IMG/VR virus record: IMGVR_UViG_3300036851_000360
Span: 8,181-72,180 of that record
Direction: 5' to 3' (one strand)
Length of the DNA stretch: 64,000 nucleotides
Origin: a virus
How positions within the stretch are numbered: the stretch's first letter is position 1; each line of letters opens with the position of its first letter. Both the position numbers and the translations under genes were made by a program. Positions 1-64,000 of this stretch are shown piece after piece. The notes under the pieces were generated by a model that ran no database searches, was not told where the DNA came from, and saw nothing but the letters and a program-made list of their open reading frames with translations.

Positions 1-1
1 C

Positions 2-328
2 CCGCACACCGTGCAGATCTGGATGGAAGAGGAGATCACCGACTCCCGCGGCAACGTCGTCCGCCGACCTGTTGCGGATCCGGTGACCGTGACCGGATGT
101 CTGGTGCATCCAGTGGCTTCCACCCGGGGTGCGTTCAGCGCGATCGATGTCCGGCAGGGCCAGCGTGTCGACGCCTCGTGGCGGCTGATGGCCCGCGACG
201 CACCGCTCGGCTGGTGGTCGAAGGTCGAGTTCGACGGCAAGACGATGACAGTGCTGGGTGGGCCGCTCGTCTACACCATGTCCGACGGCACCCGGCACGT
301 GTCCGCGACCCTGCAAGAGGAGCGCTGA
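2..328 (+). CDS. Head-to-tail stopper/adaptor (5'-truncated)
   Basis: Frame is open from the window edge; 'EEITDSRGN...' pattern; lies just before neck, terminator and major tail genes. Confidence 0.65.
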   Translation, partial: PHTVQIWMEEEITDSRGNVVRRPVADPVTVTGCLVHPVASTRGAFSAIDVRQGQRVDASWRLMARDAPLGWWSKVEFDGKTMTVLGGPLVYTMSDGTRHVSATLQEER

Positions 329-329
329 C

Positions 330-620
330 ATGGCCATCGTCTATGCCTTCGCCACCGACGAGTACTTCGCGAAGCTGCCGGGTGTGCGGGGCGAGATCCG
401 CAGCACCGCAAACGCTGGCGCGGGGCGGGCTGAGGCGATCCTGGCCGCGCACCGCGCCGAGGGGCACTCCCAGATCACCGTTACCCACGGCGGTCTCGAC
501 TACTTCGTCAGCCTGGACGACACCCGCGGGGATCACGCCGCGGCAGCGATCGAGTATGGCCGTCGTGGTGGCAGGTCCGGGCGCACCGCCGGGATTCACG
601 CGCTGCGGGGCGCGTTCTGA
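330..620 (+). CDS. Neck/tail-completion protein (DUF5403-like)
   Basis: ATG after GAGGAG; 'DYFVSLDD...AAAAIEYG...GIHALRGA' typical of actinophage neck proteins; synteny. Confidence 0.6.
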   Translation: MAIVYAFATDEYFAKLPGVRGEIRSTANAGAGRAEAILAAHRAEGHSQITVTHGGLDYFVSLDDTRGDHAAAAIEYGRRGGRSGRTAGIHALRGAF

Positions 621-1048
621 TGCCCCGTTTCGCTGTCGACTACCTCGACGTTCTCACCACTCTGCTGCGCGCTGAGCTGCCCGGGGTGAAGGTGATGACT
701 CGGATCCCGGACCACATCACCGAGCACCTACCGCTGGTTGTGATCCGCCGCGTGGGTGGTGATTCCCCAGCTCCGGAGTTCTTCGACCAGCCGTGGATCA
801 ACGTGCAGTGCTGGTGTGAAGACGACCGGGCCTCCGGCGTTGATGCCTTTCGACTCGCCGCGAACCTCGCCGACGACGTGCGCCGCGTGCTGTGGACGGC
901 GTACCGCACCCAGCAAGTGATCCACGGCTTGGGGTGGATCGGCTGGATCCGGGAAACCTCTGGGCCGCAAGAGGTCTCCGACCCTGACCTCGTGTTCTTG
1001 GGTCGCTACTCGGCCACGTACGAGCTGCGCATCCGTTCCGCGGCCTGA
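620..1048 (+). CDS. Tail terminator protein
   Basis: 'LPLVVIRRVGG...VQCW' motif; synteny before major tail protein. Confidence 0.75.
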   Translation: MPRFAVDYLDVLTTLLRAELPGVKVMTRIPDHITEHLPLVVIRRVGGDSPAPEFFDQPWINVQCWCEDDRASGVDAFRLAANLADDVRRVLWTAYRTQQVIHGLGWIGWIRETSGPQEVSDPDLVFLGRYSATYELRIRSAA

Positions 1049-1120
1049 TCGCTTCCCCTGTTCCACGTCTCCGCTCCCCGGGGCGTGGCCCTTGTCATGC
1101 CCTGCTGAAAGGACGCCATT

Positions 1121-1663
1121 GTGGCACTCAACGATAGCGCGGTGATCATCCCGGGGACGGGTCAGATGTACATCGCCCCATCTGAGACCGCGCAGCCAGC
1201 CAGTCTCACTGCCCCCGCGGCGCCGTGGGTGAACCTGGGACACACGTCCCGCGAGGACGGTTTGACGATCACCCGTGACGGCGGGGACTCCGAGGTCATC
1301 GGGACTTGGCAGAACCCGTCCCTCCGGGAGCGCCGCGACCCCACCACGTTCGCGATCACTGCGTTCCTTCACCAGGTCGACAACGATGTGCTCGAGCTGT
1401 ACTTCGGCCCGGGTGACGTCGCCACCGCGGACGAGTTCGGTGTCACCTCCGCGATCGCGACTGTGGAGAAGGCGCTGTACGTGCGGATCATCGACGGCAC
1501 CAACGAGGTCGGCCTGTACGTGCCGAAGGTGTCGATCTCTTCGGAGGACGACGTCGAGATCGATGTCGAGGGGTTCCTCGCCTTCCCGGTCAGGATGACG
1601 GTCCTGCAGGCCACCGGCTCCAACCTGATGACGTTCCTCGGCCCCGAGCTCGGCGCCGCCTGA
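1121..1663 (+). CDS. Major tail protein
   Basis: 'MALNDSAVIIPGTG...WVNLGHTS..DG...GTWQN' actinophage major tail signature. Confidence 0.9.
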   Translation: MALNDSAVIIPGTGQMYIAPSETAQPASLTAPAAPWVNLGHTSREDGLTITRDGGDSEVIGTWQNPSLRERRDPTTFAITAFLHQVDNDVLELYFGPGDVATADEFGVTSAIATVEKALYVRIIDGTNEVGLYVPKVSISSEDDVEIDVEGFLAFPVRMTVLQATGSNLMTFLGPELGAA

Positions 1664-1744
1664 TCGATCGGCGGGCGGCCCACCCCGAACCGGGTCGCCT
1701 GCCGATCTCCTCATGTCCACGGTTCGGGAGATGGTTCGGGAGAC

Positions 1745-2170
1745 ATGACCACCAGCAAGGACGATCCCTCAGTCGTCGACCAGTTGGCCGACGACGCAGC
1801 CGCCCCCACCGAGTACCCGCCCGGTGTTCCCGAGTTGAAGACGATGCTGGCGATCCAGCCCCGGTCCCGCCGGGCCGCGTTCAAGCGGAAGTACGCCGAG
1901 GTCGCCGGGAACATGACCAAGGCGCGCGAGCTCGAAGCCGCCACCAAGAAGATCAAGAATGCGGATGAGCGGCAGGTTGCGCAGCTGAACCTTTGGGCCG
2001 AGATCGACGAGCTCAACCAGCTCATCGTCGACGCCCTGAAGATCGCCGCCGTCGATGAGGCGAAGTTCGATGCCTGGGCCGACGAGGTGTCCGACGAAGA
2101 CCTGTCCGCCACGTTCGCCGTCTACCAGCAGCGAGCCCAGCCGGGGGAAGCGCCCAGCTCGACGAGCTGA
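1745..2170 (+). CDS. Tail assembly chaperone (short form)
   Basis: Between major tail and tape measure genes; ends ...PGEA across a GGGGGAA slippery site. Confidence 0.85.
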   Translation: MTTSKDDPSVVDQLADDAAAPTEYPPGVPELKTMLAIQPRSRRAAFKRKYAEVAGNMTKARELEAATKKIKNADERQVAQLNLWAEIDELNQLIVDALKIAAVDEAKFDAWADEVSDEDLSATFAVYQQRAQPGEAPSSTS

Positions 2171-2526
2171 TCGAGGAGCACGGGCGCGCCCTGCTGTACG
2201 ACCTACAAGTCATCGGGGTGGACCTCCGGGACCTGTGGCGGCCGAACAGCAGGGTAACGCCCCGGTACGTGCTCTGGCTCGTCGGGCAGCTCCCCCAGGA
2301 GTCCGCGTTCGCTGCCTCGGCGCGCGGCGGCGCGGAGTTCCGTTCCTGGACACCGCCGCTCTACCTCCTCGCCGCGGTCGTGAACCTTCTCAACGCCGCG
2401 AACCGGCAGCGCGCCGGCAAGCGGACGCGTGAGCCGCTGGTGAAGCCGCCGACGGCGAAGTCGAAGCCGCGCGTGGTGACCGTCGCTCAGCTCGCTGCCC
2501 GACAGAGGGCGGCAGCCAACAACTGA
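2143..2526 (+). CDS. Tail assembly chaperone, -1 frameshift extension
   Basis: GGGGGAA at 2143-2149; the -1 frame reads GSAQLDELIEEHGRALLYDLQVIGVDLRDLW... to 2526. Confidence 0.8.
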   Translation, partial: GGSAQLDELIEEHGRALLYDLQVIGVDLRDLWRPNSRVTPRYVLWLVGQLPQESAFAASARGGAEFRSWTPPLYLLAAVVNLLNAANRQRAGKRTREPLVKPPTAKSKPRVVTVAQLAARQRAAANN

Positions 2527-2549
2527 ACGCCCCACCGGGAGGTGCCTAC

Positions 2550-5500
2550 GTGACATCTCCCGGTGGGCGCGAGGTCGGCCGCGTCAGTATTCGCGTGCTG
2601 CCGGACACGGCCGGATTCCGGCAGCGCCTGCAGCGTGCCCTCGACGCAGCTGAGTCCGGGCTCGAGGTCGAGATCCCTGTCGAGTTCGACGTCGACCCAA
2701 ACGAGCTCAAGGCCAAGCTTGCGGCGATCCAGGCGAGAGTGACGGTCCCAGTCGACCTGGAGCCGGACATCCCGAAGCTGCGCGCCCAGCTCGCAGCGCT
2801 GGACAACTCGCGGATCACGATCCCAGTCGAGCTTGAGCTGCGCGACACGGCGCGGCTCAACGCTGTTCTTGCGAGGCTGAACAACCGGGCGATCCGGATC
2901 AACGTCCGGCTCAACGGCGTGAGCCAGGCGATCGCCCGCCTCACCGCGTTGGACGCGATCGTGCGTCGGCTCGACGGCCGCAACATCAGCATCAACATCG
3001 ACGTCGACGCGGGAGCCGCGATCGCGCAGATTGCCGCGATCGAGGCTGCGCTGGTCGGGGTGCGCGCGTCGCTGGGATCCGTCGGTACGTCGGGCAGTCA
3101 GTCCTTCAGCCGCATGGGCAGCGCCATCACGGCCGCCGTTGCTGCGGCGCTGCTGCTGCCGCCGATCGCCGCCGCCATCGCGGTGGCCGGGGCTGGGATC
3201 ACCGCCGCCTGGGGCGCGATCTCTACCGCGATCGTTGCGATCCCGCCCGCGATCTTGCTGCTGGCTGGCCCGATCGCGGCGGTGATAGCCGGCCTCGACG
3301 GGATCAAGGCCGCCGCGAAGACGATCAAGCCCGAGTTCGACGCGATGCAGAAGGCGGTATCCGCCACCTTCGAGCAACGCATGATCCCGATCTTCGAGCG
3401 GCTGACGAAGACCTTCCCGCAGCTGACCAACGGGATGAAGGGGACAGCGATCTCGCTGTCCGACATCGCACTGCGGCTGACCGAAATGGTCACCTCAGCC
3501 GAGGGACTGACCCGGATCGACCTAGTCTTCGCCAACATCAACCGGACGCTGGGCGACCTGTCGCCCGGCATCTCCGCGCTCGTCGACTCGTTCTTGATCC
3601 TCGGCTCCCAGGCTTCGATCTTCGACGTGCTCTCCGGCACGATCAACACGTTCGCCCAATCGTTCCGGCAGATGGTCATCGACGTCAGCGGCGAGGGCGG
3701 CGTCCTCGACGCGGCGATGCGCGGGCTGCAGGGCACGCTGGAGGGACTGGCCCGCGGCTTCGTCGACCTCGTGCGCAACGGCCTGGAGGTCTTCGCGGCC
3801 GCCGCGCCGGGCGTGAACGCGCTGATCGAGGAGATGACCGGCTTCTTCAACCGGTTCGACTGGACCTCGCTCGGGGCGTCGGTCGGCGGGGTGTTCCAGG
3901 GCCTCGCGGACGCCATCGCGGGCGTGCCGACGCAGACGATTCGGGACATCGAGACCGCGTTCGCCGACCTGTCGGCGGTGTTCCAGTCGACCGACTTCCA
4001 GGCCGACATTCAGGCCATGATCGGCGCTATCCCTGAGGCCATCGGCCTGGTCAGGGACCTGACCGCAGCGTTCGGCGACGTTGGCGCGGGGGTGGCGACC
4101 GCGCTCGAAGCCTACGGCCGGGTCAAGGAGGCCATCGGTCAGGTCGATGAGGCGATCCAGACTGCGCTCCCCGGCTTCGACCTGTTCGGCACGATCATCC
4201 GCAACATCCCCGGCGTGAACCTGGGGCCGCTCATCGGCGATCTGGCCGCCGGCTACAACGAGGTCACCGGCACCGTCGAGGAAGGCAGCACGAAGGCCGG
4301 CGACGCCGCCGCGAAGGGCATGACCGACCTCGGCGCGAGGGCCGCGCTTGAGGGTGAGCGGGGCATGTCGCAGGTGCCGGGTGCCACAAAGGCCGGCCTG
4401 AAGGGCGTCGCACCCGCCGTCACGGAGGGGCTGACCCCGGCCGCGCAGGCGCTCGTCACCGCGTTCTCCCAGATGCCGCCGGTCGTGCAGGAGGGATTCG
4501 CCAGCCTCGCCCCGGCTGCGGCAGCAGGCATGGCCGTGCTGTCCGCCGCCATCACCGACGGCGGCGCCGACATGCAGGCGTCGCTCTCATCGAGCTTCGG
4601 CATCCTGGCCACCACCGCCACCGACGGCATGACCACGATCTCGACCGCGATCACCGGTGGCGCGCCCCAGTGGAGCCTGGCCGTCGGCACGGCGATGCAG
4701 CAGGTCCAGCTGGTGTTCAACACGTCGTTCAGTCAGATGGCCACCATCGCCGAGCAGGGCATGATCGGCGTGCAGACGGCGATGACGTCGGGGACGGCTG
4801 GCTGGTCGCTCGCGATCGGCCTCGCCATGCAAGCCGTGATGCTGGTGTTCACCACCTCGTTCTCGCAGTTCGCCACCATCGCCGAGCAGGGCATGATCGG
4901 CGTCCAGACGGCGATGACCACCGGAACCGCGGGCTGGAGCCTGGCCGTCGGCCTCGCGATGCAGGCCGTGATGCTTGTACTCACCACCTCGTTCAGCCAG
5001 TTCGGGGTGATCGCCGAGCAGGGCATGATCGGCGTGCAGACCGCGATGACAGCCGGCACCGCAGGCTGGTCGCTAGCGGTCGGCGTCGCCATGCAGGGCG
5101 TCATGCTCGTGCTGACCACGAGCTTCTCGCAGATGGCGACGATCGCCACCGCAGGCATGCTCACGGTCCAGACCGCGATCACAGCCGGTGTCGCGCTCTG
5201 GGCCACCGCCTTGGCCACCGGGATGCTGCAACTGCACACCGTTGTGTCCAACGGCTTCCTGCAGATGGCTGCTATTGCCACCAACGGGATGGCGCTGTTC
5301 GCCGCGGCGATCAACATCGGGTTCGCCGGAGTCATCGCATCGGTCAACGCCGGCATGCTGCTGATCGTCGCCGCGGTGACCGTGGGGTTCGCGCAGATCG
5401 TCGCGGCCGTCACCGCTGGCATGGCGCAGGTCGCGGCGGCGCTGCAACTGAACTGGGCAGCGGCGATCGCCGCCACCACGGCCGCGATGGCGCAGATGAC

Positions 5501-6179
5501 CTCCGCCGTGCAGGTCGGCATGCAGCAGATCACCACCGCCACCCAGCAGGGCATGCAGCAGGCCACTACTGCTGTCCAGCAGGGCATGCAGCAGATGGTG
5601 TCGGCGATCACGACCGGGATGAACCAGGCCGTGTCCATTGTGCAGTCGGCGATCTCGAGGATGGTGTCCGCGCTCAACTCGGCCGTCGGCCAGTTCCGCG
5701 CCGCCGGCGCCAACATGGGTCAGGCCTTGGCCGATGGCCTCAACTCGAAGGCCGGGGCAGTCGAGGCGGCCGCCCGCCGACTCGCCAACGCCGCCGCAGC
5801 AGCGATGCGCGCGGCAGCGCAGATCCGCTCACCAAGCCGGATCAGCACCTACTTGGGCGAGATGTGGGGCGCGGGCTTCGTAGGCGGGCTCGACAACTCG
5901 GTCTCGGATGTTGAGCGGTCGGCCCGGGCTCTGGCCGACGCAGTCGTCGACGGTGTCTCCGGTGTGCAAGACGTCCTGGCGGGTGACGCGTGGGCGGCGG
6001 ACTTCAACGCGAAGGTGAACGCCCAGCTCGCCCAGCATGACACCACAGGCACGTCGGGCCAGACCGCGGGGAAGCAGATCGTCATCCAGACGACGATCAA
6101 CAATCCGCAGGCTGAGCGGGGCAGCGACTCGATAGCACAGGTGCACCGGCGCCAGGCTGCGATGGGGATATTCGGATGA
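2550..6179 (+). CDS. Tape measure protein
   Basis: 1209 aa, Ala/Gly-rich; N-terminal 'REVGRVSIRVLPDT..F'; 44-aa repeats; C-terminal 'IRSPSR'. Confidence 0.95.
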   Translation: MTSPGGREVGRVSIRVLPDTAGFRQRLQRALDAAESGLEVEIPVEFDVDPNELKAKLAAIQARVTVPVDLEPDIPKLRAQLAALDNSRITIPVELELRDTARLNAVLARLNNRAIRINVRLNGVSQAIARLTALDAIVRRLDGRNISINIDVDAGAAIAQIAAIEAALVGVRASLGSVGTSGSQSFSRMGSAITAAVAAALLLPPIAAAIAVAGAGITAAWGAISTAIVAIPPAILLLAGPIAAVIAGLDGIKAAAKTIKPEFDAMQKAVSATFEQRMIPIFERLTKTFPQLTNGMKGTAISLSDIALRLTEMVTSAEGLTRIDLVFANINRTLGDLSPGISALVDSFLILGSQASIFDVLSGTINTFAQSFRQMVIDVSGEGGVLDAAMRGLQGTLEGLARGFVDLVRNGLEVFAAAAPGVNALIEEMTGFFNRFDWTSLGASVGGVFQGLADAIAGVPTQTIRDIETAFADLSAVFQSTDFQADIQAMIGAIPEAIGLVRDLTAAFGDVGAGVATALEAYGRVKEAIGQVDEAIQTALPGFDLFGTIIRNIPGVNLGPLIGDLAAGYNEVTGTVEEGSTKAGDAAAKGMTDLGARAALEGERGMSQVPGATKAGLKGVAPAVTEGLTPAAQALVTAFSQMPPVVQEGFASLAPAAAAGMAVLSAAITDGGADMQASLSSSFGILATTATDGMTTISTAITGGAPQWSLAVGTAMQQVQLVFNTSFSQMATIAEQGMIGVQTAMTSGTAGWSLAIGLAMQAVMLVFTTSFSQFATIAEQGMIGVQTAMTTGTAGWSLAVGLAMQAVMLVLTTSFSQFGVIAEQGMIGVQTAMTAGTAGWSLAVGVAMQGVMLVLTTSFSQMATIATAGMLTVQTAITAGVALWATALATGMLQLHTVVSNGFLQMAAIATNGMALFAAAINIGFAGVIASVNAGMLLIVAAVTVGFAQIVAAVTAGMAQVAAALQLNWAAAIAATTAAMAQMTSAVQVGMQQITTATQQGMQQATTAVQQGMQQMVSAITTGMNQAVSIVQSAISRMVSALNSAVGQFRAAGANMGQALADGLNSKAGAVEAAARRLANAAAAAMRAAAQIRSPSRISTYLGEMWGAGFVGGLDNSVSDVERSARALADAVVDGVSGVQDVLAGDAWAADFNAKVNAQLAQHDTTGTSGQTAGKQIVIQTTINNPQAERGSDSIAQVHRRQAAMGIFG

Positions 6180-7072
6180 CCAGCCCGCTGTACCCGCCGT
6201 TCTATCCGCCCGCCTACCCGGCCATACCGGCAGCTCCTCCGGTCCCGGAGGAGCTGCTGGTCAACGGGGTGAGCCTCGGCTCGTACTGCTACATGACCAC
6301 CGACGTTTCCAGCCTCCTTGGTGTACCAGCCCGCCGAGGCGACGACGGCGTGGTGCCGGGCCGGCACGGGCGGATTCGCACGCCACAGAAGAAGTTCGAT
6401 GTCGGCGAAGTCGTGCTGCCGCTGTGGGTGGTCGGTTGCCGTCCCGACGGGACGATCCCATCGACGGGGCGGATGGAACGGGAATTCTTCCGCCGCCGCG
6501 ACGAGCTCCTCCGCCTGTTCTACGCCGATGACGTGACGTTGCAGTTCCGCCGCGCTGACGGGGTCGTGCTGTCCACGCGCGTCGAGGTCATTGACGTCAT
6601 GGACTTCACCCGGCGTCGGGCGGAGCCGCTGGCGAAGGTGTCGGTGGCGCTTCGGCTCGCGGACGCGTTCTGGACCGAGGCCATCGACGTGGCGCAGACC
6701 ATCACTGGAACCACCGGCACGACGGTCGAGCTGACAGCATTTCAGGGCTCCACGGCGCCAATTGCGGATGCTCGGATCACGTTCACCGGCCCGGTGTCGA
6801 ACCCGCGGCTCGCGGTCGGCCAGCGGTGGGTGCAATTCAACGGCGTGATCGTGGCTAGCCGGGAACTGGTGCTCGAGTGCGGGCACTGGCGGGCGTCGTC
6901 CGGGGCCGGGGCGGCGTGGTCGCCCGATCGGCGGCAGGTGTTCCGCGAGCCAGGTCCCGCGTGGCTGGAGATCCCGCCATCACCGGAGCCGCTGAACGTG
7001 GTCTTCACGCACACCGGGGGCGGCTCGGCGACGGCCGAGATCTCCGGCAACCGCAAGTTTCTGACGGCGTGA
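6176..7072 (+). CDS. Minor tail protein (distal tail/Dit-like)
   Basis: Directly after tape measure gene; 'RRGDDGVVPGRHG' and 'GPVSNP' patterns. Confidence 0.8.
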   Translation: MTSPLYPPFYPPAYPAIPAAPPVPEELLVNGVSLGSYCYMTTDVSSLLGVPARRGDDGVVPGRHGRIRTPQKKFDVGEVVLPLWVVGCRPDGTIPSTGRMEREFFRRRDELLRLFYADDVTLQFRRADGVVLSTRVEVIDVMDFTRRRAEPLAKVSVALRLADAFWTEAIDVAQTITGTTGTTVELTAFQGSTAPIADARITFTGPVSNPRLAVGQRWVQFNGVIVASRELVLECGHWRASSGAGAAWSPDRRQVFREPGPAWLEIPPSPEPLNVVFTHTGGGSATAEISGNRKFLTA

Positions 7073-7082
7073 TGAGGGGCCG

Positions 7083-7517
7083 ATGAGCAATCTGTATGAC
7101 AAGGCCCGCGAGGGTTTCGTCTCCGGCGAGATCGTTTGGAAGGACGGCGGGTCGGTCGTCAAGGCTCTGCTCGTCAGGGGCTATGCGTTCAGCGTCGCGC
7201 ACAAGTTCGTGTCCGAGATGATCGGCGCTGGCGGCACGATCGTCGCCAGCGACACCCTGAACTCGCTGACCAACACCAATGGGGTGTGCGACGCCGCGGA
7301 CGCGGTATGGGAGGCGACGCCGGAGGGCACGGCGATCCCGCACATCATCCTCATCCAGGCCTCGGCGGTCACCGGTGGTGCGGATCTGCCGGCCTCACAG
7401 CAGCGGCTGATCGCGTGTATCGACCGCGGTTCCGGGGTGACGCTCTCGATCACCCCGAACGGACAGAACATCACCGGCTCCTGGTCGCCAGGCGCGGACC
7501 GCATCTTCCGATTCTGA
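7083..7517 (+). CDS. Minor tail protein
   Basis: 'LYDKAREGF...DAAD...ITPNGQNI..W....IFRF' resembles small baseplate proteins; synteny. Confidence 0.65.
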   Translation: MSNLYDKAREGFVSGEIVWKDGGSVVKALLVRGYAFSVAHKFVSEMIGAGGTIVASDTLNSLTNTNGVCDAADAVWEATPEGTAIPHIILIQASAVTGGADLPASQQRLIACIDRGSGVTLSITPNGQNITGSWSPGADRIFRF

Positions 7518-7527
7518 AGGGGAGAAC

Positions 7528-8817
7528 GTGGTCAACAGGTACTCGCCGCGGACGCCGGCCTGGGTGGACGGGCCGCAAGGGTTGGTGTTCGCGGCCGACG
7601 CGAACCGCTGGGAGCAGGGCATCGAGGCGCTCGACAACGCCCTCGACGCCGCCGAGGGTCGGCTGGACGCGCTGCAGGCCGCGCTCGGAGGCATCACCGC
7701 CACCGGTGTCCCGGTAGTCACTACCGCCACTCGCGGCACGCCCACCAAGGGCCGGATCGTCTTCGACGACGACCTGGATCAGTACATCGGCGGGACCGGG
7801 ACTGCATGGATCGAACTCAGCGTCGGCGAGGAGGTCCCCGGCCCCGGTTCCGGGACCGCACCGACCGGGCTGACCGCGGTCACCCAGCCGGACAACTCGA
7901 TCGTCGTGAGCTGGAACCCGGTGGTGGGTGCGACCCACTACAAGCTGTACGAGATCCGCTCCCCGGGCGGCGTCTCGGGCGCGGACAACATCACCACGAC
8001 CTCGACCACGCGCACCCCTAGCTCGATGGGCAACTACGAGTACTGGGTGACCGCCTTTGTCGGCGGCGTGGAGTCGGCGCAGTCCAACCACGGGCTCTGC
8101 GTGCTGCCCTACAGCACCGGCGGCGGCGGTGGAGGTGGTTCCGGCAGCACGCCGGCGCAGCTGCTCGCGCTCGGATCGACCGGCGGCAAGTGGAACCTAG
8201 GTGTCGGTTACCCGTCCGGGCACGTCGACATCGCACCGTCCACGTTGGAGGGCGGCTGGACGGAAGCCCCGTACTTCTACGTCAATGAGGCCGGGACCAA
8301 GGTCCACTTCCAGGTCCCGATGAACGGCGGGCGCACGAGCTCCAATACGAAATATCCCCGGTGCGAGCTGCGCGAGTACATCGGTAGCTCCAAGGCGGCG
8401 TGGTCCGGGTCGTCCGGAACGCATGTGATGTCCGGGCGGACCACCGTCCTGCACATGGAGTCCGGCAAGCCGGAGATGGTCGTCGCGCAGATGCACGACG
8501 GGTCGGATGACACCCTGCAGATCCGGGTCGAGGGCACGACGTGGCGCGCGTCGATCAACGGCACCGAGCACTCCACCACGCTGGGCACGTTCTCGACGGG
8601 CACCGAGGTGGCGTGGGAGATCCGGGTGGTCAACGGCACACTCACGATCAAGATCAACGGCACCACGAAGATCACAACCAACCCAGGATACGGCTCAGGG
8701 CAGTACTTCAAGGTGGGCTGCTACGCACAGCAGAACAACACCTCCGATGGCGGCGGCAACCCCGACAACGGGTACGCGTCCTGCGAACTGCGGGACCTCG
8801 TAGTTACGCACAGCTGA
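7528..8817 (+). CDS. Tail fibre with FN3-like domain and PL7 (alginate lyase-like) domain
   Basis: N-terminal coiled coil; 'APTGLTA...VSWNPV.GATHY'; PL7 motifs RCELRE, QMH, YFKVGCYAQ. Confidence 0.8.
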   Translation: MVNRYSPRTPAWVDGPQGLVFAADANRWEQGIEALDNALDAAEGRLDALQAALGGITATGVPVVTTATRGTPTKGRIVFDDDLDQYIGGTGTAWIELSVGEEVPGPGSGTAPTGLTAVTQPDNSIVVSWNPVVGATHYKLYEIRSPGGVSGADNITTTSTTRTPSSMGNYEYWVTAFVGGVESAQSNHGLCVLPYSTGGGGGGGSGSTPAQLLALGSTGGKWNLGVGYPSGHVDIAPSTLEGGWTEAPYFYVNEAGTKVHFQVPMNGGRTSSNTKYPRCELREYIGSSKAAWSGSSGTHVMSGRTTVLHMESGKPEMVVAQMHDGSDDTLQIRVEGTTWRASINGTEHSTTLGTFSTGTEVAWEIRVVNGTLTIKINGTTKITTNPGYGSGQYFKVGCYAQQNNTSDGGGNPDNGYASCELRDLVVTHS

Positions 8818-11800
8818 TGGCGACGATCTATGTCTCCACGACCGGAAGCGACGGCAACGCGGGCACGACGCCGGGCTCACCCAAGCTGACCCTCGGCGGT
8901 GGGCTGGCCGCCGCGAGCGCCGGGGACACGGTGCAGGTCGCGTCCGGCACCTATAGCGGCAACTTCATCACCAGCAAGGGCGGATCGTCGGGGAACTTCA
9001 TCACGATTCGCTCCGAGGTGAAGCACGGTGCGAAGATCAGTGGCAACGACGGCACCTCGAACGAGTCCGCGGTCGAGATCAACCACGCCTACATCCGCGT
9101 CCAGGATTTCGAGATTACCGGCACGGCCGGGTCGGGCCTCCGGAACGGTGTGATCGTCAACGCGGACAACGTCGAGGTCATCGGCAACCACATCCACACC
9201 ACCTGCCAGTTTTTGACCGAAGGGACTTCTTGGCAGGGCGGCGCCGGGATCGACTTCTGGGGCGCGTCGCGGACGAACGTCTTGGTCGACGGCAACCGCA
9301 TCCACCACATCGGGGCGCCGGGTAGCACCCAGCAACTGGTGCACGGCCTGTACCCAGCACAGCCGGCGACGAACTGCCGCATCGTCAACAACGTGGTCTA
9401 CGACTGCGAGGACTACGGCATCCAGCCGTACCCGGAGGACGAGGCCACCGGCTGGAAGATCGTCAACAACACGGTGGTCGCGTGTGGGCGCGGCATCCGC
9501 ACCGGCGACAACACAATCGTCCGCAACAACATCAGCTACAACAACAAGGCGAACAACTTCGACGTCCGCGGCTCCGGCAGCACCCTGTCGAACAACATCT
9601 CGGGCGGCTCCGGCTCATCCAGCATGTCCGGGGTCACCGTCGCCAACCCGCTGTTCACCAACTACTCGGCCCGGGACCTGACTTTGGCTGCGGGGAGCCC
9701 CGCCCTGGACGCGGGCACCGCCACCGACGCCCCGGCCACCGACGTCGCCGCCACCGCCCGTCCGCAGGGGTCTGCGGTGGATGCTGGTGCCTACGAGAAG
9801 CCAGCCGCCGTCGGAGGCGGGACAGGCGCGCCGTACACGCTCGCGTTCCCCGACGGGACGCCCTACCCGACGATCCCGGCCGGTACGACCGTGGTCAATG
9901 TGTCGACGTCGTCGGCCTTGTCCTCGGCGTTGTCGTCGGCGACCGCCGGGCAGCGGATCGTGCTCGCGGACGGGTCGTACTCGGGCGCGTTCTCGATGTC
10001 CGGGCGGGCAGGCACGGCGGCGGCCGGGATCTCGGTTGAAGCGGCCAACGTCGGCGGTGCGACGTTCGCGACCGGATCGACGTTCCGGGTCACGAACTGC
10101 TCGTACGTGACGATCTCGGGTCTGATGTTCAACTGGCAGGGCGAAGGCGAGACCTTTCAATTCCGTGGCACGTCACACCACTGTCGGCTCACCCGCTCCA
10201 CGTTCGGCCCGACCACGCACGCCGAGTCGTCCGGTGTGCAGACCTGGGTTTTCATCGGGGACGACTGCTACCACATCCGGATTGATCACAACGAGATCCG
10301 GAACAAGGGAACGAGCGGCAACGGCGTCCGGGTGTACGGCTCGTTCGCGAAGGTCGACGCCGGCCAGGGCTCGAGCGCCGGTTGCCGGTGGGTGCGCATC
10401 GACCACAACATCTTCCGGTCGATCAAGCCTGAGGTGGGCAACGACAAGGAACCGGTGCGCTACGGCGTGTCCACGATGTCGCGGACGATCAGCAACGGCG
10501 TCATCGAGCGGAACCGCTTCGAGGACTGCATCTGTGAACCTGAGGTCATCTCGGTGAAGATGGGCGGCATCCGGACCACCGGTAACACCATCTACCGGTG
10601 CGCGGGTGGGCCGGTGATCCGTCACGGCACCAACTCGGTCATGAGCGATAACTACGTGGTGGACCGGGTTGACACCTTCGGCACCACCATCGGCTCCGGC
10701 GGCATCCGGTTCTACGACGCGGATCACGAGGTTGCCTACAACTACATTGACGGTGTCTTTGGCGGGAACTTCCAAGGCCCGCTGCTGCTGGACACCGGCG
10801 ACGCCGAGGGCTCGAGCACGAACCTGTCCGGGCACTGGCGGGTCATCGGCGCCGACGTGCAGCGGAACGTGATCGTCGACTGCCCCGAGGGCATCCGGAT
10901 CGGCGATAACTATTCGTCGGTGCCACGGGACTGCCGGATCCAACACAATCTCGTGGTCGATGCCGACTCCGGCGCCGCCATCACCCAGCGGGTCGCTCCG
11001 TCTAACACGGTGCTGGACGGAACGAACGTCTACTACGCCACCACGACCGCGGCGGGGATGACCCAAGACGCGGACACGATCTGGCGCAAGCCGGGATTCG
11101 GACCCCGGCTGACCTACCTGGAGCAGGCCGACGTCGGCCCGGCCGGGGACCTCGGGGACACCGACGGAACCGGTGTTGAGGCGGGCGGTATCGCCGCCGA
11201 CCCGGCCGACATCCTGAACATCGGGGCCGACGAGGGCCAGAACCATTTCCAGCTGCAGTACGCCCTCGACGGCAGCACCGGCAACGACATCACCATCACA
11301 CAGTTCGACGACGTCGCTGCCGGGTTCACCGCCGACCCGTACTTCAAGGTCGTCACGAACCTCGATGGCGCACCTGCGGTGCAGTTCCGGGTGCGGGCGG
11401 ACGCGGCCACTACGACAGGTTCGTCGACACCGCGCTCGGAGCTACGGGAGACCCGCGCCGACGGCACCGAGATGGCGTTCGACGCCATGCACGGCGACCA
11501 TTCGCTGCGCACTCGGGTCCGGATCACCCACCTGCCAGCGGGTGACCCCGAGGTCGTCGTGGCGCAACTGCACAACGGCGTCACCGGGGACCGGATCGCG
11601 ATCCGCACACAGCTGGTGTCCAGCCAGATCAAGTTGCTGTGCCGGATCAACGGCACCCAGGTGGATCCCCGGTTCGACGAGTCCTACGCGGTGGGCGACG
11701 AATTCGAGGTCTTCGTCAAGGTGCTGGACGGTGGGCTTGTCGAGGTCTACTACAACGGCGTCACCGAGCCCACGGTCACCGGCCAGCTGGCCGCGAGCGG

Positions 11801-12806
11801 AGCGGGCGCCTCCTGGTACTGGAAGCTGGGGGCATACGCGCAGTTCGACGAGACCACCACGTCGGCCACCGAGTACGTGTCGGTCGAGCACCGCGACCTG
11901 CAAGTCACCCATGGCGGCGGCCGGGTGGACGCAGGCGCGGACGCGCAGGTGATCACGGGGCAGGCATTCACTCGGCTGGCGCAGGAGCTCGGTCTCACCG
12001 GGGTCACGGCCCGCCGTTGGACGATCGTGTCTCGGCCGCTGCCGCCCGACCCGGAACCCGACCCGGGTCCGGGCGACCCGGGGGACATGACGATCGCCGC
12101 GGTCCGGCACGGCTGGGGCACTCCGCACGCGTTGTCCGACGAGTTCGACTACACCGGCCCGCCGAACTCGACGAAGTGGAAGCTGCCCGGCGCGGACTGG
12201 GCCGGGCACAACGGCAACGGTCGTCGCCGCCCGGAACGGCAGACCGTCGCCGACGGGAAGTTCGTCATGACCGGGCTGCAGAACGGCGACACGGGGTGGT
12301 GTCAACATCGGCTGGACGTGCAGTACGGCCGCTGGGAGGCGCGGGTTCGGAGCTTCGCCGGGGCCCCGTCCGCGGGCGAACCGGACTCCACGTCGAACGG
12401 CAACGACTATCACCCGCTGCTGCTGCTGTGGCCGCAAAGCAACTCCCGTCAAACCGATGGCGAATATGACTGGATGGAAAACGGGGCGCCAGGCGAAAAC
12501 ACGCTTGAGGCGTTCATCCACTACCCGCATCCAGGCACGAGCGTGGTTCAGCAGGAGCACTTCGAGCGGCCCAACAGCAGCCTGAGCCAGTTCCACAACA
12601 TCGCCATGGAGTGGACCTCTCAGCACATCAAGGGCTTCTTCGACGGCGTGGAGTGGTTCTCCGTGAGCGGGGGTGCGAACAGCGTGCGACGCAACATCCA
12701 AACCATGCCCGCGGGTCACGCGGTGATACAGCTCGACGACTTCGACGGCACCAATCAGACGCCAGCAACGATCGAGCTCGAATGGTTCCGTTATTACAGT
12801 CTGTGA
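8817..12806 (+). CDS. Multi-domain virion depolymerase: beta-helix + PL6 + PL7 + GH16
   Basis: ATG overlaps upstream TGA; 'IYVSTTGSD' beta-helix start; PL6 'EVISVK...RHG'; PL7 RSELRE/QLH/YWKLGAY; GH16 'GEYDWME'. Confidence 0.8.
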   Translation: MATIYVSTTGSDGNAGTTPGSPKLTLGGGLAAASAGDTVQVASGTYSGNFITSKGGSSGNFITIRSEVKHGAKISGNDGTSNESAVEINHAYIRVQDFEITGTAGSGLRNGVIVNADNVEVIGNHIHTTCQFLTEGTSWQGGAGIDFWGASRTNVLVDGNRIHHIGAPGSTQQLVHGLYPAQPATNCRIVNNVVYDCEDYGIQPYPEDEATGWKIVNNTVVACGRGIRTGDNTIVRNNISYNNKANNFDVRGSGSTLSNNISGGSGSSSMSGVTVANPLFTNYSARDLTLAAGSPALDAGTATDAPATDVAATARPQGSAVDAGAYEKPAAVGGGTGAPYTLAFPDGTPYPTIPAGTTVVNVSTSSALSSALSSATAGQRIVLADGSYSGAFSMSGRAGTAAAGISVEAANVGGATFATGSTFRVTNCSYVTISGLMFNWQGEGETFQFRGTSHHCRLTRSTFGPTTHAESSGVQTWVFIGDDCYHIRIDHNEIRNKGTSGNGVRVYGSFAKVDAGQGSSAGCRWVRIDHNIFRSIKPEVGNDKEPVRYGVSTMSRTISNGVIERNRFEDCICEPEVISVKMGGIRTTGNTIYRCAGGPVIRHGTNSVMSDNYVVDRVDTFGTTIGSGGIRFYDADHEVAYNYIDGVFGGNFQGPLLLDTGDAEGSSTNLSGHWRVIGADVQRNVIVDCPEGIRIGDNYSSVPRDCRIQHNLVVDADSGAAITQRVAPSNTVLDGTNVYYATTTAAGMTQDADTIWRKPGFGPRLTYLEQADVGPAGDLGDTDGTGVEAGGIAADPADILNIGADEGQNHFQLQYALDGSTGNDITITQFDDVAAGFTADPYFKVVTNLDGAPAVQFRVRADAATTTGSSTPRSELRETRADGTEMAFDAMHGDHSLRTRVRITHLPAGDPEVVVAQLHNGVTGDRIAIRTQLVSSQIKLLCRINGTQVDPRFDESYAVGDEFEVFVKVLDGGLVEVYYNGVTEPTVTGQLAASGAGASWYWKLGAYAQFDETTTSATEYVSVEHRDLQVTHGGGRVDAGADAQVITGQAFTRLAQELGLTGVTARRWTIVSRPLPPDPEPDPGPGDPGDMTIAAVRHGWGTPHALSDEFDYTGPPNSTKWKLPGADWAGHNGNGRRRPERQTVADGKFVMTGLQNGDTGWCQHRLDVQYGRWEARVRSFAGAPSAGEPDSTSNGNDYHPLLLLWPQSNSRQTDGEYDWMENGAPGENTLEAFIHYPHPGTSVVQQEHFERPNSSLSQFHNIAMEWTSQHIKGFFDGVEWFSVSGGANSVRRNIQTMPAGHAVIQLDDFDGTNQTPATIELEWFRYYSL

Positions 12807-12839
12807 TTGGCGGGAGTCAACGGCGATGAGGCAGCTGTT

Positions 12840-15800
12840 GTGACCGGCCCGATCGATAGCGACGCCGAACTCAACTGGGTCGCCCCGACCACCACCGGCA
12901 CCTACGTCATCCGCTACGCGGTCGACGCGAACGAGGGCACGTTCAGCGACGACGTAGTCGTCACGGTGGTGGACGCCCCAACCGGCCCGCAGACGGTTCA
13001 CCTGGACTCGATCCCATCCCGGGCGGCCATCGGCGAACCCACCATCGTCATCGACCAGCCGGCTGGCGCGACCCCGACCATGCTCGGCGTCAACACCGTC
13101 CTGGGCGAGACATTCTTCCTGGGCTACAACCCCCAAGTCCCGACCGGCCCGCAGACCGTCCACCTGGACTCGATCCCATCCCGGGCGATCGTCGGCGAGC
13201 CGACGGTCACGGTGCGCCCGGCGCCACTGCCGGTCGTCGTCAACCTGGACTCGATCCCGTCGCGGCTGCGGATCGGTGCCCCGTCGGTGACGGTTGGGAA
13301 CGCCCCACCGGACCAGCCGATCACCGACCTGACCCTCTCGCTGTTCGCGATCGACCCGGCCACCGGGTACGGGATCCCGCTCCCGGATTTCGAGTCCCTC
13401 ACGCTGTCGCCGTTGCGGAACTCCGGCGGCTCGATCAGCCTGGACTACCCGGAGGACGGCGAGAACTTCGCGGTCCTGCGAGCCGCGATCACCAACGGCC
13501 GCGACGTCGAGGTCGAGATCTGGGTGTCCGGCACCTCCCGCGGTGCCCTGCGCGGCTATCTACAGGAAGCCCAGGGCGACGACACGGCCGAGGACGGCGC
13601 GTGGACGTTCGCCGGCGGCTTCCTCGGGTTGCGCATGGACGAGGCGTGGATCCGCCCGCAGGAACAGGGCCCGCTCGTCCCCGATGACGACGACAACCCG
13701 GACAACGACCAGCACGCCAACGAGAAGCGTGAACTGATCTTCAACGCGTCGACCGCGGGTACCGTGATGGCCACGGCCATGACCCAGGCCCACACCCGCA
13801 ACGCACTGAGCGACATCGTCTGGGACTTCACCGCCACCCACGACTCCGACGGCACCCCCTGGCCACAGGTGATCACCACCCGGTTCAGCCCGGGCGCCAG
13901 CTACAAGCAGCTACTGGATCGGCTGGTCACCCTCGGACTCGCCGAGTGGGACGTGCAGTGGAGCGGCGCCCACCGGGTACTGAGGATGTGGGTGCCGGAG
14001 GGCCGGGGCACCGACCTGTCCGACGACGCGGTACCGGTGGTACTGCAGCACGGGCAGAACATCCTGGACGCCCCCCGACGCTGGTCGGTGCGCGAGGCCG
14101 GCACGACGGTGATGGTGGCCGGCGCGGACGGCCTCTACGACGAGGCATCGGACGCGACCGCGCTCACCCGCCGGGGTCGGCGGATCGAGCGGTTCGTGTC
14201 GGCGAACAACCTGGCCGACGCGGGCGCGGTCACCGCTTACGCGCTCAACCAGCTCCCACTGGTCACCACCGGGCTGCACGAGGTCACGCACGGGATCGGG
14301 TTCCTGTCCGGCTCGCCACGGCCGATCGTCACCTACGACGTCGGGGACTGGGTGCTGTCCGAGTCCGGGGACACCCAGGAACGGTTGCGGGTGGTGCAGT
14401 GGACGTTGACCGTCGACAACGATGGGGGCCTGTCCGGGACGGTCACACTCAACGACACCGTCACCGACGCCCTGGTGCGGTTGCAGGCCCGCCTGGACGC
14501 CATCACCTCCGGTGAGACGGTCGTCGGCACGAGCGAGCCGTCGTCGGGGAACCTGTCGGACATCACCCCGCCCGCCGCGCCGGAGGGCCTGGTCGTCTCC
14601 TCGATCGCCTACCAGGACCCGGCGCACACCAACACCCTCGCGTCGGTCACGGTGGGCTGGCTGCCGGTCGTCACCAACGCCGACGGTTCGAACTACCCGC
14701 AAGTCCAGGCCGCGCGCTACCTCCTGCTTCAGATGGAGGATCTGGAGAACAACCCGCCGGACCCCGACGATCCCGACGACGACAGGATGATCGACCAGGA
14801 CACCTGGACCTGGGCGGACTGTCCCCAGGTGGTCCAGGACTACGCGGGGGTGCTGCGCCAGGAGTGGGTCGCTGACGGCAGCCCGGCGGGCGTGGAGACG
14901 TGGCTGCAGTCCTACGTCGCCGAGTTCTCCGCCACCCCGACGGCGACCGACGACGTGGCTGGCTACAAGGTGCGCTACGCCTACCTCGGCCTGGATCAGG
15001 TCGGCGGGATCCCGAGTTCGGACCCGTTCCCTGACGACGACCGGGTCTACTACGAGGCCACCCCGTCGAACGGCATCTCGGGCACGTCGTGGACGTTCGG
15101 CGGGGTCGAGGCCGGCGCGAACCTGCGCATCGAGGTGCAGGCGTTCGACCGGTCCAGCAACCACGGGCCGTGGGCGTCGATCGGGCACGACACCGCCATC
15201 GACGACACCCCGCCGCCCCGCCCCGGACCGCCCGGGATCACGGCGTCGTTCCGCGGGGTGCACATCACCTGGGACGGGCTCGGCCAGATCGGCGAGCCGA
15301 TGCCGATGGACTTCGACCACGTCGAGGTGTGGATTAGCCAGTCTGCGGACTTCTCCACGGCAGCGTCCACGGCTGGGTTGGCTACCGCGTTCGACCCGTT
15401 GAACCCGAACCCGCAGCATGTCGGGGACCTGTTCGCGGCCGGGACTCATCCGGTGCAGGACATGCTGTACGAGGTCGGCTACTACGCGGCTCTGCGGGCG
15501 GTGGACCGGTCGGGGAACGTGTCGCTGATGTCGGCGGCCGGCGGGCCAGCCACGGCGGAGAAGCTGTTCTCCGACGACCTGCGCGATCAGATCATCAACG
15601 ACTCCTCGATGATCGCCGCGCAGACCATCGGCACGTTGCATGTTGTCGACGGTGCGATCATCACCGCGAAGATCGCCGATCTTGCGGTGAACAACGCGAA
15701 GATCGCCGACCTCGAGGTGGGCAAACTCCGCTCCGGGACGATGATCGCGCAAGTCACGATCGCCGGGAAGTTCCGCACCCACGAGTCCGACGCCGCGAAC

Positions 15801-16724
15801 CGGGTCGAGTTCGACGCCGCAGGGCTGCGGCTCTACCGCGGCTCGACCGTCGTTGGGTCGTGGAACGTCACCGACGGATCCATGCTGATCACGGGAACGT
15901 GGCGCACCGGGCTGACCGGGGAACGCGCCGAGGGCCACCCGGACGGCTCGGTCCGCTGGTACCCCCAGTCCGGGTCTAACTACTCCCAGATAGCGAACTT
16001 CGGCAACGACGTCGTGTGGCGCGGCCCTCTCGACACAGCCGGCCGCTCCGGGCGGATCAATGTCAACGCCCTTGGTGTCGGGTTGAACTTCTCCGCCGAG
16101 TCGGAGATCCCCAGCAACCTCCGCGCAGAGATCGCCGTGTTCGACCGCCGGGCCCGCATCACCAGCCCATTCGCAGCGTTCGAGGTGAACGGGAAGCTGG
16201 ACAACCCCGCCGGCGGGCCACGCCGGTTCCAGTTCTCCCAAACCTCCGCGTCCGGGACGACGCTGCCGTACTCATACCTGTCGTACATGGCCTCCTCCTC
16301 GTCAGGTCGGGGCGGGTTCTGGGGTAACGGCGCTGGCATCAAGATGGAGGCCGGTCAGGTTCTGGTCACCGGCGACGAGCTCGACGGGTTCGGCGTCATC
16401 AAGGCGAACGAGTTCGCGGTCGCCTCCAGCGCGCAGATCAAACGCGACATCGTGGACGTCGACGACGAGGCGGTTCCGCTTGACCCGGAGCAGGTGTTCC
16501 GTGACGCCCCGGCGGTGCAGTTCAACTACGTCGACGACGCCCCCGATGTGCCGCCGCGGCTGGGTGTGCTCGCCGAGCAGATGCCGGAACTGATGCGACA
16601 CGTCGGCCCTGACGGCAAGGGCGGTGTGGTCCTGTCAGTTGGGGTGACGAGCCAGCTCGCCCTCCAACACGCGGCGCTCCGCCGCATCATCGCCCGCCTG
16701 GACGCCCTGGAAGGAAGCCTGTGA
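12840..16724 (+). CDS. Large minor tail/baseplate hub protein with FN3-like domains and C-terminal intramolecular chaperone-like region
   Basis: GTG after GAGG (TTG 12807 is an alternative start); 'RAVDRSGN', 'ITAKIADL' repeats; 'SSAQIKRDI...GVLAEQ...coiled coil' is S74-like. Confidence 0.75.
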   Translation: MTGPIDSDAELNWVAPTTTGTYVIRYAVDANEGTFSDDVVVTVVDAPTGPQTVHLDSIPSRAAIGEPTIVIDQPAGATPTMLGVNTVLGETFFLGYNPQVPTGPQTVHLDSIPSRAIVGEPTVTVRPAPLPVVVNLDSIPSRLRIGAPSVTVGNAPPDQPITDLTLSLFAIDPATGYGIPLPDFESLTLSPLRNSGGSISLDYPEDGENFAVLRAAITNGRDVEVEIWVSGTSRGALRGYLQEAQGDDTAEDGAWTFAGGFLGLRMDEAWIRPQEQGPLVPDDDDNPDNDQHANEKRELIFNASTAGTVMATAMTQAHTRNALSDIVWDFTATHDSDGTPWPQVITTRFSPGASYKQLLDRLVTLGLAEWDVQWSGAHRVLRMWVPEGRGTDLSDDAVPVVLQHGQNILDAPRRWSVREAGTTVMVAGADGLYDEASDATALTRRGRRIERFVSANNLADAGAVTAYALNQLPLVTTGLHEVTHGIGFLSGSPRPIVTYDVGDWVLSESGDTQERLRVVQWTLTVDNDGGLSGTVTLNDTVTDALVRLQARLDAITSGETVVGTSEPSSGNLSDITPPAAPEGLVVSSIAYQDPAHTNTLASVTVGWLPVVTNADGSNYPQVQAARYLLLQMEDLENNPPDPDDPDDDRMIDQDTWTWADCPQVVQDYAGVLRQEWVADGSPAGVETWLQSYVAEFSATPTATDDVAGYKVRYAYLGLDQVGGIPSSDPFPDDDRVYYEATPSNGISGTSWTFGGVEAGANLRIEVQAFDRSSNHGPWASIGHDTAIDDTPPPRPGPPGITASFRGVHITWDGLGQIGEPMPMDFDHVEVWISQSADFSTAASTAGLATAFDPLNPNPQHVGDLFAAGTHPVQDMLYEVGYYAALRAVDRSGNVSLMSAAGGPATAEKLFSDDLRDQIINDSSMIAAQTIGTLHVVDGAIITAKIADLAVNNAKIADLEVGKLRSGTMIAQVTIAGKFRTHESDAANRVEFDAAGLRLYRGSTVVGSWNVTDGSMLITGTWRTGLTGERAEGHPDGSVRWYPQSGSNYSQIANFGNDVVWRGPLDTAGRSGRINVNALGVGLNFSAESEIPSNLRAEIAVFDRRARITSPFAAFEVNGKLDNPAGGPRRFQFSQTSASGTTLPYSYLSYMASSSSGRGGFWGNGAGIKMEAGQVLVTGDELDGFGVIKANEFAVASSAQIKRDIVDVDDEAVPLDPEQVFRDAPAVQFNYVDDAPDVPPRLGVLAEQMPELMRHVGPDGKGGVVLSVGVTSQLALQHAALRRIIARLDALEGSL

Positions 16725-16873
16725 CACACGGCCCAGAGATCAACGTGTCTGAGGTCATCGCCGAGCTCGACCCGCTCGGGAAGGCGTTGTTCGACGCCGC
16801 CTTGGAACGGGTGCGGGTGCGGCGTCTGCAGGAGCGGATCGCTGAGCTTGAGCAGCAGCAGGAAGGGGTCTGA
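16721..16873 (+). CDS. Small coiled-coil protein
   Basis: GTGA overlap; 50 aa MTHGPEINVSEVIAEL... Confidence 0.55.
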   Translation: MTHGPEINVSEVIAELDPLGKALFDAALERVRVRRLQERIAELEQQQEGV

Positions 16874-16875
16874 AC

Positions 16876-19050
16876 GTGCCGACTTCGTTCCCCACGTTCG
16901 TTGACACCCCGGAAGGGGAAGAGCCGGAGCCGGGCACCCCAGACGCCGACGCCGCCTACCTGAACAGCGTCAACGTCGCGATCAACACGCTCGAGAACAC
17001 GCTGCCCGGCAAGGTCGACGCTGGCACTCTCGCCACGGTAGCCAGCTCCGGCGCCTACACCGACCTGATCGGTTCACCGTTCATCCCGACCGCGCCGAGC
17101 CACATCGGCGCGCAGCCGGCCGGCACCTACGTGGTGCCCGGCGATCTGGCGGCGTACGCCCCGGTCGCACACACCCACGCCGCGCCGAACAAGGTCCCCG
17201 TGGGCAGCATCAACGCCACCGGCACCCCCACTGCCTCGACGTTCCTGCGTGGTGACGGCACCTGGTCGCCGCCCCCACCGGACATCAGCGGCGGGATCAG
17301 CGGCGCGGTTGGCGACGGAGTCGTCGACGACACCGTCGCGATCAATGCTGCGCTCACGGCCGCCCGCACCGGTGGTGGCGGTCTGGTGAAAGGCGCCCCC
17401 GGCAGCACCTACCTGATCAACGCGCCGTTGGTCATCGGGTCGAACACCGTGCTGGATATGACCGGCTGCCGGGTGGTGCTCGACCCGGCGGTGACCCAGT
17501 CCAACATGCTGAACAACCGTGCGGTCTCCACGTCGAACCGCACGGTCACCGACGGCGCGATCGCCGCCGCCGCGAACATCCTGGTGTCCGCTGCGGCCGC
17601 TTGGACGTCGGCCGACATCGGCCGCAGCGTGCACATCCCCGGCGCTGGCTGGGAGCTGCACGGCGGGGACGAGACCCCGGTCTGCGCCACGATCCTCTCA
17701 GTGTCGGGCACGGACGCCGAGCTGGACACCGTTGCCGGTACGACCGTTGTCGGCGCCACGGTGACCATCTACAACCGCGACGAGAACATCTTGGTGACCG
17801 GCGGTACCTGGGACGCGGGGGCCAACGAAGGCGGCGCCGACAACACCGGGCGACACATCCTGCGATTCCGCCGCATCGACGACCTGACGGTGCGGGACCT
17901 TCGGGTCGAGTGCACCGGCGGGAAGTACGCGATCACCCCCGGCGACTGCAACCGCGTGAAGATCACCGACTGCTCGTTCGACACCAGCTCCGACGGCATC
18001 CACTTCCACGGCCCGGCACGTGGCATCACGATCCGCGGGATCACCGGCGTCATGGGCGACGACTCGGTCGCGATCGGCACCGACGACATCCCGCAATATC
18101 AGGACGTCGCCGGGCCCATCAGCGAAGTGGTCATTGAAGACGTCGACTGCGTCACCGACATCAACATCGTGAAGATCTACACCCGGATCGGGATCGACCT
18201 GAACAACATCACGATCCGCAACATCCGCGGGCGGAGCCTCGGCGAGTTCACCGGCATCACCCTTGTCGACGGGACCATGGACAACATCCTGGTCGACGGC
18301 GTGAACATCACCGGCCCGGCGGGCGGCATCTTCCGCTCGGTGATGCTGGCCTGCTCGAGCTCGAAGGCCACCGTCCGCAACGTCGTGTCTAGCGGCGGGT
18401 TCCTGTGCCAGGTCGTCACCGGGTTCACCGTCGACTCCCTGCTCGTGCAGGGCGCGGTGCACAGCTCACCCACCAGTGGCGATCACATGGTCGTCATCGA
18501 TGGTTCCGTCGGCCACCTGTCGGTCTCCGACTTCTCCTGCACGCTCCCCGCCAGTGCGTCTCTCGTCCGCATGACCAACGGGGCCAGCATCGGCGCCGCC
18601 TACATCTCCGACGGTGTCCTCACCGGCGTCACCCACGGCTCGTTCCTCGACGCGCAGGTGTCATCCGGCACCCTCGGGCGGGCCGTGCTCCGCGGGCTCC
18701 GGGGCAGCAGCATTGCGTTTGGGTTCGCCACCAGCATCTCCGGGGAGGTGAACCTGTCGGACGTCGACCTGTCCGCAGCGATCGGACTGGTGTACGTGGC
18801 GGGCGGCAACCTAGTGATCCGCAACGGGCAGGGCATCACCGGAACGGCTACAGCCAGCTTCCGCGATGCCGGCACTCTCGCTGTCCGGGCCCCCGACTTC
18901 CCCATCGATCTCGACCTGGCCAACAGCCGATCCGCCGGCGACCGGGCCTTCAACGTCGACGCTGGCCTGTCCTGCGGTGTCGGCCCGGTGGTGTTCAACG
19001 GGACCGCCTGGGTGAACGTCGCCTCCGGCGCCACGTACACGCCGGCCTGA
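16876..19050 (+). CDS. Tailspike/fibre with pectate-lyase-like beta-helix
   Basis: 'GAVGDGVVDDTVAINAAL', 'DGIHF', 'GDDSVAIG'; HTH-type fibre motif 'HTHAA' and 'TFLRGDGTW'. Confidence 0.8.
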   Translation: MPTSFPTFVDTPEGEEPEPGTPDADAAYLNSVNVAINTLENTLPGKVDAGTLATVASSGAYTDLIGSPFIPTAPSHIGAQPAGTYVVPGDLAAYAPVAHTHAAPNKVPVGSINATGTPTASTFLRGDGTWSPPPPDISGGISGAVGDGVVDDTVAINAALTAARTGGGGLVKGAPGSTYLINAPLVIGSNTVLDMTGCRVVLDPAVTQSNMLNNRAVSTSNRTVTDGAIAAAANILVSAAAAWTSADIGRSVHIPGAGWELHGGDETPVCATILSVSGTDAELDTVAGTTVVGATVTIYNRDENILVTGGTWDAGANEGGADNTGRHILRFRRIDDLTVRDLRVECTGGKYAITPGDCNRVKITDCSFDTSSDGIHFHGPARGITIRGITGVMGDDSVAIGTDDIPQYQDVAGPISEVVIEDVDCVTDINIVKIYTRIGIDLNNITIRNIRGRSLGEFTGITLVDGTMDNILVDGVNITGPAGGIFRSVMLACSSSKATVRNVVSSGGFLCQVVTGFTVDSLLVQGAVHSSPTSGDHMVVIDGSVGHLSVSDFSCTLPASASLVRMTNGASIGAAYISDGVLTGVTHGSFLDAQVSSGTLGRAVLRGLRGSSIAFGFATSISGEVNLSDVDLSAAIGLVYVAGGNLVIRNGQGITGTATASFRDAGTLAVRAPDFPIDLDLANSRSAGDRAFNVDAGLSCGVGPVVFNGTAWVNVASGATYTPA

Positions 19051-19075
19051 CGCACACGCAAGCAGGGGAGCCCCG

Positions 19076-19786
19076 ATGGCTATTCGGTTCGACGCAGCCG
19101 GAGATCGCGTCTACATCGCCACCACGCTGCCAAACCCCGCAACGACGGGGTTGACGATCCTCGGGTGGTGGCGGGTACGGGTCGACCGCGACGACTACTC
19201 GGCCTACTACCGGACCTCCGCGGCCGGGACGTCGATCCACACCGTTGAAACCACCTCCACCGGGCTTGGGGTGAACATCTTCACCCCGTCCGGGGAGATC
19301 ACCGACACCTACATCAACGCGGTCGACGAGTGGGTGGGGATCGCGGTCGTCGACAACGGGTCCGGCACGGTCACCCAGTACGTCCGCCCGGATGGGGGTG
19401 CGACCACGTCGAACAGCGGCGCGATCGCCTCCGGCACACCTGACCTGTTGTGTGTCGGCGGCCGGTCACAGTCCGACGCCACGGAGTGGTTCAACGGCGC
19501 TGCTACGCACGTCCGCGTGTTCGCCGACGCGCTCACCCAGGCCGAGATCGAGGACGAGTGGGCGTCGGCGAACCCGGTGCTGACAGCGTGGGCGGACTAC
19601 CCGTTTCAGTCCGACATCCAGGACGCCTCAGGGAACGGCCGGCACCTCACCGCCGTGTCCGGCACGCCAGCGTTCGAACCGGGGCCGCTACCGGCCGACT
19701 CGACCACGGCGACCAGGTCGCGGGTTCTGACGCATGCCCGTCCACGTCTCGTCCGCGGTCGGACCCGCGCTGGCCGCAGACCATAG
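19076..19786 (+). CDS. LamG/concanavalin-like virion protein
   Basis: 'FNG...VRVF..ALT.AEI', 'DASGNGRHLT' LamG-like motifs. Confidence 0.7.
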   Translation: MAIRFDAAGDRVYIATTLPNPATTGLTILGWWRVRVDRDDYSAYYRTSAAGTSIHTVETTSTGLGVNIFTPSGEITDTYINAVDEWVGIAVVDNGSGTVTQYVRPDGGATTSNSGAIASGTPDLLCVGGRSQSDATEWFNGAATHVRVFADALTQAEIEDEWASANPVLTAWADYPFQSDIQDASGNGRHLTAVSGTPAFEPGPLPADSTTATRSRVLTHARPRLVRGRTRAGRRP

Positions 19787-19811
19787 CAACCCCGATCGGA
19801 GGCCCGGCCGG

Positions 19812-20150
19812 GTGGACGCGGTCCTGACCACGCTCATCGGGGCAGCCCCACAACTCGGTGTCGGCGGCATCCTCCTCACCCTGCTGGCGTTGTTGATGCG
19901 CCGGGAGTCGCAGGACCGGGCTGACTACCGCACCCAGATCGCGGAGCTGTCGTCCCGGCACGCCGACGAGTTGAGGCGGATCAACGAGTCGCACGATGCG
20001 GAACTCGCCGAACTGCGTGTGGAGATCAAAGGTTTGCGGGTGCAGCTCGACGAGGTCAACCGGAAACTCGACGAGGAACGTGGCCTGAGGCGGGCAGCGG
20101 AGGACTCCATGCGACCCCGGCACCGGCGCACCCCAGGCGACACCCCATGA
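19812..20150 (+). CDS. Membrane protein with coiled coil (holin-like lysis accessory)
   Basis: One N-terminal transmembrane segment followed by a coiled coil; GGAGG RBS. Confidence 0.6.
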
Positions 20151-20842
20151 ACCGGGCCCGGCACCGGCTGCAACTGTGGACCCGGAACCGGATGGTGATG
20201 CTCGCCGTCGCCGCCACGGCGGTGCTGTTCATCGTCGCCGCGTCAGTGTGGGCCCAGCTCGGGCAGCAGGCCGCGCAGCAGCAGACCGGGGTAGTGGAAC
20301 AGCAGCGCGACCAGGCGACCGAGCAACGAGACGACGCCGCCGCGCAGGCCGTGTCCCTCGCCGAGCAGATCAAGGCGGCGTGCGGGGACGGGTCCCTGTC
20401 AGGGGCAGTGTGTGAGCAGGCGGAGCAAGTCGCTGCAACACCCGTCCCTGGACCGGTTGGACCCCAAGGCGTCCCCGGGGCGTCTGGGCAACCCGGGACA
20501 GCCGGCGAGCCCGGCGCGGCTGGACCTGCTGGACCGACCGGGACGGCTGGCGACCCGGGGGCTACTGGCCCTGCCGGGCCCGCCGGCACGGATGGCCGGG
20601 ATGGTGTGGACGGCGCGGATGGTGTCGACGGGCAGGATGGCGAGCCTGGTCCAGCTGGCCCGGCAGGTCCACAAGGACCGACTGGCGAGCCTGGAGAGGA
20701 CGGCCAGGACGGCGACGACGGGCCCCAAGGCCCACCCGGTGAGCCGCCAGCCTCCTACACGATGACCATCCTTGGGATCACGTACACGTGCACCCGCACC
20801 GGCGGGGACAACACCTCGCCCACATACACCTGCTCGACCTGA
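20147..20842 (+). CDS. Membrane-anchored collagen-like protein
   Basis: Transmembrane segment, long Gly-X-Y run, C-terminal YTC...YTC. Confidence 0.8.
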
Positions 20843-20887
20843 GCAGCTCTGATCCTTGCAGTTCAACGTCACCTTCTGGGAGACACC

Positions 20888-21586
20888 TTGAAGAAGATCG
20901 TCGTACCCGCTGCTGCCCTCGCGCTGTCTCTTATGACAGTTGGCGCGGGCCTGGCGCAGGCGGCGGAGCCGGCCAACTGCGCCGACGCCATAACCGCTCT
21001 CCAGCGCGCCGACTCGGACCACCGCGCTGCTGTCGCCGCGGACGACAAGGCCGCCGCGGCGGAGAAGGCCGTCGACGACCTCGAGCGGGCAGAGGATCGG
21101 CTCGCGGACGCCGAGCGGGATCTGGCGGCTGCGCGGGACACGCTCACGCGGGCCAAGGACCGTCTCGCCGATCTGAAGAAGCCCGGCGATGGCCCTGACG
21201 ACAACACCACTCAGGAGCCGGGTGAGACCATCGGGAGCGAGCAGCAGATCGCCGACGCGCAGTCCGCTGTCGACGCCGCGGAGGACAAGGTCGATGACCT
21301 CACCGTCGTGCGCAACGACCGCCTGGAGGAGCGCAACGACGCTGTCGATCTGGAGAACGACGGCGACGCCGACGACCTGCAGGACGAGGCCGACAAGACC
21401 GACGCCGCCGCGCTGAAGAAGGCGGTCGACGAGGCGCGGGACGACTTCAACCGGATCTGCATCGACGAGGACGACCCCACCGACGACGTCACTACGACGC
21501 CCGCCACCCCGACGCCGGCGCCTGACGTGGACGTCACCGTCGTGACCCCCCGCGGGGGCGTGGCCACCGGCGGCGGTCCTGCGTGA
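20888..21586 (+). CDS. Secreted coiled-coil protein, probable class F sortase substrate
   Basis: Signal peptide ending AQA; T/P linker; C-terminal PRGGVATGGG. Confidence 0.7.
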   Translation: MKKIVVPAAALALSLMTVGAGLAQAAEPANCADAITALQRADSDHRAAVAADDKAAAAEKAVDDLERAEDRLADAERDLAAARDTLTRAKDRLADLKKPGDGPDDNTTQEPGETIGSEQQIADAQSAVDAAEDKVDDLTVVRNDRLEERNDAVDLENDGDADDLQDEADKTDAAALKKAVDEARDDFNRICIDEDDPTDDVTTTPATPTPAPDVDVTVVTPRGGVATGGGPA

Positions 21587-22230
21587 CCCAACGCCTCCTG
21601 TTCAGCGCGGCCCTCGGCGCCATTCTGGCCGGGGCCGCGCTGGTCGCCTGCACGACCACGGCCCAGGTGGTGGAGGATCTGCCGTCGGGTGGTGCGGCTG
21701 CAAGCTCGGTGCAGGCACCTGAGTTCGTTGAGGTTGCGGAGCCGACGGCGATCCGGATCCCGAAGATCGGGGCCAGTTCGGAGCTCGACGAGCTCGGGTT
21801 GAACGCCGACGGGTCCCTGCAGGTGCCGCCCGTTACGGATCCGTTGACCGCTGGCTACTACGCCGGCGCAAAGCCGGATGAGTCCGGGGACGAGGTCTTG
21901 CCTGGCGAGCTGGGCGCGGCGGTGGTCGCGGCTCATGTCGACGGCGTGATCAACGGGAAGAAGGGCCAGCCCGGGTTGTTCTTCCGGCTGCACCAGCTTG
22001 AGCCCGGCGACGAGATCTTCATCGATCAGGCCGATGGCGGTCAGCTGCGGTTCCTCGTCGACCGCGTCGAAACCCACAGCAAGGACCGCTTCCCCTCCGA
22101 CGCAGTCTATGGACCGACTGAGCGGCCAGAGCTGCGGCTCGTGACCTGCGGCGGATCGTTCTCGAGGACGTCAGGACATTACCTCTCCAACGTCATCGCG
22201 TTCGCGACCCTGGCGCCCGAGCAGCAGTGA
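21583..22230 (+). CDS. Class F sortase
   Basis: 'PTAIRIPKIG', 'PGELG.AV.AAHVD', 'FFRL..L.PGD', 'LRLVTCGG', 'YLSNVI'; LVAC lipobox. Confidence 0.9.
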   Translation: MTQRLLFSAALGAILAGAALVACTTTAQVVEDLPSGGAAASSVQAPEFVEVAEPTAIRIPKIGASSELDELGLNADGSLQVPPVTDPLTAGYYAGAKPDESGDEVLPGELGAAVVAAHVDGVINGKKGQPGLFFRLHQLEPGDEIFIDQADGGQLRFLVDRVETHSKDRFPSDAVYGPTERPELRLVTCGGSFSRTSGHYLSNVIAFATLAPEQQ

Positions 22231-22928
22231 TCGGTCGGTGCGCGTCCTGTCTGCACCGCCGTTCCGAGCACGACTACCCCCGCCCCAACGCTGGCTGCAG
22301 CCGATGCCTCTGTCCGATGTGGTTTGCGCCGATCTGGCTGCTCGGGTGGCGGGCGCTCAACCAGTGGCTCGCCGAGAAGGTGTGGAGGATCCCACGTGAC
22401 CAGCCCGCACATTCCCGGCCGAGCCCAGCTAGCGCGGTGCCAGACGGAGGCGGCGTTCTGGCGGAACTACGCCGCCCTCGCCCGGTTCGCCCGGCCGGAT
22501 CATCTGCCACCGCTGCGGAACCAGAACCGCCGTCGTCTGTGGCCTCGCCCGCCGTGGCATCGGGCGTCCACACCGGCGGCGATTCCGCAGCAGCGGGCAG
22601 TCCCGCAAGGTTTGCCGCCGCGGTCCCGGATCGGGTTGCCGAGACGGTGAAGCAGTTCTGGGCCTGGCTGTTCCTGCCGCGCCGGGTCCTGTCGGCGATG
22701 GAGCGCGACATCGCCCGCGTGCAGTGGGCGCAGACCGAGACTCTGACCAGGTTGAAGGAGTTGAAGACGATGACCGTTGTGGTTGCCAAGCCGGGTGATC
22801 GCGGAGCGGCTCTGGCGGAACTGTGGCAGGTGCGGGATCTCCTCGCCGAGAGTGACCCGGACCTCGCAGCCCGCCTCCACGCTGTCTATAACGCGCTCGT
22901 GGTCGCCCACCCGGGCGACGCGGGCTGA
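22227..22928 (+). CDS. Hypothetical protein
   Basis: GTGA overlap; Cys-rich N-terminus. Confidence 0.45.
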   Translation: MIGRCASCLHRRSEHDYPRPNAGCSRCLCPMWFAPIWLLGWRALNQWLAEKVWRIPRDQPAHSRPSPASAVPDGGGVLAELRRPRPVRPAGSSATAAEPEPPSSVASPAVASGVHTGGDSAAAGSPARFAAAVPDRVAETVKQFWAWLFLPRRVLSAMERDIARVQWAQTETLTRLKELKTMTVVVAKPGDRGAALAELWQVRDLLAESDPDLAARLHAVYNALVVAHPGDAG

Positions 22929-22930
22929 CC

Positions 22931-22972
22931 GGTGCCCCGCCCTTCTGTGCTCCCCATGGAGGGCGGGGCACC
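22931..22972. terminator. Stem-loop terminator between convergent genes
   Basis: GGTGCCCCGCCCT...AGGGCGGGGCACC inverted repeat. Confidence 0.7.
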
Positions 22973-22980
22973 ACCCCCCG

Positions 22981-23286
22981 CTACTGCGCAACGGGGATCC
23001 GCGGGCGCCACTCGCCCAGCATCCGCCGCCCGATCATCCGCTTGACGGAAACCCACTGGCGGCCGTCGACGGGGCAGGTCCACAGCGTGCCGGATCGCAG
23101 GTCTGCTGGGTCTCCTTCAGGCTGGCATGTATGTGCCTCAGTGGACGGAGCCGCATCCTCGACCTGCGCCGTCAACCACTCGTGGGCGTCCTCAAGCGAC
23201 TCGAAGTCGTGTCGCTCGACGTAGGTGTCCTTGTTGGTGTCGCGGTAGATCTCGATCGTCACTCGGTACTCGCGAGTCTGCTCCAC
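22981..23286 (-). CDS. Hypothetical protein (reverse-oriented, moron-like)
   Basis: 101-aa ORF with RBS AGGA; converges on the terminator. Confidence 0.5.
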   Translation of the reverse strand: MEQTREYRVTIEIYRDTNKDTYVERHDFESLEDAHEWLTAQVEDAAPSTEAHTCQPEGDPADLRSGTLWTCPVDGRQWVSVKRMIGRRMLGEWRPRIPVAQ

Positions 23287-23319
23287 ACGCAGTTCCTACC
23301 AGCTGGTCAAGGAGGATGG

Positions 23320-23559
23320 ATGGGCGACTGGTATCTCGGCAACGACAACCGCTGGCACTACGACAAGAACGCACCCAGCCCGGGCCAGCAGCCAGCGGTG
23401 ACGATGATGCACCCCGTCGTCCATCCCACACCGCCCGCCGAGCCTGTCTTCGCCGGCGACGTCGGGGACTGGGTCGACCCCAACGCCCCCGACCCCACCC
23501 CCGACGAGATCGCCGACCCGGAACACTCCGACTACGTCGACCCCTGGTTCGGGCCGTGA
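23320..23559 (+). CDS. Hypothetical acidic Pro-rich protein
   Basis: AAGGAGG RBS; stop overlaps the endolysin start. Confidence 0.55.
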   Translation: MGDWYLGNDNRWHYDKNAPSPGQQPAVTMMHPVVHPTPPAEPVFAGDVGDWVDPNAPDPTPDEIADPEHSDYVDPWFGP

Positions 23560-24287
23560 CCCTGCTGCGGACGTACGAGCCCGCGAGGACCTGCACCGGC
23601 GGGCCCGAGCCGGGGGCGAAGGCGTTGATGGCGTGGTTTCTCGGCGCGTTCGGGTCGCAGGGCGGGAAGAACCTCGGCATCTACAACTGCCGGTCCGTCC
23701 GCGGTGGGTCCACCACGAGCTTGCACGGCGAGGGCCGGGCTTGCGACCTCGGTATCAACCCGCACGGCGCCCCCTACGGAACCCTCCTCGCCGAACGACT
23801 GCGGCTCAGCTCGGGCGAGCTCGGCATCCAGTGCCTCATCTGGAACCGGCGCATCTGGTCCGGCTCCTACCCCGATGCGGGCTGGAGGCACTACTCCGGC
23901 ACCAACGCCCACGTTGAGCATATTCACTTGGAGCTCTCAAGGGTGGCCGCGCGGAGCCTCACGCCAGCGCAGATTCAGCGAGTCCTGTCACCCGCCTCGC
24001 CCACCGCACGAGCGCCGTTGCCTCAGCCTGCGCCCCGCCCGCCAGTTCGGAAGGACGAACAGGTGTACATCAAGCACCAGCCCGACCCGACCAAGCCGGA
24101 CATCTGGACCGCCCTGCTCGTGGGCCCGTTCTTCATCGGGCTGAACGCGAACGAGGCCCGTTCCGCAGACGGTGAGATCCAGCGGGGCGCGACCTGCCAG
24201 TGGGTGGAACGCGCGACGTGGGACGACCTGGACCGCCGCAGCATGGCCATCGCCCGCATTACCCCGAACACCCCCGGAGCGCAGTGA
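23556..24287 (+). CDS. Endolysin (M15-like zinc peptidase fold)
   Basis: 'YNCR.VRGG..TSLH.EGRA.D' and 'HVEHIH' motifs; directly before holin. Confidence 0.75.
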   Translation: MTLLRTYEPARTCTGGPEPGAKALMAWFLGAFGSQGGKNLGIYNCRSVRGGSTTSLHGEGRACDLGINPHGAPYGTLLAERLRLSSGELGIQCLIWNRRIWSGSYPDAGWRHYSGTNAHVEHIHLELSRVAARSLTPAQIQRVLSPASPTARAPLPQPAPRPPVRKDEQVYIKHQPDPTKPDIWTALLVGPFFIGLNANEARSADGEIQRGATCQWVERATWDDLDRRSMAIARITPNTPGAQ

Positions 24288-24340
24288 TCATGGGGGAGCA
24301 CAGCCTGGTCAACGACCGGGACGACACAACCGGAGGAACC

Positions 24341-24679
24341 GTGAATGTGCTTGGACGCGAGCCCGCGCAGTGGATCGGACTCCTGTCCGCCGCTGTCGCC
24401 CTGTTCTCTTCGCTCATCTTCCCGCTCGACGTCGGGCAGCAGGGCGCCGTGATCGCCGTCGCCACTGCCGGGTTCGGAATTGCGGGCGCGTTGGCGGTGT
24501 CGGCGGAGAAGGCTGCGCCGTTGGTCGCTGGCCTGGTGCAGTCGGTGATCGCCTTGGCGCTTGCCTTCGGGTTGCAGCTTCCCCCGGAGGTCCAGGGATC
24601 GATCATGGCGTTCGTTGCCGCAGGAGTGGCGTTCTACCTTCGCACTCAGGTCACCGCACCAGTACCCGCAGACGCCTAA
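24341..24679 (+). CDS. Holin
   Basis: 'LGREPA' start, about four hydrophobic segments, ends 'RTQVT.P'; GGAGG RBS. Confidence 0.75.
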   Translation: MNVLGREPAQWIGLLSAAVALFSSLIFPLDVGQQGAVIAVATAGFGIAGALAVSAEKAAPLVAGLVQSVIALALAFGLQLPPEVQGSIMAFVAAGVAFYLRTQVTAPVPADA

Positions 24680-24725
24680 CCCCCCGAGCTCGCCCGGCGG
24701 GATCCCCGTCACGCCGGGCAGACGG

Positions 24726-24766
24726 AGAGCGGCCCCTTGCCTACGTGGGCAGGGGGCCGCTCTTTC
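24726..24766 (+). terminator. Rho-independent terminator at end of late operon
   Basis: AGAGCGGCCCC...GGGGCCGCTCT followed by a short T tract. Confidence 0.8.
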
Positions 24767-24779
24767 GTGCGTTCAGAGG

Positions 24780-25190
24780 TCAGCGGTGGCGCCGTTCCAG
24801 GACTTCGCGTGCACGAGCGTGGTCCGCTGTGGTCAGCGGTGTTGGCGCGGCGACCGCTGCGTGGATGCGCTCGTACCAGCCGTCCAGGATCAGACCGACC
24901 GGCACCTCTTCCCAGTCGATCGGGCCGACCAAGCGGGTCAGGCCCGCGATGCGGGACACCACGTTCTCGCAGTTGATCGACCAGTTGCCGTTCAAGGCGT
25001 GCTGCCGAGCGTCTCGCAAGTCGGACCAGGCCAACTTGAGCAGCCAACGGAGCGCCGAGTCGGGCGTGGCGTACTCCTCGTCCACCTGGCTAGCCGCCTC
25101 GTCGATGTACTCCAGCGGGTCGCGTTCCCGCCACCGTTCCCTGAGGTCGGCTGCGGTCAGCTCCACGTACTCGGTCACGGTGCTCCTCAC
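24780..25190 (-). CDS. Hypothetical protein
   Basis: Overlap-coupled leftward operon. Confidence 0.6.
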   Translation of the reverse strand: MRSTVTEYVELTAADLRERWRERDPLEYIDEAASQVDEEYATPDSALRWLLKLAWSDLRDARQHALNGNWSINCENVVSRIAGLTRLVGPIDWEEVPVGLILDGWYERIHAAVAAPTPLTTADHARAREVLERRHR

Positions 25191-25459
25191 CAGTCGAAGT
25201 ACTCGTCGTAGTCGCCTTCACCGGCTGTCGGCGATTTCCCCTCGAACGACCGGACGTGACCGGGCCAGTAGTAGGGCGCTGCCGCGGTGCGCTCACCGTT
25301 CGGGCTGAGGATGTCCCGCAGCTCGACGCACCACTCGACCGGGATCACCTCGTCGTGCAGATCCTGCCCGAGGTGCTCGGACAGCAGCCATTGGATGTCG
25401 TCGGGCTGCAGCATGCCAAGATCGGCGGCGAGATCAGGAGCGGTCATACCCTCAGCCAT
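25187..25459 (-). CDS. Hypothetical protein
   Basis: Overlap-coupled; GGAG RBS. Confidence 0.55.
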   Translation of the reverse strand: MAEGMTAPDLAADLGMLQPDDIQWLLSEHLGQDLHDEVIPVEWCVELRDILSPNGERTAAAPYYWPGHVRSFEGKSPTAGEGDYDEYFDW

Positions 25460-25718
25460 GGGGCTTCTCCCTCCGGAAACGTCGGGCGCCGTCCTCGCGC
25501 ACCGTGCCATCCCAGTAGTAGGTGACAGCGTCGTAGAGCACCGCCTTGGATGCCTCGGTCAGTCCGAGGCCGGGTTGGGAGTCGTAGTCCTTCACCGCGA
25601 CCCGGCGGCCCTCGGGGATCTCGAGGCGGCCGTAGCGTAGTTGGTCCGCGCTCACTTTGAACTCGCGACCGTCGTACGGCCCCCCGATGACCACGGCAAG
25701 GACCACTTCGTCAGCCAC
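25452..25718 (-). CDS. Hypothetical protein
   Basis: 'GGPYDG' motif common in small phage proteins; GGAGG RBS. Confidence 0.6.
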   Translation of the reverse strand: MADEVVLAVVIGGPYDGREFKVSADQLRYGRLEIPEGRRVAVKDYDSQPGLGLTEASKAVLYDAVTYYWDGTVREDGARRFRREKPHG

Positions 25719-26139
25719 GGTTCACCTCCGTGTCCGGCGCCCACTCGGCCCTGTACGAGCCGTGACCAGCGTAGGGGAGAGCGAGCAGGCGCAGGGTCGG
25801 GCATGGCCACTCTAGGTAGCTGTCCCACGGCACCGGCGCGTGATCACAGAGTGTGCAAGTCCACCGGTACGGCGGACCACCCTCGACCCCACGCGGCTTG
25901 TGTAAGTCGATGATCCGCCGTTTCGCCTGTACCTCCGCGAGAACCCGCGCCGGATCCCACAGGGCGATGTGCCGAGCGTCCCGCTTCCGGTCGGCGACGT
26001 GGACGAGCTCGTCGTCAGGCCACCGGCAAACGTCTTCCTCCTCGGAGAGCCACCTCTGCCCCTCGTAGTGCGCGTCCTGCGCCACCTGCTCGTCCTCGTC
26101 GACCCGTTCCTTGAGGAAGGCCTCGAGCTCGTCACTCAC
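25711..26139 (-). CDS. DUF6221-like protein
   Basis: 'FL..R.DEDE..A...HIA.WDPARVLAEV.AKRRI...PCPTLRLLALPY..H..YR.EW.P'. Confidence 0.8.
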   Translation of the reverse strand: MSDELEAFLKERVDEDEQVAQDAHYEGQRWLSEEEDVCRWPDDELVHVADRKRDARHIALWDPARVLAEVQAKRRIIDLHKPRGVEGGPPYRWTCTLCDHAPVPWDSYLEWPCPTLRLLALPYAGHGSYRAEWAPDTEVNRG

Positions 26140-26358
26140 CAACGATCTCCGTCCGCTCGTAGCCTGCGATAATGCCGCACTTCCGCCCCTACCAGGTCAT
26201 CCCCGGTCACCCCATCACCATCACGATCACCGCCGTGGACGGTGGGCGGGCCGAGGTGGTCGGGACGGTAGCCAAGGTGACCGACGTCGCGAGCCCGTCC
26301 ACTGTGCTGCGGATGGAAGTCGTCGACGCCCACGTTCGGCCGCTACCAGCGAAGTAGG

Positions 26359-26568
26359 TCACCTCTTCGATCCTCCCAGCTTCTCCGCGGCCAGCGCCGC
26401 CGAGTACAGGGTGCACGGCGACTTCACCTTCCCCGACGAGTCCCCGCCGCTCGGGCACTTCGGGCAGCGCCCATCCGCCCCCGGCTTGTGCTCGGTGAGG
26501 ATCTTCCTCGTCGTGTCGTGCCTCAGAATGAACCGCACCAGGTCCCCCGACAGGTCCTGGGCGCTCAC
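26359..26568 (-). CDS. Small hypothetical protein (possible Zn-binding)
   Basis: 'EH.PG.DGRC..C...PC' motif. Confidence 0.55.
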   Translation of the reverse strand: MSAQDLSGDLVRFILRHDTTRKILTEHKPGADGRCPKCPSGGDSSGKVKSPCTLYSAALAAEKLGGSKR

Positions 26569-26656
26569 CCCACCCTCAACATGTAGTGCTGCATTCGTGT
26601 GCTCCCCACACTGGTTGTGTTGGTTCCTGTCATGGTCTGGCCGCATACTGCAAGCC

Positions 26657-27070
26657 ATGGCGGAGACAGCGCAGATACCTGCCTGGGTGGCGGTCACCCC
26701 CCGGGCGGTTGTCGACTGCCACTGGATCGCCCACCAGGTAGCCGCCGAGGTCGGCAGGGCGTCCGTCCACGGTGAGGTGTGCTCGATCCTCGACTGGGTC
26801 ACCACAGACCTCCCCGACGAGGCCGCTGTTCATGCGCGGGTGGTAGGCGACGACACCAGCACTCTCGCGTGGCTCCTCGGGTTCACCCCCGTCCCGCCGA
26901 TCGAGCTGCCCCGACGCAACCCCGACGGCACCGTCGTGACAGTCGAGCAGGTCACGGCTGAGCTGCTGGTCGGGAAGACGGGGATGCCGGAGCAGCGCAT
27001 CGCCGCCGAGAACCAGGCCCACCGCCAGGTCGCCCGGTGGCGGCGTCTCGCGTCCCTGGTGCCGCACTAG
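26657..27070 (+). CDS. Hypothetical protein
   Basis: Divergent from the 26568 gene; 'LAWLLG...PPIELPRRNPDG'. Confidence 0.55.
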   Translation: MAETAQIPAWVAVTPRAVVDCHWIAHQVAAEVGRASVHGEVCSILDWVTTDLPDEAAVHARVVGDDTSTLAWLLGFTPVPPIELPRRNPDGTVVTVEQVTAELLVGKTGMPEQRIAAENQAHRQVARWRRLASLVPH

Positions 27071-27399
27071 CGCCTCACTCGTGCGGCACCAGCGTCTTCG
27101 GCGGGTGCAGGTGTCCACTCCGCCGGCCGCTGCTCCGGGATCCGCGGCAACCCCGGGAAGTCGCCTTCCCGCGATCTGGCCCACTCGTCCCGGTCCCCGT
27201 ACGGCGGGTACCGCACCTTCTGCAGCTCCGTGTACTCGCCGGGCAGTTCGTGGGTGCGGTGGTACTGGCCGCCGGCGTAGTCGTCGTAGGACTGCATCCG
27301 GTCCGAGCGGAGCTCGAGTGCCAACCGGGCGGCGACGACGAGTTCATGGTCGTGGGGGAGCTGCGACAGCTTCAGCCCCAGGTCTGCGGCGTCACTCAT
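27067..27399 (-). CDS. Hypothetical protein downstream of relaxase
   Basis: ATGA overlap with the relaxase stop. Confidence 0.6.
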   Translation of the reverse strand: MSDAADLGLKLSQLPHDHELVVAARLALELRSDRMQSYDDYAGGQYHRTHELPGEYTELQKVRYPPYGDRDEWARSREGDFPGLPRIPEQRPAEWTPAPAEDAGAARVRR

Positions 27400-30300
27400 G
27401 CCCGTTCCCTCACTCGTGCCTGCTCGTCTGCCATCTCGGGTGCGGCCAGCCACCGGGTTTGCCGTTCGGCCTCTTCCTCCGCCGCCCGCATCTCGTCGGC
27501 GCGGTCACGGTCGGTGCGCTCAAGGAGGGACTCGCGGGCTCGTCTCACCGAGTCCGCCACCGCATCCGCTGCCGGCACTTCCCGCCGGATGCGTGGGTCG
27601 TGTTCCGTCGGATCCGCGATCGCAACGTCGCGGATGTCCGCCACAGCTGTCTCGAGGGGCTTCCGCGGCACGGGCAGTTCATGGACGTGCTCGCCGACGA
27701 GATCTTCCTCGTGGATCGGGCGGCGTTCATCGTCGGCGACCCGGTCGGCTTCCTCCGCCGCCAACCACTCCGCCATCGTGGTCCGATCCTCTGGGCGGGC
27801 CAGGTCAACTTCGCGGCGCGCCAACTCCGCCTTGGCACGCTCACCCGAATCACGGGTGCCGGCGGTGTGGAGGAACCACGCGGTCCGCTCCTTGTCTGCG
27901 ACCTCAAGGTTGAGCTTCAACTGTTCGAGCTGTGCCGCTTCCTGTTCAGCCTTGACTGCCGCCTCGAGGACCCCCCGCTTCTCGTCGCCTTCGAGGGTTT
28001 CGGCGTGCGCCCGCCACAACCCGACCTGGTTTCGACGGTCCGCCAACTGCTCGGAGGTGGCCGCGAGTTCGTCCGCGACATAGCGGGGGGCCCACAGCTG
28101 TTCCCGTTCCCATGCCGCGGCCCGGGCGAGAAGCTGCCCGTCGGACTGCATCGCCTCCTCCGGCCCGACATCCGGCAGGCCGAGAGCGTCGTGGGCGGTC
28201 GCCCAGATCGCGCGCTTCTCCGCCAGCCCTGCGGCGGGGGCAGGGCCGAGCGGGTCATGCTCGTCCGTGTACTCGGCGCCCTCCCGGGACGCGGCTGCCC
28301 AACCGGCGCGGGACTCCCACACCGCCCGCCGTAGCGGATCCTCCGGGACCGGCCCCAGTGTCTCCATCGCCCAGGGTGGACGTTCCTCCGCCACCCTTGC
28401 GCCGAGCTCGTGACGCCGCTCATCAGCCTTGTCGGCTTGTTTCTCAAGCCAACCGCGCCACACGTCGCTCACCCCGGCGGGGATGAGGTCCCGGTAGGAG
28501 GTGATCCGCGGGATCTGTTTCCCGAGGGTGTTGCGGATGCGGGCGTGCAGCACCTGCGCTGCTCTCTCAGCGCCAGCCAGGGACTTCCCTTCCAGCGCGT
28601 CGCGGAGCACGCCCTCGGGGTTGTGGCCAGAAACCTCCGCGTTGCGGAGGAGTCGCTCCACAGCGCTCATCGCCTGGTCCGCGGCCAGCGCCTCACGTTG
28701 TTCAGGGGTGATGACGCCTTCCGCGGCGAGCCGATCCAGGCGGGTTGAGGTCGCGCCGGCGGTGGCCTCGTTGATCCCAACGAGTAGCCGGTCGACGTTG
28801 CGGAAGGTGGACTGCTCGTCCTCGATGGCCTGCTCGCGCTGGGCGATCGCCCCCCGTTCCTCCTCGGCGTTCTTGAATGAGTCCGCGAGGACAGCCTTTG
28901 CGGTGCGACCCTCGACCTCCTGCGCTTCCCCGACGGGCGCGTCGGAGGCCAGCTGCTTGGTGGTGACCCACGCTGTGTTCGACTCCCGGCCGCGTGTCAT
29001 CCCCACGTAGGTGCCGGTGAGGTCGTGCCCGGTGTCGACGGTGCGGCCCTGTGCGGCGTGCAGGGTGGAGGCGTAGGCGAGGGACAGGTGCTTCTCGACG
29101 TAGCTGGCGCTCAGAGTTAGCGCGACCCCCTTGCTGGTCTCCACCCGCAGTGCCCCGTCGGCGAGGAAATGAGTCACCCGGTACGTCTGCCGGTTGATCA
29201 ACGGGAGAGGGTTACGGCCGAGGCGCCAACTGTTCTTTCGTGCCTGCACAAGGTCGCCGATCCCGGCGATGTTGCCGTCTTTGCCGAGACGTACACCGCG
29301 TTCGGACACCTTCCCCAACCGGACGAGCTCGGCCCGGAGCTGGGCGTTCACCTGGGCGGCCTGGTCGTTGCTGCGGACCAACAGCAGGGACTTTTTCCCT
29401 GCGAGGGTGTCCGCCAGCCACGCCTGCCCTGCCTTGTGCTCGGCCTGTTCGGTTGTGCCGCAGCCACGCAACCGGCCGTGCTTGTCGTACTCGTCGAGGG
29501 CTGCGACATTCCCTTCACGCCACAGCAGCGACGCCGTGCGTTCCCACTCCTCCTGGAACCGCCACACCTGCGTCAGCTCGTAGGACCGTGCCGTGCGACG
29601 GAGATCAGCGAACACCCCACCGGCCTCGACTGAACGCATCTGCCGTGCGTCGCCGACTGGCAGGAGTTTCGCCCCAACCTCCTCGCACCGCTGCACCAGA
29701 TCGGCCATGTCCCGGGTGGATGCCATCCCCGCCTCGTCCACCACGACCAGGTCACCGGCTCGCAGTTGTAGGGAGTCGTCGTTCTCGACCGCGAGGCGCC
29801 ACCGGTCGAAGTTGAACGACTCCACCCCCTCTTCAGCCATGACGTCGGCGGCGTTCTGCGAGGCGGCCAGCCCGAACGTGCGGCGGCCATGTTCGGCCCA
29901 CGCGCCCGCGATCAGCCCGACAGTTGTCGACTTGCCAGTACCGGCGGCAGCGGAGATGGTTTCCACGTAGGCGCCGGAGGTGAGGACGCCGCAGATCGCG
30001 GCCTCCTTGTCCGCCCCCAACGTCTCGTCCGCCGCCTCGTTGTAGCGGCGGATGAACGCATCCACCTGCGCCTGGCTCAGCTTCGCCGCCCCAGTCCTGA
30101 CAGCTGCCTGCTCAGCGATCCGCTCCTCGGCGATCTGCCCGACTGTGGCGAACTGGGCGGAACCGGGACGCTGGAACGCGGACAGATCACCGGCCAACCG
30201 GAACTCGGCTGGCAGGCCGTCAACCGACTCTTTGGCGACAACGACCTTGGCTTCGGCGAGGGCCTTGTCGGCGAGCCGCTCCAACATCGCGGGGATGTCA

Positions 30301-31619
30301 CCGGCGGGGACACCGAGGTTCGCGGGGAGCGCACCCGAGATCGCGAAGATCAGATCGGAGCGGGTCCACACGTGCTCGTTTTTCCCGACTTCCCACAACG
30401 CCGCCTTGATCACCTGAGAGGGGGAGACTTCATCCGCCCGCCCTTGCCCCTTCAGCGCGAGGACGTCGTGGGCGACCTGCTCCAACCCGCCCACCATCTT
30501 CGTGCGGGCCTCACGCTCCCACCGGTCCAACCGCTGTTCCGCGGTCTCCCCGGTGTGCGACTTCCCCTTCCTCGTCAACAGGGTGGCGCGTTCGGCGATG
30601 TACTGCCGCTCCAACGGCGACACGGACCGGCCGTGCTGCTCCTCGTACTCGCGGATCAACTGCTCCGTCTTCGCGGTGACCGCGTGGGACCGCTTCGAAA
30701 ACAGGTCCATGAGCTGCTGCGGCACACCCGCGATCTCGCGGATGATCCCGTCCTTGCGGGCGTCGCGGGTCACAAACCGGACCCCCAACGTGCGGGCGAG
30801 CTCGGCCTCCATGACCCGCTCACCCACCGCGGCGGCAGCCCACTTGTGCAGCGTCAACGCCGCCCCGTCGACCCGGCCCCACTTCCCATCAGCGCGTTCG
30901 TGAACGTTCAGGATCGCCTGGTGCACATGCAGCTGTGGATCCCGCTCCCGGGAGTCGTGCTGCAGGAACTGGGCGACGATGAACCCCTTCTGCTCCATCC
31001 AGCGACCCGCACCGGAGGAGTGGTTCCCAACCCGGGCGTACGCGTTCGCCTCGAGGTAGTCGACACTTGCCGACGCGCCAGCCATCGCTGCGCCCTCAAC
31101 CGCGCTGAGCATGGCCCGCCACGATGCCGCCTCCTGATGACGTCCTGCACCAGCGGCGACGTTCATCGCCCGCTCGAAGGCGACCGCCAGGAGGGTCACG
31201 GACTTCGGGACCGAGAAGGTGGCATCCCAGAACGCCACCGCCTGCCGCGACTCCCGCTCCGCCGCAGCCTGAAGTTCGGCTCGCCGCTCCGGGCCCGCAT
31301 CGGGCTCCTTCGCGAGCGCCTCTTTGTAAATCTCGTCCGGTGACCGGTAGCGGCGGTGGGCGGGAGCCAACGCCCGCGCCTCCGCCCACATCTCCCGGTG
31401 ATGGGTGGCCTCGTCGCGAGGGTCGAGCAGACGGGCGTAGATCGCCTCCATCAGATCGGAGTTGACCTCGCCCGCCAGCCCGAGAGCCTGGGCGCCCCGC
31501 CCATGCCAGCCGCCGGGCGGTTCACCCGCGGCTACGGCACCCGTGTAGTAGCCCTCCCGCCCGGTCGACACCGGTCCGGTCAGGTACCCCACCGAGTAGC
31601 CCTTGGTCACCTTGAACAC
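27396..31619 (-). CDS. mobF: MOBF (TrwC-like) conjugative relaxase with RecD-like helicase domain
   Basis: N-terminal Tyr residues (GYL, GYY), 'DATFSVPKSV', HUH 'HDSR..DPQLHVH', 'FSKRS', Walker A 'AAGTGKS', 'DEAGM', 'VGD.RQ', 'AYASTLHAAQGRTVD'. Confidence 0.95.
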   Translation of the reverse strand: MFKVTKGYSVGYLTGPVSTGREGYYTGAVAAGEPPGGWHGRGAQALGLAGEVNSDLMEAIYARLLDPRDEATHHREMWAEARALAPAHRRYRSPDEIYKEALAKEPDAGPERRAELQAAAERESRQAVAFWDATFSVPKSVTLLAVAFERAMNVAAGAGRHQEAASWRAMLSAVEGAAMAGASASVDYLEANAYARVGNHSSGAGRWMEQKGFIVAQFLQHDSRERDPQLHVHQAILNVHERADGKWGRVDGAALTLHKWAAAAVGERVMEAELARTLGVRFVTRDARKDGIIREIAGVPQQLMDLFSKRSHAVTAKTEQLIREYEEQHGRSVSPLERQYIAERATLLTRKGKSHTGETAEQRLDRWEREARTKMVGGLEQVAHDVLALKGQGRADEVSPSQVIKAALWEVGKNEHVWTRSDLIFAISGALPANLGVPAGDIPAMLERLADKALAEAKVVVAKESVDGLPAEFRLAGDLSAFQRPGSAQFATVGQIAEERIAEQAAVRTGAAKLSQAQVDAFIRRYNEAADETLGADKEAAICGVLTSGAYVETISAAAGTGKSTTVGLIAGAWAEHGRRTFGLAASQNAADVMAEEGVESFNFDRWRLAVENDDSLQLRAGDLVVVDEAGMASTRDMADLVQRCEEVGAKLLPVGDARQMRSVEAGGVFADLRRTARSYELTQVWRFQEEWERTASLLWREGNVAALDEYDKHGRLRGCGTTEQAEHKAGQAWLADTLAGKKSLLLVRSNDQAAQVNAQLRAELVRLGKVSERGVRLGKDGNIAGIGDLVQARKNSWRLGRNPLPLINRQTYRVTHFLADGALRVETSKGVALTLSASYVEKHLSLAYASTLHAAQGRTVDTGHDLTGTYVGMTRGRESNTAWVTTKQLASDAPVGEAQEVEGRTAKAVLADSFKNAEEERGAIAQREQAIEDEQSTFRNVDRLLVGINEATAGATSTRLDRLAAEGVITPEQREALAADQAMSAVERLLRNAEVSGHNPEGVLRDALEGKSLAGAERAAQVLHARIRNTLGKQIPRITSYRDLIPAGVSDVWRGWLEKQADKADERRHELGARVAEERPPWAMETLGPVPEDPLRRAVWESRAGWAAASREGAEYTDEHDPLGPAPAAGLAEKRAIWATAHDALGLPDVGPEEAMQSDGQLLARAAAWEREQLWAPRYVADELAATSEQLADRRNQVGLWRAHAETLEGDEKRGVLEAAVKAEQEAAQLEQLKLNLEVADKERTAWFLHTAGTRDSGERAKAELARREVDLARPEDRTTMAEWLAAEEADRVADDERRPIHEEDLVGEHVHELPVPRKPLETAVADIRDVAIADPTEHDPRIRREVPAADAVADSVRRARESLLERTDRDRADEMRAAEEEAERQTRWLAAPEMADEQARVRERA

Positions 31620-31625
31620 TACGGT

Positions 31626-31826
31626 TCAGCTCCGCACCCGCGCGTACTGCTGCAGCCGGGCGTTCGGGGTCGCGTCGAACGTCCACGACGCCGGCGTGAG
31701 CAGCTCGCACACGTTGGCGATCGCCGCCCGGGCGGCCTGCCGCGCCATGTCGGTGCGGTAACCCATCGGGTGGGTTTGCGCCCCCCACGAGTTCGGCACC
31801 CCCCACCGCACGTATCCGTTGTCCAT
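31626..31826 (-). CDS. Hypothetical protein
   Basis: Coupled ORF just upstream of the relaxase. Confidence 0.45.
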   Translation of the reverse strand: MDNGYVRWGVPNSWGAQTHPMGYRTDMARQAARAAIANVCELLTPASWTFDATPNARLQQYARVRS

Positions 31827-32086
31827 CAGCGGGCCCGCCCGTCGGTGTTGTCCGGGCAGGCGGGCAGCCAAGAGATGACCTGCTCGGCGGTCAGGCCGAC
31901 CCGCTCAAGGGCAGCGAAATCGGCAGCGTCAGGGGTCTCGACGAAGTCGCCATACACGGCATGCCGTTGGATTCGGCCCTTCGCGTCGCCTGCGTCCGCC
32001 CACGCCCAGTTGAGTTCCTGCTCGGCGATCCGCTCGGCCCGCTCCTCGGCGGTGAGTTCGTCGTCAGGGTGGAAGTTCTCGGTCAT
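31826..32086 (-). CDS. Hypothetical protein
   Basis: ATGA overlap; acidic. Confidence 0.55.
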   Translation of the reverse strand: MTENFHPDDELTAEERAERIAEQELNWAWADAGDAKGRIQRHAVYGDFVETPDAADFAALERVGLTAEQVISWLPACPDNTDGRAR

Positions 32087-32343
32087 CGGGCCCGTCCTTC
32101 CTCGGCGGGCTGGCCGCGGTACTCGATCCACGAGGCCGTGCCGTACGGGTTCTCCGTGATCCAGTTGGCGCTGGCGTTTGCCAGCGCGTCGTCACGGTCG
32201 GCGCCGCGGATCCCGTCGTCGTGGCTGGTGCCGTTCGGCCAGTGCACGGTCACGTCGTGCCAGGGCTGGCCCTGCTGGGCCTGCCGTTCGGCGTAGGCCG
32301 CCTCGATCTCGGCCGCGATCTGCGGATCGGTCAGGTCTGCCAT
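32083..32343 (-). CDS. Hypothetical protein
   Basis: AGGAAGG RBS; first gene after the low-GC intergenic region. Confidence 0.6.
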   Translation of the reverse strand: MADLTDPQIAAEIEAAYAERQAQQGQPWHDVTVHWPNGTSHDDGIRGADRDDALANASANWITENPYGTASWIEYRGQPAEEGRAR

Positions 32344-32344
32344 G

Positions 32345-32510
32345 TGGATCTTCCTTCCTGTGTCGTTCACACCGCTGGATTGGCCAATGCATCGGTGTGG
32401 CTTCCTTCTTTGAGCTGTTATGGGATCTTGGGGACGTGTGGTGATCTTGAGTAGATGGATCTTGTGAGGTGAGTGGATCTAGATAGATAGAGATCGGTTA
32501 GAGGTTGTTC
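32345..32510. promoter_or_regulatory. Low-GC intergenic region with GATCT repeats; candidate oriT or promoter
   Basis: GGATCTT/GATCTTG/GGATCTAG recur; lies between coupling-protein and relaxase gene blocks. Confidence 0.35.
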
Positions 32511-33190
32511 TATGGCCTGCGGAGCTTGAGTTCTCGGTGCTTGCGTGCGTCCTCGAGCTGCTCGTCGGTAGGCGCCGGCGGGAGGCCGGTGGTGCTCCAC
32601 GCTTCGGCGACCGCATGGATGTGGCCGGCAAGCGGCGCCGCGAGGGGCTCCTTAGCTGCCTGACCTGCTGGTTTGTGGTCCTGAAGGCTGCACGACCCGA
32701 GGTGTTTGCGGACCCGCTCGACCAGGCGCGGCATGGACTGGTCGTGCCACATGCCCTGCGCTACCGGGTCGTCCTGCGACCCGTACGCCTTCGCGTGGTA
32801 CCGGCGCAGCCACAGGAGCTCTTCGATCAGCCAGGGGTGCCAGGCCCAGCAGGAGGGCAGTTCGTTCCCGGGATACCGCAGGTAGACGGCGTTCAGCCAC
32901 GTCTCGAGGTCGCGCAGACGCTCGTCAAGTTTCTCGGGGTCTTCACCGACCTGCAGTAGCCACGCCCGTCCGTCGTCCTTCCCTCCTGGCGCGAGGAGGG
33001 CGACGAGGCCTTCCTCGAGGTGCCGGAAGGCCTTCCACATCCCCCGGAGTTCGTCGTCCCACCCGCGTGCGTCGCCCAGTTCCTGCAGCCGGCGGGAGTG
33101 CCGGTCGAGCTCCCGCCCGATCGTCTGGGCGTCGAGCGGCTGGGTGGGCTCCTCGGGTGGGGGTCCTGCGGGAGGGTCAGTGGGTGGCAT
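32510..33190 (-). CDS. Conjugation-associated hypothetical protein (DUF4913-like)
   Basis: 'L..WL..VY...LPSCW.WHP...EEL.WL' motif; directly after the coupling protein. Confidence 0.6.
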   Translation of the reverse strand: MPPTDPPAGPPPEEPTQPLDAQTIGRELDRHSRRLQELGDARGWDDELRGMWKAFRHLEEGLVALLAPGGKDDGRAWLLQVGEDPEKLDERLRDLETWLNAVYLRYPGNELPSCWAWHPWLIEELLWLRRYHAKAYGSQDDPVAQGMWHDQSMPRLVERVRKHLGSCSLQDHKPAGQAAKEPLAAPLAGHIHAVAEAWSTTGLPPAPTDEQLEDARKHRELKLRRP

Positions 33191-35021
33191 TGGTCAGCTC
33201 CCGGTCGGGTGCGGCACCCACGGGTACAGGTGTCTGTGGGTGGGTGGGTGCTGGGAGGTCGATGGGTGCGGGTGCCGGGAGCGCAACGGGGTGGGTGACC
33301 AGGTGGGTGGGAGATGGCCGGGAGAACACCCGGCGGGCACCCACACCCACGAGGCGGGTGAGAACCGATGGGTGTCGCTTCCACACGGGGATGACCCGCC
33401 CGATCACGATGGGCATGTCGCCCGTGTAGACGATGGCCTTCCACTTCGGGAGGCTCGCCAGTTGTCCCACGGACAGCACAGGCGCTTTGCGCACGGACGT
33501 GGAGGTGATGTCGCCGTCGCCGTTGCGGGTGACGACGGTTTCGTCGCGGTCGCCGGCGAGGTCGGAGAAGGCCTTCAGGCCACCGACGGCTTTGTTGCCG
33601 CCGATGTACATGAGCACGTTGGAGTTGTTGATGAGCCGCTCGGCTCCGGCCTCGCCGTACTTCGCGATCATGTCGGCGTAGGACTGGAACACCGGCATCA
33701 GCTGGATGCCGGAGCCGCCGAAGTCTCCGGACCAGTCGGGCAGCGGGACGGGGCAGACCCGGGCGGCCTCGTCGAGCGGGAACCGGATCGGCGGGTCGAG
33801 CCGCCCCCGGCACGCCCCCTCAAACGACGGCAGCGCTGCGAGACGGCGGGCTTCGCGGGCGATATACCCGGTCAGCGCTTGCAGCAGCGGAGCAGTGTTC
33901 GCCTCATGCCTGCCCAACAAATACACGGTGCCCTTGCCGCGGATCAGTTCGGCAACGTTGAACGGGGCGGCCCCCTTGGTGGAGGCGGCCGCCGCCGGCG
34001 AGTGGAGCCACTGCAGTGCGGGCAAGATCCCGGTGGTGATGCTCGAGCGGGTGGTCGGGTTCAGGCCGATGAACTGATCGACGGCGGGCCGGAACGACGG
34101 GACCGGGGACGCCTGGAGAAGTTCATGTACCTCATCGCCGATGTGGTCGGGATTCGCGACCCAGCGGAGGATGTCGTGGCAGTCCCGGGTGCCCTCGGAC
34201 AGGCCGGCGGCGTGGAGGAACGCGGCGAACACCCGCCGGGACTGGGCATCCCAGTCCGCCGAGTCTCCGCGTACACCCTCCCGCTCGGGGATCATGTCTG
34301 CGGCCCGGTCGATCGCCACCGTGGGGTCGTCGCACCCGTGGACGGGGTCGAAGCTGATCGTGGAGTCGACTTCACCCACCCAGGCCGGGTTGTACACCCA
34401 GATGGGACCCGTCTTCGCCCGCAGCTCCCGGGTCTGGTCGTAGAGGTCGGTGCGGGTGGAGGTGGTGACTACGGCCCCGGGGGCGTCGATGACGGGGGTT
34501 CCGAGGAGGGCGGTCTTGCCTCGGCGGGGGCCCGCGACGATGAGTACGACGTCTTCGGCCGAAGCCCACACCCGCATCCCGGCCGCCCGACACAGCAGCA
34601 CACCCAGCTCCCGGGTGGGTGTGCGCCACCGCTTCACCCACCCGGCATCCCGTAGGTGCGGGCGGACAGCGCGGGCCTTGCGGTGCATCGCCCACCAGGA
34701 GGTGCCGCGGGCGACCTGTAAGGGGGTGGCGACGCCCGAGCGCCGGCGGGCCTTCTCGCCCCACCGGGTGACGGTGCGGGCCGTCCCGCCGCGCCACCAC
34801 ACCACCCCCGCCACGCAGGCGACGCCTGCAATGGTGAGGACACCGGCGAGGGTGAGAGCCCCATGGCTCATGTACAGCCACGCGGAGACGCCGACACCGC
34901 CGCCGATGCCGACCTTGCGGGAACTGCCGGCCAGACCGCGCTTGAGCTTGCGGATCCAGTCGCCCACGAAGATGGCGGCGGCCACACCTGCGGTGACGAG
35001 GACGACGAACTCGGCGGTCAC
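33177..35021 (-). CDS. Type IV coupling protein (VirD4/TraD/TraG-like)
   Basis: N-terminal transmembrane segments; 'GPRRGKT', 'GAVVTTSTRTD', 'FDP..GC', 'GTVYLLG', 'LDEAA..CP.PLP.W..D.GG.GI', 'QS'. Confidence 0.9.
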   Translation of the reverse strand: MTAEFVVLVTAGVAAAIFVGDWIRKLKRGLAGSSRKVGIGGGVGVSAWLYMSHGALTLAGVLTIAGVACVAGVVWWRGGTARTVTRWGEKARRRSGVATPLQVARGTSWWAMHRKARAVRPHLRDAGWVKRWRTPTRELGVLLCRAAGMRVWASAEDVVLIVAGPRRGKTALLGTPVIDAPGAVVTTSTRTDLYDQTRELRAKTGPIWVYNPAWVGEVDSTISFDPVHGCDDPTVAIDRAADMIPEREGVRGDSADWDAQSRRVFAAFLHAAGLSEGTRDCHDILRWVANPDHIGDEVHELLQASPVPSFRPAVDQFIGLNPTTRSSITTGILPALQWLHSPAAAASTKGAAPFNVAELIRGKGTVYLLGRHEANTAPLLQALTGYIAREARRLAALPSFEGACRGRLDPPIRFPLDEAARVCPVPLPDWSGDFGGSGIQLMPVFQSYADMIAKYGEAGAERLINNSNVLMYIGGNKAVGGLKAFSDLAGDRDETVVTRNGDGDITSTSVRKAPVLSVGQLASLPKWKAIVYTGDMPIVIGRVIPVWKRHPSVLTRLVGVGARRVFSRPSPTHLVTHPVALPAPAPIDLPAPTHPQTPVPVGAAPDRELTNATH

Positions 35022-35272
35022 GACCGCGCCCCTGCCCGCTGGCTGTAGGTGTGGCGCAACTCCAGGGACGTCCCGAACGCGCAGATGAGCGCGAAGATCC
35101 ATGACTGCGGTGTCGCGTAGACGAGGACCGCACCCAGCGCGAGCGTGGACGCCCCCATGAACCCGGCGCTGAGGGCGCCTGCCGGGATGCTGATCCAGCT
35201 ACGGGTGGTCACCCGGGAGATGACGGAGAGGCCGACCGACAGAGCGAAGTACGAGAGCAGAAGGCTGATCAT
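35018..35272 (-). CDS. Small membrane protein
   Basis: About three hydrophobic segments; overlap-coupled. Confidence 0.65.
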   Translation of the reverse strand: MISLLLSYFALSVGLSVISRVTTRSWISIPAGALSAGFMGASTLALGAVLVYATPQSWIFALICAFGTSLELRHTYSQRAGARS

Positions 35273-36180
35273 GCGGGCTGGTGTCCGTTCACGGAGAGGC
35301 TCTTCACGAGCTGCTTGGCGGTGTGCTCGGTGACGCCGAGCTTCTTCTGGAGGACGACACGACCGGCACCACCGGCGATGAGTTCGCGGGCCTTGTCGAG
35401 GTCAATGTCCCGTGGGGGTGCGACCGGACCTCGTGACGAGGTCTCCTTGCCTCGCGACGAAGTACCATCCGGTGTCGTCGTAGCCCGGGGTGCGGTCTGC
35501 CAGCGCAGCGACAGGCCGTTGTCGTCGACCTGGGAGAGATCGGGAACGACGACGTCCTCAACCCGCTCGAGCGCGGGGACGTCGACCCGGCCAACGGTGT
35601 GAGCGTCCTGTCGCCGTGCCCGCTCGACCCGGTACGACTCCCATGCTTCACGCGGGTCGGTGATGCCCTGGTCGATGGACCAGCGGCGGGCACCCAACGT
35701 GCGCCACGGGAAGTGCCGCCACCGCTCGGCCGAGAACAGGGCCCCGGTGTCGTCGAGGCGGCCTTCGACGCTCAGCTGAATGTGGTGGGCGCGGCGGGTG
35801 TGCAAGCCCCACAGCCAGGGGCTGGACAGGGAGAACAGGGCGAACATGACCGCTGCCGGGCTGGGTGCCCAGCCGGTGGAGAAGTGGCTGTAGTTGACGG
35901 CGGCGGCCACACCTGCGAGGAGGTAGGACCAGCGCCGATACTTGGCGGCGGTGGCGGTGTCCTTCCGTAGGAGGGCGTCGTGGGCGTGCCACTGCACGTA
36001 CAGGGAGATGGATTCGAACGCCGCCGCAGCCCCGCCGGCGATGACCACTGTCAGCGGGAACCAGTCCTGTCGGAACGCGTCGAGCCCGAACTGGAACTGG
36101 CCGTAGACGGCGAAGCAGGTGACGAGGGAGATTGGGGCGACGGTCCGCCAGGTCACGTCGTCGCTACGGCTGGTGTCCAT
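35269..36180 (-). CDS. Multi-TM membrane protein (DUF2637/Spd-like)
   Basis: Four N-terminal transmembrane segments, 'NYSH', 'RW..FP..T..ARR..I', C-terminal HTH-like tail. Confidence 0.6.
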   Translation of the reverse strand: MDTSRSDDVTWRTVAPISLVTCFAVYGQFQFGLDAFRQDWFPLTVVIAGGAAAAFESISLYVQWHAHDALLRKDTATAAKYRRWSYLLAGVAAAVNYSHFSTGWAPSPAAVMFALFSLSSPWLWGLHTRRAHHIQLSVEGRLDDTGALFSAERWRHFPWRTLGARRWSIDQGITDPREAWESYRVERARRQDAHTVGRVDVPALERVEDVVVPDLSQVDDNGLSLRWQTAPRATTTPDGTSSRGKETSSRGPVAPPRDIDLDKARELIAGGAGRVVLQKKLGVTEHTAKQLVKSLSVNGHQPA

Positions 36181-36473
36181 CAGGACCGGCCGTCCCTACC
36201 CCGGCCGACCCGCCGCGGGATGATGAACGCCAGGTTGACCAGGGCGATCACGAACCCCAGCAGGCCCACGGTGAACACGAACTGGGCGGCCCCGGTGGTC
36301 AGCCACAGCTCGCGCATCGGAATGCCAACCACCACGGCGGCGACAGGTGCGCCGGGGAACAGCCACAGCCCGGACTCCTTGAAGTCGGAGTGCCGTGGGG
36401 GCAGGTCGAGCCGAGGCAGCGGCTGGGTGGGCTGCTCTGAGCGGGGGGCAGCCTCGTGGGCTGGGGCGCTCAT
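36180..36473 (-). CDS. Small two-TM membrane protein
   Basis: Two hydrophobic segments; coupled. Confidence 0.55.
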   Translation of the reverse strand: MSAPAHEAAPRSEQPTQPLPRLDLPPRHSDFKESGLWLFPGAPVAAVVVGIPMRELWLTTGAAQFVFTVGLLGFVIALVNLAFIIPRRVGRGRDGRS

Positions 36474-36688
36474 CGGGCCCACCCCTCGACCACGTCGGCG
36501 GCCTCGGCCTCCCACGTGGCGTCCAACCCGTCTCGGGCGAACTGCGAGAGGCCCCCGTCGTAGTGCCGCTCGACACCGCGCAGGATCTCCGTGTCGGACA
36601 TCTCCAGGATGTCCTCGGGGTTTTCCTTCCAGCTGCAGTCGAGGACCCAGTCGCGGGCGGCCTGAACGAACTCGGGGTGGCTGCTCAT
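36470..36688 (-). CDS. Hypothetical protein
   Basis: 'ARDWVLDC.W...VERHYDGGL..F'; ATGA overlaps. Confidence 0.6.
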   Translation of the reverse strand: MSSHPEFVQAARDWVLDCSWKENPEDILEMSDTEILRGVERHYDGGLSQFARDGLDATWEAEAADVVEGWAR

Positions 36689-36984
36689 CGGGCCCGCCCC
36701 TCGGCGAACCGGCCGGTGGTGAACACGGCGGCCTGCGCGTCCCACGCCTGGTGGGGGTGTTCGACCTGGGCGTGTTCTCGGATCGTGGCCTGATTGCGCT
36801 GGCCTGCGATGGCCGCCAGGCGGTCGTAAAACTGGCTGAGGGTCGCGAAGTACGGGCGGCCGAGGTCGGCTCGGCTACGGTCGGCATGCCAGGCATCGCC
36901 GCGGGTGCCGAGGTCGCGCCACAGGTCGGTGAGGGACCTGCTGTCCGGCGTGGTGCCGGTATCGGGTGGGCTGTCAGACTGCAC
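36685..36984 (-). CDS. Hypothetical protein
   Basis: AAGGA RBS; coupled. Confidence 0.5.
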   Translation of the reverse strand: MQSDSPPDTGTTPDSRSLTDLWRDLGTRGDAWHADRSRADLGRPYFATLSQFYDRLAAIAGQRNQATIREHAQVEHPHQAWDAQAAVFTTGRFAEGRAR

Positions 36985-37234
36985 GTGCCTGTTCCTTCCT
37001 GGGAGGTTGGTTCGGGTAGGGCCCCGGCGGGAGTTGCAGCTCCGTGCCGGGGCCGTCTTCACCGGGCGGCCGCATCCTCAGGTGCTGGTGCGACGGACTT
37101 CCAAATGCTGGCCAGCTGCTGGGCGTCACCCCGCTGATACGCGGCCTCCGCGGAGGCGAACAGTTCGTCCGCGCACGTGAACCGGTGCGACCCGGCAACC
37201 GCCTTGATCCGCGCGAGGAGGGTTTCGAGGTCGG

Positions 37235-37417
37235 TCACCGGGTCACCGCCGTGGGGCGGGCCAGGAACACCGTCACGTCACCGCTGTTGCGGAGCTGCGT
37301 CAGCAACGTCAGCAGGCACACCCAGCAGATCTGGCCGGCGCCGACCTCGTCGACGGTTGGGATGAGGGCACGGTCCCGGCCGGCACGTTTACCGCAGGTG
37401 GAGCAGGTGTTCGCCAT
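37235..37417 (-). CDS. Small Zn-finger protein
   Basis: CxxC...CxxC; GAGGAG RBS. Confidence 0.55.
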   Translation of the reverse strand: MANTCSTCGKRAGRDRALIPTVDEVGAGQICWVCLLTLLTQLRNSGDVTVFLARPTAVTR

Positions 37418-37524
37418 GCCAGGTCTCCTCACTGGGTCAACCGATCGTGTTGCCTACCCTCCCAGATCTGTGCAATCTTTGCAAGGTGTTCGTCCTCTGT
37501 GTGGTGTGTGGGAGGGTTGGGTGG

Positions 37525-38127
37525 ATGACAGATCCACGCCAACTACTCAGCAGCGTCCAGGCCGGCAAAGAGCTAGGCCTAGCTGCGAGCACGCTGTGGC
37601 GCTGGCACCACAGCGGGAAAATTCGAGCCGACTTCGTGACACCCGGCAAGCACCTGCGCTGGGACGTCGACCGGCTCAGGCGCTTCCTCGCCAACCCCGA
37701 CATGGAGGAACTGAACGTGCCCGAGCCGGCCTCGAACCCAGAGCACCCGTCTGTCGTCGCCGCGATCGTCACCTCACATCTCGGCGTCCTCGCGGGACGG
37801 CGCAACGACGGCAGGCCGCCATGGACGTTCATCGCCGGCGAGATCGAACCTGGCGAGTCGCAGATAGACGCCGCCGTGCGAGAGGTTAAAGAGGAAACGG
37901 GGCTGCTTGTCCGGGCCGGGCATCACGAGATCGGCCGACGGGTGCACCCGAAGACCCGCCGCACGATGATCTACCTGGCGTGCACCCCGACGCATGGCAC
38001 CGACGTGTTCGTCGGCGACGAGGACGAGCTCGCCGAGGTGCGGTGGCTGTCGCTCGAGGAGGCGGACGAGCTGCTGCCGGGGATGTTCGAGCCGGTCCGC
38101 GAGCACCTCGGCCGGGTCATCTCCTGA
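37525..38127 (+). CDS. MerR/Xis-like HTH fused to NUDIX hydrolase
   Basis: 'ELGLAASTLWRW...TPGKHLRW'; Nudix box GEIEPGESQIDAAVREVKEETG. Confidence 0.85.
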   Translation: MTDPRQLLSSVQAGKELGLAASTLWRWHHSGKIRADFVTPGKHLRWDVDRLRRFLANPDMEELNVPEPASNPEHPSVVAAIVTSHLGVLAGRRNDGRPPWTFIAGEIEPGESQIDAAVREVKEETGLLVRAGHHEIGRRVHPKTRRTMIYLACTPTHGTDVFVGDEDELAEVRWLSLEEADELLPGMFEPVREHLGRVIS

Positions 38128-38174
38128 CCGGACCGCAGGCTGTCATACGACTGTCCAAGTTGACTAAGCGCAGG

Positions 38175-38363
38175 TCAGCCGCGCGGGTGTCGCGATCCCT
38201 GCCGTAGGTGCACCGGCTCGGCGATGGAACAGCCGATCGGTTCGTGTGCGTACTTCGGCAGCTCGGCATGTAGCCAGCCGACGTTCTCCAGCCACTCGAT
38301 GGGGCGCCGGCAGTTGGCGCAGGCGTAGGGCGGCCCGTCGCAATCCGGACACGGCTGCATCAT
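38175..38363 (-). CDS. Small Cys-rich hypothetical protein
   Basis: Two CxxC motifs; AAGGA RBS. Confidence 0.45.
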   Translation of the reverse strand: MMQPCPDCDGPPYACANCRRPIEWLENVGWLHAELPKYAHEPIGCSIAEPVHLRQGSRHPRG

Positions 38364-38400
38364 TTGGAATCTCGATCCTTCACATGAGGCTGGTCAGGCG

Positions 38401-38571
38401 TTATCGGACATCCGTGCTCGCGTCGCGGCCGACCTCGCGCTCCAGGGCGCGAGTGACGAGCGCGAGCACGGTCTCACCGTTCGCCGCCGCGGCGGCCCGC
38501 ACGCGATTGACCAGGTCGCGGTGCAGCCGCCAGGTCACGGCCCGTTTGTCGGGGTGCGGTCGGTTGGCCAT
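38401..38571 (-). CDS. Ribbon-helix-helix-like DNA-binding protein
   Basis: MANRPHPDKRAVTWRLHRDLVNRVRAAAAANGETV..LVTRALE; GAGGAG RBS. Confidence 0.6.
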   Translation of the reverse strand: MANRPHPDKRAVTWRLHRDLVNRVRAAAAANGETVLALVTRALEREVGRDASTDVR

Positions 38572-38590
38572 GGATTACTCCTCGGGGGAC

Positions 38591-38622
38591 GAGGCGGACC
38601 CCACCAGAGTGGGGTCCGCCTC
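38591..38622. terminator. Stem-loop
   Basis: GAGGCGGACCCCAC-CAGA-GTGGGGTCCGCCTC perfect 14-bp stem. Confidence 0.7.
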
Positions 38623-38628
38623 TTGCGG

Positions 38629-38853
38629 TCAGAGCACCGTGACCCGGTGCCCGCGGGCGAGGGTGCGAACCTCGCTCGAATCCAGGGCGTAGTCCACGAA
38701 CCGCACGCCCTGGCGGACGGCCGTGACCTCCAGGCCGACCGGCTGAAAGCCGTTGCGCGTGCGGCGGTACTCGCGCACCACCATGCCCTCCAGTAGGTCC
38801 TCAACCGCCACGTCGGCGGTCGGGTTGGCGACCTGCGGGTCGAGAGCGAACAT
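38629..38853 (-). CDS. Hypothetical protein
   Basis: GAGGAGG RBS; 74 aa. Confidence 0.55.
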   Translation of the reverse strand: MFALDPQVANPTADVAVEDLLEGMVVREYRRTRNGFQPVGLEVTAVRQGVRFVDYALDSSEVRTLARGHRVTVL

Positions 38854-38997
38854 GGCCCCTCCTCGGGGTCCGGGCGGCCCCCGGCTGGGGCCGCACTGGG
38901 CGGGTGTCCGTCTCGATGAGAGAAACATATCCGCCCAGGTAGGGCGGTGGCAAGCTACCCGCTGCAAGTTCACTCGGTTGGGGTAGCAAGCCACCCG

Positions 38998-39207
38998 TCA
39001 CATGAGGCTGATCAGGGCATTGGTGAGCGCGTTGCCGGCCTTGTCCGCGCGTGCGCGCCGGGCTCGGTCGTACCGGAGCGTGGTCGACAGGTACCGGTGG
39101 CCGAGCTGCATCTGTACGTCTCCGACGGACGCGCCGGTGTCGAGCATCAGCGTGGCGCAGGTGTGGCGGAGCCCGTGCATGGTGCGGAAGTCCTGACCCG
39201 CGAGCCG
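38998..39207 (-). pseudogene. Tyrosine recombinase C-terminal remnant
   Basis: 'RLAG...TMHGLRHTCAT.....G......Q.QLGH....TT.RY' (HxxR, H and Y catalytic motifs); N-terminal part is absent. Confidence 0.8.
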
Positions 39208-39287
39208 TGAACTTGCTGGTCAGGGCGCTATAAGGTTCACATGGTACTAGCGAAACCCGAGCTCGCAGATGGACTACTATCCCCCAT

Positions 39288-40775
39288 GTGTCCGACTCGT
39301 ACAGGCCGAGGCCGCGCGCAGGGCAGTACCTGCGCGTCAGCCTGGACCGCTCCGGCCGTGCCCGGTCCGTCGACGAACAGCAAGTTGACAACGAGCGGGC
39401 CGCCGGCGAGCACGGATGGGAGATCGTCGCCAACTACGCCGACCCCAACCGGTCCGCAAGCCGATACGCAACGAAGCTGCGGGAGAACTACCTGCGCCTG
39501 CTCGAGGACATCCGCAAGCGCGAGCTTGACGTCCTGATCATTTGGGAGCCGTCGCGCGGATCCCGCAAGGTGTCGGAGTGGGTGGAGCTCATCGAGGTCG
39601 CCGAGACAGCGGCGGTCAAGTTCCACGTCACGTCCCACGGACGTACCTACGACCCTGCGAGGCCACGTGACCGGCGCTCTCTCCTCGAGGATGCTGTCGA
39701 CTCTGAGTATGAGTCGGGGAAGAACTCGGAGAGGGTGAAACGCTCGACCGCTGCCTCGGCCGAGGCAGGCCGCCCGTTCGGGTCGATCCCCTTTGGGTAC
39801 CGGCGGGAGTACGAGGCTGGGTCGACCAGCCCGACCGCACAGGTCCCCGACCCTGAGACAGCCCCTGTCGTCCAGGAGATTGTCGCCCGCATCCTGGCGG
39901 GCGACCCGCTGCACCGGATCGCGATGGATTTGAACCGACGGGGTGTGTTGACACCGCAGATGGTCCGCGACCGCCGTCTCGGGCGTGAGGGTGTGCGCCG
40001 GGGTGGCTGGAACAACCCGAAGATTCGGAAGTTGTTGTCGTCGCCGACGATGGCGGGGTGGCGGGTTCATCAGGGCGAGGTGTTCGGCCCGGCGATGTGG
40101 AAGCCGCTCGTCGCTCCGGCGGACCACGCGGCCGCGCTGGCGATCATCAACGATCCGAGCCGGCGGACGCAGCGGGGGACGGAGCCGAAGTTCCTGCTGT
40201 CGGGGATCGCGGAGTGTGGGGTGTGCGGCGGCTGGTTGCGCCGCTTTCCCAACCGTGGGCACCAGTCGTACGGCTGCGCGGGACGGAACAACCAGAACGA
40301 CGGACATGTGGTGCGCCGCGCGGAGCATCTCGACGCGATGGTGGTGAAACGTGTCGTGGAGCGTCTGCGGGACCCGGGCCTGGCGGAGGGGCTGGCGCGG
40401 CGGAGAGCAGCGGCGGATGAGTCCGCTGCGGAGGCGGCGCGGGAGCTGGCGGCTCTGCACAGGCAGCTCGCCGACTACGAGGTGAAGGCGCAGCAGGGCG
40501 GCGTGTTGGCGGCCTCGTTCGAGCGGGTCGCGCTGGGAATCGCTCAGCAGATCGAGGCCGCGCGGGCGCGTCTGGTGACGTCGGCGGTTGTCCCAGCGGG
40601 CGTACTGGATTTGGCCGGCCCGGATGCCGCCGTACGGTGGGCGGCCATCCAGGACGACATTGTGAAGCAGCGTCTCATTGTGCGTTCGCTCGTGCAGGTG
40701 ATTGTGCATCGGTCGAATGCGCCGCGTGGGTCGCGGGTGTTTGACGAGTCGTCGGTCGAGATCGTGGATCGTTAG
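39288..40775 (+). CDS. int: Large serine recombinase (integrase)
   Basis: 'YLRVS', 'SASR', 'SR.SR', 'PFGY', Zn ribbon 'LLSGIAECGVCG', coiled coil. Confidence 0.95.
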   Translation: MSDSYRPRPRAGQYLRVSLDRSGRARSVDEQQVDNERAAGEHGWEIVANYADPNRSASRYATKLRENYLRLLEDIRKRELDVLIIWEPSRGSRKVSEWVELIEVAETAAVKFHVTSHGRTYDPARPRDRRSLLEDAVDSEYESGKNSERVKRSTAASAEAGRPFGSIPFGYRREYEAGSTSPTAQVPDPETAPVVQEIVARILAGDPLHRIAMDLNRRGVLTPQMVRDRRLGREGVRRGGWNNPKIRKLLSSPTMAGWRVHQGEVFGPAMWKPLVAPADHAAALAIINDPSRRTQRGTEPKFLLSGIAECGVCGGWLRRFPNRGHQSYGCAGRNNQNDGHVVRRAEHLDAMVVKRVVERLRDPGLAEGLARRRAAADESAAEAARELAALHRQLADYEVKAQQGGVLAASFERVALGIAQQIEAARARLVTSAVVPAGVLDLAGPDAAVRWAAIQDDIVKQRLIVRSLVQVIVHRSNAPRGSRVFDESSVEIVDR

Positions 40776-41071
40776 AGGTCGCTGGGGAGCGGTGGTACGA
40801 GTACGAGGCGCCGTTCGTGGCGGGCGGCGGGTGTTGCTGCCGGCCCGCAGAGCAGGAGGTTGAGGAACTGGCCGAGCTGCCAGGCCTGGTTGAGCGGGTG
40901 CGCGTTTTTGCGGATGTAGACGGTGCGGGTGTAGTCGTTCAGTTCGCCGAGGATCTCGTCGGACATCTCGACGTACTGGACGGTGACCCCGATGCTGCGG
41001 AGCACTTCGACGAGGTCGAGCATCTCGTTCAGGTGCTGGCGTGGATCTGGCTGCGCTGCCGCAACACCCAT
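40772..41071 (-). CDS. ImmA/IrrE-like protein lacking HExxH
   Basis: Between repressor and integrase; 'GVTV...G......TVYIR......Q...L' fits the ImmA N-terminal pattern, but QFLNL replaces HELGH. Confidence 0.45.
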   Translation of the reverse strand: MGVAAAQPDPRQHLNEMLDLVEVLRSIGVTVQYVEMSDEILGELNDYTRTVYIRKNAHPLNQAWQLGQFLNLLLCGPAATPAARHERRLVLVPPLPSDL

Positions 41072-41185
41072 CGGGAGACCTTCTTTCACTCGCCTGGCTG
41101 TGTGGTGGGAGGGCCGTCCGGGGTCTGGGGTCAGCCTGTCGGGTCGGCACGTGCCGACCCTTCTTCGGCCATGCGGACGTGCACG

Positions 41186-41638
41186 TTACTCAGTTCCGCC
41201 ACCGTCGGCGACCCTTCGATCACTGCTGGTTGGTGGGGTGTGGGGTTCTTCGATGGGTGCATCCTCGGTGTACCAGCGGAAGTAGCCGGTTTGTCCGGGG
41301 TGGATGGGTTCGTCGGCTTCTCGTCGGGAGGCTAGGCGGCGGGCTAGTTCGGCGACGAGTTCGAGGTCGTGGGCTTCGCCGAGCCTAGGCCCGAGGTCGG
41401 CGGGGGCGATGTCGGGTGTGGGCTCGGCTGTTTCGACTGTTTTGGCTGGTTCGTCGGTGAGGGAGTCGTGGAGGTACTCCTCGAGCCGTTCGATGTTGGG
41501 GGAGCGGTGGACCTGGCCGCGCTCGATGCGGGCGACGGTCTTGGGGTCGATTTGGAGGATCTCGGCGAGTTCGCGGCGGCTGAGTCGCCGGCGTTCGCGT
41601 GCTCGTCGGAGGTGTTCGCCTCTGATGGTGTCGTTCAC
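41186..41638 (-). CDS. XRE-family HTH repressor (CI-like)
   Basis: 'LRRARERRRLSRRELAEILQIDPKTVARIERG'; probable leaderless GTG after TAGACT (ATG 41701 is an alternative start). Confidence 0.85.
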   Translation of the reverse strand: MNDTIRGEHLRRARERRRLSRRELAEILQIDPKTVARIERGQVHRSPNIERLEEYLHDSLTDEPAKTVETAEPTPDIAPADLGPRLGEAHDLELVAELARRLASRREADEPIHPGQTGYFRWYTEDAPIEEPHTPPTSSDRRVADGGGTE

Positions 41639-41783
41639 GGCCCCGGAGTCTAGGGCACAATAGGACACACGCGGTGTCCCTACCAGGTTGTTTTCAGACA
41701 TGCCTAGGCTCCCCGTCTGTCCCCGTCACAGCTCTGAGAGTGACTGATCAGGGCAGAAAAGGCCAGTCCTAGCAATGACAGCA

Positions 41784-41819
41784 TTGACGGGCGGGACACG
41801 TAAGGGCACAATAGGACAC
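41784..41819 (+). promoter_or_regulatory. Early rightward promoter/operator 1
   Basis: TTGACG-17-CACAAT-7-ATG with GGACAC/GGGCAC repeats. Confidence 0.7.
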
Positions 41820-42083
41820 ATGTACAGCCGACTGATCGACGCCGAGGCGTTCCTCGCCCGCTGCGCCGCGGCCGACTTGACCCTGAAGGAGCTCGCCGAG
41901 CGGAGCCTTCTCTCCGAAAGCATGGTCAAGAAGGTCTGCTACGGCCGCCGGCAACTCGCCGACCACGCCGCCCACCGGGTCGCGAAGGTCCTCGGGTGTC
42001 ATCCCAACGACTTCTCCGTCCCCAAGCCGGTCGACCGCCCGCCAGCGCCGAACCCTGACCTGTCCGACTGCGAAGCGGCATGA
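41820..42083 (+). CDS. Cro-like HTH protein
   Basis: 'LTLKELAERSLLSESMVKKVCYGRR...AKVLG'; divergent from the repressor. Confidence 0.8.
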   Translation: MYSRLIDAEAFLARCAAADLTLKELAERSLLSESMVKKVCYGRRQLADHAAHRVAKVLGCHPNDFSVPKPVDRPPAPNPDLSDCEAA

Positions 42084-42238
42084 CCTACGACGAGGCCCTC
42101 GCCATCCTCGGCCCCGAGCTGGTTGCCCGCATGAACGAGCGCCTCGGCCCGCCCGCTCCGCTGTCCGAGGAGCAGATCACGCTGCTCGTCGGCATCCTCG
42201 GCGACCTCCCAGACGAACCGTCTGCCACCGCCGCCTGA
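42080..42238 (+). CDS. Hypothetical protein
   Basis: ATGA overlap; 'PPAPLSEEQI'. Confidence 0.5.
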   Translation: MTYDEALAILGPELVARMNERLGPPAPLSEEQITLLVGILGDLPDEPSATAA

Positions 42239-42317
42239 ACCCCGCAACACGACGCAGCCCCCCACCGCCGTAACGGTGGAGGGCTAGTCGAACGACCACA
42301 AAGGAAGGCTGCCCCAA

Positions 42318-43996
42318 GTGATCGTCGATCCCACGATACCTGCCCGACCGGATGATCAGGCTGGCCGGCATCGAGTTCGCCGTGGCGCCACGTGCCCCGA
42401 CACGGGTCGCATCGTCGGTAAGACGTTGCCCCAGTTCAGGGCGAAGGCGATCATCCGCCGCAACGAGGGCGACCTTGAGCCGCGCACCCGGCGGGCACGA
42501 TGAGCGGCGCGGGCCACAGCGCATGCGCTGACTACGTCCGCCGCTTCTTCGACGAGCAGGGCATCGAGGTGACCATCGCGACCGTCCCACCACTGGTCGC
42601 CGGGACGTACACCGAGCCAGGCATGACCTGCCCTCACGGCACGACCTACTGGTTCGAGCCGACTGGTGACCAGATCGCGGCGTGGGCTCGGGACGGTGTC
42701 GCATGAGGGCTGGCGGCTGCTATGTCGAGACGTTCGTCGAGGACGACGGCGGATGGGGCTGGCAGTGCTTCGACTGCGAGACCGAAGGTGCCGGGTTCGC
42801 CAACCTCGGGGCAGCTGAGGCGGCTGGTGAGCACCACCGCGTCGAGGTCGCCACCCAGGAGCTCATCGAGGAGGGGGAACTGCCGTGACCACCAAACGCC
42901 GCAACGCGCCGATGCCTGCCCGGCGGATGCGTGAGGCCGTCACTCTGGCTGCTGAGCTGGAGTTGCGTGTGGAGAACCAGCGTCTATGGGAGCAGTTCGT
43001 GGCGTCGACCGCCGACGTGGACTGGCTGCGTGAGGAGCGCGACGAGTGGCGTGCTGCCGCGCACGAGGCTGAGGGTGATGTGGCGGCGCTCCGTCAGATC
43101 CTTTCGGTGCAGAGCGACACGATCGCTGCCCTGCGCGAGCAGCTCGGCACGGCGCACGAGGACGGAGGGCGAGACCGATGAGCGACGAGACTTCAGTCAT
43201 CTACCACGTCATCTCGTACGCCGACTGGGCGAACCTGGGGTGGACGGACTGCTGTCACCGCCTGGTGGCCGAGCTTCCGAAGGACGACGTGTGCGTGCCG
43301 CCGGGGGACCGCGAGCCGGGTGCGATGCGCTGCGACGGAGGGCGAGACCGATGAGCGTGCACCGACCCGAGGTGGTCGCCCAGTGCATCGCACAGGTGCG
43401 GGCCTGGCAGGGCAGTTCGAACGAGGGGCTGGCACCGACCCGGACGCAGTGCGGCGTGCTCGCCGACGAGGTCGAGCGGCAGCGCGCCCCGATCGACTGG
43501 CCGCCCCGGTTCCGCGCCGCCGCGGACGCAGCCAGGGCAGCGGGCTACGTGGACGCCGCCGAGCACTTCCGCGCGCTATCCAACAACGTGGCACTGGACG
43601 TGGTCGAGGCCATCGGGCGCGCGCTGCGCGGAGAGACGTCGTGACCGCCGTCGCTGTCCTTGCCGCCGCTGCGCTGGCTGTGGCTGGCCCGGATCTGGTG
43701 ACGATCGCGGGGGTGCTGCGCGGACGGGTTGGTCATCGGGTGCCGCGTGTGGGGTGGCTGGTCGGTGTCGTTGTCGCCACTCACACCGCTCTGGTTGTTG
43801 CGGGTCTGTCGAGGGGGATGTCGTGATGGACATGTTGTGGGCGGTTTACGGGTTCGGTTGGGTGCCGTGGGTGTTGGTCGCCTGGGTTGCGGTGGCTGTG
43901 GTGGTGGGCCTGGTTGTGGGGCGGATTGTGCGCCGGCGGGACAAGCAGGTGCCGCCGACGGTGCCTCCGTCTTCGGGGGCCGGCGGGCTGCCGTGA
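42318..43996 (+). other. Run of small overlap-coupled early genes (42318-42503, 42500-42706, 42703-42888, 42885-43181, 43178-43354, 43351-43644, 43641-43826, 43826-43996)
   Basis: Consecutive ATGA/GTGA overlaps with RBSs; the last two are hydrophobic. Confidence 0.6.
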
Positions 43997-44018
43997 CGGG
44001 GCTGTAGCTGGGACGATG

Positions 44019-44060
44019 GGGCGCCGGGCAACCTTGAGGGGTGGCCCGGCGTCTTCTTTG
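44019..44060 (+). terminator. Rho-independent terminator
   Basis: GGCGCCGGGC...GCCCGGCGTC followed by TTCTTTG. Confidence 0.65.
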
Positions 44061-44089
44061 TTGGGTGTCTTAGTCTGTCCCTTCCACCC

Positions 44090-44125
44090 TTGACGGGTAG
44101 GACACTTTAGGGCACAATGGGACAC
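44090..44125 (+). promoter_or_regulatory. Early rightward promoter/operator 2
   Basis: TTGACG-17-CACAAT-7-ATG; near-copy of 41784-41822. Confidence 0.7.
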
Positions 44126-46884
44126 ATGGCTGCCCCACTACCCAGCACCACCCCGGAGCCCCAGCTCCGCCCCCCTGAGATCCCCGCCCCTGCCCCGCTG
44201 TGCGCGATGTGGCAGGGCCGCTGCGGTAACCCCGCCCACCTCATCGTCCACACCACGAAGCGAATCGGATCCCACGACGAGCCCATGTCGTGGCTGGTGT
44301 GCGACGCCACCCCCTGCTGGGACGCCGCACGCCGACACGCCGAGACGTACGGGCTCCGGTACGTGGACTCCCGCCGGATCACTCCCGCCGACATCGAAGC
44401 CATCACGAGGCGCGAGGCGGTGGCGGCATGAACACCACTGCACTTCCGGGTCGAACCGACGAGCTACTCGACGCGCAGACCACCGCCATCGCCTTCATCC
44501 GCGAGCACGGCCTCTACGCCGACAGCATCGACCTTCGCCTGGGTTCCACCACCGCCCGCCGGTGGAACCGGGAGACGCAGGACTTCGACCGTCCCTGCAT
44601 GCCAATCAGGGCCACGGTCTGCATGTTCCGCCACCCGGAGGAGTTCCTCCGCTGGGCTGATGCGCTCCCGCCCGCGGACGTCCTCGTCAAGCGCCGCGAC
44701 GGGGACACCTGCCTGAATCTGTACAGCGACCACGCCAACATCACCTGGGAGATCGCGTCGGGCATCAGCCGCCCTGAGACGGGGCCGCATCTGCCGGGGA
44801 TCCCTGCGCCGTGGACGCGCAACCGGCGCCGTGCACTCACCGATCACGGCCGGATCTCCGCCGAACAGCTCCGCACCGTCCTGGCGACGCTGGGTGGTGC
44901 GTCATGACCACCTATCTGATTGACCAGCGCGTGCAGGTGTTCATGCCCGACGTCCAGCGCCTCGTCCCCGGCCTCGTCCTGTCGGCCACCACCAGCTGTG
45001 TGCGGGTCTCGCTCGATGACCGCATGGCTGTGGTGTCGGCGGACCCGGCTGACCACTTCCGCATCCACCCCATCGAGGCGGTGACCCATGCCTGACAACG
45101 ACCTCGCCCGCGCCGTGGAGTGGGCCGAGCGTGCCGGCCAGCTCCGGTACTTCGTCCAAGAGCTCGTCGCCCTCGCCCGGCTCCACAACGCCCCCACCGG
45201 GTTCGTGGCGGAACAGGTCGCGCAACTCGCCGCCCAGGCCGAGCGGACCGAAGGGCTCGGTCTCGACGAGGAGGCGATCGCCCGGTCGGCAGAGACCCGG
45301 CAGCTCGCCGCCGACCTACACCGGTCCCGCCGTCCGCGAAAGGGGCGCCGTGATGCCTGAGCGTCCCTGTCTCTGCTCAGGCGGTTTCACGTGCACACAG
45401 CACTTCACCGCCCAGGCCCGCCGACTGATGGCCGACAACAAGCTGGACGCGTTGGCGAAGGACTTCGTCGGCATCGATGACGACCAGTGGTGCGTCCTCG
45501 TCTACCTCCACGTCCAGGACGACCTGGACCTCCTCCTGTTCGAGGGCGGCGCGTCGTGAAACCGATCCGCCATCCGGTCCAGACCACGTTCGTGGTGGGG
45601 CTCGAGCACTGGGTTGTCGTCCAACGCAACACCAAAGGCGGCTGGCGGGTCGTGGAGATCGCCGAACACGCCAGTCACATCGATTCCACCCATGTGTGGC
45701 GCCGCGACGCCGAAGTCGTCGCTGCCGCCATCGCGGTCGTCCGCAGTTTCAACACCCTCACCGCCGAGGACCACCGATGACCAACGCCAGCAGCGCTCTG
45801 CCGCACATCAACCTCGAGCTCGACGCTTACAAGCACCCCCACTTCGACGAATGGTGCTACGGCGAGGACCGCGGCCCATGGCAGGGCGGCTACCCGGTTG
45901 TCGCACAGCCCCGCTTCGAGGACGCCGGCCGGGTGTTCCAGGCGGCCGTCGACATCAAGTACCTCCGTCTTGAGCGCGACCAGCTACCCGAGTTCATCGC
46001 CTGGCTGACCGCCGTCTACCACGCCACCAGCGAGGAGACCGGGTCGTGACCAACACCAACAGCGTCAGCTCGGACGACGCGTTCATCGACGGCATCGCCG
46101 CCATGCCCGCCTCAGACCAGCGCGGCGCCCTCATCGACGTCGTCCTCGACACCGCCACCTGGCAGATCGCCCAGCCGTCCGATGTGGACGGGAGGGCCCG
46201 GTGAACGGCTACCTCGACGAGGACTTGCCCCGCGATCAGCACTCGCTGGCGTGCCCCATCTGGCAGTCGGACGACCCCGCCGACGAATGCGACTGCGGCG
46301 CTGGTGACTTCCAGGTCGGCGTGCAGCAGAAGCTCGAGCGGTTCGAGTCGTACGAGGGGGTGCGGTGACGGGCGAACACAGCGGACCTGCCCAACGACTC
46401 CGACTGCCTCCAGGCCCATATGTCCGACGCCTCGTGCCACTGCTCGCGCGCCGACTGGCTGGACGAGATGGTGCCCCGAGCGCGGGCCCGTACCGAGCTG
46501 CTCACCCACCTTGAGCGGTGGGCACGGGAGCGGGAGATCTTCGAGACCGGCGACCTGGAGCGGGCGTGCCGGGTCAACGTGCCCATGCCGACCGAGCCGC
46601 ACCAAATCGCCTGGGAGATATCGCCTCATCTGCGGGAATACCTGCGGATGGGCGGGAACATGGCCCAGTCGATCGTGCGCCAGACCTACCAGCAGATGGC
46701 GGTACGCGCGATCAACATGCGCAAGGAGTGCGCAGTCCGGCTCGCCGCGCTTGAGGCGGCGAAGCCGAAGGCTGCCCCCGAACCGGAACCCGCACCGCGA
46801 CCGGCTGGTCTGGCCGAGCAGCTCGCCATGGCCATACCGGCCGGCGGTGTCGTCACCCTTCAGACGGCGGGGGAGCGGCTGTGA
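44126..46884 (+). other. Run of small early genes (44126-44431, 44428-44907, 44904-45095, 45088-45360, 45353-45559, 45556-45780, 45777-46049, 46046-46204, 46201-46368, 46420-46884)
   Basis: Mostly overlap-coupled ORFs with GC-rich third codon positions; no family recognised. Confidence 0.55.
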
Positions 46885-46918
46885 TGAGTGGGCCTGACCC
46901 CGAACACCGGGGGCTGTG

Positions 46919-47308
46919 ATGTCCGACTGCTGCGGTGGGTGCGGTTCGTCGATGGTCCCCCGATCGTCAGGGGAATCCCGCGTCGACACACACGAGGGCC
47001 GCGGCCTGTGCCCTCCCTGCTACCGCCAAGCCCACTACACGGGCCGGTTGGACGAGTACCCGCGGCGGAGCTGGTCCCGGGAAGACGTGATGTCCGAGTG
47101 GGATCTGCTCCGGTCGGAGGGCTACACGCGTCGCGTCGCCGCTGACCGGTTGGGCATGAGGTGGGAGACGTTCGACCGCGCCTACTGGCGGGCCAGGGCA
47201 GCGGGTGATCCGCGGGCGGTGCCGGAGCAGGTGGCCAGCGACGCCGGCATCTGGACCATCCCCCCGACCCTGCGGCCACACGATCACACCATCGGGAGGG
47301 TGAAGTGA
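46919..47308 (+). CDS. Zn-finger plus HTH-like protein
   Basis: 'C.GC...H.GRGLC..CY'; 'AADRLGM'. Confidence 0.6.
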   Translation: MSDCCGGCGSSMVPRSSGESRVDTHEGRGLCPPCYRQAHYTGRLDEYPRRSWSREDVMSEWDLLRSEGYTRRVAADRLGMRWETFDRAYWRARAAGDPRAVPEQVASDAGIWTIPPTLRPHDHTIGRVK

Positions 47309-47589
47309 ACTGGCGATCACAGGCGGCGTGTCTCGACGCCGACCCGGAGTTGTTCGCCGAGCAGAACAGCCACTCGACCGCCGACTGGACGCAGCTTCAG
47401 CGCACAGCGGATACGTACTGCCGTTTCTGCCCTTCCCTCCTTGAGTGCCGAGCTGAGGGGGACGCGAACCAGGAACGCGGCATCTGGGGCGGCCGATACC
47501 GCCGTGAACGGCACGGCAAGGTCAAGATGCGCACCCTCGTGGTCGTCGACACCCGCAAGCCGCGTATGCCGGCGAGGGCAGCGTCATGA
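47305..47589 (+). CDS. whiB: WhiB-family transcription factor
   Basis: 'WR.QAAC...DPELF...C..CP...EC...GIWGG'. Confidence 0.9.
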   Translation: MNWRSQAACLDADPELFAEQNSHSTADWTQLQRTADTYCRFCPSLLECRAEGDANQERGIWGGRYRRERHGKVKMRTLVVVDTRKPRMPARAAS

Positions 47590-47804
47590 ACCTCAGCCCC
47601 CGCGAATGGGACGTCCTCGTCGGCACAGCAGAGGGACTCACCGACGAAGAGATCGGCGCCCGCCTCTACATCACAGCCGGCACGGTGAAGATGTACGCCC
47701 GCCTACTGCGGGCCCGGCTCGGCGCCCGCAACCGCGCCCACGCCGTATCGATCGCCTACCAGCGGGGGCTGCTGGCCACCTCGTTCGAAGAGGTGGCGGC
47801 GTGA
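47586..47804 (+). CDS. LuxR-type HTH protein
   Basis: 'LSPRE.DVL...AEGLT..EIG.RL.I..GTVK......LGARNRAHAV'. Confidence 0.9.
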   Translation: MNLSPREWDVLVGTAEGLTDEEIGARLYITAGTVKMYARLLRARLGARNRAHAVSIAYQRGLLATSFEEVAA

Positions 47805-47808
47805 CCTC

Positions 47809-47991
47809 CTACGCCTCCGGGTCGACGCGCTTCGGGAGCCGAGCTCCGGGCTCGCGCAGCAGCCAAGCGATGACCTCGTTCAGCACCGCCGAGCGGTTCC
47901 GCTCGCCGTATGCCGTGCCGAACTTCTCCCACCGCTCCTTGTCGACGCGGAGGGACCGCACCGGGGTGTGGTCGGGGTTCGGGGACGGCAC
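47809..47991 (-). CDS. Ribbon-helix-helix-like regulator
   Basis: 'TPVRSLRVD..RW..F.......RS.VL...I.W.L..PGA.LP.R'. Confidence 0.65.
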   Translation of the reverse strand: MPSPNPDHTPVRSLRVDKERWEKFGTAYGERNRSAVLNEVIAWLLREPGARLPKRVDPEA

Positions 47992-48008
47992 GGCGTCGAG
48001 CGTAGGTG

Positions 48009-48123
48009 CGTGTCCATACGCAGCACAAACGTTGTCGCCCAACCGGGCCTCCTCGCGTCCCTACAAGTGGACCACGGGGCCGCTTTGCGTGTCCATACAA
48101 GCCTGCGATATCGTGTCCATACA
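48009..48123. promoter_or_regulatory. Divergent promoter region with three CGTGTCCATAC direct repeats
   Basis: Repeats start at 48009, 48088 and 48112; TTGCGT...TATCGT on the plus strand. Confidence 0.55.
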
Positions 48124-48153
48124 CGAACATCCGTTTACCTGTGGGGAAGCCGC

Positions 48154-48474
48154 ATGACCCAGCCGAACGCGATACCCATCGACGACCTCGCAACCTGGGT
48201 CGCCGCCTACCGCGAAGCGTGTCGTAACCGTGATCAATGGGGCGAAGTCGCCGACCGCGCCAAACAGCAGATCACCCAGCAACTCGAGCGCAACGCCGCC
48301 GACATCGGCACCGTCGACGGCCGCCCCGCGGTGAAGTGGACGGCCGTCACCACCCTCCGCCTCGACACCAAGGCACTCAAGGAGAAAGACCCCGAGCTCG
48401 CCGAGCGGTACACCGTCGAGACCACGAGCCGCCGCTTCACCGTCCTCGACACCGGTGAGCCCGGGGCCGCGTGA
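48154..48474 (+). CDS. Hypothetical protein (resembles the C-terminal part of YqaJ-type exonucleases)
   Basis: 'RLDTKALKE..PEL...Y...T.SRRF'. Confidence 0.6.
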   Translation: MTQPNAIPIDDLATWVAAYREACRNRDQWGEVADRAKQQITQQLERNAADIGTVDGRPAVKWTAVTTLRLDTKALKEKDPELAERYTVETTSRRFTVLDTGEPGAA

Positions 48475-48568
48475 TGTGCACCTGCCGCGACCCCCTCGAC
48501 CCGTGCGCACACTGCCAACGGCGGATCGACGACGCCGAGCACGCCCGCGAATACGGGCGTGACGTCTG

Positions 48569-49351
48569 ATGCAGCTGTCCGCGTTCGTGCCCCCGCAGCC
48601 CGACGGGCACCCCATCGCCGCCGCGCTTCGTCAAGCTGTTCTCGACCAGTCCAACCTGGCCCCGCGCAGCCTGCAGCGGGCGCTCGGCCCATCCGAGTAC
48701 GGCGAACCCTGTTCCCGGCGCCTCGCCTACCGGCTCATGGATGAACCGAAGACAAACACGGACTCCGACCCGTGGGCCAGCATCGTCGGCACCGCCACCC
48801 ACGCCTGGCTTGCTGACGCGCTCCTCGCCGACAACGAGCGTTCCGGAGAACTGCGGTGGCTTGTCGAACGTCGCCTCGAGGTCCGCCCCGGGCTCGAAGG
48901 GTCCTGCGACGCCTACGACGTTCGCCGACACGCCGTTGTCGACCACAAGGTCGTCGGCCCCAGCAAGCTACGCGAGTACAAGATCTCCGGCCCATCGGAG
49001 CAGTACCGCAAACAGGTCCACATCTACGGGAAGGGCTACCGGCGCCTCGGCCTACCCGTCCGTGAAGTTGCGATCGCGTTCTACCCCCGAGCAGGGCAAC
49101 TGTCCGGGATGCACGTGTGGTCCGAACCGTTCAACGAGGCCATCGCCGACGAAACCATCGCCCGCGTCGACACCGTGCTGCAGCTCGTCGTCGAGATGGA
49201 CGTCGAACACCACCCCGAGCACTACAAAGCGATCCCACGCCAGCCCGGCCGGAACTGCCTCTACTGCCCGTGGATGCGCCCGGGCCCCGACACCGGCCGC
49301 GCATGCCCCGGTGACACCCAACTCCCCGCGGCCCCTCCGGCCGTGGCCTGA
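48569..49351 (+). CDS. Cas4/RecB-like PD-(D/E)XK exonuclease
   Basis: 'GPSE.G.PC.R.L.Y', 'GTA.H', 'GSCD...VVDHK', 'Q.H.YG.G', 'C.YCP'. Confidence 0.85.
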   Translation: MQLSAFVPPQPDGHPIAAALRQAVLDQSNLAPRSLQRALGPSEYGEPCSRRLAYRLMDEPKTNTDSDPWASIVGTATHAWLADALLADNERSGELRWLVERRLEVRPGLEGSCDAYDVRRHAVVDHKVVGPSKLREYKISGPSEQYRKQVHIYGKGYRRLGLPVREVAIAFYPRAGQLSGMHVWSEPFNEAIADETIARVDTVLQLVVEMDVEHHPEHYKAIPRQPGRNCLYCPWMRPGPDTGRACPGDTQLPAAPPAVA

Positions 49352-49376
49352 GAAACCCGAAACAGGAGACAGGAAC

Positions 49377-50003
49377 ATGGAACTCGGCACCTTCGCGCCC
49401 CGCCCCCGTGAAGAGATGGTCGGCGACCAGCTGCAGGCAAAGGAAGCCATCGGCAAGACGCTCGTCGTGTTCGTCCGCGAACACAAGACCGGCATCAAGA
49501 CCAAGTTCAACCAGGACCCCAAGGAGAAGGGCTACAAGCCCGACGGCGGGGACGGAGTCATCGTCGACGTCGCCGACGTCAACACCAACGAGGTATGGAT
49601 CGACGTGTTGTGGCTCAACGGGGCTGTGGTGGACAACCTCGCCCCGTACGTCGGGCAGGCCGTCCCCATTGAGCTGGTGTGGACGCCCAGCCAGAAGGGC
49701 GGCAACCCGTTCATCGGTGTTGCAGCCCTCGAGGGTCTCCGACTGCAGACGGCGCAGCAGTGGGCCGCAGCGAACCCCACCCGGTTCGACACCGAGCGGG
49801 CGCAGCGTAAGGCTACCGTCGACGCACACGTCGCACCTGCGGCCGCCGCGCCAGCCCCGCTGCTGACGGTTCCGGTTGCCCCCGCGGCCGCACCCCCGGC
49901 CCCTGCTGCACCGGCTCCGGCTGCGGCGCTCAACCCGAACGACCCAGCAGTCGCGCAGCTCCTCGCACAGCTCCAGGCACAGCAGACGACAGCCGCCTCC
50001 TAG
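49377..50003 (+). CDS. Hypothetical protein, possibly ssDNA-binding or annealing
   Basis: Follows the exonuclease; Ala/Pro-rich C-terminal tail; function inferred from synteny only. Confidence 0.5.
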   Translation: MELGTFAPRPREEMVGDQLQAKEAIGKTLVVFVREHKTGIKTKFNQDPKEKGYKPDGGDGVIVDVADVNTNEVWIDVLWLNGAVVDNLAPYVGQAVPIELVWTPSQKGGNPFIGVAALEGLRLQTAQQWAAANPTRFDTERAQRKATVDAHVAPAAAAPAPLLTVPVAPAAAPPAPAAPAPAAALNPNDPAVAQLLAQLQAQQTTAAS

Positions 50004-50108
50004 AACGACGGGCGGTGAGCCTGCCGCCTCGGCTGCACAAGTCGAGGCGGCGGACTGAACGCCCGTCGCTCCCCAAGCACACACGGGCAGGAACGGAAGA
50101 GGTGACCC

Positions 50109-50699
50109 ATGACGCCGAGGAAGTCCGGCATCCCCACTGAGTATTCCGGGACCACGTTCCGGTCCCGTCTCGAGGCCCGGTGGGCCCGATTTTTCGACGG
50201 CATCGGCTGGAACTGGGAGTACGAACCGTTCGACGCGGACGGCTACATTCCCGATTTCCTCATCCTCGGCCGCTCCTCTCTCCTCATCGAGATCAAGCCC
50301 TACGGCGACCTGAGGATGCTTGTCGAGGAGGCTGATCGGGTCCGGCCCCTCGTTGGGCTCGGCTGGTCCGGGCACTTCGCGGTGTTCGGTGTCAACCCAC
50401 TCCTCGACCTGAACGGCTCGATGGGGCGTCCTGGACCAGGGGTCTATGTGACCGGCGGATCCGACTGGGGATCACCCGCAAGCGAGTCCGCGCTCGGTTG
50501 GACCGACTGTGGCTATGTCACGAACTACGGCAGCCACGGGCAGGAATGCGGTGCCATGTCCGTGTTCCACCAGACGGACAGCTACCAGGCGATCCCATGC
50601 GGCCACGCAGATGGGGACCACCACCTCGGCGAACCTCAACTCAGCTACATCAACACCATCTGGACCGCCGGACGCGACGCGACGAAGTGGTCGGCGTGA
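50109..50699 (+). CDS. PD-(D/E)XK nuclease-like protein
   Basis: 'FRSRLEARWA.FFD...W.W.YEP....GYIPDF......EIKP'. Confidence 0.8.
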   Translation: MTPRKSGIPTEYSGTTFRSRLEARWARFFDGIGWNWEYEPFDADGYIPDFLILGRSSLLIEIKPYGDLRMLVEEADRVRPLVGLGWSGHFAVFGVNPLLDLNGSMGRPGPGVYVTGGSDWGSPASESALGWTDCGYVTNYGSHGQECGAMSVFHQTDSYQAIPCGHADGDHHLGEPQLSYINTIWTAGRDATKWSA

Positions 50700-53236
50700 C
50701 GAGCGCAGACACCACCTACGACGGGGCCCTCGCCTGGTGGGACGCGGGCTGCAGCGTCGTCCGCGTCGCCCTCGACGGCACCAAGCGCCCCGACGGCGTC
50801 TGGAAGCAGTACCAGCGCGAACGCGCCGACCGCGACACCATCCACCGATGGTTCACCGCCGGCCACTCCGGCGTCGGCATCGTCTGCGGCGCCGTGTCCG
50901 GCAACCTCGAAATGCTTGAGCTCGAGGGCCGCGCCATCACCGAGGGCGTCCTGCAGCAGATGGTCGCCGCGTGTGACCAGCTCGGCGTCGGCGACCTGTG
51001 GCGCACCCTCACCACCACCTGCGCAGAAGCCAGCCCCTCCGGCGGCCTCCACGTCTTCTACCGCGTCCCCGACGGCGTCGCCGGCAACACCAAGCTCGCG
51101 CAACGCCTCGCCCACGACGACGAGTACACCGCCGAGGAACACGAACTCGCAGCCAAGGGCAAGACCATCGTCCGCGGCCTCATCGAAACCCGCGGCGAAG
51201 GCGGCTTCGTCGTCGTCGCCCCCAGCCACAGCACCGTCCACCCCACCGGCAAGCCCTACACCTTCATCGCCGGCAACCCCGCCACGATCCCCACCATCAC
51301 CGGGGAACAGCGCGACCTCCTGCACATCGCCGCCCGAACCTGCGACCAGCTCCCGGCACCCGCAGCCATCCCCGAACCCGTCATCCTCGAGCAGCGCCGC
51401 ACCGACGGAGGCACCAGCCCCGGCGACGACTACAACACCCGCGGCTCCTGGGCCGAACTGCTCACCGAACACGGATGGACCCGAGTGTGGGGCGACCACA
51501 CCCGCACCTACTGGCGCCGCCCCGGCAAGAACTTCGGCATCTCCGCCGTCACCGGCGGCACCGAAGGTGACTACTTCTACTCCTGGACAACCTCCAGCGT
51601 GCTCCCCGCCGAAGAGGCCATGTCGAAGTGGCGGGTGTACGCCGTCCTCGAACACGCAGGCGACTTCCACGCCGCAGCCAAGACACTCAAGAGCCGCGGC
51701 TACGGGCAGGCCCCACCGCCGCCCACCCGGCCCGTACTCACCACCGTCCCCATGGGCAGCAGCACCCACACCAACGGCAGCAGCGCCCTCGCCCCGCAGG
51801 TTGCAGAACAGGCCTCAAATAATATTCCGGCCGACGCCACCCTCGAACGTTCCGACGACGGCAACGCCCTCGCCCTCGTCGACCAGTACGGCACCCGCAT
51901 CCGGTACTGCCCCGAACGCGGCCGCTGGCTGCACTGGACCGGGAACCGGTGGGAATGGTGCCCCTCCGGCGGCGGTGTCGTCCGTGAGTACGCCAAGCAC
52001 ATCGCCCGCAGCCTCCCCGACGACGACAACGCGGCGATGAAGCACAAGCAGCGCAGCCTCGGCGCCATAGGCACCACGGCCATGCTCATCCAGGCCGCCA
52101 CCGACCAACGTGTCGTCGTCGCACTCGACGAGCTCGATGCCCGCCCCTACGAGCTCAACACCCCCGTCGGGATCGTCGACCTTCGCACCGGCGACACCAG
52201 CCCTGCCGACCCCACCCACCTGCACACCCGCATCACTAAAGCCGCACCCGACGCGGACGCAGACCCCAGCAGGTGGCTCACCTTCCTCGCAGACACCTTC
52301 GAAGGCCACCAAGAGCTGCCCGCCTACATGCAGCGCCTCGTCGGCTACTCCGTCACCGGTGTCGTCCGCGACCACGTGCTGCCGTTCCTGTTCGGCGCCG
52401 GCGCCAACGGCAAGGGCGTGTTCCTCGAGACCATGCGTGCCGTCCTCGGCGACTACGCCACGACCGCGCCGTCCGGGTTCCTGATGGCGAAAAACTACGC
52501 CGGCCACGAAACCGAGATCGCCCGTCTCGCCGGAGCGCGCATGGTCGTCTGCTCCGAAATCAACGAAGGCGACCGGTTCGACGAAGCCAAGGTCAAGCAG
52601 CTCACCGGCGGAGACGCGCTGACCGCACGGTTCATGCGGCAAGACCACTTCACGTTCACCCCGACCCACAAGCTGTGGCTGATGGGCAACCACCAGCCCT
52701 CCGTCACCTCCGGCGGCCACTCGTTCTGGCGGCGGCTGCGGATCGTGCCATTCGTCAACACTGTGCCCGAGGAGAAGCGGGTCGACGACCTGCAGGGAAT
52801 CCTCGCCACCCAGCACGGCGGCGCCATCCTGCACTGGATCGTCACCGGCGCTGCGGCCTACTTCACCGACGGTCTCCAGGAACCCGAGTCGGTGCGCGCC
52901 GCAACCGAGGAATACGCCAACGAGCAGGACACGGTGGCTCGGTTCGTCGCGGACCGATGCCACCTCGGGCCCCGCGAACATCTGCGGATGAAGGTCGGGA
53001 CCTTGCGGGCGGCCTACGAGGCATGGTGCTCCGACGAGGGCGACCCAGCGGTGAAACCACGCACGTTCGGCCTGACCCTGCGCACCCGGTTCGGAGTGGA
53101 GGCGACCCGGACGAATCGGGACCGCTTCTACACCGGCATCGCCCTGCTCGCGGAGCGTGACGAAGAGGAGGGTGACCGGCCCGACGATGCGTCACCCGCA
53201 CCTGAGAGGCGGGACCTGGCGTGGGGCCTCGGGTGA
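50696..53236 (+). CDS. Bifunctional prim-pol fused to P4/D5-family primase-helicase
   Basis: 'GIVCG.VSG', 'SPSGGLH', 'ETRGEGG.VV.APS'; 'G.GANGK.VF', 'K.LTGGD...ARFM', 'FWRR'. Confidence 0.92.
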   Translation: MTSADTTYDGALAWWDAGCSVVRVALDGTKRPDGVWKQYQRERADRDTIHRWFTAGHSGVGIVCGAVSGNLEMLELEGRAITEGVLQQMVAACDQLGVGDLWRTLTTTCAEASPSGGLHVFYRVPDGVAGNTKLAQRLAHDDEYTAEEHELAAKGKTIVRGLIETRGEGGFVVVAPSHSTVHPTGKPYTFIAGNPATIPTITGEQRDLLHIAARTCDQLPAPAAIPEPVILEQRRTDGGTSPGDDYNTRGSWAELLTEHGWTRVWGDHTRTYWRRPGKNFGISAVTGGTEGDYFYSWTTSSVLPAEEAMSKWRVYAVLEHAGDFHAAAKTLKSRGYGQAPPPPTRPVLTTVPMGSSTHTNGSSALAPQVAEQASNNIPADATLERSDDGNALALVDQYGTRIRYCPERGRWLHWTGNRWEWCPSGGGVVREYAKHIARSLPDDDNAAMKHKQRSLGAIGTTAMLIQAATDQRVVVALDELDARPYELNTPVGIVDLRTGDTSPADPTHLHTRITKAAPDADADPSRWLTFLADTFEGHQELPAYMQRLVGYSVTGVVRDHVLPFLFGAGANGKGVFLETMRAVLGDYATTAPSGFLMAKNYAGHETEIARLAGARMVVCSEINEGDRFDEAKVKQLTGGDALTARFMRQDHFTFTPTHKLWLMGNHQPSVTSGGHSFWRRLRIVPFVNTVPEEKRVDDLQGILATQHGGAILHWIVTGAAAYFTDGLQEPESVRAATEEYANEQDTVARFVADRCHLGPREHLRMKVGTLRAAYEAWCSDEGDPAVKPRTFGLTLRTRFGVEATRTNRDRFYTGIALLAERDEEEGDRPDDASPAPERRDLAWGLG

Positions 53237-53535
53237 CGGATCAGGCGCTTCAATGCGTCACCCCTCGGGGTGACAGAGGTGACGCATCGTTTCAAGATCA
53301 CGCCGTCGCTTCATGGAGTGATCTACGAATCATCCGTCACCAGCGTCATCGAACAGACTGCCCACAGGCCCGGGTGACGCAAGTGACGCAACTTCTGACT
53401 TATCAGAGCCGTAGGAATTTCGGTGACACAGGTGACGCATCGTTTCAAGATCACCCCTCGCGCATGCGCGCAAGGACCCTGATAAGGGAAGTTGCGTCAC
53501 CTGTGTCACCCCGTCACCGAGACGAGGTGACACAC
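53233..53535. repeat. Iteron-rich putative replication origin
   Basis: About a dozen GTGAC(G/A)CA or TGCGTCAC units; 33-bp repeat at 53269-53301 and 53422-53454 with one mismatch. Confidence 0.65.
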
Positions 53536-53536
53536 A

Positions 53537-53989
53537 GTGGTCGCTAACTCGCGACACCTCGTCACCACCACCCCACGACGAACCACCTGCCACCGATGCA
53601 AACGCATCGTCCTCGAAGGCACCGAGATGGGCGCCCCCTACTGCGTCGACGCCATCCCCCTCAACCTCCCCGGCGAACTCGATGCGCGCCTCAACGGCCG
53701 CAACACCTACCGAATCCTCGCCGGCCGGATCGCCCTCCGCGAACCCGACGACATCGCCGCCGACACCCGCAAAGGACGCCCCCCCGTCTGCGCCACACAC
53801 AGCTGCGCGCCCATCAACCCGGCGCACATCGACCCCAACCACGTCGCCACCTTCGCCACCTTGATCGCCGAGACACCCAAACAGACACCAGACGAGACAA
53901 ACGAGCAACACACCATGTTCGTCCTCAGCGGCGAGCTCCGCGGAACACGCCTCATCGCAGTCACCGACACCGACCGCCCACCCTTTTAA
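53537..53989 (+). CDS. Hypothetical Zn-binding protein
   Basis: CxxC...HxC motif; GAGG RBS. Confidence 0.55.
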
Positions 53990-53999
53990 GGAGAACCAG

Positions 54000-54236
54000 A
54001 TGCCCCGGCTCACGCCACGCCAGCACCGCATCCTCACCTACATCCGAGACCACACCCGCGAAGTCGGCTACCCGCCGACCGTCCGCGAGATCGGCGAGCA
54101 CACGGGGCTGGCCTCCACCGCCTCCGTGCACCGGCATCTGCTCCGGCTTGAGGAGAAGGGGCTTCTGCGCCGAAGAGCAGCCGGACGTTCCCGTGCCGTC
54201 GTCCTCACCAGGCCCACCGCGCCTGAGGCGGCGTGA
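54000..54236 (+). CDS. Stand-alone LexA DNA-binding domain
   Basis: 'LTPRQ.RIL.YI......[10 protein letters not shown]...GL.S.ASV..HL..LE.KG'; no peptidase domain. Confidence 0.85.
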
Positions 54237-56615
54237 CCGAACCTCAGCCGCTCGGCCGTCTCCTCCCCGGAGTGCTCGCCGACCTTGCCCGACGTCACGG
54301 CCACCACCCACCCACCACCCTCACAGACAGGACACCCATGACCGAGAAGATCCGCATCATCCCGGGGTGGACGCTCCAGGCCCGCTACGACGACGAGCGC
54401 CTGCTGCATGTCGAGCCGAGCCACAACCACGAGGTCTCCATCAAGATCGGCGATCAGGAGGCTGTGTTCGTTGACGGGCTCGACCTCCTCCGCGTCGTGT
54501 CGAAGGTCGTGCTTGAAGGGCTGTATGGGCCGTCGCCGACCGAGACCGATCGGGGTGCCGCGTGAACGCCGCCAACCCCATCGACGTCGACTCGCTACTC
54601 GCTTCGCTCGACCCAGCGCTGGCCGATTCGGGGGAGAACCAGTGGGGCAGCGCGAACCTCGAGAGCTGCGGCGAGTGCCCGTCCTGCGCGCCCGACCCGC
54701 TCTACGAGGCCGCGAACCTGCTGTTCCGGCACCGTCACAACCTCGCCCCCGACGTGCTTCGCACCCTCGCCAGCGTCTGGCAGTGCGGGTCGGCTTCCCG
54801 GTACGGCGAACCCCACGAAGAGTTCTGGGCCGACCAGGACGACTTCTACGCCGGCCACGACGTCGACGAGTGCGAGGCCGAGAACCAGGCAGGTGCCGCG
54901 TGATCCGCTGCGCGCGCTGCAAGCGCTTCACGAGCAACAACGTCGCCCTCCGCGGATTCGACGCGATCAAATCCGCCCACGGTGACTGCAAACGCTGCGG
55001 GCCCAAAGTCCCCGTCGATTGGGAGCACTGGGAGGACTGGGGTTGGTCCGACGATGAGGAAGAGGCGTTCGCCGACCGGCTCATCGCAGCGATCGAGGCA
55101 GGTGCCGCGTGAACGCCCTCGACCGCGCCCAAACCTACGCCGCGATCTTCCTCCAGGCCGGTGACCGCTGGCGCAACTACGTGCCCGTCGACGCAACCGT
55201 CACCGGCGACACCGTCCACCTCCAAGGCATCCGCATGGAACGCGGCAACAACGGGTGGCGGCTCGAAACCAACGACGAGGCGTGGATCGTCCGCGCGAAG
55301 GAGACGGCAGCGTGACCGCCACAACAGCCACCTACGTTGAGTACGAGCTCCCGGGCGTGTTCGTCGCCGAGCAGGACCGCCGACCCGTCTCCAGCCGGGA
55401 TCCACGAAAGGCAGCCGAGACTGCGCCGCGACAGGCGTTCGCGTTCACCTTCTACGACGTCGTAGTCGCCACCGCCTACGTCGACGACGAGGAGGTCACC
55501 ACAACCAGCCGGAGCCGGAGCCGCAGCGGCCGCTATTTCATCGACGGCGAGCAGTTCGACGCCGCTGGAGTCGAGGCGCTCCCGGGGGACCACCACATCT
55601 TGCTCGCGAACATGCGCGGCAACGGGTGGGAGCACGTCGTCCGCTGCCGGACCGGAAACTTCCAGCCGATGCAGCCGGGTGACGAGATTGTCTCGACTGG
55701 TGGTGCCGCGTGACCGCCCGGATCTGCTGGTGGTGCGGTCAACTCGACGACCTGCGGCCACACCCCCGCACCGGCGCCCCGCAGCGCTGTCCCTGCAACG
55801 CGAACACCGTCACCCCGTTCGACGTCGAGGTGCGGCACCGCAAAGCGGTCCGCGCCGCCAGAGCCCGCGACTGGGCCGGTAACGCCGGCGACCGCACACG
55901 GCCGCGGGTCATCGGCGCGAACTTCGGCAGGAGGCGAGCCGCATGACCCTCAGCACCTTCAACGCGATCCTCGGCCCGCTCACACTGGTCCTCGCGATCA
56001 CCTTCACCGTCCAAGCGGTGCGCTGGATCCGCGCCCTCGTCAAGGCTGACACCGAGATCAGCGACGAACTCCGCCTGATCATCGAGGACCTCCGCAGCCG
56101 CGACCCGCAACTGGAAGACGTGCTCGAACTGTCGCTGCACAAGCTCGACGACTGGGAGCGGCGCATGCAGCGGCTTCGACACCTCACCCTGCTCACGCTG
56201 GTGCGGAGGAAGCCGTGAACGACCCGCTAGAGAGCCGTCTCCGCGAGGTCCTGGTCGCTGCTCAGGCCCGGTTTCGGAAGCAGTGCGGCATGGGTGTCAT
56301 CGTCACCCCGATCATCCCCAACCCCCTCATCGACCAGGTCGCCCAAGGGTTGGCACCCGTGCTGCGGGACCTGGTCCGGGAAGCCGTGAGGACCGAACTG
56401 CAGGGGGAGGGGTTGTGATGGATGTGGGCGATGCGCTGATCGAAGCCGACGACGCGGCGCGATACGGAGACAGCGTTGGTCCGTCGATTGCAGCAACCCT
56501 CGCAGCGGAGGTGCGTCGGCTGCAGGCGATGGAGTGTCGGGCTCGAGAGGTGGCCGTGCAGGGCAGCGACGTTGGCGCGTCGGTCGCCCGCTACATCCTC
56601 GGGGAGTCGTCGTGA
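54233..56615 (+). other. Run of small genes (54233-54565, 54562-54903, 54900-55112, 55109-55315, 55312-55713, 55710-55946, 55943-56218, 56215-56418, 56418-56615)
   Basis: GTGA/ATGA overlap-coupled ORFs. Confidence 0.6.
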
Positions 56616-57301
56616 CCGACCCGACCGCCGCCCAGCCGTGGACCGTCACCCTCGCCTGGACCCCTGACCAGAACTCCGGGCGCGTCTCCACCCTGGACCG
56701 GCGGGTGCCGCTGTTCGCGATCGCCCGAGCCGTGCGCGCGGGGGATGCGCTCGACGAGATCGCCGACGACTACGACCTCACCGTCCAGCAGGTCTGGGTG
56801 ATTGTGCAGCTGGTCAGCGAGGTGGACCTGACCGACGAGCCTCGCTGCTCCTGCCCACCCATGGACGTCACCCCGCAGGAGATCGAGGCCGCGCGGGGCG
56901 GGCTGGGTCTGGTGATGTTCGTCCCCGGCCGCCCGGCCCCACAAGGCTCCAAGCGGCACGTCGGGAACGGGATCCTCCTCGAGTCGTCCAGGGCCGTCGC
57001 CCCGTGGCGCACCACAGTGGCCTGGCACGCCGCTGACGCATTCCGCGGCGCACCGCTCGACGGGCCGATCGTGGCCCGGTTCGAGTTCGTTATGCCCCGC
57101 CCCACCTCGCTGCCCAAGCGCAAGCCCACACCGCCGCACACGAAACGCCCCGACGTCGACAAGCTCGCCCGCGCCGTTATGGACGCCCTCAGCGGTGTGG
57201 TGTGGCGGGACGACTCCCAGGTGACCGACATGCACCCGACGAAGCGGTACGCCGAGCTCGACGAGCAGCCCGGCGTCAACATCCGAGTGAGGACCGCATG
57301 A
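56612..57301 (+). CDS. rusA: RusA Holliday junction resolvase with N-terminal DUF433-like domain
   Basis: 'PG.PAPQGSK', 'RPDVDKLARAVMDAL.G..W.DDSQV'; N-terminal 'RVP...I...AG...EIA.DY.L'. Confidence 0.85.
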   Translation: MTDPTAAQPWTVTLAWTPDQNSGRVSTLDRRVPLFAIARAVRAGDALDEIADDYDLTVQQVWVIVQLVSEVDLTDEPRCSCPPMDVTPQEIEAARGGLGLVMFVPGRPAPQGSKRHVGNGILLESSRAVAPWRTTVAWHAADAFRGAPLDGPIVARFEFVMPRPTSLPKRKPTPPHTKRPDVDKLARAVMDALSGVVWRDDSQVTDMHPTKRYAELDEQPGVNIRVRTA

Positions 57302-57643
57302 CCCAGCCGCACTGGGACTGGCTCCACGGGCCCGCCGACCAACCCGACCCGCGTGTCGGGGAACGGTCGGCGTCCGCCGCCCACCAGGACCGTCCGAGTC
57401 AGCCAGGCACGGCGTGGGACTACTGGCTGCACCAACCGGTCCGTGAACTGAGCGAGGAGGCCTCGTGACGAACTTGAACGCGCTCATCGACTCCCTCGGC
57501 CCAATCGCCCGCCGCCCAGACGAGGCCCGCCTCGCTGTCCTGCACGTGCTCCGCCGCGTTGATGGGGGGCAGCTCACCGCCAGGCAGGCACGCGAGGCCC
57601 TAGAAGCGCTCGGGCTGATCACACCTCAGACAGGAGAAACCAC

Positions 57644-57874
57644 ATGAGCCGCCCGCCAGGCAGCGAACAACGCCAACGCACCGCCCTCGTGGGTGTCCGT
57701 CTCCTCCCGGAGGAGTACCAGCGCCTCGTAGACCACGCCACCACCCGTGGCATGACCGCGCCGGCGGTCCTCCGGTCCCGCATCGAAGACCTGATCCGCC
57801 CTCAGCCCGCGTGGAGCGGTCAGGAGTCGTATCCATCCGCAGACGCCGCGGAAAGCCCGGCAGCGGCGAACTGA
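57644..57874 (+). CDS. MobC/MobA-like ribbon-helix-helix protein
   Basis: 'SEQRQRT..VGVRL.PEEY..L...A..RG.T....LR'. Confidence 0.55.
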   Translation: MSRPPGSEQRQRTALVGVRLLPEEYQRLVDHATTRGMTAPAVLRSRIEDLIRPQPAWSGQESYPSADAAESPAAAN

Positions 57875-57953
57875 GGGGCAGCAAGAGGCATAAACAAGCA
57901 ACCCAGCCCACCCCAGAAACCCCGAACCTGCCGAACCTGCCTAGGAGCCCACC

Positions 57954-58886
57954 GTGGACCGTGCCCTCAAAGCCGTCGCACACCCCTACCAACGCCGGAA
58001 GCCCACCAACGAGAAACTCCGCGCCCTCGGCTGGACCATCGCCCTCGTTCTCGGAGTCGCCACCGCCTTCGTCGGATCCGTGGCCCTTGTCGTCATTGGT
58101 GGCGCACTAGCCGTCAGCGTCGTCGGCGGACCCGCCGGAGTCATCCTCACCCTCGTCACAGCCTGCCTGCTCATCGCCGTCGGAATCTGGCTCGCCAACG
58201 ACAAGCAGCGGCCATGACCGAACCCGGGTACGAACGCATCGCCGATGCGATCTTCTACGCGTGTGAAGTCGCCGCCCTGGACATCATCGTCACCCGCGAC
58301 CGGCGCCCGGTCGACTCCCCGGAGCTGGTGCTCGCCCGGGTGCTGGACAAAGCCGGCCTCATCGACTGGGCCGCGTTCGAGGAGAAGCCATGAGCGCCGA
58401 CCTTCTCCGCCAGGCAGCTGAGCGCATCGAACAACTCGCCGGCGACTGCCCCACCAACACCGCCGACTACCGGCACCTCTGCTCATTCCTCTCTCGAGGC
58501 AACGGAGGCGTGATTGGGCAACCAACCCTGCAGTGGTGGAACACCATGGGGCCGGACATCGGGGCCCCGCTCGCCGCCGTCCTCCGTATGTACGCCGATG
58601 CCTGCGAACGACACGTCGCAGGCCGCCCAGTCGAAGACCTCATCGGCGACACGCCGGCGTTCGCCCTCGCCCGCGCAATCCTCGGAGAACAACCATGAGC
58701 GTCCCTAGCCACGAGAACCCGTCCGGCTACGAAATTCGCGCCGAGCGAGCAGCCGAGCACCAAGCCATGCTTCAGCGCCTCACGAAGCTTCAGCGCCACC
58801 TGGACGGCGTCAGTGGCCCAGCCCGCGTCCACGCCGAGATCGCGATCGAAACTCTCCGCGCCCGACTCCTGGGGCTGGTGCGATGA
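57954..58886 (+). other. Small genes (57954-58217 two-TM membrane protein, 58214-58393, 58390-58698, 58695-58886)
   Basis: Overlap-coupled ORFs with RBSs. Confidence 0.55.
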
Positions 58887-59085
58887 CCGACTCCCGCACC
58901 GAGGACTGGACCCCTGAAGGTGTCGACCTCCTCCTGAAACTCTGCGACGAACGCGAGAAGCACGTCCGCGACAGCGTCCCCCACCTGGCAGCCGACACAG
59001 CCACCCTGTCCGTCCGGCAGATCCGGCAAGTCCTCAGGAGATGGCGCCGATGACGCATGATCACCCAACGAGAGGAACCCTCCAC

Positions 59086-59469
59086 GTGAAGCGACTCATC
59101 ACCGGCCTGGCGGTTGGGCTGCTGGCCCTCACCGGCTGCAGTTCGGACGCCCAGAAGGTGTCGGAGAACCTGTCCACAGCAGCGGACAACTTCGAAGTCG
59201 AGCGGCTGATCGTGGGCATCAACGGCATCACCGACCAGGTCCTGTTCTCCGTTCAGGGCCGGTGCTCCATCACCCGTGACGGCGACCTGGTGGTCATCTG
59301 CAAGGAGGGCCCGAACGAGTACAAGAAGCACATGCTCGGCCTGTCCCACAACGTCACGTTCGTGTCCACCCAGCTCGCGCCAGCCGACGCCTCGGTCTAC
59401 CACACGCGGATCATCCTCAAGCCGACCAACATCGTGCCGGACTTCGACATGTCGGTGGGGAACCAGTGA
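59086..59469 (+). CDS. Phage lipoprotein
   Basis: Lipobox LTGC; 'A..VS.NLS.AADNFEV.R.IV.INGITD'. Confidence 0.75.
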   Translation: MKRLITGLAVGLLALTGCSSDAQKVSENLSTAADNFEVERLIVGINGITDQVLFSVQGRCSITRDGDLVVICKEGPNEYKKHMLGLSHNVTFVSTQLAPADASVYHTRIILKPTNIVPDFDMSVGNQ

Positions 59470-59836
59470 GACCTGGTCGACCGGAGCTGCTCGACCGGCT
59501 CGCCGAACTCGTGAAGGAGCAGCAGTGACCTGGTGGCACTGGTGGCACACCTGGGAGCCCGTCGCCGTGCAACACGGTCGGGACAGACTTTCCCGTACCG
59601 AGGTCACCGTTGTGCTCGAACGATGCTGGTGCGGCAAGACACGTACCCGAGGACCGCTTATCGGCCACTGGACAGCCGAAGAGGTGGGCATCGCCGAAGC
59701 CCGGAAGTAGATGAGGGCCCTGCCGCGATCAGCAACGCGGCAGGGCCCACCTGCGGCAACGACTGTGACGGGTCGCAAGGGAGCGCGCAGGGCCTCGTCC
59801 AAGGCGAGCGGAATCTACGCCACGGAGGTCATCGCT

Positions 59837-60562
59837 GTGCACGACACGCTCGAACGCCCCACCAACGCCTGCATGTGCTGCCTCCCACCCAGCCCCCAAC
59901 GCGGATGGCGCATCGCCGACACCGGATACCGCACCTGCGCCTCATGCCTCGACCGCATCCGCGACCTCCTCAAAGACATCGTCCGCCGCTACCTCCTACT
60001 CAACCCCCGACCAGGCGCATCCGGCGAACACGGCCGCGGAGCACCCGGATTCGGCTCCCGCAGCCCCGGCAGCGAACACATCATCGCGATGCGGGATCGC
60101 CGCTCCAGCCCAGTCGCGCGAACCTGGCTCGGCGGCGACGGCCGACTCCACCAAGAGTCCGAACGCCCCCCGATGTCCGTCCACGGCGTACTCGACACCA
60201 TCGCCTGGGACATCGCCGAAGCCCGCGAACAAGCCGGCCCCAACGAACGTTCAGACGTCCCCCAACTGGCCCGCTACATCGACGTCAACCTCGACTGGGC
60301 CACACGCCAAGCGGGCATCGCGGAAGTCGACAAGCAACTCCGCGCACTCGCCGCCCAACTGAAGCCCGTCACCGGCGACCCTGGCCGCCGGCACATCGGC
60401 ACCTGCCCAGTCGTCATCGACGAAGGCGAGCACACACGCGAGTGCGGAGCCCGCCTCTACGCCCCACTGAGGGGCGACAGCATCGAATGCGGCTCGTGTG
60501 GGGAGGTGTGGCCGCGGGAGAAGTGGCTGCGCCTCGGGGACCTCCTCCAGGACGTCAGCTGA
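59837..60562 (+). CDS. Zn-finger hypothetical protein (possible late regulator)
   Basis: Several CxxC motifs; 'G.CP...CGA.L.......I.C..CG..W'. Confidence 0.6.
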   Translation: MHDTLERPTNACMCCLPPSPQRGWRIADTGYRTCASCLDRIRDLLKDIVRRYLLLNPRPGASGEHGRGAPGFGSRSPGSEHIIAMRDRRSSPVARTWLGGDGRLHQESERPPMSVHGVLDTIAWDIAEAREQAGPNERSDVPQLARYIDVNLDWATRQAGIAEVDKQLRALAAQLKPVTGDPGRRHIGTCPVVIDEGEHTRECGARLYAPLRGDSIECGSCGEVWPREKWLRLGDLLQDVS

Positions 60563-60570
60563 GCGCCGCC

Positions 60571-60777
60571 GTGGCCGAGAGACGCCGACACCTCATCAAC
60601 GCCCGCGACGCAGTAACCCACCTGCGCCGCGCCTACGGCCTACGCCTCTCACCCGCCACGATCCGACAGTGGGCCGCCCGAGACCACATCGGCTCCCACA
60701 GCTTCCGGCGAGAACGCTACGACCTCCGCGAGATCGTCGAACACGCCCGCGAACGTGGCCTGATTGCCGACCCGTGA
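60571..60777 (+). CDS. Small HTH DNA-binding protein
   Basis: 'SPATIRQWAAR.HI.......YDL.EI'. Confidence 0.6.
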   Translation: MAERRRHLINARDAVTHLRRAYGLRLSPATIRQWAARDHIGSHSFRRERYDLREIVEHARERGLIADP

Positions 60778-60849
60778 TCAGGTGTGTCACACTTTGTGCA
60801 GACGGCAGAGGTGTCTCTGTAACGCCTCAACCACGTTGAGCGAACTGAA

Positions 60850-60892
60850 CGTAGACCCCAGCCCAGGATCCCCTCCCGCGGCTGGGGTCTGC
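60850..60892. terminator. Stem-loop between convergent genes
   Basis: GTAGACCCCAGCC...GGCTGGGGTCTGC. Confidence 0.65.
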
Positions 60893-60895
60893 TCG

Positions 60896-61096
60896 TTACT
60901 CCGCCCGGGCGAGCATCTTGTACACGGCGTCTCGGGTGATCCCGGCGGCTTCCGCAATCTGCTCGACAGTGAACTGGCCGGAGTCTTTGGCCGCCCTGAC
61001 GGCGGCGACCCGGTTCCGCTCGGCTGCCTTTACCGTTGCGGTCGCCCGCGTGACGTTCCCGAGTAGTTTTGCCCGCAACCTTGTGACGCTGGTCAT
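60896..61096 (-). CDS. Small HTH protein, candidate regulator of the GTAGA-N6-TCTAC operators
   Basis: 'TVEQIAEAAGITRDAVYKML'; GGGAGG RBS; sits behind an operator pair. Confidence 0.75.
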   Translation of the reverse strand: MTSVTRLRAKLLGNVTRATATVKAAERNRVAAVRAAKDSGQFTVEQIAEAAGITRDAVYKMLARAE

Positions 61097-61114
61097 CGCC
61101 CCTCCCAGGTAGAC

Positions 61115-61153
61115 GTAGAGGCGAGTCTACGCATGTGGTAGAGCGGCGTCTAC
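61115..61153 (-). promoter_or_regulatory. Tandem operator/promoter A
   Basis: GTAGA-N6-TCTAC-N7-GTAGA-N6-TCTAC; minus strand TAGACG-17-TAGACT. Confidence 0.75.
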
Positions 61154-61170
61154 AGCTTCCGGAGGTGCGG

Positions 61171-61479
61171 ATGGGGAAGCTCGAGAAAGTCCCCGGCGTC
61201 CAGAACTGGATCGACCGCCTCCCCGCCAGCATGAAGGCAGCCTGGCACCGCTCGATCATCTACCGCGCCGCCGTACACCTCCACTTCGAACGCGGCATGC
61301 CCGTCGGCAAGGCCATCGCCTCCGCGATCAACTGGTGTAAGCACATCGCCGCCACCGGCGACGTCAAACAATGGCCCGGACCCCAGCAGGTCAACCCCAA
61401 GAGCGTCAGCGAGTGCGTCGCAGCACTGGCCCTATGGGAGTCCATGAAGGCCCACGCCAGGGCATCCCGGAAGGGCTGA
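61171..61479 (+). CDS. Hypothetical protein
   Basis: GGAGG RBS; 'AIA.AI...K...A...AAL..WE..KA'. Confidence 0.6.
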   Translation: MGKLEKVPGVQNWIDRLPASMKAAWHRSIIYRAAVHLHFERGMPVGKAIASAINWCKHIAATGDVKQWPGPQQVNPKSVSECVAALALWESMKAHARASRKG

Positions 61480-61480
61480 C

Positions 61481-61786
61481 ATGGCCTGGCAGGGCAGCAC
61501 CCGCCGCGTCCGGCTACCGAAGGAGTGGCACGCCGCCCGAGCTAGGGTGCTGCGCGACCACGGCCGCATCTGCCACCTCTGCGGCGGCCCAGGTGCCACC
61601 GAGGTCGACCACGTCGTCCCAGGTGACGACCACAGCCCAGCGAACCTGCGCCCCGCGCACAAGAGCTGTCACGCCCGGAAGTCATCCACGGAGGGCGGCA
61701 CGGTCGCCGGCACCAACCGCCGAGCCCGAGCAGCGGGTCGCAAACGCCCCCCCGAACCTCACCCCGGCGTCGTTTCTGCCCGCTAA
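61481..61786 (+). CDS. HNH endonuclease (terminase-associated type)
   Basis: 'VL.....C..CG...ATEVDH......H...NL...H..CH..KS'. Confidence 0.9.
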   Translation: MAWQGSTRRVRLPKEWHAARARVLRDHGRICHLCGGPGATEVDHVVPGDDHSPANLRPAHKSCHARKSSTEGGTVAGTNRRARAAGRKRPPEPHPGVVSAR

Positions 61787-61800
61787 CCCACGAAATGGAA

Positions 61801-61832
61801 CGAGCCCCAACCCTTGGGTGGGTTGGGGCTCG
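61801..61832. terminator. Stem-loop between convergent genes
   Basis: CGAGCCCCAACCC-N6-GGGTTGGGGCTCG. Confidence 0.7.
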
Positions 61833-61850
61833 CGGTTGACAGTCAGACCC

Positions 61851-62021
61851 TCAGTGCTTGCGCTCGGCCCTTCGAGCGGCCAGACGAGCACGCGCCCGCT
61901 CGGTGATGGCGGCAACGGCCTCCGGGGTAAGCAGCTCGGCAGGGATGACATCCGCACCGTTGGTCCGCTGCACGCTGGCCTGGCGCTCGTTCCGAGCCCG
62001 CTCGATCCAGAAGTCAATCAT
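61851..62021 (-). CDS. Small hypothetical protein
   Basis: GAGG RBS; behind operator pair B. Confidence 0.5.
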   Translation of the reverse strand: MIDFWIERARNERQASVQRTNGADVIPAELLTPEAVAAITERARARLAARRAERKH

Positions 62022-62055
62022 CGCTGGTGCCTCTCGTGGAGTTGCGCCCTTTGTT

Positions 62056-62094
62056 GTAGATCTGAGTCTACACAACATGTAGAGCATTGTCTAC
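62056..62094 (-). promoter_or_regulatory. Tandem operator/promoter B
   Basis: Same architecture as A; minus strand TAGACA-17-TAGACT. Confidence 0.75.
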
Positions 62095-62116
62095 ACCTCC
62101 CCGGGAGGAACCCACC

Positions 62117-62521
62117 ATGATGTCCGTGAAGCTCGTCCGCCGCTGGGGCCCGCACTCCGCCGGACGCACCGTCCAGGTCGACGACGAACAGGGCGTGTGG
62201 CTCATCCGCCACAACTACGCCCAGACCGCCGGTGAAGTCCTCGCCCCCGACCAGGTCGCAGCGGCTGAGGGCGGTCATGGTGCCGACCCGCTCGCCGGCG
62301 GCGACGCAACCCGACGCCGACCCCAGGTGACCCAGGGCTCCCGCAACAACTCCTCCAACGTCGCTCAGGCCGGCCCCGGTGTCCCGCCTGTGTTCCGGGC
62401 CGGGTTCACCGCCGACCACCGCGGGCTCGAGGGTGAGGCTGGACGCCACCACGAGGCGCCCGCACAGGCCGCTGAGGGCAGCAAGAAGCCCGTCAGGCGC
62501 CGGAGCAAGTCCGACAGCTGA
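62117..62521 (+). CDS. Hypothetical protein
   Basis: GGAGG RBS; 'VKL...WG....G.TV.V.......LI...YA'. Confidence 0.6.
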   Translation: MMSVKLVRRWGPHSAGRTVQVDDEQGVWLIRHNYAQTAGEVLAPDQVAAAEGGHGADPLAGGDATRRRPQVTQGSRNNSSNVAQAGPGVPPVFRAGFTADHRGLEGEAGRHHEAPAQAAEGSKKPVRRRSKSDS

Positions 62522-62540
62522 CGGGCTGTCTGGCGGTGGG

Positions 62541-62751
62541 TCAGCGGGCGAGGTGAACCCTCGCGTCGACGGCCCGCTCGACGTCGCCGAGCAGCTGCTG
62601 CAGGTGCCGACCGGTGCCCTTCCCGAGCAGATGCCGGGCGAGGTCTTCAACACCGGCGGCGTAGGCGCGCTCGGCCGGGCTATCGGAGCTCAAATGCCGC
62701 CCCGTACGCCTCGTCGGCCAGGGTTGCGAGCTGCGCTTCGGTCATCTTCAT
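62541..62751 (-). pseudogene. Frameshifted small gene
   Basis: MKMTEAQLATLADEAYG then +1 frame RHLSSDSPAERAYAAGVEDLARHLLG...; one extra base in a G4 run. Confidence 0.5.
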
Positions 62752-62765
62752 CGTGGTGTCCTTCC

Positions 62766-62841
62766 ACATCACGTCTTCCCGGGACCAGCTCCGCCGCGGG
62801 TACTCGTCCGAGGAGGTCCCCGGCCCCGGTTCCGGGACCGC
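62766..62841. repeat. Chimeric insert: inverted copy of 47050-47093 joined to direct copy of 7827-7859
   Basis: 44-bp and 33-bp exact matches sharing one base at 62809. Confidence 0.85.
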
Positions 62842-62917
62842 TCGGTGGTGGTGCTGGTGAAGTGCCCTGCCGAGGTAGCGACCCTCGGTACGCCAGCCAG
62901 GGCGTCCGTACGGGTGG

Positions 62918-63433
62918 TCAGGCCTCGTAGCAGTCGGAGTCGGTGGCGCAGGTGGCCTGAGCGATCGCGGCCGGCACGTATAGCGCTTCCAGCTGGTCGC
63001 TCGCAATGCCGGTGTAGCCCATTGCCAGCAGGTCCCCCCACATCGCATCCGAGACGGTGCCGTACTCCACCATCACGATGTCGCTGGGCAGGTACAGGGC
63101 CTCGCGCCCATCGGTCGGGTCGCCGGCGAAGCCCATCGCGATCAGCCGGTCCCACGTCACGTCCGGCACCTCGCCGTACTCGATGACGATCGAACCGGGC
63201 TGGGTTGAGCCGGTCCACTCGGCGGGAGTTTCGGCCATCGCCGGCGAACCGGTCCCGACCAGGGTGGCGAGGACCGCAACCACCAGGGCTGCAATGAGGG
63301 GGAAGCGCCTGCGGCGGGAGGTGGCTGGTGCCGCGTCCAGGGCCCGGAGGGAGCGCTCAGCTTCCCGCTCGGCGTTGCGGAAGTGGGCGATGGCGATCGC
63401 GAGCTGCTGGGCTGCGGCCTGGGTGCTGGTCAT
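62918..63433 (-). CDS. Membrane or secreted protein with internal duplication
   Basis: RRRR plus hydrophobic segment ending AMA; two copies of 'EYG.V.D..W..L.AMG..G...D..EALY.P'. Confidence 0.7.
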   Translation of the reverse strand: MTSTQAAAQQLAIAIAHFRNAEREAERSLRALDAAPATSRRRRFPLIAALVVAVLATLVGTGSPAMAETPAEWTGSTQPGSIVIEYGEVPDVTWDRLIAMGFAGDPTDGREALYLPSDIVMVEYGTVSDAMWGDLLAMGYTGIASDQLEALYVPAAIAQATCATDSDCYEA

Positions 63434-63461
63434 TGGGTGCTCCTCGGTGGGGGCTGCTGGT

Positions 63462-63500
63462 GTAGACCGAACTCTACGCACAACGTAGAGCTGTGTCTAC
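63462..63500 (-). promoter_or_regulatory. Tandem operator/promoter C
   Basis: Same architecture as A; minus strand TAGACA-17-TAGAGT. Confidence 0.75.
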
Positions 63501-63589
63501 ACCTGGGCGCAAAGAGGCGCCTGACCAGGGCACGCCAGGGCAAGAGAAGGCCAGCTCGCCATGCACAGGCTGTCCGCGCCAGCCCTCTT

Positions 63590-63880
63590 ACCCACAGCCA
63601 GCCACCTGGACCACACCACACACACCAGGCCGCGCCACCACGTGCAACCACACAGCCACACACCACGCACACACCAGACGCACGTACACGCAGACCAACG
63701 AGCAGCACGAGCAGCACAGCACTACACACACCACAACGCAGCTGCACCAGCTCAAGCACACGCACACACCAGCACAGCTGAAGCACCACGCACTAAGCAC
63801 ACATGTGCACCACCACCACGAAGCACACGACGAGTTCGAGCACGAGCACGTGCACCAGTGACAACGACGAGCAGCACAAG
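63590..63880. repeat. C/A-rich low-complexity tract
   Basis: Dense CAC/ACAC/GCAC repeats with very few T on the plus strand. Confidence 0.7.
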
Positions 63881-64000
63881 TCAGCTCACGTTGACGCGCA
63901 TCGCCGGCCCTTTCGCTCGAGCCCTTGGACCACCGACAACCGTGGGTCACGGAACGTGACGAAGGGGTGGGGGGTGACCCCCTCGCCTCGCGACCTGGAC

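Follow-up and report, generated by a model that had tools for sequence, protein, structure and literature searches.

A MOBF relaxase and coupling-protein module of mobilisable-element type within a lineage of temperate siphophages

Why a tailed temperate phage should carry the DNA-processing genes of conjugation while encoding no mating pore, and whether such genes could move its genome between cells, is the question raised by this locus. The window analysed is the whole 64,000-nucleotide stretch from base 8181 to base 72180 of the 72,180-bp IMG/VR record IMGVR_UViG_3300036851_000360, a metagenome-derived contig classed as 'linear'. The phage of the window (G0) was compared with related phage contigs (G1, G2 and G4). 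Gene order in the record is virion order, beginning at terS, with the contig ending at the terminase genes. G0 encodes terS, terL, portal, protease, scaffold, major head protein, major tail protein and tape measure, as well as a Prim-Pol/D5 primase-helicase, RusA, a CI-like HTH protein and the serine integrase, consistent with a complete-looking soil tailed temperate phage. A leftward operon lies between the tail and putative lysis genes and the serine integrase (Table 1), with phage genes on both sides, as the first-pass annotation had described. The GC content of this block (0.675-0.706) is the same as in the remainder of the window. The first-pass annotation proposed a phage/mobilisable-element hybrid, and the structural part of that proposal holds and is reinforced by the conserved site, purifying selection and conserved candidate oriT described below. 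The explanation we consider best, and hold with moderate confidence, is that the block is a DNA-processing module of the IME or mobilisable-plasmid type that has become stably established in a temperate siphophage lineage, giving a hybrid whose pore would be supplied in trans.

Table 1. Features of the block and its borders in the window (position 1 is the first base of the window)
Feature	Position	Strand	Basis
136-aa gene, convergent with relaxase operon	26660-27070	+	blastp 77% to G1_042, 48% to G2_050
111-aa gene directly downstream of relaxase	27067-27402	-	79% identity to G1_041
MOBF (TrwC/TraI-type) relaxase-helicase, 1407 aa, intact	27396-31619	-	Pfam TrwC and AAA_30, NCBIfam MobF
Three small genes (66, 86 and 86 aa) between candidate oriT and relaxase	31626-32343	-	Overlapping stop/start junctions
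Non-coding gap, candidate oriT	32344-32509	-	Position and form
226-aa protein, coupled to coupling protein	32510-33190	-	66% identity to G1, 49% to G2
VirD4/TraG-type type IV coupling protein, 641-aa ORF	33177-35102	-	Pfam TraG-D_C, T4SS-DNA_transf
Membrane protein, 84 aa, two predicted TM segments	35018-35272	-	Hydropathy scan; stop overlaps coupling-protein start
303-aa protein, hydrophobic N-terminal half, HTH-like C-terminus	35269-36180	-	Inspection and atlas neighbours
Membrane protein, 97 aa, two predicted TM segments	36180-36473	-	Start set by ATGA junction; hydropathy scan
Four small genes at operon head (72 aa, about 70-125 aa, 59 aa, 65-aa Cys-rich)	36470-37432	-	GC3-based gene calls, junctions
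Divergent HTH-NUDIX gene	37447-38127	+	Pfam NUDIX E 5.5e-19; 70% identity to G1_033
C-terminal remnant of tyrosine recombinase, 60 aa	38998-39180	-	Pfam Phage_integrase E 6.1e-9
Large serine integrase of phage	39288-40775	+	Resolvase, Recombinase and Zn_ribbon_recom

The two enzymes that define the module were recovered as the first-pass annotation had named them. The relaxase matched TrwC (E 8.5e-47, residues 11-372) and AAA_30 (E 6.3e-50, residues 534-719), and scored 140.3 bits against the NCBIfam MobF equivalog cutoff of 100. Its domain order (TrwC relaxase followed by SF1B helicase), tyrosine pair and histidine triad are those of the MOBF prototypes TrwC (R388) and TraI (F), the pair and triad being motifs of such relaxases. 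It is nevertheless distant from both, the NCBIfam TraI and TrwC models scoring far below their cutoffs. Y24/Y25, H221-D222...H231-x-H233, GTGKS and VVDEAG do not vary across 16 relatives, and no family could be assigned to the long C-terminal stretch of about 500 aa. The coupling protein scored 73.5 bits for TraG-D_C (cutoff 22) and 53.6 bits for T4SS-DNA_transf (cutoff 20.1), with two predicted N-terminal TM segments and GPRRGKT and LDEAA motifs in its translation; the GTG at 35021 is its probable start and would yield 614 aa.

The smaller genes were less readily assigned. The three between candidate oriT and relaxase, anticipated by the first-pass annotation, are present, have no Pfam families and include a 66-aa protein 70% identical to G1_039. 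The 111-aa gene (probable start ATG at 27402; longest ORF extending to 27453) matched no Pfam or NCBIfam family, and the 136-aa gene, kept beside the relaxase in G0, G1 and G2, no NCBIfam family. A DUF4913-like protein had also been proposed. The 226-aa protein has atlas neighbours with DUF4913 on 13-21% of members and matched nothing in Pfam or NCBIfam, DUF4913 included; by this atlas lead it is possibly a distant DUF4913 relative. It is 32-39% identical to its counterpart in a Pseudonocardia module and weakly similar (E 0.001) to the protein in the corresponding position of a Streptomyces plasmid. Where three membrane proteins had been described, the 84-aa and 97-aa products stand, and the 303-aa protein fell below the threshold of the hydropathy scan, its putative membrane nature deriving from inspection and DUF2637-bearing atlas neighbours. 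DUF2637 occurs on 15-20% of members in 23 of its 30 nearest atlas clusters, lower-ranked clusters carrying SpdB_N and HTH (scores 0.88-0.91 for these SpdB/DUF2637 links). The protein had no match in Pfam or NCBIfam and no BLAST similarity to the plasmid DUF2637 protein, so that it is DUF2637/SpdB-like by atlas lead only. The four small genes at the operon head have no Pfam families. A 238-aa ORF considered there as one gene was replaced by the 97-aa protein and the 72-aa protein (36470-36688). For the divergent gene, the NUDIX half of the earlier call was retained and the HTH half was sub-threshold (HTH_17, 19.5 bits versus 27). The 'lysis genes' label to the left of the block is weakly supported: the putative gene shares a short metallopeptidase-like motif with its G2 counterpart (E 0.005), its Pfam match is sub-threshold and no PDB sequence matched it.

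An artefact, either a chimeric contig or a virus call merging a phage with a neighbouring element, would account for such a mixture, given that the record is a 'linear' metagenome-derived contig and that provirus calls such as G009 can take in neighbouring DNA. No misassembly was apparent at the borders. Another assembly of the run, probably made from the same sample, agrees with 0 differences over positions 22500-42400, a stretch that includes both of them. The block has phage genes to its left and right, the contig terminates at the terminase and composition is uniform. The same arrangement also occurs on four contigs from different records, and we regard an artefact as largely refuted. In G009 itself the terminase is broken and the module lies at the very edge of the provirus call, and the phage link there could be a boundary artefact.

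Block proteins first led to G1 and G2, and only a search with a tail protein is unbiased in that respect. It returned five further contigs; four of the six (G0 included) reach far enough to be informative, a small number, and all four carry the relaxase at the same position. G1 shares the block, yet its head families and replication initiator differ and its integrase is of the tyrosine type. All long ORFs of the block are intact in four phages, whose relaxases are 63-88% identical. For the G0-G1 pair, relaxase dN/dS was 0.135, indicating purifying selection; other block genes gave about 0.27-0.5 in closer pairs, with values reaching 0.80 among the most divergent small genes, and tail genes gave 0.25-0.69. 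This pattern indicates that the block is a stable, selected part of a temperate siphophage lineage and not a recent insertion. In a relaxase tree of 129 rows, all seven copies whose context is known fall in one 45-row clade (support 100), and the contig of each also encodes a terminase or tape measure; context is known for a minority of that clade, 35 of the 45 rows being without it. None of the 28 named Pseudonocardia(ceae) relaxases falls in this phage-linked clade.

These data also bear on the idea of an inert or decaying passenger, in which the block would be part of an integrative mobilisable element acquired once and simply carried along, for instance by aberrant excision beside the integrase gene. 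The block has no att repeats and no intact integrase of its own, in line with the first-pass annotation; no convincing flanking direct repeats were found around it, and the only tyrosine integrase sequence present is the 60-aa C-terminal fragment. This covers Phage_integrase profile positions 130-169 of 172, with in-frame stops upstream. Such a beheaded integrase at the block edge, oriented as in chromosomal modules, fits a passenger, as does a location in the accessory region from the tail/lysis genes to the integrase. However, the remnant is not close to any integrase compared (31% identity to that of G1), and the intact ORFs, low relaxase dN/dS, catalytic residues invariant in 16 sequences and conserved non-coding candidate oriT all run counter to decay, making this origin very improbable as an account of the present block.

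The candidate oriT comprises four AAGATC(C) direct repeats followed by an inverted repeat, CACACCG-17 nt-CGGTGTG, at 32368-32399. This architecture is kept in four phages (G0, G1, G2 and G4), with invariant cores CTAGATCCAC and CCACACCG..GCAT..ATCC..GGTG. The DNA hairpin is modest, at -8.9 and -9.9 kcal/mol for one strand and the other (z -2.3 and -2.6), and G4 has a degenerate right arm. Position and form suggest that the gap is an oriT.

A pore gene is missing. AAA_10/VirB4-like and FtsK_SpoIIIE profiles gave 0 matches across the entire G0 record and did match control genomes, which upholds the earlier report of no VirB4 or TraB/FtsK; VirB4, FtsK/TraB, ParA and ParB were not found in the phage records. 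Elements with a relaxase and coupling protein and no VirB4 are treated as IMEs in the available part of one study (PMC9513070). The string of membrane protein, coupling protein, protein of about 200 aa and MobF relaxase also occurs without phage genes, in several copies per genome, in Pseudonocardia chromosomes, where the relaxases are 50-54% identical to that of G0, and on the 35-kb Streptomyces tendae plasmid NZ_CP043961, which has no VirB4 and is typed 'mobilizable, MOBF' (coupling protein 35% and relaxase about 35% identical). These IMEs and mobilisable plasmids share the small genes too. Unlike them, the G0 module has neither integrase nor att of its own and sits inside a complete-looking tailed-phage genome, and G0-type relaxases form a clade apart from the named chromosomal ones. 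The likely hosts are Pseudonocardiaceae-like actinobacteria, with Pseudonocardia the likely genus; the four top-scoring Pseudonocardia contexts examined held no G0-type prophage.

Under the hybrid reading, the genome in a lysogen would be excised by the integrase or exist as a circle. The relaxase would nick the oriT-like site and remain attached to the 5' end, its helicase domain would unwind the strand, and the membrane-anchored coupling protein would hand the relaxase-ssDNA complex to a mating pore encoded elsewhere, either by another element or by a chromosomal TcpF/VirB4-like cluster. The entire genome of about 72 kb would then enter the adjacent cell, recircularise and integrate through the serine integrase. 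Because the phage carries a relaxase, a coupling ATPase and a probable transfer origin of the kind used by plasmids to enter a mating channel, it may, on gene content, spread by cell contact and conjugation as well as by virus particles. A candidate pore in Pseudonocardia is a chromosomal cluster of a TcpF/VirB4-like ATPase, a polytopic membrane protein and an NlpC/P60 hydrolase, the ATPase being present in 37 of 41 genomes of the genus (35 of 39 without two unpublished genomes). This cluster may do something else, since its neighbours are housekeeping genes, its ATPase scores 95.8 bits against a TcpF cutoff of 1100 and its two membrane proteins matched no family.

Alternatively, the module could be a minimal conjugation machine of mycelial actinomycetes that is sufficient in itself, with the coupling protein, DUF2637/SpdB-like protein and small membrane proteins forming the translocon and a helper pore being unnecessary. 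The recurrence of the string without VirB4 on the Streptomyces plasmid and in multiple copies per Pseudonocardia genome would suit such a machine, as would the SpdB_N 'spread'-protein clusters among the atlas neighbours of the 303-aa protein, and the available text on actinomycete TraB systems describes a single FtsK-like translocase that can suffice (PMC3429521). Those SpdB/DUF2637 links are atlas leads only, however, a literature search found no precedent for VirD4-only ssDNA transfer, and the widespread VirB4-like cluster is a simpler source of a pore. We therefore judge self-sufficiency improbable.

Relaxases are HUH endonucleases and kin of rolling-circle Rep proteins, so the module might instead have been co-opted for another phage function, with the relaxase-helicase acting as rolling-circle initiator or strand processor, or with the relaxase and coupling protein interfering with or excluding resident plasmids and ICEs. 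This would explain why selection retains the module in phages that lack a pore gene, and no replication gene was recognised on the 55-kb G2 contig. That contig, though, simply stops 2.3 kb past the coupling protein, before the expected integrase and early region, whereas G0 (Prim-Pol/D5) and G1 (replication initiation protein) each own a distinct replication module. The membrane-anchored TraG-D_C coupling protein and the gene string are, moreover, those of plasmid and chromosomal transfer modules. Co-option is unlikely, if the most credible of the alternatives, and the hybrid with a pore in trans remains our preferred reading.

The closest published concept, in the part of the literature available to us, is that of phage-ICE tandems (Huang et al., Sci Adv 2026, PMC13651849), which are separate elements. 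The accessible text reports 612 tandems in seven phyla and experiments in Streptococcus in which excised phage-ICE circles underwent 'conduction'. The tandems it describes pair neighbouring elements that have separate integrases, one being a complete ICE (virB4, virD4, MOBP1 relaxase), and are presented as such 'rather than a hybrid element'. Common to both is the movement of a prophage genome by conjugation, observed by experiment there and proposed for G0. In contrast to the tandems as described, the G0 MOBF module is pore-less, embedded between tail/lysis genes and integrase, and inherited with the phage lineage. Phage-plasmids and P1-derived plasmids also join phage and plasmid-type functions, and some P1 derivatives carry a relaxase or oriT according to the available parts of two studies (Pfeifer & Rocha 2024, PMC10879196; Ares-Arroyo et al. 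2022, PMC10123127). Unlike the elements described there, G0 has a phage gene set that looks complete, is integrative and had no ParA or ParB found. Among cultured phages in INPHARED, the only match to the G0 relaxase was the 'putative relaxase' of Mycobacterium phage Adler (KF981876, KC960489), which aligns at only 24% identity to 41% of the query, over residues 359-932 and chiefly in the helicase part.

The IMG/VR record of the phage under study (G0) is 72,180 bp, classed as linear with a CheckV completeness of 93 %, and the window comprises its bases 8181-72180. It starts approximately 60 bp upstream of the small terminase gene and continues in virion order, with PHROG matches for terS, terL, portal, protease, scaffold, major head protein, major tail protein, tape measure and large tail proteins. 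The tail genes are followed by genes for a collagen-like protein, a secreted acidic protein, a sortase and a tentatively assigned peptidase, then by leftward small genes including a DUF6221 gene, the block of relaxase, coupling protein and associated genes, and a serine integrase. Beyond the integrase lies a CI-like HTH gene, as well as an early arm that runs rightward and encodes a Prim-Pol/D5 primase-helicase and RusA. The structural genes identified by PHROG, the serine integrase and an HTH_3 repressor-like protein assign the record to the tailed temperate phages (siphovirus-type Caudoviricetes). Of the lysis genes described in the first-pass annotation, the lysin is a weakly supported candidate, recognized by a short motif only and with no PDB sequence match. 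No exact terminal repeats of 10-200 nt were found in the record, and cultured phages gave no megablast match to either the block or the structural arm.

All main elements named in the first-pass annotation were recovered. Phage genes are present on both sides of the block, as first described, and GC content is even across the block and its flanks. Misassembly is very unlikely to explain this association and no sign of it was seen at the borders: in the other assembly of the sole run containing the sequence, window positions 22500-42400 fall within one 39,250 bp contig that crosses both borders with 0 differences. The run is probably the source sample, so this constitutes a second assembly rather than second data, and read depth, a single figure per contig, gives no ranking of regions. 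Listed read ‘joints’ had sides of only 20-21 nt, likely from other organisms, and were given no weight. A repeat scan of window positions 24000-42000 returned short, low-identity families only, in agreement with the earlier finding of no obvious flanking direct repeats. Likewise, no intact integrase belongs to the block itself; a C-terminal remnant of a tyrosine recombinase was found beside it, with 31 % identity over 55 aa to the integrase of the related phage contig G1 and no close match among the fetched contexts. A recent capture of the block by aberrant excision fits poorly, since phages with other integrases share it.

The 1407-aa ORF was confirmed as a MOBF relaxase-helicase with TrwC and AAA_30 domains, scoring 160.5 bits against Pfam TrwC (cutoff 25) and 140.3 bits against the NCBIfam MobF model NF041492 (cutoff 100). 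Residues Y24/Y25 and H221-D222...H231-V-H233, corresponding to the catalytic tyrosines close to the N-terminus and the metal-binding triad HxDx(n)HxH, did not vary in alignments with 3 and with 16 relatives, and the Walker motifs GTGKS and VVDEAG of the helicase part (AAA_30, 170 bits) were likewise invariant in the 16 relatives. Against cultured phages, tblastn with the relaxase matched only Adler (24 % identity) and two unannotated faecal contigs.

The coupling protein (T4CP) is of the VirD4/TraG type, with two N-terminal TM segments, Pfam matches to TraG-D_C (73.5 bits, cutoff 22) and T4SS-DNA_transf (53.6 bits, cutoff 20.1), and the motifs GPRRGKT and LDEAA in its translation; all NCBIfam T4CP models scored below cutoff. 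As previously noted, the leftward genes are tightly coupled. Because stop and start codons overlap at their junctions, several gene models were corrected, giving two-TM proteins of 97 and 84 aa, three small genes of 66, 86 and 86 aa, and a protein of 303 aa whose N-terminal half is hydrophobic. Neither Pfam nor NCBIfam assigned the 303-aa protein to DUF2637, and BLAST against a plasmid DUF2637 protein returned nothing. The 226-aa protein, at first called DUF4913-like, did not keep that label, with no PF16259 match in Pfam (E≤0.01) and none in NCBIfam. Its neighbours in the atlas, a protein-cluster resource giving leads by neighbour clusters, carry PF16259 on only 13-21 % of members (score 0.90), and it would be a distant relative of DUF4913 at most. 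For the divergent HTH-NUDIX gene, the NUDIX part was recovered while the HTH match was sub-threshold.

Coordinates of the features discussed (window positions unless another sequence is named)
Feature	Location	Strand	Size
Two large tail-protein ORFs	8541-16724		1421 and 1305 aa
Collagen-like protein, acidic protein and sortase genes	20147-22230; G2 record 35198-37499 (L018)
DUF6221 gene	25711-26142; G1 20556-21137; G2 43024-43572
MOBF relaxase-helicase	27396-31619	-	1407 aa
Coupled ORF junctions	32086; 36473; 36688	-
Candidate oriT	32344-32509		166 bp
Coupling protein	33177-35102	-
HTH-NUDIX gene	37447-38127	+
Tyrosine recombinase remnant	38998-39180		60 aa
Remnant and spacer to serine integrase	38998-39287
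FtsK_SpoIIIE-family protein, Pseudonocardia hydrocarbonoxydans	G003 contig C57 (L030 16371-18509)		712 aa
Chromosomal ATPase cluster, Pseudonocardia hydrocarbonoxydans	G003:C35:91286-97760 (L140 9287-15761)

A recurrent junction was observed among the small acidic ORFs of the block, which end in G(R/W)AR followed by the stop, the next ORF starting at an overlapping ATGA after GAGG..GGGCCC. The same endings occur in small genes of the related contigs G2 and G4. These endings could represent a conserved translational-coupling junction or a C-terminal peptide conserved in a small family of paralogues.

The sole sizeable non-coding gap in the operon is AT-rich by inspection and contains four AAGATC(C) repeats on one strand, ending in the inverted repeat CACACCG-17 nt-CGGTGTG. 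It sits between the T4CP operon and the small-gene/relaxase operon, and oriTs are commonly found between such operons. The layout, with invariant cores, recurs at the same location in G1, G2 and G4; the hairpin is modest and its right arm is degenerate in G4. From this arrangement we infer that the gap is a putative oriT.

No genes of the VirB4 (AAA_10) and FtsK/TraB (FtsK_SpoIIIE) types were found in G0, as had been noted before, or in the block-bearing relatives G1, G2 and G4, and the same profiles were found in control genomes. A relaxase and a coupling protein without VirB4 characterize IME-type elements by the definitions in PMC3429521 and PMC9513070. In the terms of the iMOB class (relaxase and oriT without mating-pair formation), the relaxase is present, AAA_10 and FtsK_SpoIIIE were not found and the oriT is a candidate, which places the block in this class. 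By the definition of an IME, with its own integrase and bounding att sites, the block alone falls outside: with an integrase remnant only and no bounding repeats, it is not a stand-alone IME, and the integrative unit would be the whole phage with its serine integrase. An ICE or phage-ICE tandem was rejected given the absence of a VirB4-like ATPase, the phage genes on either side and the absence in G0 of a second intact integrase beside the block. A phage-plasmid was rejected as well, since the partition families ParB_N and AAA_31 (ParA-type), the only plasmid functions considered, had no match in G0, G1, G2 or G4 although found in control genomes, and G0 and G1 carry integrases. A less likely alternative is that the block is a self-sufficient minimal conjugation machine.

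Searching IMG/VR with the block proteins recovered G1 (69 kb; relaxase 88 % identical) and G2 (55 kb; relaxase 67 % and T4CP 55 % identical), both having tail genes in common with G0. As such a search favours block-bearing contigs, a tail protein alignment was also used as the query. This yielded five contigs besides G0, and the relaxase was at the same place in all four of the six that reach far enough; the other two backbone fragments end inside, or about 2.3 kb beyond, the query tail gene. In G1 the portal and head families differ, the integrase is a tyrosine integrase, the replication initiator is another one and the contig also ends at the terminase. The block is the same, indicating that it persists through mosaic exchange of other modules. 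In two further contigs (G007 and G008) the relaxase abuts the contig end. Two others (G010 and G011), with distant relaxases (28-30 % identity) and no T4CP, were set aside as a different kind of element. The architecture of a phage/mobilisable-element hybrid, as proposed in the first-pass annotation, is supported and is shown to be a conserved trait of the lineage.

A role in replication is made less likely by the fact that G0 and G1 have replication modules of their own. The block is also less likely to be an inert passenger, as its ORFs are intact, the catalytic residues do not vary and dN/dS is low. The ratio for the relaxase was 0.135 between G0 and G1 (dS 0.55), compared with approximately 0.27-0.5 for other block genes in closer pairs, up to 0.80 in the most diverged small genes, and 0.25-0.69 for tail genes.

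Of 8000 candidates scored, 541 were homologues of the relaxase at E≤1e-30. The matches P0001-P0015 were 57-94 % identical and all from metagenomes; below P0015, identity reached a plateau of about 50 %, where the named matches were Pseudonocardia(ceae) MobF relaxases. A FastTree phylogeny of 129 rows, with SH-like support only, took in the 120 listed homologues except P0012 (1006 aa), which was dropped under the 1200-aa length limit. A 45-row clade (support 100) took in all seven copies of known context, namely G0, G1, G2, G4 and three IMG/VR contigs carrying tape measure or terminase, its other 38 rows being 3 identical to G2, G4 and G007 and 35 of unknown context. None of the 28 named Pseudonocardia(ceae) rows fell in this clade, and 24 of the 28 were in a 68-row sister clade.

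Outside phages, three relaxase/T4CP modules were found in Pseudonocardia hydrocarbonoxydans, one also with a detected gene for a 226-aa-like protein. Each lies approximately 3-10 kb from a tyrosine-integrase-like gene with no phage homologue nearby, and the oriT-like signature of AGATC repeats and CACACC..GGTG was not found in any of the three. The best relaxase matches in three other Pseudonocardia genomes lie in the same gene string, and the flanks fetched contain no structural homologue from G0, G1 or G2. A 35-kb Streptomyces tendae plasmid (‘mobilizable, MOBF’) encodes a DUF2637 protein, T4CP, a 204-aa protein and MobF in the same order. The occurrence of the same strings in chromosomes and a plasmid indicates that the block is a standard actinomycete mobilisation module. 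Near one of the chromosomal relaxase/T4CP modules of P. hydrocarbonoxydans, about 1 kb from its tyrosine integrase, an FtsK_SpoIIIE-family protein (Pfam E 6.3e-10) was also observed; it may belong to a neighbouring TraB-type actinomycete element.

In P. hydrocarbonoxydans, a chromosomal cluster with housekeeping neighbours encodes a TcpF/VirB4-like AAA_10 ATPase (984 aa), a polytopic membrane protein of about 635 aa, a 202-aa membrane-anchored protein and an NlpC/P60 hydrolase. The best NCBIfam matches of the ATPase were conjugal-transfer ATPases (TcpF, E 1.6e-27, far under the cutoff), and its family exceeded the Pfam cutoff in 37 of 41 genomes of the genus (35 of 39 when the unpublished G035 and G048 are excluded). 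The VirB4 family PF03135 had no match in P. hydrocarbonoxydans, the one genome searched for it. The cluster is a lead, as a candidate resident pore.

Spread of the phage by conjugation is plausible, and we consider the proposed mechanism somewhat probable. A fuller version, which we regard as possible but doubtful, is a dual-mode element whose own oriT, relaxase and T4CP would launch the lysogen genome of about 72 kb into a host-chromosomal T4SS-like pore, combined with a long phage-linked divergence of the relaxase. The pore would be formed by the TcpF/VirB4-like ATPase, polytopic membrane protein and NlpC/P60 cluster present in most searched genomes of the genus; being chromosomally encoded, it would make a helper mobile element unnecessary. 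The relaxase lineage would have diversified with phages over a long time as a distinct clade, down to approximately 48 % identity.

Horizontal spread by phages and spread by conjugative or mobilisable elements are usually regarded as two separate routes. According to PMC10879196 and PMC10123127, phage-type elements are essentially devoid of relaxases and oriTs; PMC10879196 includes two P1-like phage-plasmids with mob/oriT. In the literature outside subscription journals, no tailed phage was found described as having a relaxase/T4CP module embedded in its genome. Among published concepts the phage-ICE tandem comes closest, with 612 listed in PMC13651849: a prophage beside a complete ICE, co-transferred experimentally. 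Conjugative movement of a prophage has so far been shown only beside complete ICEs (PMC13651849). The authors stress separate elements with no hybrid, whereas here a pore-less MOBF module is embedded in the phage and inherited with it. The question that this system allows to be asked is whether a phage genome moves by its own conjugative DNA-processing genes. If so, the selected relaxase, T4CP and oriT would give a temperate lineage a second, non-lytic and receptor-independent means of spreading lysogeny, with a bearing on how phage host range, prophage distribution and the classification of metagenomic sequences as ‘mobilisable’ or ‘viral’ are read. The system is concrete and testable: its genes are defined, and it offers a candidate oriT of 166 bp and, on the chromosome, a candidate pore.

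Several minor features of the phage genome were also observed. The beheaded tyrosine recombinase stands back-to-back with the serine integrase across a 107-bp spacer, whose inverted repeats (CCTGACC...GGTCAGG and GTGAAC...GTTCAC) are a possible attP for that integrase. The two very large tail-protein ORFs share one reading frame with a single stop between them; this layout is not conserved, as the G2 homologues overlap and are read in different frames. A trio of genes lying between the tail genes and the lysin candidate encodes a collagen-like or proline-rich TM protein, a secreted acidic coiled-coil protein with the C-terminus GGVATGGGPA and a sortase (Pfam Sortase, E 2.4e-16). The trio is kept in G2, including the C-terminal motif, and one speculative option is a surface adhesin promoting cell contact. 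The DUF6221 gene (Pfam E 5.5e-29) is common to G0, G1 and G2, yet its orientation and the side of the block on which it lies vary.

What the first reader, a model, noticed from the sequence alone, without database searches (positions are those of the whole stretch)
62766..62841. 76-bp insert stitched from two exact fragments of distant phage genes
Seen: 62766-62809 is the exact reverse complement of 47050-47093 (Zn-finger/HTH gene), and 62809-62841 equals 7827-7859 (PL7 tail-fibre gene), joined with a 1-bp overlap. On the minus strand the insert interrupts what looks like a normal leader (ACCAGCACCACCACCGAG | GAAGGACACCACGATG), similar to the leader at 63434-63461. The pieces are of CRISPR-spacer size but there are no repeats. 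Inference: a templated-insertion scar from end-joining repair of a break, capture of prespacer-sized fragments, or a decoy/antisense RNA (a leftward transcript would be antisense to the tail-fibre mRNA).
Basis: partly seen in the sequence, partly recalled or inferred. Interest (0 to 1): 0.7.

Follow-up and report, generated by a model that had tools for sequence, protein, structure and literature searches.

The report
Two-piece repair scar in phage leader
A 76-base patch made of exact copies of two of the phage's own genes was pasted into the short spacer in front of a small gene, most likely when a DNA break was mended; it is a real but ordinary mutational scar, not a new genetic device.

Summary
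62766-62809 is the exact reverse complement of 47050-47093, and 62809-62841 equals 7827-7859, sharing one base. These are the two longest exact repeats in the 72-kb genome. No other long-range repeat exceeds 20 bp exact or 28 bp inexact.

The insert is not an assembler artefact. An independent k=31 assembly of run X1, the likely source sample, has contigs across all three junctions. The 44-mer sits at about twice the flank depth.

A related phage contig, L005 (88-96% identical in blocks), has the same intergenic region without the 76 bp. A paralogous leader 0.7 kb away is also contiguous across the insertion point.

The joins show 0-1 bp of microhomology and no target-site duplication, repeats or unusual fold. 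The gene just downstream is frameshifted in this phage.

Best reading: a recent one-off capture of two short pieces of phage DNA at a repaired double-strand break. This matches the 30-83 bp endogenous insertions seen at break scars in Streptomyces (PMC5869714). Serial template switching is the main rival. Nothing supports a CRISPR or antisense role.

The same scan has noted similar single-fragment scars on other DNA.

One detail is unexplained: TCGG flanks both donors and the target.

The parts
62766..62809 (.). Left piece of the insert: an exact inverted copy of 47050-47093. On the minus strand it reads in the sense of the donor gene.
   Evidence: 100% over 44 bp. In run X1 the 44-mer is a separate contig at depth 46.6, about twice the flanks.
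62809..62841 (.). Right piece of the insert: an exact direct copy of 7827-7859. On the minus strand it is antisense to the donor gene. C at 62809 is shared with the left piece.
   Evidence: 100% over 33 bp. A 59-base contig of X1 (62780-62838, depth 14.6) crosses the middle joint.
47050..47093 (+). Donor 1: codons 45-59 of the 130-aa gene 46916-47308, which matches an HNH-like PHROG. The donor is intact.
   Evidence: phrog_20467 covers residues 4-88, so the segment is native to the gene.
7827..7859 (+). Donor 2: the linker codons (about 100-111) of the 429-aa tail-region gene 7528-8817, which has a C-terminal PL7 alginate-lyase domain. The donor is intact.
   Evidence: (PF08787, residues 221-428).
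62749..62765 (-). Left flank of the insert: the ribosome-binding-site-like GGAAGGA and the ATG (62751-62749) of the small downstream gene.
   Evidence: Read from the sequence. Conserved in L005.
62842..62921 (-). Right flank: an intergenic block conserved in L005 although the genes on both sides diverge. It holds a 13-nt imperfect inverted repeat (62863-62895).
   Evidence: (87.5% over 88 columns), alignment, (I4).
62541..62751 (-). Downstream gene, split in this phage into a 23-aa ORF (62680-62751) and a 50-aa ORF (62541-62693). The L005 ortholog is one 70-aa ORF.
   Evidence: L005 protein residues 1-19 align in one frame (62751-62695) and residues 17-60 in another (62702-62574).
62918..63433 (-). 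Upstream gene of the same leftward cassette: 171 aa with a hydrophobic segment and two repeats, and no known family. It is 41% identical to a 107-aa protein at the same place in L005.
63431..63461 (-). Paralogous leader of the upstream gene. It is contiguous across the position where the insert splits the downstream leader.
63459..63503 (-). A 20-nt inverted repeat enclosing the only sigma-70-like promoter match of the region (TAGACA-17-TAGAGT, 63499..63471). It is the likely start of the leftward transcript that would carry the insert.
   Evidence: These are consensus matches only; function is inferred.

Best explanation
The 76 bp are a recent one-off mutational scar. A double-strand break arose in the leader between the two genes of a leftward accessory cassette, 1.2 kb from the right end of a temperate actinobacteriophage genome. 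It was closed by end joining, and two short duplex pieces of phage DNA were ligated into the gap: one of 44 bp and one of 32-33 bp. They probably came from a degraded sibling genome in the same cell. The phage has no Ku or ATP-dependent ligase, so the joining enzymes would be the host's, with Ku/LigD-type non-homologous end joining the likeliest. The patch has no function of its own. It sits upstream of the ribosome-binding site of a small gene that is also frameshifted in this phage, so it was tolerated. Shown: the insert is real in the reads, exact, compound, absent from a relative, and joined without meaningful microhomology or target duplication. Inferred: the break itself, the duplex nature of the pieces, the host NHEJ enzymes, and neutrality. 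The confidence given (0.6) is for this specific capture-by-end-joining mechanism; that the insert is a non-functional repair or copying scar of some kind I hold at about 0.85.
For: (1) The insertion is real. Contigs of run X1 cross the left joint (60500-62795, depth 22.5), the middle joint (62780-62838, depth 14.6) and the right joint (62812-64000, depth 30.9). The 44-mer has depth 46.6, as expected for two copies per genome. No contig skipping the 76 bp was listed. (2) Empty sites exist. L005 runs from the conserved start-codon flank straight into the conserved intergenic block. The segment between the flanking BLAST blocks is 76 bases shorter in L005, 213 against 289. The paralogous leader is also contiguous across the joint. 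(3) The event is recent. The insert shows 0 of 76 differences from the donors, while the flanks differ from L005 by 4-12%. (4) The joins are blunt-like: 0, 1 and at most 1 bp of possible overlap at the three joints, about what chance gives, and no target-site duplication. (5) It is a single event: no other such insert exists in the 72-kb genome. (6) There is precedent in Actinobacteria. In Streptomyces ambofaciens, I-SceI break scars carried inserts of 42, 83 and 30 bp copied from the organism's own genome, the last from a distant gene (PMC5869714, passages read). In Sinorhizobium, Ku-dependent repair captured linear DNA into a chromosomal break, twice as two cassettes in tandem (PMC6379672, passages). 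Host NHEJ is reported to act on mycobacteriophage DNA (PMC12848934, abstract and section 21). (7) No Ku (PF02735) or ATP ligase (PF01068) is found in the phage, so host enzymes would be needed.
Against: The host is unknown, so the presence of Ku/LigD cannot be checked, and NHEJ is sporadic among bacteria (PMC7719229). Only one relative with an empty site was found, and it differs from the window by a 2-nt indel and two substitutions right at the site; a few bases of filler or loss therefore cannot be excluded. Joins with 0-1 bp of microhomology also occur in template switching, so the junctions do not strictly separate capture from copying. X1 is probably the sample the record was assembled from. 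It therefore excludes an assembler artefact but is not an independent sample. k=31 contigs also cannot show one molecule spanning all three joints, or exclude the inverted arrangement of 47094-62765 between the two 44-bp copies. The middle-joint depth (14.6) is lower than the flanks (22.5 and 30.9), so a minority of genomes without the insert is not excluded. The shared TCGG at both donor flanks and the target flank is not predicted by random breakage.
Confidence: 0.6

Rival explanations
1. Serial template switching during replication or break-induced repair synthesis (FoSTeS/MMBIR-type, or synthesis-dependent end joining). A nascent strand left the leader, copied 44 nt from one strand at 47050-47093, then 32-33 nt at 7827-7859, and returned to the exact point of departure. 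In this model nothing was cut out of another genome.
For: Both donors are intact, so the event is copy and paste. The pieces lie in opposite orientations, which is common in such events. The return is precise, with no loss of flank judged by the paralogous leader. A frameshift lies about 50-70 nt from the insert in the next gene; that error-prone repair synthesis can leave such frameshifts is from general knowledge, not tested here. The two pieces share the 8-mer CCGGGACC and can pair with each other (I2 and I3), which might favour strand exchange. Earlier notes of this scan filed similar single-fragment copies under this mechanism.
Against: Microhomology at the three joints is 0, 1 and at most 1 bp, whereas this mechanism usually shows 2-5 bp or more (recalled). 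The bases before each donor (TCGG) do not match the 3' end that would have had to prime there (CTTCC, then GTCC). Intact donors are equally expected under capture, because many genome copies share a cell. The frameshift could be an unrelated mutation in a dispensable gene.
Confidence: 0.25
2. A selected regulatory element. The leftward cassette transcript carries 33 nt that are perfectly antisense to the PL7 tail-gene mRNA; a rightward transcript would carry 44 nt antisense to the HNH-like gene. The element would silence a late gene, for example from the prophage.
For: Perfect complementarity of 33 and 44 nt. A promoter-like site lies upstream on the minus strand, so the insert is probably transcribed as part of the cassette. 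This is inferred.
Against: The closest relative lacks the element. There is no fold signal (z 0.72, -0.16, 0.58) and no Rfam family over threshold. The targets are internal coding positions, not translation start regions. One piece is sense on either strand, which selection for antisense would not explain. The adjacent gene is frameshifted, suggesting the cassette is decaying in this phage.
Confidence: 0.05
3. A by-product of CRISPR adaptation or a similar integrase: prespacer-like fragments of the phage inserted at an ectopic site.
For: One piece (32-33 bp) has a common spacer length. The phage encodes a Cas4-like/RecB-family exonuclease (48569-49351; phrog_1674 E=3e-81 and phrog_1706 E=4e-8). 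Both donors are preceded by the same four bases, which could be read as a motif next to a protospacer.
Against: No repeat lies between or beside the pieces and no target sequence is duplicated, though staggered integration by Cas1-Cas2 duplicates its target (recalled). The other piece is 44 bp, so there is no ruler length. Self-derived spacers without repeats cannot make guide RNA. Exonucleases of this family are, from recall, commonly annotated in phage recombination modules.
Confidence: 0.03
4. A laboratory or assembly chimera that does not exist in the phage population.
For: The record is a metagenome assembly. The only run that holds it fully (X1) is probably its own source. Contigs, not raw reads, were available.
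Against: A de Bruijn assembler cannot create three joints that share 0-1 bp; it needs reads containing them. A second assembler (k=31) recovered all three joints at depths of 14.6-30.9, and the 44-mer at twice the flank depth. That rules out a single chimeric molecule.
Confidence: 0.03

Closest known systems
Insertion of short endogenous DNA at double-strand-break healing sites in Streptomyces ambofaciens (Hoff et al. 2018, PMC5869714; passages read)
   Same: An actinobacterial setting and the same size class: 30, 42 and 83 bp there, 33 and 44 bp here. In both, the inserts are exact copies of the organism's own sequence, one from a distant gene, placed at a repaired break with little or no homology.
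   Different: Those events were induced with I-SceI in a chromosome and each scar carried one fragment. Here the event is natural, lies in a phage genome, is made of two fragments in opposite orientation, and the break is only inferred. The junction tables of that paper are in supplements that I could not open.
NHEJ-mediated capture of DNA fragments in bacterial breaks (Dupuy et al. 2019, PMC6379672; passages read)
   Same: Ku-dependent ligation of free duplex DNA into a break, including 2 clones of 285 with two cassettes in tandem. That shows multi-fragment capture is possible.
   Different: The captured DNA there was a kilobase-scale electroporated cassette with designed ends in an alphaproteobacterium. 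The pieces here are 33-44 bp of the genome's own DNA.
Templated insertions by microhomology-mediated template switching (FoSTeS/MMBIR; polymerase-theta end joining in eukaryotes). Named from general knowledge and from the listing, where no paper was read in full.
   Same: Short exact copies of distant sequence, in either orientation, sometimes several in a row, at a single site.
   Different: Those joints typically carry 2 bp or more of microhomology, and the donor is often within a few kb. Here the joints have 0-1 bp and the donors lie 15.7 and 55 kb away. No polymerase-theta homolog is expected in bacteria.
Single-fragment gene-copy scars noted earlier by this scan in other phages and genomes (e1-6113748, e1-6060247, e1-2316953 and others)
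   Same: Exact 30-56-bp copies of a gene fragment in an intergenic spacer or another gene, each judged a one-off copying or repair scar.
   Different: Those are AI notes on other DNA and I did not check them. This case has two fragments and an empty site in a relative.

Membership tests
Filler-DNA or captured-fragment insertion at a repaired break | The inserted sequence is an exact or near-exact copy of sequence found elsewhere, and the source copy remains intact | tested here: met
   44/44 and 33/33 identical. Both donor genes have open frames.
Filler-DNA or captured-fragment insertion at a repaired break | An uninterrupted (empty) site exists in a relative or paralog | tested here: met
   L005 lacks the 76 bp. 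The paralogous leader is contiguous across the joint. Only one relative was found.
Filler-DNA or captured-fragment insertion at a repaired break | No transposon hallmarks: no terminal inverted repeats of its own, no target-site duplication, no multiple copies | tested here: met
   The middle-joint 30-mer is absent from viral contigs (the window's own record may be left out of that scan).
Filler-DNA or captured-fragment insertion at a repaired break | A double-strand break occurred at the site | not testable with these tools
   Inferred only.
Bacterial Ku/LigD NHEJ product | Ku and LigD are available in the cell where the event happened | not testable with these tools
   The host is unknown. 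The phage itself has neither Ku nor an ATP-dependent ligase.
Bacterial Ku/LigD NHEJ product | Joints with no or minimal microhomology | tested here: met
   0, 1 and at most 1 bp at the three joints.
MMBIR/FoSTeS template-switch insertion | Microhomology (usually 2 bp or more) between the priming end and each new template | tested here: not met
   The native 5' flanks of the donors (...CTCGG...GTCGG) do not match the preceding product ends (...CTTCC...CGTCC).
CRISPR array or ectopic Cas1-Cas2 integration | Spacers of uniform length separated by direct repeats, or a duplicated target sequence | tested here: not met
   The pieces abut directly, have lengths of 44 and 32-33 bp, and no repeat flanks them.
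Antisense or small regulatory RNA gene | Conservation in relatives, its own promoter and terminator, or a fold more stable than chance | tested here: not met
   Absent from L005. z-scores 0.72, -0.16 and 0.58. No terminator-like site (0 found). No Rfam hit over threshold.

The most novel reading that the evidence does not exclude
The scar records the cutting specificity of a sequence-directed nuclease. In the orientation in which they sit in the insert, both donor pieces begin immediately after TCGG in their native genes. The target was opened immediately before TCGG, and the far side of donor 2 ends one base from the reverse complement of that word. If this is not chance, one enzyme cut the phage DNA beside TCGG at several places. 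It could be a host anti-phage nuclease, or one of the phage's own HNH enzymes. The surviving genome would then have been resealed with two of the resulting fragments, making this a natural footprint of defence cleavage followed by end-joining escape.
Probability: 0.06. Interest if true: 0.65.

Novelty: new member of a known kind. Interest (0 to 1): 0.3.

Why it matters
It is a clean natural example, with donor sequences, an empty site and junctions all in hand, showing that short pieces of a phage's own DNA can be patched into its genome without homology. Such events are documented experimentally in Streptomyces and Sinorhizobium chromosomes, but I know of no described case in a phage genome. 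I did not run a literature search aimed at that point. It shows that illegitimate end joining contributes, at least occasionally, to change at the gene boundaries of actinobacteriophages, where mosaic joints form. It also creates 44-bp inverted and 33-bp direct repeats that could later seed an inversion or a deletion. It does not reveal a new system. The practical lesson for the scan is that exact, spacer-sized self-copies without repeats are repair scars until shown otherwise.

Tried and rejected
- **Relatives in phage and viral collections:** the annotated phage collection gave no match for 61800-64000, near or distant. Searches of viral contigs found nothing with the 171-aa protein, the left-flank 26-mer, the 144-aa protein or the middle-joint 30-mer. 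The tools warn that the window's own record may be left out of these scans.
- **Relatives in metagenome and genome contigs:** Metagenome contigs with the 171-aa protein gave none. Genome contigs with the 144-aa protein gave only two weak partial hits (41-50% over 40-47 residues) in unrelated MAGs, L006 and L007, which I did not use.
- **Leader motif:** it is not a genome-wide signal. The 21-nt degenerate motif matched only at the insert flank, and the 10-mer only at 63441-63450.
- **Expression:** no RNA holder was listed, so nothing can be said about transcription.
- **Run X2:** it holds only short, diverged pieces of a relative (9 of 30 bins). None covers 62606-63073, so it says nothing about the site.
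- **Fold and RNA families:** folding of the insert and of the whole intergenic region is no better than shuffles. Rfam gave two sub-threshold matches outside the insert.
- **Earlier notes:** there are none on this genome.
- **Microhomology-primed models using TCGG/CCGA:** I worked through annealing of either break end and fill-in or removal of 4-nt overhangs by hand. None reproduces the observed product without an extra TCGG copy, so the pattern stays unexplained.
- searches failed on wrong coordinates and were corrected. One search failed on a too-short search term and was replaced.

Full report
**Observation**

Window 62766-62809 is the exact reverse complement of 47050-47093. Window 62809-62841 is identical to 7827-7859, and the two copies share one C. 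In a full exact-repeat scan of the window (169 pairs at k=14, both strands) these are the two longest repeats. The 24-32-bp repeats that follow are local repeats inside single genes, and no other distant exact match exceeds 20 bp. A gapped self-BLAST of the whole record gave E=1e-16 and 3e-10 for the two matches and found no further insert of this type.

**Context**

The window is bases 8181-72180 of a 72,180-base virus record, classed as linear and estimated 93% complete. PHROG and Pfam scans of 54 of about 85 called ORFs show a temperate siphovirus of an actinobacterium. The main genes are:
- terminase small subunit from base 16 of the record;
- portal, capsid and tape measure genes;
- serine integrase (39288-40772) and its directionality factor;
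- WhiB;
- RecE-like and Cas4-like exonucleases;
- RusA;
- a primase-polymerase whose best hits are Arthrobacter phages at only 52% amino-acid identity;
- an HNH endonuclease at 61481-61786.

Donor 1 lies in a 130-aa HNH-like gene (46916-47308), in frame at codons 45-59. Donor 2 lies in the linker of a 429-aa tail-region protein with a PL7 alginate-lyase domain (7528-8817).

The insert lies in a leftward two-gene cassette at the far right of the genome:
- A promoter-like site inside a 20-nt inverted repeat (63459-63503).
- A 171-aa protein of no known family (62918-63433).
- A 167-nt spacer that contains the insert.
- A small downstream gene starting at 62751.

The insert sits just upstream of that gene's ribosome-binding-site-like GGAAGGA.

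**Is it real?**

One run, X1, holds all sampled words of the region and may be the source sample. Its Logan contigs come from an independent k=31 assembly, and four of them bear on the insert:
- A 15,732-base contig ends at 62795. It crosses the left joint at depth 22.5. By arithmetic its other end is at about 47064, inside donor 1, as expected when a 44-bp repeat breaks a k=31 graph.
- A 44-base contig equals the repeat, at depth 46.6, about twice the flank depth.
- A 59-base contig covers 62780-62838 and crosses the middle joint at depth 14.6.
- A 1214-base contig starts at 62812 and crosses the right joint at depth 30.9.

No contig skipping the 76 bp was listed. Joints that share 0-1 bp cannot be invented by a de Bruijn assembler, and these depths exclude a single chimeric molecule.

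Three limits remain. These are contigs, not reads, and they come from the probable source sample. k=31 cannot fix the orientation of the 15.7-kb segment between the two inverted 44-mers. The lower depth at the middle joint leaves room for a minority without the insert.

**Is it an insertion?**

A metagenome scan with the neighbouring 144-aa protein found one relative, L005, a 4792-base contig. L005 aligns with the window in blocks of 88-96% identity from 59715 to 64000. The segment between the blocks on either side of the insert is 213 bases in L005 and 289 in the window, a difference of 76. In the alignment L005 runs from the conserved start-codon flank directly into the conserved intergenic block, and the whole 76 bp is a gap.

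Right at the site L005 differs from the window by a 2-nt indel and two substitutions, so up to three bases of filler or loss cannot be excluded. Within the window itself, the leader of the upstream gene (63431-63461) aligns with the split leader across the insertion point (score 48; shuffles 29.8 +/- 4.0; 3 of 2000 reach it). That argues for a clean insertion without loss of flank.

The insert has 0 of 76 differences from its donors, while the flanks differ from L005 by 4-12%. The event is therefore younger than the split from L005.

**What the joints say**

The possible overlap is 0 bp at the left joint, 1 bp at the middle joint and at most 1 bp at the right joint (the last base of the insert equals the last base of the left flank). 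There is no target-site duplication, no repeat between or beside the pieces, and no other copy.

This blunt-like pattern, two pieces in opposite orientation and intact donors fit the ligation of free duplex fragments into a break. The phage has no Ku or ATP-dependent ligase, so host enzymes are implied. The host is unknown, so this step is inferred.

Direct precedents exist:
- Streptomyces ambofaciens break scars carried inserts of 30, 42 and 83 bp copied from its own genome (PMC5869714, passages).
- Ku-dependent repair in Sinorhizobium captured DNA into a break, including two cassettes in tandem in 2 of 285 clones (PMC6379672, passages).
- Host NHEJ is reported to act on mycobacteriophage DNA (PMC12848934, abstract and section 21).

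The junction details of the first two papers are in supplements that I could not open.

**Rivals**

Serial template switching explains the copy-and-paste nature equally well and might also explain the nearby frameshift. However, the priming ends do not match the donor flanks, and microhomology is at chance level. I give it 0.25.

A selected antisense or decoy RNA has nothing in its favour beyond the complementarity. It is absent from L005, has no fold signal and no Rfam family, and its targets are internal coding positions.

A CRISPR-type integration fails on repeats, target duplication and length uniformity. An artefact is largely excluded.

**Side observations bearing on neutrality**

The L005 ortholog of the downstream gene is one 70-aa ORF. 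In the window it is split into 23-aa and 50-aa ORFs by a frameshift near 62695-62702, and run X1 shows the same sequence (0 other letters in that contig). The gene whose leader was hit is therefore already broken, or was broken by the same event. This fits a tolerated scar rather than a device.

**Unexplained**

In insert orientation both donors are natively preceded by TCGG, and the right target flank begins with TCGG. Donor 2 is followed, one base on, by the reverse complement of that word. In 200,000 random draws from this genome, three of six flank 4-mers were identical in 0.14% of draws (0.46% allowing either strand). The test is post hoc and depends on the 1-bp boundary choice. No end-joining or priming model that I worked through reproduces the product from this word. 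This pattern is the basis of the most novel reading, a sequence-directed nuclease footprint, to which I give about 6%.

**Verdict**

This is a real, recent, two-fragment patch insertion with donors, joints and an empty site all documented. It is a new natural example of a known kind of repair scar. The scan has seen single-fragment versions on other DNA (unchecked notes). It is of modest interest as an example of illegitimate joining in phage evolution and is not a new system.

Noticed in passing
window 62541-62751 (minus strand); L005 3575-3787: The small gene just downstream of the insert is split by a frameshift near 62695-62702 into 23-aa and 50-aa ORFs. The relative has one 70-aa ORF. The family is unknown (best Pfam E=0.07).
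   Followed up: yes
window 63459-63503: A 20-nt inverted repeat (85% complementary, 5-nt gap) encloses the only sigma-70-like promoter match of the region (TAGACA-17-TAGAGT on the minus strand). It looks like an operator over the promoter of the leftward cassette.
   Followed up: partly
window 63500-63900: About 400 bp of gene-free, C+A-rich DNA, strongly strand-skewed, with short imperfect tandem units (periods 6-9 and 27). It is conserved at about 89% in L005 and lies next to the genome's right end. Its function is unknown; it could be part of the packaging or end region.
   Followed up: partly
window 64000 / record start; L005 4774-4792: L005 runs 19 bases past the window's end, and its last 8 bases resemble the first bases of the record (6 identical). 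The X1 contig runs 25 bases past the end. The record's two ends therefore nearly abut, with about 11 bases missing, and three assemblies stop within about 25 bases of each other. That would fit a physical (cos-type) end just upstream of the small terminase gene.
   Followed up: partly
window 62842-62921: This intergenic block is conserved between the window and L005, although the genes on both sides are diverged or replaced (the 171-aa and 107-aa proteins are 41% identical). Such a conserved boundary sequence could serve module exchange or hold a terminator-like hairpin (62863-62895).
   Followed up: partly
window 47050-47093 and 62766-62809: The insertion created 44-bp perfect inverted repeats 15.7 kb apart, plus 33-bp direct repeats 55 kb apart. 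Recombination between them would invert 47094-62765 or delete most of the genome. The k=31 contigs cannot tell the two orientations apart.
   Followed up: no
window 61398-62425 (run X2): One contig of run X2 (a relative, about 90% alike) joins 61398 directly to 62425. It skips 1026 bases that hold the HNH gene and the start of the 144-aa gene, which suggests the HNH gene is a mobile insertion in this lineage.
   Followed up: no
window 60500-64000 (run X1): Contig depth is 22.5 left of the insert (47064-62795) and 30.9 right of it (62812 to the end). The cause is unknown: it could be coverage bias near the genome end or a second strain sharing the right arm.
   Followed up: no
window 62399-62417 and 11319-11337: An exact 19-bp direct match links the 144-aa gene, 0.35 kb from the insert, to the 1421-aa tail gene. 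L005 has it with one mismatch, so it predates the split. It is at the edge of chance (E=0.03).
   Followed up: partly
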